This document shows positions 1 to 32,000 of a DNA stretch of 32,000 nt, piece after piece; the first letter of the stretch is position 1; every line of letters begins with the position of its first letter. The stretch lies in assembly GCF_000009705.1 (NCBI RefSeq), contig NC_003272.1, positions 360,001 to 392,000 of the forward strand, given 5' to 3'. The notes beneath the pieces are model-generated. The model was given only the letters and a program-made list of their open reading frames with translations, made no database searches and was not told the origin of the DNA. This stretch comes from Nostoc sp. PCC 7120 = FACHB-418 (lineage in GTDB: Bacteria; Cyanobacteriota; Cyanobacteriia; Cyanobacteriales; Nostocaceae). Position numbers and translations under genes: made by a program.

Positions 1-55
1 CTCTAAAACAATCATTTTACGTGGACAAATCCTACGCAAATATTATACCATAATC

Positions 56-82
56 AAAGCCGTCCTTCAAGGACGGGGCTTT
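56..82. repeat. GC-rich stem-loop about 100 nt downstream of the hydrolase stop. It may be a terminator or a dispersed hairpin element.
   Basis: Read directly. CCGTCC (60-65) pairs with GGACGG (71-76) around loop TTCAA. Outer AAAGC / GCTTT arms extend the stem. There is no coding potential nearby. Confidence 0.4.
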
Positions 83-107
83 AGACCCAGTTTCTTGGTA
101 AAAATTT

Positions 108-158
108 ATCCGCGTACCCTGCGGGAAGACTTCTCTACGAGACGCTACCGCGAACGTC
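108..158. repeat. GC-rich block resembling a short dispersed repeat (CCGCGTACCCTGCGGGAAG ... CTACGAGACGCTACCGCGAACG).
   Basis: The core TACCCTGCGGGAA (115-127) recurs as TACCCTACGGGAA at 24169-24181. The composition is unlike the surrounding AT-rich spacer, and it matches my recollection of the small dispersed repeats of Nostoc genomes. Confidence 0.4.
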
Positions 159-179
159 AATATCTGTGTCCATCTGCGT

Positions 180-1067
180 TTAACTACAAAAATTTAGTAT
201 ATGTTGAGCCGTAATTTCTGGTTGTTCTAAATGGGGAATATGTCCACAATCTTCAATCCAAATTAGTTGACTATGGGGAATTGCTCTTTTAAATCTTTTA
301 CCGTCTTCCGTACCCAAAATCTTATCAGTATCACCCCACAAAATGAGGGTCGGCGACATAATTTCTGCCAGTTGCTTAAATCTGAAAGCTGTGTATCCAC
401 CACTTTTGGTAAAAGCAATTAAAGCTTCAGGCCAGCTAGGCATTTCTAAATGTAATGCACCACAATATAAAGCATCGACAGTGGCAAGGTTCTGATTTTT
501 GTAAGCAGCACGAGAAACGCGATCGCGCACTTTTGGACTACGCAAAAATTGCGCGGCTAAATAATCCAACGGGGGAAACATGAATTTACTTAGCGGTGAA
601 CCCCCCCGTAAGCCAGCGCTGTCAATTAACACTAGTTTCTGCACCGCTTCTGGATAAGTCAGGGTAAAATCAATCGCGGCTGCACCCCCCATTGATGCAC
701 CAACTAAAATCACAGGTTGGTTAATCAGGGTTTTCCAAAAGGAATGTAGGTGAGTTCTAATGGCAATAGGGCTAAATTTTATCCCTGGTAGCCTTTGCGT
801 AAATCCAAAACCCAACAAATCCACAGCCCAAGTTTCATTCTCTTTCCCTAACAGTGGCAAAAGACGACGAAATTCCAGCACCGAACTATCGAAGCCATGA
901 ATTAATAAAATTGGCGTACCACCGCCACCTTGACGTACATAGGCTGTGGTGATTGGTTGATTACTCAGGGGAGTAGCGATCGCTTGAGTGTGAATACTCT
1001 TAGCTAAGGCGATCGATTCAGATTCGGTAAGTTGCCCGACTGCGGCAGGTAAAAAACTTGGAAACAT
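180..1067 (-). CDS. alpha/beta-fold hydrolase
   Basis: 295-aa ORF with an ATG start. It has HGFDSS near the N-terminus, the nucleophile elbow G-A-S-M-G, a late acidic WGDTDKI and the histidine CGHIPHLE, which is the catalytic-triad order of the alpha/beta hydrolase fold. Confidence 0.8.
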   Translation of the reverse strand: MFPSFLPAAVGQLTESESIALAKSIHTQAIATPLSNQPITTAYVRQGGGGTPILLIHGFDSSVLEFRRLLPLLGKENETWAVDLLGFGFTQRLPGIKFSPIAIRTHLHSFWKTLINQPVILVGASMGGAAAIDFTLTYPEAVQKLVLIDSAGLRGGSPLSKFMFPPLDYLAAQFLRSPKVRDRVSRAAYKNQNLATVDALYCGALHLEMPSWPEALIAFTKSGGYTAFRFKQLAEIMSPTLILWGDTDKILGTEDGKRFKRAIPHSQLIWIEDCGHIPHLEQPEITAQHILNFCS

Positions 1068-1102
1068 GAATTTTAGTTTACCAGAAGCAGGGGTATGAGG
1101 AA

Positions 1103-1130
1103 TTGGTCAATCCCCAATTCCCAACCCCCA
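1103..1130. repeat. Degenerate heptamer array (TTGGTCA ATCCCCA ATTCCCA ACCCCCA) in the hydrolase/ccmK3 divergent spacer.
   Basis: Four consecutive 7-nt units read directly. The units match the STRR2 (TTGGTCA) and STRR1-like (CCCCAAT) heptamers known from heterocystous cyanobacteria. Confidence 0.5.
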
Positions 1131-1219
1131 CAAAAGAAATTTCCCCCTCATCATCACAATGGTGTCTAAAGCCACGTACAATTAATATCACTTAACTTTT
1201 TTTATCAGGAGCTAATGCC

Positions 1220-1531
1220 ATGCCAATGGCGGTTGGCGTAATCGAAACTTTAGGATTTCCGGCTGTGCTAGCGGCAGCAGATGCAATGGTAAAATCTGCC
1301 GCAGTCACCATTGTTTATTATGGTCAAGCGGAGAGCGCCCGCTTGTTAGTTGCTGTGAGGGGACACGTTGCAGAAGTAAGACGAGCTGTTGAGGCGGGAA
1401 TTGAGGCTGGTGAGCAAGCATACGGTGGTGAAGTCATCACCCACTATATAGTTCCCAATCCTCCCGAAAATGTGGTAGATATTCTCCCCATTCACTTTAC
1501 TGAAGAATCAGAACCTTTTCGGATGTTCTAA
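1220..1531 (+). CDS. ccmK3: carboxysome shell protein, BMC domain, CcmK3-type
   Basis: 103 aa with the BMC-domain signature [24 protein letters not shown]. The pore-loop position reads Q-A-E-S instead of the K-I-G-S / R-V-G-S of canonical CcmK, which I recall as the CcmK3 hallmark. AGGAG lies 8 nt upstream of the ATG. The gene is in tandem with ccmK4. Confidence 0.8.
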   Translation: MPMAVGVIETLGFPAVLAAADAMVKSAAVTIVYYGQAESARLLVAVRGHVAEVRRAVEAGIEAGEQAYGGEVITHYIVPNPPENVVDILPIHFTEESEPFRMF

Positions 1532-1619
1532 GCAATTGTGTCATCAAAATATGTAGCAAAGCTTCATACAATGAACTGGTGCGCTCCATAAATTTATTAT
1601 TCATACAGGAGATTATTAA

Positions 1620-1973
1620 ATGTCGTCACTACAGGCAATAGGAGCATTAGAGACTAAGGGATTTCCGGCTGTGTTAGCAGCAGCAGATGCTATGGTCAAA
1701 GCTGGCCGTGTCACCCTTGTGGGTTATATCCGAGTTGGTAGCGCTCGTTTTACAGTCAATATCCGTGGGGATGTTTCGGAAGTTAAGACAGCGATGGCGG
1801 CTGGTGTGGAAGCGGCACAAAATGTTTATGGTGGTACATTAGAGTCCTGGGTGATTATTCCTCGCCCTCATGAAAACGTTGAAGCAGTCCTACCCATAGG
1901 TTATACAGATGCTGTTCAACAATATCGAGATTCTGTAGAAAATCCCATTATCCGTTCATCCAACAGACGATAA
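1620..1973 (+). CDS. ccmK4: carboxysome shell protein, BMC domain, CcmK4-type
   Basis: 117 aa containing [36 protein letters not shown]. It has an R-V-G-S pore loop and a C-terminal extension of about 20 aa. GGAG lies upstream of the ATG. Confidence 0.8.
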
Positions 1974-1999
1974 ATAATACGAATTCAAAATTAAAGCAA

Positions 2000-2031
2000 A
2001 ACCCCGGTTTCTCAACGAAATCGGGGTTTTT
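2000..2031. terminator. Bidirectional intrinsic terminator between convergent ccmK4 and the sulfate-transport operon.
   Basis: AACCCCGGTTTC (2000-2011) pairs with GAAATCGGGGTT (2017-2028), giving 12 bp with one G-U, around loop TCAAC. It is followed by TTTTT on the + strand and preceded by an A-run that gives a U-tract on the - strand. Confidence 0.75.
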
Positions 2032-2047
2032 AGATTGAACATTATTT

Positions 2048-2314
2048 TTACCAACCACCAACTTTAGTCTCATCCCAGACTTCTAGTTCCAATTCCTGTA
2101 GATAGTTCAGTCCACTTTGGATTTGTGTATTTGTACCTTGTAAATCCAAATCAAACCAGCCATCTCCAACAGCATTGGCTCCTAAAATTGCCGCAGCGAT
2201 GTTTACTGTCAGACCATATTCCGAAACTAGCCGAGAAATCACGGGTTCCTGGTGATAGTCTTTAGGAATCCGTAAGCGAATCCTTTTATTGGTAAGTGTG
2301 TTGTCACTAGCCAT
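2048..2314 (-). CDS. stand-alone NIL (ferredoxin-like) domain protein, last gene of the sulfate-transport operon
   Basis: 88 aa containing RIRLRIPKDYHQEPVISRLVSEYGLTVNIAAAILGANAVGDGWFDLDLQG. This matches the NIL-domain pattern otherwise found at the C-terminus of MetN-type ABC ATPases. It lies 70 nt downstream of cysW on the same strand. Confidence 0.7.
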   Translation of the reverse strand: MASDNTLTNKRIRLRIPKDYHQEPVISRLVSEYGLTVNIAAAILGANAVGDGWFDLDLQGTNTQIQSGLNYLQELELEVWDETKVGGW

Positions 2315-2384
2315 ATATAAACCATTGGTTGATTTTTACTGAAGATTAGGGTGTTGGCTAATAATAAGTATCACCAATTCCCAA

Positions 2385-3260
2385 TTAATCCACATCTTTA
2401 ATGCGAGTTTTGCGTTCTACAATTTCTTTCAATACTAGGGTAACTACTGCTAGTAGTGCTAAAAGTACCGCCGCAGAAAAAGCTGCTTCTGTTTCATACT
2501 GTTTATAAGCTTCCTCTACAAACAATGGCAAACTCTGGGTTTTATTAGCGATATTTCCTGAGACTACGGAGACTGCACCAAATTCACCCATTGCTCTAGC
2601 ATTGGTCAAAATTACACCATATAGCAAGCCCCAGCGAATCCCCGGTAGGGTAACGCGCCAAAATGTCTGCCATTCATTTGCACCCAAAGTTTTAGCGGCT
2701 TCTTCCTGGTCTTTACCAAATTCCTCTAAAACAGGAATTACTTCACGGGCGACAAAAGGCATACTCACAAATGCTGTGGCTAAAACCATCCCCGGAAAGG
2801 CAAAGATAATTCTGATGTCATTGGCCTCAAGTAAAGTCCCAAACCAGCCATTGCGTCCATAAAGCAGCACCAGCATCAAGCCAGCAACTACGGGCGAAAT
2901 AGAGAAGGGTAAGTCAATAATACTTAAAACTAAAGCACGTCCAGGGAATTTATGACGAGCGATCGCCCAAGCTGCACATAAACCAAATACTGTATTTAAA
3001 GGTACGGCAATTAATGCCAACAATACAGTTAATCTGGCAGCACTAAGAAAGTCGCTATGGGTGAGGTTCTCCAAAAATGGCCCCACTCCTTTACTGAAAG
3101 CTTGGACAAAAACGTTGATTGCCGGGATATATTGAATTAACGCTAAATAGGCGATCGCTACAAAAATTAAAATTGTGGGAACCCAACTCTTCTTTTGTGG
3201 CGGTTTAATTTTACCCGTATCAGTCCCAGATGAGTGCGGTTTCGGCTCACTTATTGTCAT
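2385..3260 (-). CDS. cysW: sulfate ABC transporter permease CysW
   Basis: 291 aa and polytopic. It carries the CysW-type motif [26 protein letters not shown] and the EAA-loop region [21 protein letters not shown]. Its start overlaps the cysT stop by 14 nt. Confidence 0.85.
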
Positions 3261-4116
3261 ATCTTCTCGCCCACCCTTGTAACAGATTAATTCCTAATAG
3301 CAATACCAAAGAAATCGTCAGTAAGACTACACCAATTACTGTTGCGCCTGAATAGTCGTACTGCTCCAATCTCTGGAAAATCAATACAGGCGCAATCAAA
3401 TCTTGAAAGGGCGTGTTAGAAGCAATAATTACAGTCGAGCCATACTCACCAACAGCACGAGAGAAGCCCAAAGCCACACCAGTTAAAATCGAGGGCAACA
3501 AAGGTGGTAGTATCACTTTCGAGAAAGTTTGCCACTGAGAAGCACCCAAAGACCAAGCTGCTTCTTCAACATCATGCTCCATCTCTTGCAGTACAGGTTG
3601 CACTGTCCTGACTACAAACGGTAAGGAAATAAATACCATCGCTACCCAGACACCCAAACGGGTGAATGATACCTTAATCCCCAGTGGCGCTAACAAAGAA
3701 CCAATCCAGCCATTATCACTGTAAACTGTTGCCAATGTTAAGCCCGCTACCGAAGTTGGCAACGCAAAGGGTAAATCTACGGTAGCGTCTATTATTCTTT
3801 TAAGCGGGAAGTCATAGCGTACCAACACCCACGCAATCAATGTACCAAATACGCCGTTGAGTAAAGCGGCAAGTAACGAAGTCACAAAAGTAACATTATA
3901 TGTTGCTAATGCCAGTTCACTAGTAGCTATTTCCCAAAACCTAGCAGGTGGTTCTGTACTGGCTTTAAGAAACATGGCAATTATCGGCACAAATAACATT
4001 ACCGTTAGATACCCAATAGTAATTCGCCATGTCCAAGGCAAATTCACCACTTTATGAATAAACACTTTCCAGCTAGAAGTTTTAATGTCAACTTCCGTAG
4101 TAGGAGATAAAGTCAT
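3247..4116 (-). CDS. cysT: sulfate ABC transporter permease CysT
   Basis: 289 aa. It carries the CysT-type motif [26 protein letters not shown] and the EAA loop [21 protein letters not shown]. Confidence 0.85.
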
Positions 4117-4259
4117 AAAAAATTCAAAATGAAAAAAACACAGAATATTCAGCCTGATGTGCTGTTAATTGGTAATTGCTCAAAAATTTTACCTATAGCA
4201 TTACTATTTGATTTTTGAGCTATGTGTCAGAGGATCATTGCCAAAAGTATCAGACTGTT

Positions 4260-4276
4260 GGTGGGCATCGCCCACC
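4260..4276 (-). other. GC-rich intercistronic stem-loop between sbpA and cysT.
   Basis: GGTGGGC-ATC-GCCCACC, a 7-bp perfect stem, about 60 nt downstream of the sbpA stop inside a 218-nt intercistronic gap. It is not followed by a U-tract. Confidence 0.45.
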
Positions 4277-4334
4277 ACAAATACTTAAGTATCTATAATC
4301 ATCACATTAAATTCCTCTATTACCCATTACCTAT

Positions 4335-5480
4335 TTACCGATTATTTTTAGCTTGAATTTGGTCAAAAACACCACCATCAGTAAAGAATTTTGTCTCAAT
4401 TGTTGCCCAGCCACCTAAGTCTTGAACAGTACCCAGAGTATTTACTTTGGGAAACTTATCTGTTACTTCTTTCGTTTGAGCAACTTTTTCATCTACTGGT
4501 CGAAAACCTAATTTCACAAACTCTTCTTGTGCTTCTGGAGTATATAAGAATTTGACAAACCCTTCGGCTACTTCTCTATTACCATGCTTATCAACATTCT
4601 TATCTACGACAGCGATAGGATTATCAATAGAAATATTCACACTAGGAATTACATAATCCAACTTTTCACCTTTTTGCTGTGCCAAAATGACTTCATTTTC
4701 GTAATTGATAAGAGCGTCTCCTTGGCCTTGTTTGGCAAATGCATCAGTTGCTTCCCGTGCATCTTTTGTTAAAATTGGCACGTTTCCATAAACCTTAGTC
4801 ACAAATTCTGTTGCCTTAGCTTCATCACCACCAGTTTTGATCACGGAGTTCCACAAAGCTAAGAAGTTCCAGCGAGCAATACCTGATGTTTTAGGATCGG
4901 CAGTAATTACTTTAACATCGTCCTTAGCCAAATCTGCCCATGTTTTGATATCTTTGGGGTTACCTGGACGGATAATGATTGCTGCTACGGATTTGGACAC
5001 AATTCCATTATTAGGAAGTTCTTTTTCCCATCCTGGCTGAATTAACCCTGCTTTCTCAATTTTTTGCGTATCTAAAGCCAGTGCCAAGTGGACAACATCT
5101 GCGTCTAAACCATCGATAACAGCACGGGTTTGAGAACCAGAACCGCCATAACTCTGTCTAAATGTGACAGTTTGGTTATGTTCTTGCTTCCATTTTTCTA
5201 CAAATTTAGGAATAATTGCCTCGTGTGCTGCCTTGGTAACAGCAAAGGACACCAGAGTTAATTCCACATTTGGTTTGTTAGCCGCAACAGGGCTAGCAAT
5301 GGGGTTTTCGGTGGAAGTATTATTGTCATTACCACCTGTGCAGGCGGCAAGCGCCACACTCAAAACAGCCCCAACTAATACCAGCGACACAAAGCTTTTC
5401 AAGGAGTTAAATCTGAACCTATGTTTCCTCTGCTCCGCTAGCAACCACAATTTTTTCGGGGAACGCTGCCACTCACTCAT
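4335..5480 (-). CDS. sbpA: sulfate/thiosulfate-binding periplasmic lipoprotein
   Basis: 381 aa. The signal peptide ends in the lipobox L-A-A-C. The mature part has the sulfate-binding-protein pattern (SYGGSGSQTRAVIDGLDADVV, NPKTSGIARWNFLALW). GGAG lies 6 nt upstream of the ATG. Confidence 0.85.
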   Translation of the reverse strand: MSEWQRSPKKLWLLAEQRKHRFRFNSLKSFVSLVLVGAVLSVALAACTGGNDNNTSTENPIASPVAANKPNVELTLVSFAVTKAAHEAIIPKFVEKWKQEHNQTVTFRQSYGGSGSQTRAVIDGLDADVVHLALALDTQKIEKAGLIQPGWEKELPNNGIVSKSVAAIIIRPGNPKDIKTWADLAKDDVKVITADPKTSGIARWNFLALWNSVIKTGGDEAKATEFVTKVYGNVPILTKDAREATDAFAKQGQGDALINYENEVILAQQKGEKLDYVIPSVNISIDNPIAVVDKNVDKHGNREVAEGFVKFLYTPEAQEEFVKLGFRPVDEKVAQTKEVTDKFPKVNTLGTVQDLGGWATIETKFFTDGGVFDQIQAKNNR

Positions 5481-5573
5481 TTGGATCTCCTCAGCACAAA
5501 TCTACAGTTAATTGGTAGGAATACTGTTATTACAGTTTAAGGGTATTTAGGCAAATAAACAATAAGGGAACTT

Positions 5574-5602
5574 CATATTCTCTATCGAGAATATGGAGAA
5601 TA
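5574..5602. promoter_or_regulatory. Candidate operator upstream of sbpA: an inverted repeat plus a third direct half-site.
   Basis: CATATTCTC (5574-5582), spacer TATC, GAGAATATG (5587-5595), then GAGAATA again at 5596-5602. It lies 94-122 nt upstream of the sbpA start codon. Confidence 0.4.
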
Positions 5603-5850
5603 GAGAAATTTTACCAGTTTGCTTGACAAACTTTTAATCACATCTAGCTACTTTATGATGCAGGTAGCCCGATAGTAGATAGCTGATGATGGCAAAATAT
5701 CTATCAACCTAAGTAGCGATATTCTATTACTCTCGCTAAATAAAAATTCATAATCCTTGATTGTGAAGGCTTTGATAAATCATAAATTTTTACCCCAATT
5801 ACCAGTTACCAAATCCAGAAACAGTCAGACAAAAGCTCTATTACTGAAAA

Positions 5851-8800
5851 TTATCTCGAAGAGATTGGCAGTTTCACAATAAAAGTTGTCTCATCTGTTA
5901 ATGATGACAGACACTCCAAACTTCCTTGATGTTTTTCTACAATCTGGTAACTTATTGATAAACCCAAACCAGTACCTTTACCAACTGGCTTAGTAGTAAA
6001 AAACGGGTCAAATATTTTGCTTATAATATTACTATCTATGCCAATCCCATTATCAGTCACGCGAATAACTGCTTGTTGAGTATCATCTACAATTGTACTA
6101 ATCCGAATTTTTGGACTAAAACTTATTGCTTGACCGTGATATGATTTAGACTTATTTTTTCTTTCTGATAGGGCATCAATAGAGTTAGTAAGCAGATGCA
6201 GGAAAACTTGATTTATTTGACTAGCATCACAGGTAATTTTAGGTAAGTCACCGTATTGTTTGATAATTTCAATATCTGGTAGCCTTTGCTGCAAAATCAT
6301 GAGTGTATTATCGATACCTTCATGAATATCAACTTCTTTAATTGCTGACTCATCTAAGCGTGAGAAGTTACGCAAGGATATAACTATATCACGAATACGT
6401 TCTGCTCCGTTTTTCATCGAAGTGAGCAGCTTGGGCATATCGTCTTTGATAAAGTCTATATCATATTCATCCGCTATTTCCAAAATTGTTTCTTGAGAGT
6501 CTGGGTACTCTGCTTGATAAAAATCGATAATATCTAGTAGGGATTTACTATAATCTTTGATGTGAGTTACATTACCATAAATGAAATTGATAGGATTATT
6601 AATTTCATGAGCTACACCTGCTACTAATTGTCCTAGTGAAGACATTTTTTCATTATGAATTAATTGAGCTTGTGTGCGTTGTAGCTCCCCAAGAATATTT
6701 TGTAGTTGATAATTTTTGTCCTCTAGTTCTTGGGTTCGTTCTTGAACCCGCGCTTCTAATGTTAAATATAACCGCGTATTTTCTAGAGAAATAGCGGCCT
6801 GTGCTGATAAAATTTGTAATACTTCTAGTCTATCCTCAGTAAAAGCATGACTAGTGAGATTATTTTCTAAATATAGAATTCCCGTCAGCTTTCCTTGCGA
6901 AATAATTGGTGATGCAAGTATTGATTTTGGTCGATAATTGATAATATAAGGATCTTTATTGAAATCTTCAGCATGAGACACATCATCCAAAACCAGAGGT
7001 GTCTGAGTTCTTTTTACATAATTAATTACAGACGCTGGTAATACTTGACTATTGGTAATGGGTATAGCTTGTAATGTTGTAATAATGCCTTCCTCTATTA
7101 ATGAGCCTTCAATAACTAAGGTTTCATCTTTTTGAGCGATAAAAAACACCTTCTGCGCCCCTGCATTTTCCTTGGCTAAACACATAAGTTTTTCTAGTAA
7201 TTTTTCTAATACTATTTCGCTACTTAGTGCTTGAGACGCTTTGATTACTGTGGAAATATCTAGAGATAGATTTCTTGTGGAAGTTGTAGCTCCTCTAGTA
7301 AGAGTAATATGTGATTGGATTAGTGTCCCAGTTCTTGTGAGTAAATCAGAATAACGTTTTTCTAAGTCTTTGGCTTTGGCGATCGCCCCCCAACTTATAT
7401 AATTATAATGAGCTTCATCCATATAGCTTTTAGCTAGCTTTGTCCTACCCAATTGTGAGTAAAATATAGCAGCTAGTTCATTAGCGATCGCCATCTCTTG
7501 GATATAACCCTGTTCTTGGGCAAGAATAATAGCACGGTCATAATAATCCATAGCTTGGTATTTTTTGCCCTGAATTTTACATATTTCTGCTTCTACTAAA
7601 TAGAATTTATGTAAAAAATTCATTGGAGCAAATTCCGCCCATTTTCGCATCTTTTCTTGGTTATCTTGTACTTGTGCAAGTATATGTTTTTGACCAGATT
7701 CTGCTTCACAAGGATAAATTGCTAATTGTGTCAGCGAATCATAAAAGTAGAAGATAGGAACCACAAATTGTGCCGTAGCACTACTAATATTTTGAGCCGC
7801 TATACCTGAATGAATCCTGGCTTGCTCATGCTGACCAAATAGATAATTCAGAATAGTTTTGTATAAATGAAAATAGTAAATTCCTAAGTAGTCATTAACA
7901 ATTTCATATTGTGCAAGAAATTCCTGTTCATTATAATTTTCACTCATTAAAGAACAAGCATCTTGAGAGTTATCCATCAAGTTTGAAACAACTTGATAAA
8001 GCATATATTGATGACTCAGTGGCTGTTCTTGTTTTGTTTGACGAATAGCACAGTTAGCATTTTCTATTTTCTGCTTGAGATTATTTAGTTCCTCACCTTG
8101 CCAATATAAAGAACAACACCCAAATTGGTAAAACCATGCTGTATATTCTAAATCTCCACCCTCAAGACTGTATTTTGCTCCCATTTTAGAAAATTGTAGA
8201 GTTTCTCTAAGATGGGTTTTCCAATGAAAAATAAAGTTGCTCACATAAAATAAAATCTTGCCCTTGATAAATGGGCTTAAATCTGCTGTTAAATTTAGTG
8301 CTACTTTGCCTAATTCATAACCTAATTCGCTATCATTAATTACACCGCACAAAATCAGTGCATAAGCTGCATAAGCTATGGGAGAAGAAGCAGAGTTTCC
8401 ATAGAGTAAAGATAATTTTACTCGTGACAAGTTAATCAGCAGCATCAGCTTGGGAGAGACTGAATAAGCAGCAGTGGAAATTGTATCTAAAATTTCCATA
8501 GCAGCCAACGAGTTGACATCAGTCATCTCAGGTAGGTGCAGCAAACCTTGAATGTTATTTCTAGGAATTAAGGAATTAGTTTCTAATAGTACTTGATTAA
8601 CAAAATCATCAGTCGGCTCTTCCGGAAAATCAATTTCTAGCTGATTGAGTAAATTCAAGCCAAGGCTCAAGGCTTCTTGCAACTGTTTTTGAGCTATAGC
8701 TGTTAGAATTTTGAGATTATAAACTTTGATTTTATCTTGTAAGTTATGAGCATTGCCAATCACAACATTTGCTAAATTCTGCATTTTATTAAACTGTCCA

Positions 8801-11277
8801 CAGAGATAAGCTGCTTCTGCTGCTTCTTGGTATAGATTCAAGACAGTTTCGTATTTAGTTAACCATGATGATTCACCTATAAGTTTTATAGCCACCATGA
8901 AATAACTAAGAGCAGGTTCATAGGCCGTTGCTTGTTGTGATTTACGTCCAGCGATTAAATTTAATTCTACGAGTTTATTTTTTTCTGAATCTTCAATAAC
9001 AAGATCAACACTCTTATTGAACTGATTCACAATATCAAAAACATTGCTTTCTATATCTTTGGGTTGCGTATTTTGAAGCAGTAAGCGACCTATTTTGATG
9101 TGAGTATCTTTCTTTTGATTTTGAGGAATTAACGAATATGCAGCTTGTTGTACTCTATCATGTAAAAATTTATAGAGTATTTGTTTACTATCAAATGAAA
9201 TATCATCTTGAGAGTGAAATAGTAGCGGTATACGGTATGTTTCATTTAACGGTAAAATTAGACTAGATTGCAGAGCATCATCAAGCTCATTTGCAGTATC
9301 AAATACTGATTTTTGATTTACTAATGACAGTACATGAAGGTTGAATTTATCGCCAATACAAGCTGCTAGCTGCAATATTTTTTGGGTTTTTTCTGGCAAT
9401 AACTGAATACGACTGGAGACTAATTCAACTACACTCTTATCAGAAACACCAACAGTAATAATTTTCTCAATTTCCCACTGCCATTTCTGTGTAGTAAAAT
9501 CGAATATAAGTAGTGATTCTTGATACAATGCTTTGAGTAGCTGATTGATAAAGAAAGGATTTCCCGCAGTTTTGTTAAAAATGAGTGTAGTTAAAGGATA
9601 GCATCGGGTAGTATTATCATTTAAGGTGTCTTGAACAAAATGAACTACATTAGCTATATCTAACGGTTGTAGCTCAATATTATTAACAACAGTTCCAGAT
9701 TTTTTAATTTCCTCAATAGTGTTAATCAGAGGATGAAGTTTATTAACTTCATTATTACGATATGCTCCAATTATTAGTAAATATTTAATTGTCTGGTCAC
9801 AAATCAAAGACTCCATCAAGTTTAATGTTGCCGAATCTGCCCATTGTAAATCGTCTAAAAATATAACTAATGGATGTTCGCAACAGCAAAAGACTTGAAT
9901 AAATCTTTGAAAAATTTGATTAAATCTATTCTGTGATTCATGAGAACTTAGTTGAGGAATTTCTGGTTGCTTACCAATAATTAATTCGGCTTCTGGGATA
10001 ACATCAATAATGACTTTTCCATTACTACCAACGGCTTGCAGTATGCTGCTGCGCCACATTTCTAGTCTTTCTGTGGATTCTGTTAAAAGTTGGCGCATTA
10101 AGGAAGAAAAAGCTTGAACGAGGGATAAATAAGGTATATCTCGCTTGAACTGATCAAACTTACCACTAATAAAATATCCCTTAACTTGAGTAATGGGCTT
10201 GTTAACTTCATTGATAACGGAAGTTTTACCAATACCGGAGTAACCGGATACTAATGTTAACTCACTGTTACCACGGCTAACTCGTGCGAATGAAAGGAGT
10301 AGTTGTTCAACTTGGGTTTCTCTGCCGTATAACTTTTGGGGAATAATGAGCTGAGAGAAAACATCTAGACGACCTGGAGTAAAATCGGCGATCGCTCCTG
10401 TATGATTAAGCTGTTCTAAACATTGTTCTAAATCAACCAATAATCCCTGTGCAGAGTAGTATCTATCTTCTGCATTTTTAGCCATTAGCTTATGGACGAT
10501 ACCAACAACAGCATTGGGTATGTTTGCTGCTAGCTGCTGTATGGGTGTTGCTTCCTTGGCAATATGAGCGTGTACTAATTCCAAGGGTTCACTGCTGTTA
10601 AACGGTAATTGTCCCGTCAGCATTTCGTAAAGTGTAATTCCCAATGAATAGAAGTCGCTACGGTAATCTAGGTTACGGTTCATCCGTCCTGTTTGTTCTG
10701 GCGACATATAAGCTAGTGTTCCTTCTAGCTGGTTGGGGTTGATAAGTTGTGGCGTTTCCTTTTTTAAACGGGAAGCAATGCTGAAATCAGTGAGTTTAAT
10801 AATTAAGCTAGGCTCTACTTCTGGCGTTTTTTGTAACTCGTTGTCTAAATTTTTAATAATGATATTGCCAGGTTTAATATCTTTATGAATAATTTTATTG
10901 TCGTGAATGTGGACTAAAGCACGGGTGATGGCGATGGCAACTTGGAGAGTTAGCTGCAAAGAAGGCTGATGGGTATAAAGATACTGTTTGAGGCTAATAC
11001 CACCAAAATCTTCAAATACTAGTACTAATCGTTTGTGATGAGTTTCCAAACTGATAACCTTGACAATATTTGGATGGTCAAGGTTAGTAGAGATAGAATA
11101 TTCGTGTTTAAATCTGACAATTGCTTCTAGAGAAAAGTAATTATCTATTAAAACTTTAAGAATCGTGGGAGTGTTACCATCCACTTTTGTAGCGCGGTAG
11201 ATGTTAGTGTTGGTTCCAGAATGGGTAAGTTCTAAAATTCTGTAACCAGAAACTTGAACATTATGGGAAATTACCAC
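5851..11277 (-). CDS. multidomain sensor: Ser/Thr protein kinase - AAA_16-type P-loop NTPase - long helical/TPR-like region - GAF - histidine kinase
   Basis: 1808-aa ORF with a GTG start and AGGAAG upstream.
- Kinase domain: K41 in TILKVL, HKDIKPGN, DFS at aa 164-166, SPE.
- P-loop: GYSGIGKT at aa 345-352, Walker B VIFLDDLQWAD.
- GAF: ILASPIISQGKLTGILYLENN.
- HisKA H-box: GVAHEINNP.
- HATPase boxes: LLTNSIDAL, DNGIGI, GKGTGLGLSIS.
- No receiver domain. Confidence 0.9.
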   Translation of the reverse strand: MVISHNVQVSGYRILELTHSGTNTNIYRATKVDGNTPTILKVLIDNYFSLEAIVRFKHEYSISTNLDHPNIVKVISLETHHKRLVLVFEDFGGISLKQYLYTHQPSLQLTLQVAIAITRALVHIHDNKIIHKDIKPGNIIIKNLDNELQKTPEVEPSLIIKLTDFSIASRLKKETPQLINPNQLEGTLAYMSPEQTGRMNRNLDYRSDFYSLGITLYEMLTGQLPFNSSEPLELVHAHIAKEATPIQQLAANIPNAVVGIVHKLMAKNAEDRYYSAQGLLVDLEQCLEQLNHTGAIADFTPGRLDVFSQLIIPQKLYGRETQVEQLLLSFARVSRGNSELTLVSGYSGIGKTSVINEVNKPITQVKGYFISGKFDQFKRDIPYLSLVQAFSSLMRQLLTESTERLEMWRSSILQAVGSNGKVIIDVIPEAELIIGKQPEIPQLSSHESQNRFNQIFQRFIQVFCCCEHPLVIFLDDLQWADSATLNLMESLICDQTIKYLLIIGAYRNNEVNKLHPLINTIEEIKKSGTVVNNIELQPLDIANVVHFVQDTLNDNTTRCYPLTTLIFNKTAGNPFFINQLLKALYQESLLIFDFTTQKWQWEIEKIITVGVSDKSVVELVSSRIQLLPEKTQKILQLAACIGDKFNLHVLSLVNQKSVFDTANELDDALQSSLILPLNETYRIPLLFHSQDDISFDSKQILYKFLHDRVQQAAYSLIPQNQKKDTHIKIGRLLLQNTQPKDIESNVFDIVNQFNKSVDLVIEDSEKNKLVELNLIAGRKSQQATAYEPALSYFMVAIKLIGESSWLTKYETVLNLYQEAAEAAYLCGQFNKMQNLANVVIGNAHNLQDKIKVYNLKILTAIAQKQLQEALSLGLNLLNQLEIDFPEEPTDDFVNQVLLETNSLIPRNNIQGLLHLPEMTDVNSLAAMEILDTISTAAYSVSPKLMLLINLSRVKLSLLYGNSASSPIAYAAYALILCGVINDSELGYELGKVALNLTADLSPFIKGKILFYVSNFIFHWKTHLRETLQFSKMGAKYSLEGGDLEYTAWFYQFGCCSLYWQGEELNNLKQKIENANCAIRQTKQEQPLSHQYMLYQVVSNLMDNSQDACSLMSENYNEQEFLAQYEIVNDYLGIYYFHLYKTILNYLFGQHEQARIHSGIAAQNISSATAQFVVPIFYFYDSLTQLAIYPCEAESGQKHILAQVQDNQEKMRKWAEFAPMNFLHKFYLVEAEICKIQGKKYQAMDYYDRAIILAQEQGYIQEMAIANELAAIFYSQLGRTKLAKSYMDEAHYNYISWGAIAKAKDLEKRYSDLLTRTGTLIQSHITLTRGATTSTRNLSLDISTVIKASQALSSEIVLEKLLEKLMCLAKENAGAQKVFFIAQKDETLVIEGSLIEEGIITTLQAIPITNSQVLPASVINYVKRTQTPLVLDDVSHAEDFNKDPYIINYRPKSILASPIISQGKLTGILYLENNLTSHAFTEDRLEVLQILSAQAAISLENTRLYLTLEARVQERTQELEDKNYQLQNILGELQRTQAQLIHNEKMSSLGQLVAGVAHEINNPINFIYGNVTHIKDYSKSLLDIIDFYQAEYPDSQETILEIADEYDIDFIKDDMPKLLTSMKNGAERIRDIVISLRNFSRLDESAIKEVDIHEGIDNTLMILQQRLPDIEIIKQYGDLPKITCDASQINQVFLHLLTNSIDALSERKNKSKSYHGQAISFSPKIRISTIVDDTQQAVIRVTDNGIGIDSNIISKIFDPFFTTKPVGKGTGLGLSISYQIVEKHQGSLECLSSLTDETTFIVKLPISSR

Positions 11278-11355
11278 GGTCTTCTTCCTAGATTCAAATT
11301 ACTGTTATGCTTAAGCTGCTCTTGCTTTAACTTGCACGTCTTTTCGCATTGGATA

Positions 11356-11394
11356 TTGACATTTGACGGTTGGCTGTCAACCGTCAAATGTCAA
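11356..11394. repeat. 39-bp perfect palindrome (17-bp arms, 5-nt loop) in the spacer between the flavoprotein gene and the giant kinase gene.
   Basis: TTGACATTTGACGGTTG (11356-11372), loop GCTGT, CAACCGTCAAATGTCAA (11378-11394). An A6 run follows on the + strand. It lies 79 nt upstream of the kinase GTG. Confidence 0.6.
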
Positions 11395-11489
11395 AAAACC
11401 ATACAAGTGACTATGTAATTTAAAAGCGTAATAGCTTATCCTCAATGAGTTTTGAGAAATTAATCTCTAATGCTCAATAATGATTTAAT

Positions 11490-11602
11490 GCAATGTACAA
11501 CGTTATCTCAAATCTAACCCCTAACTTCTTCCCTTGTAGGTCTTGTGTCAACCCCGAAAAGCAAGCTATGGAAACAGATTTTAAAAATAAGTTGTACATT
11601 GC
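11490..11602. mobile_element. Candidate MITE-like element, 113 bp, with 12-bp perfect terminal inverted repeats.
   Basis: GCAATGTACAAC (11490-11501) and GTTGTACATTGC (11591-11602). The flanks are TTAAT and CTAAT. It has no coding capacity and sits in a 400-bp spacer. Confidence 0.3.
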
Positions 11603-11683
11603 CTAATTTAGGATTGCTATATATCTAGGGTTCCCATTAATTTCAGTTACTAACAAACTTACAGCAGATTCAGGATAACCCTA

Positions 11684-13027
11684 CTAGCTCAGAACATGGC
11701 TCGGATCATACTGTTGTTTCATAGTTTCCCAAGTCTTATAACTGGTACCATAATGCTGTCGCCAATCAAAATTTGATTTGCCAAGCCAACCGGAGAGATA
11801 GCGTTTTCCTCCTGCACGAAGAAGTAGTTGATTAACTTTTTCTAACACGTCAAAAGTTTTGGTATCTTCAACGGGAACAGCCATAGGGAGAATTGCAAAA
11901 CAAAGGATATTTTTGGCTGGTGGCATCATAAATAGGTTAGGTAGGTTATCAGGTGCAACCATGATGGCTCTGTGTCCATCGCCCAAGCTTAGTGGTAACA
12001 TATCAAGAATTTCTGGCAAAACTTCTGCCAAAGCTTCAGCACTAATGAAACATTCTATCCAAGGGTGAGCTTGGTTCCATGCACCACTTGTCCGCATGAC
12101 TTCAAATCGGGGTTGGTAGCGAAAAACATGGCTCACGGTTTCTTCATCTTCTGTATGGAAAAGCCGCCAGTAATTTAAGTCGTGTAATACATCACTTGCC
12201 GATGGTGCTACCTCATCATACTCAATACCAACTTGCAATCCATAAAGCCAATGGGCGAAGAATTTTTTACCACTAGTAGTGTGACGAATACCTTTAGCCG
12301 AAGTCCAACAAAATCCTTCCAAATGTTCTATTTGGTGATTTCTACCTAAAAATATATGGTCATCCATCCAGGGTTTCAGGGAATCATAAAGTAGATGAAA
12401 AGTCCGAATGTATTTTTTAGTTTTCCGTAGTGCTAATGTGGCGCTGGCAATAACACCACATCCTCCTAAACCACCTAAAACTGCATGGTATAGTTCTGGT
12501 GTTTGTGTGCGGCTACATTGGATATATTCACCATTCCCCGTGATGATATGCAAATCAATTACATTGGCAACGACGGGACCATAAGTTTTGGAAGTGCTGC
12601 CAATACCGCCTGTGGAAAGCAATCCTCCTACTGTTTGTTCCAAGTTGAGGGGGAGAACACAGGGAAGCATACCGTATTTCACAGTTGTGGTAACTATATC
12701 TTGCCATGTTGCTCCAGCTTCAGTGGCGATCGCCTGCGCTACGGTATCTACTTTAGATACATGGTTTAGTCGCGTTAGGTCAAGGGTGAAAGCATCTTGA
12801 GCCACAGACTGTCCGCCTTGAGTGTAACCTTTACCACGAGCTTTGAGTCGTAAATTTTGCTGTTTGGCAAATCGTAGTGCTGAACTGAGTTCCTCAAGAT
12901 TGTGAGGTCGGATAATACCAAGGGTATTACCTTTAATTAGACTGCCGAAGTCAGTAATAACGCTCGATATAACACTCTGATCCTGGATTACATTTACCAC
13001 TGGAGAATTGTTTTTTGGTTTACTCAT
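11684..13027 (-). CDS. FAD-linked oxidase (PCMH type), cytokinin-dehydrogenase-like
   Basis: 447 aa. The N-terminal FAD_binding_4-like region contains IIRPHNLEELSSALRFAKQQNLRLKARGKGYTQGGQS and VGGLLSTGGIGS. The C-terminal half contains HPWIECFIS and GGKRYLSGW...W.QHYG..YKTWETMKQQYDP, resembling plant CKX. The start lies 10 nt after the methyltransferase stop. Confidence 0.75.
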   Translation of the reverse strand: MSKPKNNSPVVNVIQDQSVISSVITDFGSLIKGNTLGIIRPHNLEELSSALRFAKQQNLRLKARGKGYTQGGQSVAQDAFTLDLTRLNHVSKVDTVAQAIATEAGATWQDIVTTTVKYGMLPCVLPLNLEQTVGGLLSTGGIGSTSKTYGPVVANVIDLHIITGNGEYIQCSRTQTPELYHAVLGGLGGCGVIASATLALRKTKKYIRTFHLLYDSLKPWMDDHIFLGRNHQIEHLEGFCWTSAKGIRHTTSGKKFFAHWLYGLQVGIEYDEVAPSASDVLHDLNYWRLFHTEDEETVSHVFRYQPRFEVMRTSGAWNQAHPWIECFISAEALAEVLPEILDMLPLSLGDGHRAIMVAPDNLPNLFMMPPAKNILCFAILPMAVPVEDTKTFDVLEKVNQLLLRAGGKRYLSGWLGKSNFDWRQHYGTSYKTWETMKQQYDPSHVLS

Positions 13028-13037
13028 GGTAGATGTA

Positions 13038-13772
13038 TTAGTGGCGTTTAATTACTGCCCAAAATGCTGGTGGTGTTGCGTAGTTGCCATCAGGTAGTTT
13101 ATGAATACTTTGGAATAAGCTTTCACCTTGACTGAGAATTTCAAAATCTGGAAAATATAATTCAATATCTTCTGTCGTGAAAATCCCTGGTCGAATGCCA
13201 TGTTCCATGACTAAAGATAGTTCGTATGGTAATTTTCCATACTTTTCCAAGAGTGAGTTAAAGAATTCAATACAGCCAGTACCTAATTCAATTAAATACA
13301 TTACTCCTTGTTTACCAAGAAGTGTGCGTAAAGATTGAGCAAGTAATTCCCTTTTTTCTACGGGAATGTGGTGAAATCCTGTTCTCATATAAATATTAGC
13401 ATCACCGATTTCCGAATGTATTTGTGCGGCTTGTTCGGGTACTAAACCATCAAGAAGGCGATATGAAATGTTTGCAGCCGTGTTTTCCTTGGAGGCCATT
13501 TCCAGAGCAGTCTTAGAGACATCAAATCCGATAACTCTAGGGAAAAATTGGGAGAGAAATTTAGTTTGTGTACCATTACCACAAGCGAAATCAATGAGTG
13601 GTAATTCGGTATCAAAGAATGATTGAAAACGAGGTAAATCAACGACTACAGCTCTTTCCACATTAGCATCCCACAAAACTGGAGTGGCATTAACTAAAGT
13701 TTTGTTCCAATATTGCTCCCAAGCTTCAGCAACGTTAATGTCAGGTTTTTCTCTAGCACTTAGCTTTTCCAT
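13038..13772 (-). CDS. class I SAM-dependent methyltransferase
   Basis: 244 aa with motif I LIDFACGNGTQT, post-I VIGFDVS and a Rossmann-like layout. AAGAGGA lies 5 nt upstream of the ATG. Confidence 0.8.
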   Translation of the reverse strand: MEKLSAREKPDINVAEAWEQYWNKTLVNATPVLWDANVERAVVVDLPRFQSFFDTELPLIDFACGNGTQTKFLSQFFPRVIGFDVSKTALEMASKENTAANISYRLLDGLVPEQAAQIHSEIGDANIYMRTGFHHIPVEKRELLAQSLRTLLGKQGVMYLIELGTGCIEFFNSLLEKYGKLPYELSLVMEHGIRPGIFTTEDIELYFPDFEILSQGESLFQSIHKLPDGNYATPPAFWAVIKRH

Positions 13773-13826
13773 AAGTCCTCTTAGTTTTTTAATTTGTTGT
13801 TTTTACGCTCTACAAAGTGGCGACCG

Positions 13827-14501
13827 TCAATATTTTGGGGAAGGATATAAAGCGGCGGCTAGCCCGTCAAACATAAGATCAAAAGCTTCATATATACGAT
13901 CAATCATCTTGAAATGGTATATTCTTTGATCATGATTCAACTGTATATTTCCGATTAAATCCTGCATTCCTATCTCGAAAATCTCATGTTCTTTTTCAAC
14001 GCCAAGATGATGACTTGAGAAGTATTTAAGACAGGTGTTACAATTATTTTTTTCGATAAAGTCTGTAACACATTCAAAAAAAACGTGACCTGCTGATTCT
14101 AGTGCGAGTATTAAAGTTATTCTTTCATAGTCATTGTTAGCACGAAAGACTTCTGACATCAGTGAAAATGTTGCATCACGTACAGGAGCATGAGATTTAC
14201 TGTAGAGAACCTGCAAATTTGGCTGTTCTGCATTTAACATTTTCAAGTCATATAAGAACCATTTTTCATGACCGATATCTTCCATGAGGTGTTTTTTGAC
14301 AAATTCATAGTACTCTTCATCGGTAATGAATGATAGATTCATTCTCAATAAATCTTGAAAAGACATCACCCAAAAGCCAATATTAGAAGCCATTCTGGCA
14401 AAGTCTTCTAATTTAGATTCACCCACTTTTAAACCCTGAAATAAACTGTGTTCAATTAACAGTTTTTGTTTGAATTCCAGATATTCTTGTATGGCTTTCA
14501 T
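13827..14501 (-). CDS. hypothetical all-helical protein; candidate heme-oxygenase-like di-iron oxidase (HDO / PqqC-TenA-CADD superfamily)
   Basis: 224 aa. Ligand-like motifs are MEDIGHEKW (E74/D75, H78), LALESAGH (E135, H139) and HHLGVEKEHE (H165-x3-E169-x2-H172). The last matches the H-x3-(D/E)-x2-H helix remembered from CADD/UndA-type enzymes. It is the first gene of a tight three-gene unit. Confidence 0.5.
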   Translation of the reverse strand: MKAIQEYLEFKQKLLIEHSLFQGLKVGESKLEDFARMASNIGFWVMSFQDLLRMNLSFITDEEYYEFVKKHLMEDIGHEKWFLYDLKMLNAEQPNLQVLYSKSHAPVRDATFSLMSEVFRANNDYERITLILALESAGHVFFECVTDFIEKNNCNTCLKYFSSHHLGVEKEHEIFEIGMQDLIGNIQLNHDQRIYHFKMIDRIYEAFDLMFDGLAAALYPSPKY

Positions 14502-14981
14502 GGTGTTTTTATGATTACCTACTTGAATACAAGATAGCTTTCTTTACAATTAGCAATCATGAGTGGTAACACCGAGCTTTAAAAGAAAAATTATCTGATT
14601 TTTTTAAAAAAAAATTACTATTAAATTAGTATGCACGTAGTACTTACTTAGGTAATGACTACAGTGCCTTTGTAAAACTTTTACTAATATTTAAATCAAT
14701 AATCTGGACTGGATACAGGGAAATAAAATCATGATTATTGTGCTATTTTTTATACTCTTGAAATTTGAACAGATTAGTTGATGAAAGAATAGTTAATGAT
14801 TGGGTATGGGCTGATAATATAAGCCCACACATATAATCGATGTATTCATGATTGATTTATTTCCGAAATTAAGGAGATGCTGAGGTATAGTGGTTAATTG
14901 TTATTTATTCTGTCTTGGTCAGCATAAATTTATACTTTGATTTAACGGTATCAAAGAATCAATGTGTAATTAATAAGATGC

Positions 14982-15761
14982 CTAATTGAATATATGCCTT
15001 AATGGTAAACCGTCCTGAAAGACTAACAGTTCTCCTGGTTGAATTGGTGTCCAAACTTCGTTATCTGTGAGCGGCGTAGTGGCAATAACAGCGACGCGAT
15101 CGCTTGGTGTTGTCAATTCATTAAAATCTACTGTCATATCCTGATCAATCAGGTGTGCGGCCGCAAAAGGCGCTTGACGTACTATGTAACTGAGGTTTGT
15201 GGAACAGTGCGTAAAGAAATGTTCTCCATCGGATAGTAGATAGTTGAAAACACCGATTGCAGCTAATCTTTCTGTAACTCGTTGCAGTACAGGGTACAGT
15301 TTTTCTAGGGAGGGTTTACCTTCGGGAAAACTTTGCCGCAGTGTTTCTAATATCAAGCAGAATGCTTTCTCACTGTCAGTATGACCGACAGCTTGATAAA
15401 AATCTTGAATTGGTGGTTGAAAGTCAGGCAAATTACCATTGTGAGCAAACACCCAATATCTTCCCCAAAGTTCTCGGCGAAAAGGATGGCAGTTTTCTAA
15501 AGCGACTTCACCTTGGGTTGCTTTGCGAATATGGGCGATGACATGGGTAGAGTGGATGGGATAGCATCGCACAAAATCTGCTATCGGAGAATCTATAGAG
15601 GGTTTAGCATCTAAAAATATTCGACATCCCTTTCCTTCAAAAAAAGCAATTCCCCAACCATCACTGTGATTATCTGTTTTTCCTCCCCGTGCAGAAAATC
15701 CTTCAAAGGAAAAACAGATATCCGTTGGCACATTGCAATTCATTCCCAGTAGTTGACACAT
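14982..15761 (-). CDS. class II (Ntn) glutamine amidotransferase, YafJ-type
   Basis: 259 aa. It starts M-C (Cys2 nucleophile) and contains MCQLLGMNCNVPTDICFSF...HSDGWGIAFFEG and FAHNGNL. Confidence 0.85.
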   Translation of the reverse strand: MCQLLGMNCNVPTDICFSFEGFSARGGKTDNHSDGWGIAFFEGKGCRIFLDAKPSIDSPIADFVRCYPIHSTHVIAHIRKATQGEVALENCHPFRRELWGRYWVFAHNGNLPDFQPPIQDFYQAVGHTDSEKAFCLILETLRQSFPEGKPSLEKLYPVLQRVTERLAAIGVFNYLLSDGEHFFTHCSTNLSYIVRQAPFAAAHLIDQDMTVDFNELTTPSDRVAVIATTPLTDNEVWTPIQPGELLVFQDGLPLRHIFN

Positions 15762-15958
15762 TAATATTGCAGCTTCTGAATTTTTGACTCATGCCTGAGA
15801 AACAAGATACTTCAGAATGCTGCTACAGTTTTGGTGCGATCGCTTCAATCTGAAAATTTTTAGATAAATCGACTAAGCTAAAACATCGTATCGACGTACG
15901 TCCGATGGCGCAACGACTAATTGTGCCAGCTTACCTACTGCTGCTTGTAAATGAGTAT

Positions 15959-17473
15959 CTACCGTAAACAGCGAATCGCCAAGAGAAGTCCTCTAGCTTT
16001 ATTTAAAGTTTCCTCATATTCTTTCTCTGGCTCAGAATCAGCCACCAAACCCGCACCAGCTTGCACTGTTACGGTTTGATCTCTGACTACCATCGTCCGA
16101 ATAGCGATCGCACTATTTAATTGTCCTTCAAAATCATAATATCCATACACCCCAGAATACACACCCCGGCGGCTGGGTTCTAACTCATTAATAATTTCCA
16201 TCGCCCTAATTTTCGGTGCGCCGCTAACTGTGCCGGCGGGAAAACAGGCTTTTAATAAATCCCAGGCGTTTTTATTTGCGGCTAATTTCCCCACAACATT
16301 ACTCACAATGTGCATTACATGAGAGTAGCGTTCCACCACCATTAATTCATCAACTTTTACAGTCCCACTGGCACAAACACGGCCTAAATCGTTGCGTCCT
16401 AAATCCACCAGCATGACGTGTTCAGCGATTTCTTTGGGGTCTTGGAGTAAATCTGCGGCTAATTCTGCATCTTCTTTGGTTGTCTTACCCCGTGGACGAG
16501 TCCCGGCAATAGGACGAACTGTGGCTATTGCTTCACCATCTGCATCCAGTTCCGCTTTCACCATCACTTCAGGACTAGAACCGATGATTTGCCAGTCTTG
16601 GAAGTTAAAGTACGCCATGTAAGGCGAGGGATTTATCTGACGCAGGGAACGGTACAGGGAGAAGGGATCGCCGGTGTATTGGGTAGAAAGGCGTTGAGAA
16701 ATAACTACTTGAAAGATATCACCCGCTTTGATGTACTCTTTGGCTTTTTGGACACTGGCGCAAAATTCCGGTCGAGTGAAGTTGCTGGTATATTCTTGTA
16801 TTTCCCCCACTTTTTGGCTGCCTGGGGGTGTCCATTCTAATATGGTTTTTTGGGGCGATAGGGGCAAGGATAGTTTGCTCACCATTTGGGTGACGCGATC
16901 GCACGCTTGCTGATACGCCGCTTTTAAATCTACATTTGGATCACGTAAATCAGCATAGGCGATCGCCCATATTTTCCGCTTTACCTGGTCAAATATTAAC
17001 AAATGGTCTACCTGCATCCACAATCCATCAGGAATGTTGCGCTCATCTTGGGGATGCACTGGTACACGCGGTTCAATCCAGCGAATTAATTCATAACCCC
17101 AAAAACCAAACAAACCGCCAATTCCTGGTGGTAGTTGGGGTAACTTGACTGGTTTATACGGTGCTAGGCAATCGGCTAGAGCTGTAAATGGATCGCCTGT
17201 AAATACAACTTGGGAGCCATCACGGTTTGTCTGAGTGGTCGTCTCACCCCTAGCTTCCAAAACCCATAAAGGATCACACCCCAGTAAACTATAACGCCCA
17301 ATCTTTTCCCCACCTTCTACCGATTCCAGCAAAAAGCTATAAGGCTCTCCAGCGCAAACTTTGTACCAAGCGGAAACAGGTGTATCTAGGTCTGCCACCC
17401 ATTCCTGATACACCGGCACAAAATTACCTTGCAAAGCTAGCTGAGAAAATTCGGAGAAATTGGGGAAAATCAT
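15959..17473 (-). CDS. trpE: anthranilate synthase component I
   Basis: Motifs LLESVEGGEKIGRYS, FPAGTVSGAPKIRAMEII and GAGLVADSEPEKEYEETLNKA. The track ORF begins at a TTG (17479). I trimmed it to the ATG at 17473 (MIFPNFSEFSQLA), which is typical of cyanobacterial TrpE N-termini. Confidence 0.9.
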   Translation of the reverse strand: MIFPNFSEFSQLALQGNFVPVYQEWVADLDTPVSAWYKVCAGEPYSFLLESVEGGEKIGRYSLLGCDPLWVLEARGETTTQTNRDGSQVVFTGDPFTALADCLAPYKPVKLPQLPPGIGGLFGFWGYELIRWIEPRVPVHPQDERNIPDGLWMQVDHLLIFDQVKRKIWAIAYADLRDPNVDLKAAYQQACDRVTQMVSKLSLPLSPQKTILEWTPPGSQKVGEIQEYTSNFTRPEFCASVQKAKEYIKAGDIFQVVISQRLSTQYTGDPFSLYRSLRQINPSPYMAYFNFQDWQIIGSSPEVMVKAELDADGEAIATVRPIAGTRPRGKTTKEDAELAADLLQDPKEIAEHVMLVDLGRNDLGRVCASGTVKVDELMVVERYSHVMHIVSNVVGKLAANKNAWDLLKACFPAGTVSGAPKIRAMEIINELEPSRRGVYSGVYGYYDFEGQLNSAIAIRTMVVRDQTVTVQAGAGLVADSEPEKEYEETLNKARGLLLAIRCLR

Positions 17474-17482
17474 CGGCAATTT

Positions 17483-17538
17483 GGGGATTGGGGATTGGGG
17501 ATTGGGTGCTGGGGATTGGGGATTGGGGATTGGGTATC
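17483..17538. repeat. STRR1-type heptamer array: two copies of (GGGGATT)x3 plus GGGTGCT/GGGTATC.
   Basis: Eight consecutive 7-nt units read directly, giving eight G-runs of 3-4 nt on the + strand. The array begins 10 nt upstream of the trpE ATG. Confidence 0.9.
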
Positions 17539-17562
17539 AGGTATTAGAGAAGTTTCTTCTCC

Positions 17563-17619
17563 CCTGCACCCTACACCCTGCACCCTGCTTTCCCTAGTCC
17601 CCAGTCCCCAGACCCTAGT
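17563..17619. repeat. C-rich heptamer arrays (CCTGCAC/CCTACAC units, then CCCTAGT CCCCAGT CCCCAGA CCCTAGT).
   Basis: Read directly. There are eight C-runs on the + strand, which are G-runs in the psaD-sense transcript. The array ends 3 nt from the psaD stop. CCCCAGT is the classical STRR1 unit. Confidence 0.85.
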
Positions 17620-17621
17620 TT

Positions 17622-18041
17622 CTAAGCATCGTAGGTAGCTTTACCAGAGAACTTCACTTGTGAAGGATTGGGATTTTCCCCAATGCTGCGGGCGTTAAAG
17701 CGGACTTTCTCACGACCTGCGTTGACTTTTTCTGGGAATACGCCATCAGCTGGGTGGATAAAAGTGGTTTCGCCGCTTGGTAAAATCCGGTAAATTTTGT
17801 AATTTGTGATCTTGAATTTCCGGAGTTGACCGCCTAGCGCGATACCATATTCCTTCCGAGCGATGTACAGGAGGTTTTCACCTTCGTGCATAGTAGCTGC
17901 ACCACCTGTGGGCAATTCAAAAACTTGCGCCTTGGGGCTAGTCCAGGTGATAGCATACTTTTCTTCTTCTACTGCTTTTGTGAGCAAGCCGCCGGTGCTG
18001 CCAGCAAATAGGGGAGTTTTACCAGAAAGTGTTTCTGCCAT
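17622..18041 (-). CDS. psaD: photosystem I reaction centre subunit II (PsaD)
   Basis: [33 protein letters not shown]...[33 protein letters not shown] is unmistakably PsaD. The track ORF starts at an upstream TTG; I trimmed it to the ATG at 18041. Confidence 0.95.
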
Positions 18042-18132
18042 AAGGTATTCTCTCAACGTTTTTAGGGCATCGTAACACCGCCATCACCATCATATTGCGA
18101 TCGCGTTATAGTCTGTAACAGTTTTTAGTCAT

Positions 18133-18174
18133 TGGTCAACAGTCAACAGTCAACAGTCAACAATTAACAGTCCA
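18133..18174. repeat. STRR2/STRR3 heptamer array (TTGGTCA, ACAGTCA x3, ACAATTA, ACAGTCC) upstream of psaD.
   Basis: Six consecutive heptamers read directly. CAACAGT is the STRR3 unit. The array sits between the histidine-kinase stop (18186) and the psaD start (18041). Confidence 0.9.
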
Positions 18175-18185
18175 AAAGCTAATGA

Positions 18186-20198
18186 CTACCGACTTTTAAC
18201 TTTTGACCAACTTTCCTCTTGACTATTTTGAGCGACGGGAATGGTGAAATGAAATTGGCTACCTTGGTCTTTACCTGTGGAAGCTGCCCAAATTGCACCG
18301 CCCCAACCGTTGACGATTTGGCGGCAAATTGCTAAACCTAGCCCTGTACCGCCTGCTGTGCGGCGTAATGCCCCTTCTTCTTGGTAGAAACGGTCAAAAA
18401 CTATTTCTAAACGATTTGGCTCTATACCCCGTCCCGTATCGGCTACGGTGACTTCTACCATTTGACTACCATTGTGAGTGGCACTAATCTTGATCTCCCC
18501 TTGTGTTGGTGTGAATTTACAAGCGTTGTCTACGAGTTTTGCCAACACTTCTACTAGCCAATCACCGTCTGCTCTGACTAAGGGTAAGTTTCCGTCTATT
18601 TGGGTTTTAATCGCTGGCGGTTTCTCTACTCCAGGACGGATGCGGAGACGACTAAGGGCTAAATCAATACATTCTTGTAGGGTTAAGGATTCTGGATGCC
18701 ATTCCACTCGACCGCTTTCTAAATTAGAAAGAGTCAAGAAATCCTGCACTAGTTTTCGCATCCGTTCCGAGTCTGACAAAGCAGTATTTAGCATTACCTG
18801 TTGCAATTCCACGGGCATATCGGGTTCGGTAGCCAAACTTTCTAAGCACACTTGAATTGTTGATAAAGGTGTGCGGAGTTCATGCCCAGTGATAGCTATC
18901 AGGTTGCTGCGGGTACGGTCTAGAGCTTCTAATTGCTGGTTGAGTTCTTCTAGGTTGGCGTAAGCTTCTGCTTGAATTAAGGCGGCTCCAATTTGGGTGG
19001 CGATCGCTTCTACTAAGTCCAATTCTCCTGGCTGCCATTGGTGGGGCGGAAGGGAGCAATAATGCAGTTCTACAATACCTAATAATCTCCCTTGAAATAC
19101 AACTGGTTCGATTAACCACGAACGAATCGCCAGTTTTTTGGCAATCAAGGACAATGTGGGAGAATTTGTAATCCGAAAGTCATTTAAGGTATCGGTGACA
19201 CAAACACCTTCGCCATGATCTACCACTTCTTTAAACAGGGAATTGTTCTTTAATTCCCTGGTTTGACCGCTAATGGAGACCGTACCAGGAGTTAAAAATT
19301 CATGTTCGATCACCGCCTGGGCATCACTGGCTTGGGCGCGATAAATTAGACAACGACTAGCTCCTAAATGTTGTCCTAGTTCTTGAGCAGCAATTTGTAA
19401 TACTTGGTGCGGATCAAGCGATCGCCGAATTGCTGTACTAATTGAGTTGACTAAACGTTCTTTTCGTGCTTGAGCCGCAATTGAACGGTAAGCTTTATGT
19501 AATTTATACTGACTAGCTTGCAGGTAGGTAACTAAGCGCTGCACAAAGGGATCAGTATCAATATCACAAGCATATTCAGTTACAAAACTACTAGCATTGG
19601 AGTAAATTTTCGTTTCACCAATGCCGAATCGCTGACAAGCTTTTGTCACTTTTTTTGCCAAGTCTGGTCGATAAACCAAAATTCTATCTAGTAGCAATTG
19701 GGCAGCTTTGATACTTACTCCCCGTTCAGATGTCCAAATACCTTCAAAGCGTCGCCCTGCATCCATATCAAGGCCAGGACTAAACTCTGGTATTTGTCGA
19801 TTTTTGGCGATCGAACCCAGGCTTTCTCTACATACCAAGCAAGTAGCATAATTGTCAGCTACTACGACCAAATGCCACTCTTGACTCAAAGCATCATCAG
19901 GCTCAAATGCTACCTTTTCGTAGTATTCCGAGCTATTGGCAAAATCAGTTTCCGGTGCAGATAGAACGTATATTTGACTACTACGTTGTGCCAATCGCTG
20001 ATAGCGATGAGCTTCTTGGCGATAGAATCTCTCTCTTTGAAAGCTAGCAATTACTAAAGGCTGGTCTAAAGTCGCAGCCAACACCTGATCTTCCATCGCG
20101 TGGGAAAGGGCCGTCAATGAAGCTTTGAAATATAGCTGAGGCCGCAGGTAAGGTAGGGACTGTAGCAGATCACTCAGCACGGAAGTTGAAATGCTCAT
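18186..20198 (-). CDS. soluble sensor histidine kinase: N-terminal sensory region (possibly DICT-type) - GAF - HisKA - HATPase
   Basis: 670 aa with an ATG start and no obvious TM helices.
- GAF-like: GRLLGIVELHY.
- H-box: ITGHELRTPLSTI.
- N box: LAKLVDNACKF.
- G1: DTGRGI.
- G2: GGTGLGLAICRQIV.
- The DICT assignment of aa 1-230 is from memory only. Confidence 0.85.
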   Translation of the reverse strand: MSISTSVLSDLLQSLPYLRPQLYFKASLTALSHAMEDQVLAATLDQPLVIASFQRERFYRQEAHRYQRLAQRSSQIYVLSAPETDFANSSEYYEKVAFEPDDALSQEWHLVVVADNYATCLVCRESLGSIAKNRQIPEFSPGLDMDAGRRFEGIWTSERGVSIKAAQLLLDRILVYRPDLAKKVTKACQRFGIGETKIYSNASSFVTEYACDIDTDPFVQRLVTYLQASQYKLHKAYRSIAAQARKERLVNSISTAIRRSLDPHQVLQIAAQELGQHLGASRCLIYRAQASDAQAVIEHEFLTPGTVSISGQTRELKNNSLFKEVVDHGEGVCVTDTLNDFRITNSPTLSLIAKKLAIRSWLIEPVVFQGRLLGIVELHYCSLPPHQWQPGELDLVEAIATQIGAALIQAEAYANLEELNQQLEALDRTRSNLIAITGHELRTPLSTIQVCLESLATEPDMPVELQQVMLNTALSDSERMRKLVQDFLTLSNLESGRVEWHPESLTLQECIDLALSRLRIRPGVEKPPAIKTQIDGNLPLVRADGDWLVEVLAKLVDNACKFTPTQGEIKISATHNGSQMVEVTVADTGRGIEPNRLEIVFDRFYQEEGALRRTAGGTGLGLAICRQIVNGWGGAIWAASTGKDQGSQFHFTIPVAQNSQEESWSKVKSR

Positions 20199-20283
20199 GA
20201 ATATCTTTAAGGAAGCCCAATCTGAACTAGATCCACGTCACAGCTGCATTGTACAAATTACAACGGATTCTCAAGTAAACTAG

Positions 20284-20341
20284 AGTGTTGCAATTTGTAA
20301 ATAATTTTAAATCACACTTCTATCAAGGCATTTGCAACACT
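20284..20341. promoter_or_regulatory. 10-bp inverted repeat pair flanking a 38-nt AT-rich spacer, upstream of the histidine kinase gene.
   Basis: AGTGTTGCAA (20284-20293) and TTGCAACACT (20332-20341), 86-143 nt upstream of the kinase ATG. Confidence 0.35.
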
Positions 20342-20985
20342 TGGCTGATTCCTGATAAAAGTGCTGAAAACTTTGTGTACACATTAAAGAACATAAAATC
20401 ACTAATAGACTATTGACAGCAATGAATTTTCCGTCTAAACCTTGGGTGATCTAAGGTATAGACAGATCATAGCTAGTTTAGTCATCATTCAAGTTTTGTT
20501 TATCCAATTATTCGCATCGTAATTTTTCCTAAAATAGGCTACTAAGCCCAATATACATTCTCGAACATCTCTCCTATTACACTGTTGGCAAGTTTCTTGG
20601 CTCAGTCGGATTGGGAAGAGGCTGGGAGTAAGGAGAAAACTTGAGTACTTCTGACTCAGCCCCAACTCCAAAAATTACTGGGCATCCTCAGCCTTAAATA
20701 AAATAATGTTGTATCGTAGTTGAATATTCGCTATTCTGCTAGCTTTTTTGTTTGATTTGGGGATAAGTCAAGTAAAAACTCTGATTTTTCAGCCTTGACT
20801 TAAGATGCAAACAATATAAATTTATAAAGATTTGTAATGTGGTTTGAGGTCTGATCATCTACCAGCATGATGTAAAGATCAAGATAATTTAGCTCCAATG
20901 CCTCGCCAGAGTTTTCTAGATAGAACTTACCCATGAAGGTAAAAATACAAAGTTTTGGACAAGGAATTTAGGGGTATAGGGGTCT

Positions 20986-21001
20986 AGGTTTTGCAAAACC
21001 T
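20986..21001. promoter_or_regulatory. Perfect 16-bp palindrome AGGTTTTGCAAAACCT upstream of the debranching-enzyme gene.
   Basis: Read directly. It lies about 135 nt upstream of the ATG at 21135 and is preceded by the direct repeat GGGGTATA GGGGTCTA. Confidence 0.4.
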
Positions 21002-21134
21002 GACAATTCCCACACTCACCACCCCTGTTTCCCCAAGCTAGGAGTCTATTGGTTTAATTCTCGCTCAAGCATATTCTCCCAACTAACGCTGATACGATCA
21101 CTAAAATTTAGACCTGTACACGGAATTTTTGCTA

Positions 21135-23420
21135 ATGACACCGGATACTCTGACTAACCCGGATAAAATCTTCTTGGATGGCAAAACTTTTATCCCCGCC
21201 GATCAATTACCGATTCCCGAATGGCCTTGTGTGGTGAGCGAAAGACCACAACCAACGCTGACGGTTAAGGATGATGATTTATTTTTAGTTACAGACACAA
21301 TTGGGAATATCTCTGGTTGTTCTCTAAGTGAGGGCAACCCTAGTATGGGTTTATTTTGTTGTGACACGCGATTTCTCAATCGGTTGGAGTTACAAATTGA
21401 TGGGCGATCGCCTGTGCTGCTCAGTAGTACTGCGGAAAAAGGTTTTGCCCTGTCGGTTTTGTGTACTAATCCCAGAATCGACGAACGCATGAAGGCTGAT
21501 AGCGTGAGTATTCGCCGGGAGTTGGTACTTAACGGTGCTTTATTTGAAGAAATCGAGGTGGCTAACTACAGCACAACGACTGTTGCCTTTGAACTCAGTA
21601 TCAGTTTTGATGCCGATTTTGTGGATTTATTTGAAGTCCGGGGTTACAACAGAGACAAACGGGGTAAGCTTTTACGCCTAGTAGAACCAATTGCTGAGGA
21701 TGGATTGGTTGATGGTGACGGTGCTGCTGTACACACCCAGCATTTTGCCCACAAAGAACAGTCTTTAACCCTAGCCTATCAAGGTCTAGATGGTTCGGTG
21801 ATGGAATCTCGTATCCAATTCCAGCATCGCCAACCAGATGATTTTAAAGGTTACACAGCGATTTGGCGCTTAGAGTTGCCTTCTCACTCCACCCAAAAGC
21901 TCGGCTATCGGGTGAATATGTTCACCAATAACAACTCTAGTTCTAGGGTGAGTGCGGCTGTAACTTTAGTACAAGCCAAAGCATCCGAGATGATGGAAGA
22001 ACAAAACTGGGTACAGAAAATTACTAATATTCGTGCCGATAAAAGTATCTTCAATCTGGTAATTGAACGCGCTGAACAGGATATGTATTTGTTACGCCAA
22101 TCTTTTGACAAATACAAAACTGTTTCCGCCGGTGTACCTTGGTTTTCGGCTTTGTTTGGGCGAGATTCCTTGATCACAGCTTCCCAAACCTTGATGCTTA
22201 ACCCCGAAATCGCCAAGGAAACCTTGATGTTGCTGGCAGCTTACCAAGGCAAACATGAGGATGAGTGGCGGGAAGAAGCACCGGGAAAAATTCTACACGA
22301 GTTACGTTTGGGAGAAATGGCCAGATGTCAGGAAATTCCCCATACACCATACTACGGTACAGTTGATGCCACTCCCCTGTGGTTGATGTTGTATTCTGAA
22401 TACTATTCTTGGACTCATGACCGAGAAACTTTAGAGCAACTATGGCCTCATGCCCTAGCTGCAATGGATTGGATTGACCGGAATATGCAGCCAAGCGGTT
22501 ATCTTACCTACCATCGCAAATCTAAACGTGGTCTAGATAACCAAGGCTGGAAAGATTCTGGTGATTGCATCGTAGACCGTAAGGGCGATTTAGCTAACGG
22601 TTCCATAGCCTTGAGTGAGGTACAAGCTTACGTTTACGCCGCCAAAACTCGTCTAGCAGAAATCGCTAGGATGAAGAAGCGCCTAGACTTATTTGAACGG
22701 TGGCAAGAAGAAGCCAGAAGCTTGAAGGAGCGTTTTAACCAAGATTTTTGGATCGAAGACCAAGATTTCTGCGCTTTGGCTTTAGATGGTGCAGGTAAGC
22801 AGGTAGACAGTATTACATCTAATCCTGGTCATTGCCTACTTTTGGGGATTTTTACACCAGAGAGAGCCTACAGCGTGGCAGAACGTTTACGCGCCCCAGA
22901 TATGTTTAACGGTTGGGGGATTCGCACCTTAAGTAGTTTGTCACCTGCTTACAATCCGATGGGCTATCACATTGGTTCGGTGTGGCCTCATGATAATTCT
23001 TTGATTGCTATGGGATTGCGATCGCTCGGTTTAATTGACCAAGCTTTAGAAATCTTCCAAGGTTTGTTGGATATGACGAGCCAACAACCTTACCAGCGTC
23101 CCCCAGAATTATTTTGCGGTTATGAGCGTAACGGCGATCGCTCTCCTGTACAATATCCTGTTGCTTGTACACCCCAAGCCTGGGCTACTGGTAGTATTTT
23201 TCAATTAATTCAAATGATTGTCAATCTCGTACCTGACGCGCCTAATAACTGCTTACGCATTATCGACCCGGCTTTACCAGAGTCAATTAGTAGATTGTCA
23301 TTGCACAATCTCCAAGTTGGTACTACAGTCTTGGATCTAGAATTCGAGCGTTCCGGTGGTACTACTGCTTGTCGAGTCGCCAGAAAACGCGGCAATCTAC
23401 GGGTAGTAATTGAGGCTTAA
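21135..23420 (+). CDS. amylo-alpha-1,6-glucosidase / GDE-type glycogen debranching enzyme
   Basis: About 761 aa from the first ATG; the track starts two codons earlier at a TTG. It has a GDE_N-like N-terminus (DDLFLVTD, FCCDTRFL) and a GDE_C (alpha/alpha)6 region (GVPWFSALFGRDSLITA, YGTVDATPLW, GWKDSGD, YHIGSVWPHDN). Confidence 0.85.
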   Translation: MTPDTLTNPDKIFLDGKTFIPADQLPIPEWPCVVSERPQPTLTVKDDDLFLVTDTIGNISGCSLSEGNPSMGLFCCDTRFLNRLELQIDGRSPVLLSSTAEKGFALSVLCTNPRIDERMKADSVSIRRELVLNGALFEEIEVANYSTTTVAFELSISFDADFVDLFEVRGYNRDKRGKLLRLVEPIAEDGLVDGDGAAVHTQHFAHKEQSLTLAYQGLDGSVMESRIQFQHRQPDDFKGYTAIWRLELPSHSTQKLGYRVNMFTNNNSSSRVSAAVTLVQAKASEMMEEQNWVQKITNIRADKSIFNLVIERAEQDMYLLRQSFDKYKTVSAGVPWFSALFGRDSLITASQTLMLNPEIAKETLMLLAAYQGKHEDEWREEAPGKILHELRLGEMARCQEIPHTPYYGTVDATPLWLMLYSEYYSWTHDRETLEQLWPHALAAMDWIDRNMQPSGYLTYHRKSKRGLDNQGWKDSGDCIVDRKGDLANGSIALSEVQAYVYAAKTRLAEIARMKKRLDLFERWQEEARSLKERFNQDFWIEDQDFCALALDGAGKQVDSITSNPGHCLLLGIFTPERAYSVAERLRAPDMFNGWGIRTLSSLSPAYNPMGYHIGSVWPHDNSLIAMGLRSLGLIDQALEIFQGLLDMTSQQPYQRPPELFCGYERNGDRSPVQYPVACTPQAWATGSIFQLIQMIVNLVPDAPNNCLRIIDPALPESISRLSLHNLQVGTTVLDLEFERSGGTTACRVARKRGNLRVVIEA

Positions 23421-23468
23421 AAAAGGGGATGTAAGCTAATGCGCGCCTAAATTGCATAACTACTAATA

Positions 23469-23500
23469 AGGGCTGTTGACTCTTGACGATCAACAGCCCT
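23469..23500. terminator. Stem-loop between convergent genes, probably a bidirectional terminator.
   Basis: AGGGCTGTTGA (23469-23479) pairs with TCAACAGCCCT (23490-23500), an 11-bp perfect stem with a 10-nt loop. ATTCTAATT follows on the + strand. Confidence 0.6.
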
Positions 23501-23514
23501 ATTCTAATTGCTGA

Positions 23515-24172
23515 TCAAGCAACGATCGCCAAATCGGCAGCAGTTAAACTAGGTAAATTGATTAAGTTCGCTAACTCTGCACCAGTACCAAACCCAGCAG
23601 CACTGCCATTTTGGTTATAGTAAAGGCTACCACTACCAATGCTGTAAACGAGGAATGCTGTACTAGTTGCAGCTAAATCATCATCCTCTACAGTCGTAAA
23701 ATCAGAAACTTGACTCAATCCATCACCGACAACACTAGTTAAAGCCCTAAATGTATTTTTACTCAACACCAGCTTATCAATTCCAGAGGTAAAGTCAGTC
23801 AGGATATCTATACCAAAATCGTTACTAGTAAAAGCTCGTCCACTACTGTATAAAAAGCGATCGCTCTCAGTTCCACCAGTCATTGCCAGGCCCGCCAATC
23901 AAAGTATCTGCGCCGCCTCTAGCTGTTAAGATATCATTGCCATTGCCACCAGTCAGGATATTATTGAGGCTATTGCCAATGAGGCGATCGCTACCATTTC
24001 CACCAATGACGTTTTCAATTACATTATTAGCAGATAGGGTCAACTTTAAGTTACTGTTGATGGTCTGGGTGGCTGTAGTACCTAAATTTACACCGCCAGT
24101 TAACTGAATTTCATACTCAGTATTCGGATTAGCATTAGCAATTAAAATTGCATCTATCCATGTTGGGTTACC
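23515..24172 (-). pseudogene. Remnant of a secreted RTX-type (hemolysin-type calcium-binding repeat) protein gene. It is frameshifted and lacks a start codon.
   Basis: My own translation of the minus strand gives one frame open from 24172 to a TGA at 23867-23869: GNPTWIDAILIANANPNTEYEIQLTGG...VIGGNGSDRLIG...LTGGNGNDILTARGGADTLIGGPGNDWWN*. It has no in-frame ATG or GTG, and an in-frame TAG lies at 24173-24175. The repeat pattern continues in another frame as the track ORF 23515..23898 (...MTGGTESDRFLY...). Confidence 0.55.
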
Positions 24173-24212
24173 CTACGGGAACGCCAAGGGCGAAGGCCTT
24201 GCTCAACCCAAC
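24162..24212. repeat. Composite hairpin repeat: GTTGGGTT/AACCCAAC arms with a GC-rich insert nested in the loop.
   Basis: Arms GTTGGGTT (24162-24169) and AACCCAAC (24205-24212). The loop contains TACCCTACGGGAA (also present near position 115) and a CAAGG/CCTTG mini-hairpin. It sits exactly at the 5' boundary of the RTX remnant. Confidence 0.55.
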
Positions 24213-24311
24213 CTATATTTAATACACTATTTTAGTCTAGACACGCCACTAGTATAAGGGTGTAAATTTTTAAAACCCCTACACTCTTACACCCCTAAAC
24301 CCAGTCTCAAC

Positions 24312-24345
24312 AAAAAACCTGAACGGTTACGAGAACAAGTTCAGG
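24312..24345 (-). terminator. Intrinsic terminator of the small membrane-protein gene.
   Basis: The minus strand reads CCTGAAC-(14 nt)-GTTCAGG followed by TTTTTTG, about 60 nt downstream of the stop at 24407. Confidence 0.7.
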
Positions 24346-24406
24346 ATGCAATTTGTAACAACCTTTTTTAACCGAAAAAATATTAAATTCGATGCTAATT
24401 TTTTAT

Positions 24407-24757
24407 TTATGCTTCCTCTGAGTTCTCGCTCTTATGTCCTGGGGAAGATTCATAAAGTGCATCCAATTGTTGACGCGCATCTTCCACATTAATTGAACGC
24501 ATGACCAACAGAGGTTCTTTGATAAATTTACCTGCACTATCTAATAATTCTGGGTGTGGAGCTACCCGTCTGTTAGACGATAAATAACCGTAGCCTCCCT
24601 GATTTGAGAGTTGTGAGTTTCTGGTTGAGTAATTCCCACCCACGCCAGAGCGTGACCCATCCCGATCAAAACTAAACATGATTAAGTTGCGAATTAAATT
24701 TGCAACAGCTATAACAGCAAGAATTGTAAAAGCTAGAATGTAAAGCAGGTGTAACAT
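24407..24757 (-). CDS. small conserved cyanobacterial membrane protein (I recall DUF2973-type; unverified)
   Basis: 116 aa from the ATG at 24757, which has GGAGGA 7 nt upstream; the track TTG start at 24781 was trimmed. It has one N-terminal TM helix (LLYILAFTILAVIAVANLI) followed by a G/S/N-rich region. Confidence 0.6.
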   Translation of the reverse strand: MLHLLYILAFTILAVIAVANLIRNLIMFSFDRDGSRSGVGGNYSTRNSQLSNQGGYGYLSSNRRVAPHPELLDSAGKFIKEPLLVMRSINVEDARQQLDALYESSPGHKSENSEEA

Positions 24758-24997
24758 CAGATTTTCCTCCAGGGACAGCAATTTTTAAAAAATCTATACT
24801 TTAAACTCTTTTTTTCGCCTCTTGATTACCATTGGCGAGGATAAATACTTGACACAATTGAAGTGCATTTATGTCTATGTATGTAAATTTGTCAACATTA
24901 TTTCAATAATGGTAACATAGAATACATTATTTTTTAATTAAAATAATGTTAAGGATTTTGTCGCACCACTGCAAGCTATATGATTTTTTGGCATCTT

Positions 24998-25315
24998 TTA
25001 GGTTGCTTGCTGAGAACGAAAGCGTGCTGCCACATTCCAACATTCAGTTACTAATTGATGCCAAGGTGTCATCGTTGCCATATCAATTCCAACTTGTCCC
25101 TCAGTCGCGTTAAACAGCATTTTTGCTGTGTTGAGTTCTTCTTGGGCTTGCTTAACTCGCAACAGTAAGTCTAATTGCGCTTGTTCATCCATAAATGAGA
25201 GCCGTTCTGTTTCCAAAAATTTACGCGATCGCGTAAACCAATACTGGAAATCGTCTAACAACGGTTCTAGTACTGTCTTTAGCAGATCAGTTCCCGATAA
25301 GTTCGAGTCTGACAT
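24998..25315 (-). CDS. small conserved cyanobacterial protein (I recall DUF2605-type; unverified)
   Basis: 105 aa from the ATG at 25315 (MSDSNLSG...); the track ORF starts at an upstream TTG. It is helical, containing LEPLLDDFQYWF and TPWHQLVTECW. Confidence 0.55.
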   Translation of the reverse strand: MSDSNLSGTDLLKTVLEPLLDDFQYWFTRSRKFLETERLSFMDEQAQLDLLLRVKQAQEELNTAKMLFNATEGQVGIDMATMTPWHQLVTECWNVAARFRSQQAT

Positions 25316-25453
25316 AAATGAGAGAGATACTTCTAATTTCTTTATCAATATTAACTCTATTTACGTTTCTTAACATTACTATACGCTATCTCTCAAGAAA
25401 TATCTCAGGCTTATTGGTGGATATAAATAAAAAATTATACTCAGTAGCTTGGT

Positions 25454-25481
25454 GACTGTTGATGGTTGACCGTTGACTGTT
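25454..25481. repeat. Degenerate STRR3-type heptamer array (GACTGTT GATGGTT GACCGTT GACTGTT).
   Basis: Four consecutive heptamers in the divergent spacer upstream of thrS. ACTGTTG is the reverse complement of CAACAGT. Confidence 0.7.
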
Positions 25482-25670
25482 TTGATTATGTTGAATGAAA
25501 AAACCTCGGATAATCTTTAGAATTTAAAGATAGTCATTGTCATATTCCTCTGATGTAAAAGTACCTTGATGACGAGGGAAAGCTTACACAGCAGGAACAT
25601 AAGCTCATGTTATATTTGGGTAGATTTTGAAAACTTCAATTGATCATTTACTCTTGCAGTCACTTCGCTA

Positions 25671-27518
25671 ATGGTTCAGCAGCTAATGTCGCCTAATCAA
25701 GACCCCAACAACCAGCCAGAACAACCAGAAAAAATCTATTTACCGCGTACCAGCGAATCAGAAACATTGAAAAAGATTCGCCATACGGCTTCCCATGTAA
25801 TGGCAATGGCAGTACAGAAGCTGTTCCCTAAGGCGCAAGTGACAATTGGCCCCTGGATTGAGAATGGGTTTTATTACGACTTTGATAGTCCAGAGCCGTT
25901 TACTGATAAGGATCTCAAAGCCATTCAAAAAGAGATGGTGAAGATTATTAATCGTAAATTGCCAGTGGTGCGGGAAGAAGTGAGCCGAGAAGAAGCGGAA
26001 CGGCGCATTCAGGAAATCAAGGAACCTTATAAATTAGAAATTCTGGCAGATATTAAATCAGAACCGATCACAATTTACCACCTGGGAAATGAATGGTGGG
26101 ATTTGTGCGCCGGGCCTCATGTGGAAAATACCAAAGATTTAAATCCCAAAGCAATTGAATTAGAAAGTGTGGCGGGTGCTTATTGGCGGGGAGATGAAAC
26201 CAAAGCCCAATTACAACGAATCTATGCTACGGCTTGGGAAACCCCAGAACAACTAGCCGAATACAAGCGCCGCAAAGAAGAAGCCCTACGCCGTGACCAC
26301 CGTAAACTGGGTAAAGAACTAGGATTATTTATCTTTTCGGAACAAGTGGGGCCTGGTTTACCTTTGTGGACACCAAAAGGCACTTTGTTACGCAGCACCT
26401 TAGAACAATTTCTCCAGCAGGAACAGCTCAAGCGTGGTTATTTGCCTGTAGTTACCCCCCACATTGCCAGAGTAGATTTATTTAAGACTTCAGGACACTG
26501 GCAAAAATATAAGGAAGATATGTTTCCCCTGATGGCTGAGGATGAAGCAGCCGCAGCAATTGAGCAAGGCTTTGTCCTCAAGCCAATGAATTGCCCCTTC
26601 CACATCCAAATATATAAGAGTGAATTGCGTTCTTATCGGGAACTACCAATGCGCTTGGCTGAGTTTGGGACTGTTTACCGTTACGAACAGTCAGGGGAAT
26701 TAGGTGGTTTAACCAGAGTGCGCGGTTTTACTGTTGATGATTCTCACTTATTCGTGACCCCAGAACAGTTAGACAACGAATTCCTGAATGTAGTGGATTT
26801 GATTTTGTCAGTGTTCAAAAGTCTGCAATTGAAAAACTTTAAAGCTAGACTCAGTTTCCGTGACCCAGCTAGCGATAAGTACATCGGTTCTGATGAAGTT
26901 TGGAACAAAGCCGAAGGTGCAATCCGTCGTGCGGTGGAACAGTTGGGGATGGAACACTTTGAAGGGATTGGGGAAGCGGCATTTTATGGCCCGAAGTTAG
27001 ACTTTATTTTCAGCGATGCTTTAGAAAGAGAGTGGCAATTAGGAACTGTACAGGTAGATTACAACTTACCAGAACGGTTTGATTTGGAATACGTAGCGGA
27101 AGATGGAACTCGCAAACGTCCCGTGATGATTCACCGTGCGCCTTTCGGTTCCTTAGAACGGTTGATTGGGATTTTAATTGAAGAGTATGCGGGAGATTTC
27201 CCTCTATGGTTAGCACCGGTGCAAGCTAGATTGCTACCTGTAGGAGAAGCCCAGCTAGACTTTACCAAAGATGTAGTAGCAAAATTGCGATCGCTTGGTA
27301 TTCGTGCTGAAGTTGATACCAGTGGCGATCGCTTAGGTAAACTCATCCGCAATGCAGAGAAAGATAAAATACCAGTGATGGCCGTAGTAGGAGCCAAGGA
27401 AGTAGAAACCAACTCCTTAAGTATCCGTACCCGCGCTTCTGGAGAGTTGGGAGCTATACCTGTGGATGAAGTGGTGCAGAAGATGAAGGATGCGATCGCT
27501 AACTACGAAAACTTCTAG
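25671..27518 (+). CDS. thrS: threonine--tRNA ligase (editing N2 domain + class II catalytic core + anticodon-binding domain; no TGS domain)
   Basis: 615 aa. Editing-site motifs are HTASHVMA and DLCAGPH. Class II core motifs are FRDPASDKY-type regions, RVRGFTVDDSHLF and MIHRAPFGSLERLIGILIE. The C-terminal anticodon-binding domain contains PVMAVVGAKE. Confidence 0.93.
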   Translation: MVQQLMSPNQDPNNQPEQPEKIYLPRTSESETLKKIRHTASHVMAMAVQKLFPKAQVTIGPWIENGFYYDFDSPEPFTDKDLKAIQKEMVKIINRKLPVVREEVSREEAERRIQEIKEPYKLEILADIKSEPITIYHLGNEWWDLCAGPHVENTKDLNPKAIELESVAGAYWRGDETKAQLQRIYATAWETPEQLAEYKRRKEEALRRDHRKLGKELGLFIFSEQVGPGLPLWTPKGTLLRSTLEQFLQQEQLKRGYLPVVTPHIARVDLFKTSGHWQKYKEDMFPLMAEDEAAAAIEQGFVLKPMNCPFHIQIYKSELRSYRELPMRLAEFGTVYRYEQSGELGGLTRVRGFTVDDSHLFVTPEQLDNEFLNVVDLILSVFKSLQLKNFKARLSFRDPASDKYIGSDEVWNKAEGAIRRAVEQLGMEHFEGIGEAAFYGPKLDFIFSDALEREWQLGTVQVDYNLPERFDLEYVAEDGTRKRPVMIHRAPFGSLERLIGILIEEYAGDFPLWLAPVQARLLPVGEAQLDFTKDVVAKLRSLGIRAEVDTSGDRLGKLIRNAEKDKIPVMAVVGAKEVETNSLSIRTRASGELGAIPVDEVVQKMKDAIANYENF

Positions 27519-27526
27519 TAATTACT

Positions 27527-27547
27527 TAGCTGGGTATGACCCAGCTA
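27527..27547 (+). terminator. Stem-loop just after the thrS stop.
   Basis: TAGCTGGGT-ATG-ACCCAGCTA, a 9-bp perfect stem with a 3-nt loop, 9 nt after the stop. An A-run follows rather than a T-run, so terminator function is uncertain. Confidence 0.35.
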
Positions 27548-27674
27548 GAAAAACTCAATCTATAAAGTCCCATATCTTTTGCCGCAATTACTAGATGAGA
27601 TTTAGTGTATCTAAATTGACGATCATAACTCAGTAAAGTTATAGTTGCGATCGCAAATATTCATAGGCAGAACA

Positions 27675-28145
27675 ATGGATTTTTCTCGTCTGGAATATAT
27701 CAAGAACGTCAATGATGATGACAAATGGGCATATAAAGACTACCCTATTGGAGCTTACTTCCCATTAAACTTTAAAAAGAGTGAAGGAAGTGTAGGAGTA
27801 GATAGCCATGCCTTAAATTTACCCAAAGGAGCATTTATCATCCTGTCCCAAAAACACTTTGATCACAAGCGTTATTTGACACACATAGTTGAACTGGTGA
27901 ATGAAGGAAGCGAGGATCGACCCCAATGGGATGAATCAGATACTTGGGGTATTTTTAGATGGGTCAAAGTTCATTGGGTCGCCGATTTCAACAATCCTAG
28001 TAACATTCCTCTTGATCAAGAAGTATCGCAAGCAAATTGGGGTTGGTTCAATACGCAAGAAAAATCACTAAATAGCGAAAACCTGATGTCTCACTGGAAA
28101 AACATCGAAAGTTTGAGAACACATTTGCAGGCAATTTTTAAATAA
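27675..28145 (+). CDS. hypothetical protein, no recognisable family
   Basis: 156 aa from the ATG at 27675 (the track TTG at 27645 was trimmed). It is Trp-rich (WAYKDY, WDESDTWGIFRWVKVHWV, NWGWF), with no TM segment or signal peptide. Codon usage looks ordinary. Confidence 0.55.
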   Translation: MDFSRLEYIKNVNDDDKWAYKDYPIGAYFPLNFKKSEGSVGVDSHALNLPKGAFIILSQKHFDHKRYLTHIVELVNEGSEDRPQWDESDTWGIFRWVKVHWVADFNNPSNIPLDQEVSQANWGWFNTQEKSLNSENLMSHWKNIESLRTHLQAIFK

Positions 28146-28195
28146 TCATAGTCATTTTTTCGCTGGGCAATTTACAGTCGAAAAAATTAAATTAA

Positions 28196-28561
28196 CTAAC
28201 CTATTTCGTCTGTATTGAATGCTCCATCATCCTGCGTGTCAACCACTAAATCCAAAGTAAACATCAAAGCTTGTTTAATTTCGAGCATTGTTTCCTTTGA
28301 AAGTTCACCCAATTTGCGCTCCAGCCTTACAGATGGGATGGAACCTAGTCCTTGCACATTGGCAACAGAACCTTGCCGTAAAAACGATAGAACAGGAAGT
28401 TCAACCTCGTATGCACTACCTCTATTTTGTGTCGTTATAGGTATATAGATAACCAAAGCGCGTGGCGGAGTCAAATCATAGCGAGACACAATAACGACAG
28501 GGCGTGCTTTAGCTGCAAGTCCTAAATCAACTAGCCATACTTCACCGGGTTTCGGGTTCAT
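28196..28561 (-). CDS. type II toxin, PemK/MazF-family endoribonuclease-like
   Basis: 121 aa from the ATG. PGEVWLVDLGLAAKARPVVIVS and IPITTQ...EV.L...GSVANVQGL follow the MazF/PemK SH3-like barrel pattern. The start overlaps the upstream small gene by 20 nt. Confidence 0.75.
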   Translation of the reverse strand: MNPKPGEVWLVDLGLAAKARPVVIVSRYDLTPPRALVIYIPITTQNRGSAYEVELPVLSFLRQGSVANVQGLGSIPSVRLERKLGELSKETMLEIKQALMFTLDLVVDTQDDGAFNTDEIG

Positions 28562-28727
28562 CAATCAGATCCAAAACTTCCTGCTCGACTATCCTAGAAC
28601 GAAGAATATCTAACGCATCTTGGTCTGCTAGTTCAATAATTTCTGCAAGGCTCTGCCGCACCTGTTTAACAATCTCTGGCTGCCATTGGCGCATCTTGGT
28701 ATCTAGTTCTTGAATGAGGGCATCCAT
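28542..28727 (-). CDS. putative cognate antitoxin of the MazF-like toxin
   Basis: 61 aa, helical and acidic. It lies immediately upstream of the toxin and overlaps it translationally. The assignment is by position only. Confidence 0.55.
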   Translation of the reverse strand: MDALIQELDTKMRQWQPEIVKQVRQSLAEIIELADQDALDILRSRIVEQEVLDLIDEPETR

Positions 28728-28790
28728 GTCAAGTTTTCACAAAAAATACTATTTTGATTCTATATCCTAATTCAAATATTATGTAAATCG

Positions 28791-29018
28791 TTACTCAATA
28801 ATTTCATCATATTGATTGCTATCATCTTCAGATAATTTTTCCATATCCTCCAATACATCAGACAAAGTTTTTTCATCTAACCATTGATGACATTCTTTGG
28901 TGTAGTCTCCTTTACCGGGACTGAAATATTGGATAAACCGAATAGTATCCGCAACTCCCAAGGAATTGATTAAGGCATCATATCCTTGTTTAATAATTTC
29001 ACTTTGGGTTTTCATCAT
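28791..29018 (-). CDS. small acidic conserved hypothetical protein, antitoxin-like
   Basis: 75 aa containing GVADTIRFIQYFSPGKGDYTKECHQWL and a strongly acidic tail (EDMEKLSEDDSNQYDEIIE). I recognise the RFIQ.FS.G.GDYT pattern as recurrent in small cyanobacterial proteins, but I cannot name the family. Confidence 0.5.
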   Translation of the reverse strand: MMKTQSEIIKQGYDALINSLGVADTIRFIQYFSPGKGDYTKECHQWLDEKTLSDVLEDMEKLSEDDSNQYDEIIE

Positions 29019-29299
29019 TGCTTTCTTCAGCTTGTATTACTTCAGCTAGCCATTGTACGGGATTATTGATCTTAACGTTGATTAATTGAGAGTTATTTTT
29101 AACTTTTTTGAAGAGTCTGTCATCTGTTGTCAATCAAAAGAATAAAAGAATAACACTAACTAATAAATCCTATCTCAACTCAAATTAGCTTCTAAATGAC
29201 TTAGACATAAAAAATATCTCAGGCGATCGCCCCCATAATTTTCCAGACTAATCTAGAATTAAACTGGATGAATTTGCTACACCTTCCTACTCATATCCA

Positions 29300-30490
29300 A
29301 TGCCTAGCCTCAAACTCTCGCTGACTGGATTGCAAATCATCAAACAAGCTCGAAGCGAAAAAGGTTGGACAATTGATAATCCATGTTGGTTAGAACAAGC
29401 AAGCCAAATTCTTGAGCCTGGGCGTAACTGGGAAAATGCGGAAGTTTTTGCAGCCGGAGTATCTTTAGCCACCTGGAAACGCTTCCTCAAAGGTGATGCA
29501 ATTGATGCGTCGGTATTTAAAGCTTTTTGTCAGGTTTTGGGATTGAATTGGCAAGACTTAGTGGAACGTCCCTCCAACTCATTCATCATTGAGACAACCC
29601 AAATCCCCAATATTCCCTTATTTTTTGGACGACGTTATGAACTGACAACACTCAGCCAAGCAATTGAACAAGGAACACGCCTAATTGCTATTACAGGGAT
29701 TGGGGGTATGGGGAAAACGGCTTTAGCCACAAAGTTAGTAGAAAGCAGGTCATCTCATTTTTCTCAAACTCTATGGTTTTCGTTTCACCACAACCCACCT
29801 GCTAAGGATAAAGTACCAACTTTGGTACCGCACAACCTAATGGTTTTTGATGGTTGGGATAGCATTTTAGGGGGTAAACGTGGGGGACAGTATCGCCCAG
29901 AATATGAACCATACGCCGACTTTCTCCGCACTGTAGTACAGACTACTCATAATAGTTGTGTGATTATCACTAGCCGAGAACAACCAGAGGGGTTAAATAT
30001 TTTAAGTGCTGGAGGCGCAGTTATTTTCCCCCTTGGTGGACTGATGGAAGGTGCAATTGAACTGTTGCAACATCATCAACTGACTTTTGATGCTCAACAG
30101 TGGATTACTCTAGTTAATCAATATGGTGGTAATCCCTTGTTTCTGAATATGGCGGCTAATTTCATTCATGAATTATTTGCTGGGGATGTGGGAGAGTTTT
30201 TAGCCTCTGGAACCTTAGTGGCTGGAGAATTTGCCCCCCTAGTAACGCAATGGCTGAAGCAGATTTCTACTTTAGAACAAATCCTGATCAAGTCTTTGGC
30301 GACAAAGGTGCAAGGATTGACTCGCCAAGAGATCCTATTGCAATTAGCTAGTGATGCTGCCAATGGGGATATTTTAGCAGCGCTCTTATCCTTAAAGCGG
30401 AGGGGGTTGATAGAAACGATGAAAGATAGTGAACTAGAACGCTTTTATTTACAGCCAGTCATTCTCAAGTGCGTGCAGCGTTTATTTTAA
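29300..30490 (+). CDS. minimal STAND NTPase: N-terminal HTH-like module + NB-ARC-type P-loop NTPase + winged-helix-like C-terminus, with no repeat sensor domain
   Basis: 396 aa.
- Walker A GIGGMGKT (nt 29696-29719).
- Walker B LMVFDGWD.
- IITSRE.
- GGNPLFL (GxP-type motif).
- LSLKRRGLIE near the C-terminus.
- The N-terminal SLATWKRFLKGDAIDASVFKAFCQVLGLNWQDLV module resembles N-termini of cyanobacterial NACHT/WD40 proteins. Confidence 0.75.
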   Translation: MPSLKLSLTGLQIIKQARSEKGWTIDNPCWLEQASQILEPGRNWENAEVFAAGVSLATWKRFLKGDAIDASVFKAFCQVLGLNWQDLVERPSNSFIIETTQIPNIPLFFGRRYELTTLSQAIEQGTRLIAITGIGGMGKTALATKLVESRSSHFSQTLWFSFHHNPPAKDKVPTLVPHNLMVFDGWDSILGGKRGGQYRPEYEPYADFLRTVVQTTHNSCVIITSREQPEGLNILSAGGAVIFPLGGLMEGAIELLQHHQLTFDAQQWITLVNQYGGNPLFLNMAANFIHELFAGDVGEFLASGTLVAGEFAPLVTQWLKQISTLEQILIKSLATKVQGLTRQEILLQLASDAANGDILAALLSLKRRGLIETMKDSELERFYLQPVILKCVQRLF

Positions 30491-31359
30491 CCACCACCAC
30501 CGCCGCCACCACCGCCGCCACCACCGCCTCCTCCTCCACCACCACCGCCACCATCACTGCTTCCATCACTTCCGTAACTAACACTAACACCACCACTTCC
30601 ACGGAAAAAGAAAATAAAGAATAAGAACAGTAAAAATCCCCACAATATCAACTGACTCCCATCAGTAAAAGATTGTGAACTTTGCCAAATTGGAGCTTTT
30701 ATCTCAGTTCCTGTGGGATCAAATTTCACCTGAATTTCTAATTCTTCCCCTGGTTCCAGAGATGTTTGGGCAACAGCCTCAACTGTATTTGCATCTACTT
30801 TACGGACGTTGGCAGCTACACCAAAGCTTTGGAAATCTTTGATATTATTAGCCAATTGTTCAGGAAATTTTACTCTGACTCGTGCCTGTTTAATAGGGGC
30901 TTGACGGTCAGCAAAAATGGCTTTCCAGTAGACTTGAGCATCATTATCGTTGACGTGTAATCCACCAACAACGCGATATTTCAAGACGAAAGTATGGCTT
31001 TCAGGCGCTTTAAGTTGATGTTCCCAACGAATCCAAAGTTGGTTATTTTCCGTACCTGTTTCGCTGGGTAATAATTGACCATTTTCTGCTACTGATACAT
31101 CGGTAATTTTGTCTACTTTATCAAGGGGAATGTAACGATAGCGTTGATTTTTATAGTCTCCGGTAAATGTATATTTCTGAGTTTCGGTAACATACATATC
31201 ACCGTTAGTTTGTACGGCGATATCAACATTCATAAATTCCCAATAGAAAGGCACTGATTGAGCTTGGACATGATTGAGAGAAAGCCCAAGACTACAAAAG
31301 AGAGCAACGCAAAATAGACACAATCTTTGGATGGTTTTATTCCACATAGTTTGAATCAT
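30487..31359 (-). CDS. short DUF2207-like exported/membrane protein with a poly-Gly tail
   Basis: 290 aa. It has a signal peptide (LFCVALFCSLGLSLNHVQAQ), a DUF2207-like N-domain (MNVDIAVQTNGDMYVTETQKYTFTGDYKNQRYRYIPL), one TM helix (LILWGFLLFLFFIFFF) and a tail of 21 Gly. Its stop overlaps the convergent STAND gene by 4 nt. Confidence 0.65.
   Translation of the reverse strand: MIQTMWNKTIQRLCLFCVALFCSLGLSLNHVQAQSVPFYWEFMNVDIAVQTNGDMYVTETQKYTFTGDYKNQRYRYIPLDKVDKITDVSVAENGQLLPSETGTENNQLWIRWEHQLKAPESHTFVLKYRVVGGLHVNDNDAQVYWKAIFADRQAPIKQARVRVKFPEQLANNIKDFQSFGVAANVRKVDANTVEAVAQTSLEPGEELEIQVKFDPTGTEIKAPIWQSSQSFTDGSQLILWGFLLFLFFIFFFRGSGGVSVSYGSDGSSDGGGGGGGGGGGGGGGGGGGGG
30490..30552 (-). repeat. Imperfect trinucleotide (GGN)21 tract encoding a C-terminal poly-glycine tail.
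   Basis: The + strand reads ACC/GCC/TCC codon complements without interruption for 21 codons directly after the stop at 30487-30489. Confidence 0.9.
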
Positions 31360-31374
31360 TGATTACTATTAGTT

Positions 31375-31399
31375 AATTTTGAATTTTGAATTTTGAATT
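31375..31399. repeat. AT-rich heptamer array (AATTTTG)x3 plus a partial unit.
   Basis: Read directly in the 73-nt spacer between the symporter stop and the DUF2207-like start. Confidence 0.8.
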
Positions 31400-31432
31400 G
31401 ATTAATTCCTAGCGTTGGTTAGCTAAAAACGC

Positions 31433-32000
31433 TCATTCGCTTTGCACCTCTGCGTGAGATAAATCACCCTCCAAATACACAACATCCACCTGCTCAACCT
31501 GCTGTGTTTTACCATCCAGCAAACAACTAATAGTCATATCTCCCATGACATTGATTGCAGTCCGACAGCGATCGAGAAACCAATCCACCGTAATCAAGAG
31601 GGCAATATATTGAGTCGGCAATCCTACCGCCGTAAACACCAGCGTCATTGTCACCAGTCCAGCTTCAGGAATCCCCGCAGCGCCCACAGAAGCGATGATT
31701 GAGGTGAACACTACCATCAATTGTTGGGGTAGATTTAAATGCAGTCCCAACAACTGACCAACAAATAAAGCAGACATGGCTTCATACAAGGCCGTCCCAT
31801 CATTGTTGAAATTGCTACCTACCAAAGCCCCCAGAGATGCGGAAGATTCCCGCACACCGATTTTCTGCATCAAAGCTTGGAAGGTTACAGGCATGGCGGC
31901 TGTGGATGAGGCGGTAGAAAAAGCTGTTAACAGTGCATCGCTACCACCACGGAGAAACCTTTGGGGACTTACCCAAGAACCAAATTTAACTCGGAGTGTA
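31433..32000 (-). CDS. dicarboxylate/amino acid:cation symporter (DAACS/GltP family), C-terminal part; the 5' end lies beyond the window
   Basis: The frame stays open upstream of the track Met to position 32000 (TLRVKFGSWVSPQRFLRGGSDALLTAFSTASSTAAMPVTF). Family motifs are AFSTASS.A.MPVT, GIPEAGLVTMTLV and DRCRTAINVMGD. Confidence 0.85.
   Translation of the reverse strand, partial: TLRVKFGSWVSPQRFLRGGSDALLTAFSTASSTAAMPVTFQALMQKIGVRESSASLGALVGSNFNNDGTALYEAMSALFVGQLLGLHLNLPQQLMVVFTSIIASVGAAGIPEAGLVTMTLVFTAVGLPTQYIALLITVDWFLDRCRTAINVMGDMTISCLLDGKTQQVEQVDVVYLEGDLSHAEVQSE

Follow-up and report, generated by a model that had tools for sequence, protein, structure and literature searches.

Organization of the locus

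The window, i.e. the entire stretch of 32,000 nucleotides of Nostoc sp. PCC 7120 DNA analyzed here, harbors three closely spaced genes on the reverse strand (gene 1, gene 2 and gene 3), followed downstream by the gene of a giant kinase. The following features were located:

5851-11277, reverse strand: giant Pkinase-AAA_16-GAF-HisKA-HATPase_c protein (Pfam domains) of the HstK / cbSTKIII type
11356-11394, unstranded: perfect palindrome of 39 bp (17+5+17) in the 406-nt spacer between kinase and gene 3
11620-11656, reverse strand: conserved non-coding motif TTGTTAGTAACTGAAATTAATGGGAAYCCTAGA just 3' of the gene 3 stop codon, seen in gene 3-kinase spacers of seven loci
11684-13027, reverse strand: gene 3, predicted CKX-like flavoprotein, 447 aa
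13038-13772, reverse strand: gene 2, predicted SAM methyltransferase, 244 aa
13827-14501, reverse strand: gene 1, candidate heme-oxygenase-like diiron oxidase (HDO), 224 aa
14502-14684, reverse strand: conserved proximal leader of gene 1, from a leader alignment of the window, L001, L081, L083, L088, L002 and L091
14685-14932, reverse strand: AT-rich leader insertion of about 250 nt, window-specific, absent from L001, L081 and L083

A preliminary description of this DNA had listed the same three open reading frames, and their coordinates, strand and lengths matched exactly; gaps of 54 nt (gene 1/gene 2) and 10 nt (gene 2/gene 3) were also reproduced. Gene 2 is preceded by a Shine-Dalgarno-like GAGGA sequence, and its distance to gene 3 varies between 10 and 362 nt in related loci. 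Promoter and terminator scans of the cassette region were uninformative, the leader containing no more promoter-like matches than shuffled sequence. The three genes may be co-transcribed. The view that they form a functional small-molecule tailoring unit, already expressed in the preliminary description, is supported by the present data.

Upstream of gene 1, the region 14502-14981 is indeed AT-rich and ORF-free (GC content 0.28, no ORF of at least 60 aa). The 480-bp leader described before thus exists, but only about 230 nt are conserved; roughly 14685-14932 is a strain-specific insertion, and the leaders of L001, L081 and L083 comprise 231-233 nt. Two motifs in the conserved part, CGGTGTTACCACTCATG at 14554-14574 and AAAGCTATCTTGTATTCAAGTAGGTAA at 14513-14541, recur 5' of gene 1 orthologs in other contexts. 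An Rfam family search of the leader gave no match. The segment 14502-14684 might serve the cassette as promoter or 5'-UTR.

Spacers between gene 3 and the kinase were aligned from seven loci, among them Scytonema (L087), Nostoc NIES-3756 (L091) and L088. TTGTTAGTAACTGAAATTAATGGGAAYCCTAGA and a conserved pre-kinase motif at 11278-11302 are the sole remnants of this spacer in other genera, and TTGTTAGTAACTGAAATTAATGGGAAYCCTAGA might be a regulatory element that connects the cassette with the kinase. The 39-bp palindrome reported earlier is present and perfect, but not conserved: it lies within an insertion (about 11330-11432) that L001, L081 and L083 lack. It consists of degenerate TTGACNG heptamers, resembling in this the tandem repeat at 18137-18160, and is a strain-specific STRR-like heptamer element. 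The palindrome is window-specific and missing from the closest relatives, and it is no conserved terminator or operator.

Inheritance of the cassette with the kinase

The protein all0323 has been classed as cbSTKIII with GAF and HisKA domains (PMC2176072). Kinase orthologs (71-92% identity) immediately follow the cassette in L001, L081-84, L087, L088, L091 and L002; furthermore, a 49% ortholog is found in the rearranged locus L089, and in L092 and L093 43% paralogs are convergent to a variant cassette. Upstream of the block gene 1, gene 2, gene 3, kinase, three different contexts were seen, namely trpE/GATase (window, L001, L081), a response regulator (L088) and TamB (L091). Hence, cassette and downstream giant Ser/Thr-His kinase are inherited as a unit in Nostocales. 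This result contradicts the earlier picture of an insulated unit bounded by the kinase: the kinase ortholog follows the cassette in every Nostocales version while the upstream context differs, and it is a conserved partner of the block. A functional link between cassette and kinase is possible, with the kinase perhaps serving as sensor or regulator.

Gene 1 is a candidate HDO of the AetD type

A Pfam profile search of gene 1 gave zero matches, including none to the expected family Haem_oxygenas_2; its assignment is based on PDB sequence and fold searches. AetD was detected by phmmer (E 6e-6, about 23% identity). An AF2 model of the 224-aa protein (pLDDT 87, pTM 0.86) adopted the heme-oxygenase-like fold, and Foldseek returned AetD as best match (TMq 0.83, E 4e-5), CADD as second-best (TMt 0.74-0.76), and then UndA and BesC. 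AetD, the aetokthonotoxin nitrile synthase, and SktA, the skatole synthase, are HDOs that act on halogenated L-tryptophan and share 39% identity with each other.

The iron ligands of AetD (D76, H79, E140, H172, E176, H179) and its substrate contacts (Y167, F44, F48), as given in the AetD paper, align to the predicted ligands D75, H78, E135, H165, E169 and H172 and to Y160, W44 and F48 of gene 1. Of 84 homologs, 82-84 keep these residues. Y160 is the predicted binding residue for the substrate carboxylate, and aromatic stacking is predicted for W44/F48. The motif residues named in the preliminary description (E74/D75, H78, E135, H139, H165, E169, H172) are real and invariant or nearly so in homologs; according to the AetD alignment, however, it is D75 and not E74 that supplies the carboxylate ligand of helix 1, and H139 falls outside the six ligands. 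The proposed di-iron candidate is thus supported and, judged from the model, would belong to the AetD type in particular (TM-score 0.78-0.83, 3-His/3-carboxylate ligand positions conserved), constituting a sister family to AetD/SktA. At several pocket positions where AetD is hydrophobic, gene 1 has conserved polar residues (Q49, E117, H139, S162); its substrate may therefore differ substantially from Trp.

The gene 1 family comprises 627 representative clusters and, in contrast to AetD/SktA, extends well outside cyanobacteria, to Legionella and myxobacteria. Close orthologs of about 65% identity stand alone in some Nostoc genomes, so an HDO lacking its partners may either still function or be in decay.

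Gene 2 is a predicted methyltransferase

Gene 2 contains motif I (DFACGNGTQ) and passes the Pfam cut-offs of Methyltransf_25 and Methyltransf_11, in agreement with its earlier designation as a SAM methyltransferase. It can be classified from sequence as a class I SAM-dependent methyltransferase and Nostocales-specific tailoring enzyme of the cassette. The best-matching structure, PDB 3ggd (E 3e-151, about 90% identity over the full length), is an ortholog from Anabaena variabilis which was deposited by structural genomics without assigned function or genomic context; the context described here places it in an HDO cassette. 'CyaF' (9k2f) matched with E 4e-24. Gene 2 is situated between HDO and flavoprotein in L001, L081-84, L088 and L091, and precedes gene 3 in L087.

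Gene 3 is a CKX-like flavoprotein lacking the catalytic Asp

Gene 3 passes the Pfam cut-offs of FAD_binding_4 and Cytokin-bind and matches plant CKX structures with E 2e-40. These searches agree with the earlier reading as a PCMH-type flavoprotein with a cytokinin-dehydrogenase-like C-terminal half; by sequence, gene 3 belongs to the PCMH/VAO type and to a 'P-L-N-L' clade. With CKX from plants and Rhodococcus fascians (FasE) it shares this domain architecture and the HPW and H-(F/Y)-G motifs, and HPW, H425 and Y410 of the substrate domain are strictly conserved in the clade. It differs from true CKX in that Y68, L127 and Y426 replace His, Asp and Phe, i.e. the covalent-FAD His is a Tyr and the catalytic Asp a Leu. 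Asp127 was absent in all gene 3 homologs in which it was sought (54/54 and 117/117).

Gene 3 is the ortholog of NoCKX1 from Nostoc sp. PCC 7120, with Y68, L127, Y410 and Y426 identical to the published residues. NoCKX1 was inactive as CKX in vitro, in Nostoc extracts and in tobacco, with every cytokinin and electron acceptor tried; Y68H/L127D/Y426F mutants were inactive too, tobacco expressing NoCKX1 showed no phenotype, and the protein expressed in E. coli bound no FAD (PMC4574047). The JGI label 'cytokinin dehydrogenase' on many homologs is thus wrong for gene 3.

An HDO-flavoprotein pair is conserved across bacteria

The flavoprotein adjoins the HDO in 55 of 80 HDO-centred loci, and an HDO adjoins the flavoprotein in all six flavoprotein-centred loci with sufficient flank. 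This adjacency spans 7 of 15 HDO subclades (below 50% identity) and was seen in Nostocales, Legionellales, alphaproteobacteria and delta/myxobacteria, with nearly all Legionella carrying the pair. Gene orders and orientations vary (L064, L022, L089, L096). In myxobacteria both proteins are fused into a single polypeptide (HDO+CKX-like: P0309, P0323, P0397), to which a tryptophan prenyltransferase (Trp_DMAT) can also be fused (DMAT+HDO+CKX-like: P0341, P0383). In Legionella the pair is accompanied by kynurenine 3-monooxygenase (KMO; E 5e-83 to KMO structures), located directly 5' of the HDO in 48 loci.

The full triad was found only within Nostocales. The conserved core is the HDO + CKX-like flavoprotein pair, not the triad, and the gene 2 methyltransferase is one tailoring partner among several that can replace each other. 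Additionally, AetD/SktA-type HDOs stand in for gene 1 in other cyanobacteria. HDOs 35-38% identical to AetD adjoin gene 3 orthologs in L089 (60%) and L090 (39%), and gene 2 orthologs (55-58%) in L092 and L093, there together with an FMO. Gene 3 is a putative FAD enzyme and the dedicated partner of the gene 1 HDO family.

Proposed pathway and alternatives

We consider it somewhat better than an even chance that the cassette is a compact oxidative tailoring pathway for an aromatic alpha-amino acid, most probably Trp or a Trp derivative, in which gene 3 is the FAD partner of the HDO. A Trp-derived substrate is suggested because the nearest characterized relatives, AetD and SktA, use ring-substituted Trp, because gene 2 and gene 3 orthologs adjoin AetD-like HDOs, and because of the Trp_DMAT fusions and the KMO genes described above. 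With an amino acid as substrate, a scaffold synthase would be unnecessary.

For substrate identity, reaction outcome and order of steps we infer the following. By analogy with AetD/SktA, the amino and carboxylate groups of the substrate would chelate Fe1 of gene 1, Y160 keeping the carboxylate in place while W44/F48 stack against the ring. Once bound, the substrate would set off O2 activation by the diferrous centre, with fragmentation or rearrangement of the alanyl side chain as the outcome. Gene 3 would probably dehydrogenate the substrate or product of the HDO; a chemically reasonable possibility is that it dehydrogenates a 3-alkylindole-type product at a benzylic position or as a vinylogous amine, much as PCMH/VAO enzymes act on p-cresol. 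Gene 2 would add a methyl group, filling a 'ring or side-chain tailoring' slot that may elsewhere be taken by a halogenase (aet, skt clusters), a DMATS prenyltransferase (myxobacteria) or KMO (Legionella). Domain and sequence searches of the window revealed no KMO, DMATS or halogenase.

The skt cluster carries the halogenase SktB and the flavin monooxygenase SktC beside SktA. Both it and the present locus are small cyanobacterial cassettes that combine an HDO with a ring-tailoring enzyme and a flavoprotein; the present cassette differs from aet/skt by the lack of a halogenase and by a CKX-like VAO-family flavoprotein in place of the FMO.

Instead of catalysing a second step on the metabolite, gene 3 might be a redox partner that takes electrons from some donor and re-reduces the diferric cluster of the HDO after each turnover. 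HDOs depend on an external reductant (ascorbate in vitro), obligate pairing and fusion are typical of oxygenase-reductase pairs, and NoCKX1 was inactive on the substrates tried. However, proteins of the VAO/PCMH/CKX fold are substrate dehydrogenases or oxidases, Pfam revealed no NAD(P)H-binding domain in gene 3, and HPW, H425 and Y410 are strictly conserved. Moreover, an FMO-type monooxygenase fills the slot in L092 and L093, as SktC does in the skt cluster, which points to a chemical step on the metabolite. We regard the redox role as unlikely.

Much less credit is given to the idea that gene 1 makes p-aminobenzoate in the self-sacrificing manner of CADD, or has some other role in chorismate, anthranilate or folate metabolism. 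This idea draws on the structural match to CADD, on trpE two genes upstream of the cassette in the window, and on HDO homologs whose neighbours include a fused PabB-like protein and a fused anthranilate synthase (L017, L027). AetD, however, is closer by sequence and structure, and its substrate-binding Tyr and aromatic residues are conserved. CADD (the Chlamydia pABA synthase), UndA and BesC share with gene 1 the seven-helix HDO fold and the ligand motif, but their structural similarity is lower and their substrates are a self-sacrificed Tyr, fatty acids and chloro-lysine, respectively; none of them is known to have a flavoprotein partner. The conserved partners are flavoprotein, KMO and DMATS, and no folate genes. 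The trpE/GATase context is absent in L088, L091 and L002, where gene 2, gene 3 and kinase are retained; since it is not kept in L088 and L091, the trpE adjacency is probably coincidental.

Degradation or modification of cytokinins or other N-alkylated purines or amines, with gene 3 as cytokinin dehydrogenase, is highly improbable. The Cytokin-bind and plant CKX matches, the JGI names and a canonical GHS/TDYL CKX-type domain beside the prenyltransferase in P0383 would fit it. The N-alkyl-amine/purine turnover proposed in the preliminary description is nevertheless contradicted by the clade-wide loss of the catalytic Asp, by the lack of the covalent His in gene 3, and by the inactivity of NoCKX1 and its mutants. 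Furthermore, the genomic partners of gene 3 (AetD-like HDO, KMO, DMATS) have no purine link, and include neither isopentenyltransferase nor LOG.

That the three genes are mere neighbours without shared function, their tight spacing being incidental, deserves equally little credence: confinement of the triad to Nostocales could reflect shared ancestry, spacers vary and some gene 1 orthologs are solitary, but HDO-flavoprotein adjacency recurs in distant phyla in varied orders, orientations and covalent fusions, and the block with the kinase is intact in three genomic contexts.

The proposed tailoring pathway for a Trp-derived amino acid can be compared with the early ergot-alkaloid pathway, which employs DmaW (DMATS), EasF (N-methyltransferase), EasE (FAD-linked VAO/BBE-type oxidase) and EasC (O2-activating decarboxylating enzyme). 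EasC is a catalase unrelated in sequence to HDOs and the window is devoid of DMATS; the analogy is one of pathway logic alone. The same inventory of Trp enzyme types is found in the prenyltransferase (fused to the HDO in myxobacteria), the gene 2 methyltransferase, the FAD_binding_4 oxidase predicted for gene 3 and the candidate O2-dependent metalloenzyme gene 1.

Organization of the cassette

Genes 1 to 3 lie on the same strand with gaps of 54 nt and 10 nt, and all coordinates in the preliminary description matched. The genes are listed below together with the large kinase gene downstream of the cassette.

13827-14501, (-) strand: gene 1, candidate heme-oxygenase-like diiron oxidase/oxygenase (HDO), 224 aa
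13038-13772, (-) strand: gene 2, putative SAM methyltransferase, 244 aa
11684-13027, (-) strand: gene 3, flavoprotein resembling cytokinin dehydrogenase (CKX), 447 aa
5851-11277, (-) strand: Pkinase-AAA_16-GAF-HisKA-HATPase_c kinase, 1808 aa

The cassette is preceded by 480 nt of AT-rich DNA (GC 0.28) without an ORF. A promoter and terminator scan gave matches no better than those in shuffled controls and neither supported nor opposed an operon. The GC content is 0.34 in gene 1, 0.38 in gene 2, and 0.35 in the kinase gene, as compared to 0.47 in trpE (15959-17479) and an average of 0.41 in the window; these low values are consistent with an accessory block. The trpE/GATase_4 genes were rejected as members of the system because this context is gone in three related loci from other genomes (L088, L091, L002).

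Gene 1 resembles the diiron oxidase AetD

An AlphaFold2 model of gene 1 based on 18 homologs was all-helical (pLDDT 87, pTM 0.86). A Foldseek search with this model returned AetD, an HDO acting on halogenated tryptophan, in first place (TM 0.78-0.83), followed by CADD, UndA, TenA, and BesC; the top 19 matches at E ≤ 1e-3 were HDOs throughout (AetD, CADD, UndA). Furthermore, AetD was the only significant match of gene 1 among PDB sequences (phmmer, E 6e-6). The AetD structure paper describes D76, H79, E140, H172, E176, and H179 as iron ligands, Y167 as contact to the substrate carboxylate, and F44/F48 as stacking residues. In the phmmer alignment, the ligands correspond to D75 and H78 (helix 1), E135 (helix 2), and H165, E169, and H172 (helix 3) of gene 1, and the substrate contacts to Y160, W44, and F48; all of these residues are kept in 82-84 of 84 family members. 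Gene 1 therefore combines, by model and alignment, the HDO fold with a set of three His and three carboxylate ligands over core helices 1-3. It also shows the anchoring of the AetD/SktA type, with a carboxylate-binding Tyr and an aromatic pair on auxiliary helix 2, and lacks an additional Glu ligand to Fe1. The residue motifs quoted earlier are present, and the proposal of a heme-oxygenase-like diiron enzyme is upheld on these grounds and can be narrowed to the AetD kind.

The Haem_oxygenas_2 domain (PF14518), which had been expected, was not detected in gene 1 at E ≤ 1, and the Pfam and NCBIfam profile libraries yielded nothing usable for this protein. Among its homologs, P0397 scored 32.0 bits with Haem_oxygenas_2 (cut-off 28.9 bits) and the others 22.8-28.8 bits, at or below the cut-off. 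Identity to AetD is about 23% for gene 1, well short of the 39% reported for SktA, the second characterized HDO acting on halogenated tryptophan; the HDOs of loci L089, L090, L092, and L093 reach 35-38%. Additionally, Q49, E117, H139, and S162 of gene 1 are polar and conserved, and the corresponding positions of AetD are hydrophobic. The low identity and the conserved polar positions place gene 1 in a sister family outside the AetD/SktA cluster itself. Clustering at 50% identity divides this family into 627 clusters, 190 of which matched at E ≤ 1e-30. The literature searched describes only about a dozen characterized HDOs and gives all AetD homologs besides SktA as functionally uncharacterized. 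Gene 1 represents a new subfamily of several hundred sequence clusters in a superfamily with few characterized enzymes.

Gene 3 belongs to a CKX-like clade lacking the catalytic Asp

Gene 3 matched FAD_binding_4 (E 1e-30) and Cytokin-bind (E 8e-14), each above the cut-off, which confirmed the predicted domains, and it matched plant CKX structures at E 2e-40. Its residues Y68, L127, Y410, and Y426 are exactly those published for NoCKX1, the ortholog from Nostoc sp. PCC 7120. NoCKX1 was inactive as a CKX whether studied in vitro, in cell extracts, or in tobacco, and its back-mutated versions were inactive as well (PMC4574047). The catalytic Asp of CKX (D169 of ZmCKX1) is L127 in gene 3 and was found in 0 of 54 HDO-linked and 0 of 117 database homologs; Leu occupies the position in 91 of these 117, forming a P-L-N-L motif that also occurs in fused domains. 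The His carrying covalent FAD in the GHS motif is Y68 in gene 3, and only 15 of 117 clade members retain the His. As the clade shows no variation in the FAD-loop glycines, HPW, Y410, and H425, a flavin-dependent function is still likely. Many of these proteins are automatically annotated as "cytokinin dehydrogenase", a label that is probably wrong for the clade. The likeness to cytokinin dehydrogenase noted earlier therefore probably does not extend to function, as catalytic Asp and covalent-FAD His are missing and the ortholog is inactive. A clade without the Asp that works with a diiron oxidase would explain why NoCKX1 and many bacterial "CKX" proteins lack CKX activity. One domain, that of the fusion protein P0383, is of the canonical CKX type (GHS, TDYL), unlike those of other fusions.

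HDO and flavoprotein are coupled across bacteria

A scan with one genome per species yielded 146 stretches encoding relatives of gene 1, of which 80 were kept. A gene 3 homolog adjoins the HDO gene in 55 of these 80 loci, covering 7 of 15 HDO subclades (<50% mutual identity). The pair occurs in Nostocales, in essentially all sampled Legionella species, in alphaproteobacteria (L040; L080, Reyranella), in a deltaproteobacterial MAG (L016), and in a myxobacterium, there on opposite strands (L022). The reverse search gave the same picture: an HDO lies alongside in all six flavoprotein-centered loci with enough flanking sequence (L088, L089, L090, L094, L095, L096). Moreover, both are joined in single chains in Myxococcota (P0309, P0323, P0397), and P0341 and P0383 from the same phylum have a tryptophan dimethylallyltransferase domain as a third part. 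At least 550 aa were found in 25 of the best 149 representative proteins, and as eight of eight scanned were such fusions, the remaining long proteins are probably fusions as well. Adjacency across lineages in both search directions, together with the fusions, argues strongly, and independently of shared ancestry, for a joint function of HDO and flavoprotein. Fusions of an HDO with the CKX-like flavoprotein and/or the prenyltransferase were also seen in Myxococcota in P0303, P0326, and P0325 and in loci L094 and L095.

The linkage is frequent, not universal: no gene 3 homolog was present within 10 kb of the Nostoc HDO homologs of L006-L014 (44-47% identity) and of several myxobacterial HDOs.

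Gene 2 encodes a methyltransferase found in the Nostocales version

The assignment of gene 2 as a SAM methyltransferase held: motif I (DFACGNGTQ) is present, and Methyltransf_25 scored 36.7 bits (cut-off 27). By sequence, gene 2 is classed as a class I SAM-dependent methyltransferase. It is an ortholog of the solved structure 3ggd, a structural genomics entry without function, which gains a functional context from the cassette; nothing was found in the literature on the identity of "CyaF" (PDB 9k2f), the one further relative with a solved structure. Gene 2 orthologs stand between HDO and flavoprotein genes in Nostocales only (the window, L001, L081-84, L088, L091, L087). These include Trichormus (L081-84), Nostoc NIES-3756 (L091), a Nostoc locus with an extra short-chain dehydrogenase gene (L088), and Scytonema (L087), where the locus ends at the contig end. 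The expectation that the three genes are co-conserved was thus borne out by half, because the two-gene core of HDO and flavoprotein is kept across phyla but the full triad is restricted to Nostocales.

Partner enzymes point to tryptophan-derived substrates

In 48 loci, a gene for kynurenine 3-monooxygenase (KMO; E 5e-83 to the rat, human, and Pseudomonas KMO structures) lies directly upstream of the HDO gene on the same strand. Myxobacterial HDOs occur as fusions with a Trp_DMAT prenyltransferase. In further cyanobacteria, orthologs of gene 3 in L089 (60%) and L090 (39%) and of gene 2 in L092 and L093 (55-58%) adjoin HDOs 35-38% identical to AetD, a level comparable to SktA; L092 and L093 carry an FMO-type flavoprotein in place of the CKX-like one, comparable to SktC. 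One design recurs, in which an enzyme that tailors the ring or the side chain (a halogenase, a prenyltransferase, KMO, or a methyltransferase) is combined with an HDO and a flavoprotein, and all identifiable partners act on tryptophan or its catabolite kynurenine. We therefore infer that the substrate of the cassette is a tryptophan-derived amino acid.

The gene order in Legionella is PAS-GGDEF-EAL protein, KMO, AetD-like HDO, and CKX-like flavoprotein (L020-L080), for example in L. pneumophila subsp. fraseri (L073, about 8430-12060). This reveals a near genus-wide operon KMO-HDO-flavoprotein beside a c-di-GMP enzyme. A convergent gene for a Methyltransf_2-type O-methyltransferase often follows downstream (27 loci). 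In Vasconcelosia minhoensis (L027, 10796-14882), the genes after an HDO homolog encode a ScyD/ScyE-family protein and a fused anthranilate synthase, an arrangement reminiscent of scytonemin-type tryptophan chemistry.

By analogy with AetD, the gene 1 product would bind an aromatic amino acid by chelation to Fe1, activate O2, and then fragment or rearrange the alanyl side chain; gene 2 would methylate and gene 3 dehydrogenate the substrate or the product. We consider this scheme as a whole probable, if only by a little. Alternatively, the flavoprotein could serve as an electron-transfer partner of the HDO; this seems rather improbable to us. Cytokinin turnover, suggested by the Cytokin-bind domain, has little probability left in view of the missing catalytic Asp and the inactive NoCKX1. 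The same applies to a CADD-like pABA role, given that CADD ranks behind AetD in the structural search, and to mere adjacency of the genes, which the fusions contradict. The remaining probability is assigned to explanations not named here.

Trp, prenyl-Trp, and 3-hydroxykynurenine as candidate substrates, together with a flavoprotein partner, make the chemistry of this HDO subfamily directly testable. SktA converts 5-bromo-Trp to bromoskatole, cyanide, and CO2. Since AetD makes a nitrile and SktA skatole plus cyanide, it is plausible that the subfamily performs new C-C or C-N chemistry and that its products include new bioactive or volatile indoles.

The enzyme families themselves are known, and the combination of HDO, flavoprotein, and tailoring enzyme has precedents in the aet and skt clusters. 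In the literature searched, we found no link between HDOs and cytokinin dehydrogenase, and no description of the HDO sister family, of its coupling or fusion with an Asp-less CKX-like flavoprotein, of the reassignment of NoCKX1, of the KMO-linked operon of Legionella, or of the association with signaling proteins.

Sensor proteins accompany the module

The preliminary description had treated the kinase gene as a boundary of an insulated unit, a view that has to be abandoned: a kinase ortholog (71-92%) directly follows the cassette in every Nostocales version. It is kept even where other, unrelated genes lie upstream (for a response regulator in L088, for TamB in L091), and in L002 it stands beside the HDO gene though only 49 aa remain of gene 2 and gene 3 is lost. 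A 49% ortholog follows a rearranged cassette in L089, and 43% paralogs lie opposite the variant cassettes of L092 and L093. Altogether, the kinase travels with the cassette in L001, L002, L081-84, L087, L088, L089, L091, L092, and L093. The window kinase unites Pkinase, GAF, HisKA, and HATPase_c in one chain, as is characteristic of the dual Ser/Thr-His kinases of the HstK/cbSTKIII type. In proteobacteria, a PAS-GGDEF-EAL protein often adjoins the module (44 loci, plus L040 and L096).

The repeated closeness of the module to sensor proteins is an observation; a functional link between them is speculation. HDO and Asp-less flavoprotein might together make a small, diffusible indole- or aminophenyl-type signal from amino acids of the tryptophan/kynurenine type, to be sensed by the protein encoded next to them, a reading we regard as unlikely. 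If true, the receptor would be the GAF Ser/Thr-His kinase in Nostocales and the PAS-GGDEF-EAL c-di-GMP enzyme in Legionella and other proteobacteria, and the cassette would then pair a signal synthase with its receptor instead of being a secondary-metabolite cluster.

By synteny and gene numbering, the cassette would be all0326-all0324 and the kinase gene all0323 of strain PCC 7120. The window kinase would then, on the basis of synteny, be the ortholog of all0323, which is listed as cbSTKIII, a class III Ser/Thr kinase of the GAF/HisKA type (PMC2176072). In a strain overexpressing furC/perR, all0323 was reported to be turned on (capped at 650-fold), its promoter showing no direct FurC binding, and a HetR ChIP-seq peak was reported upstream of all0326, a "low coverage" gene. 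Nothing on co-regulation of all0324-all0326 with all0323 was found in the supplementary tables of the FurC papers, and as regards the cassette we treat these FurC and HetR findings as leads only.

The variant cassette of Rivularia-type cyanobacteria (L092, 4273-7735; L093, 4486-7735) consists of an AetD/SktA-type HDO, an FMO-like flavoprotein, and a gene 2-like methyltransferase, and it faces a giant kinase built like that of the window, together with a response regulator. A second sensor kinase gene is present in the window beyond psaD (18186-20198, (-) strand; DICT-CHASE6-GAF-HisKA-HATPase_c), and an ABC-transporter set lies beyond the giant kinase (2385-5480, (-) strand; solute-binding protein and two permeases); neither accompanies the cassette in its other contexts.

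Intergenic elements

The 480-nt leader exists as described, but about 250 nt of it (roughly 14685-14932) are an insertion specific to the window. Near gene 1, at 14513-14574, the motifs CGGTGTTACCACTCATG and AAAGCTATCTTGTATTCAAGTAGGTAA also occur upstream of gene 1 orthologs with other upstream genes (L088, L002, partly L091); they gave no Rfam match, and an Rfam scan of 11100-15100 revealed no credible RNA family.

Likewise, the palindrome reported for the downstream spacer is real, a perfect 17+5+17 at 11356-11394 within 406 nt, but it lies within an insertion missing from the closest relatives. It is composed of degenerate TTGACNG heptamers, comparable to the tandem repeat at 18137-18160. 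Because of this make-up, resembling an STRR-type heptamer element, and its lack in the closest relatives, a role as terminator or operator was dropped. Tandem TTGACTG heptamers, which we take to be STRR-like repeats of heterocystous cyanobacteria, occur in intergenic spacers at 18137-18160 and 11356-11394 of the window, at 11583-11599 of L001, and elsewhere. The palindrome and the differing distances between gene 2 and gene 3 in relatives (10, 53, about 150, and 362 nt) apparently go back to such repeats. In the Nostoc locus L088 (6029-6981), a 40-aa copy of the gene 2 C-terminus lies after the short-chain dehydrogenase gene that separates gene 2 from gene 3; this copy is the footprint of the insertion event.

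The short spacers between gene 3 and the kinase gene in other genera (112-202 nt) consist essentially of two motifs, found in the window at 11620-11656 and 11278-11302. Both have been kept as far as Scytonema, and the roughly 300 nt between them occur in the window's clade only.
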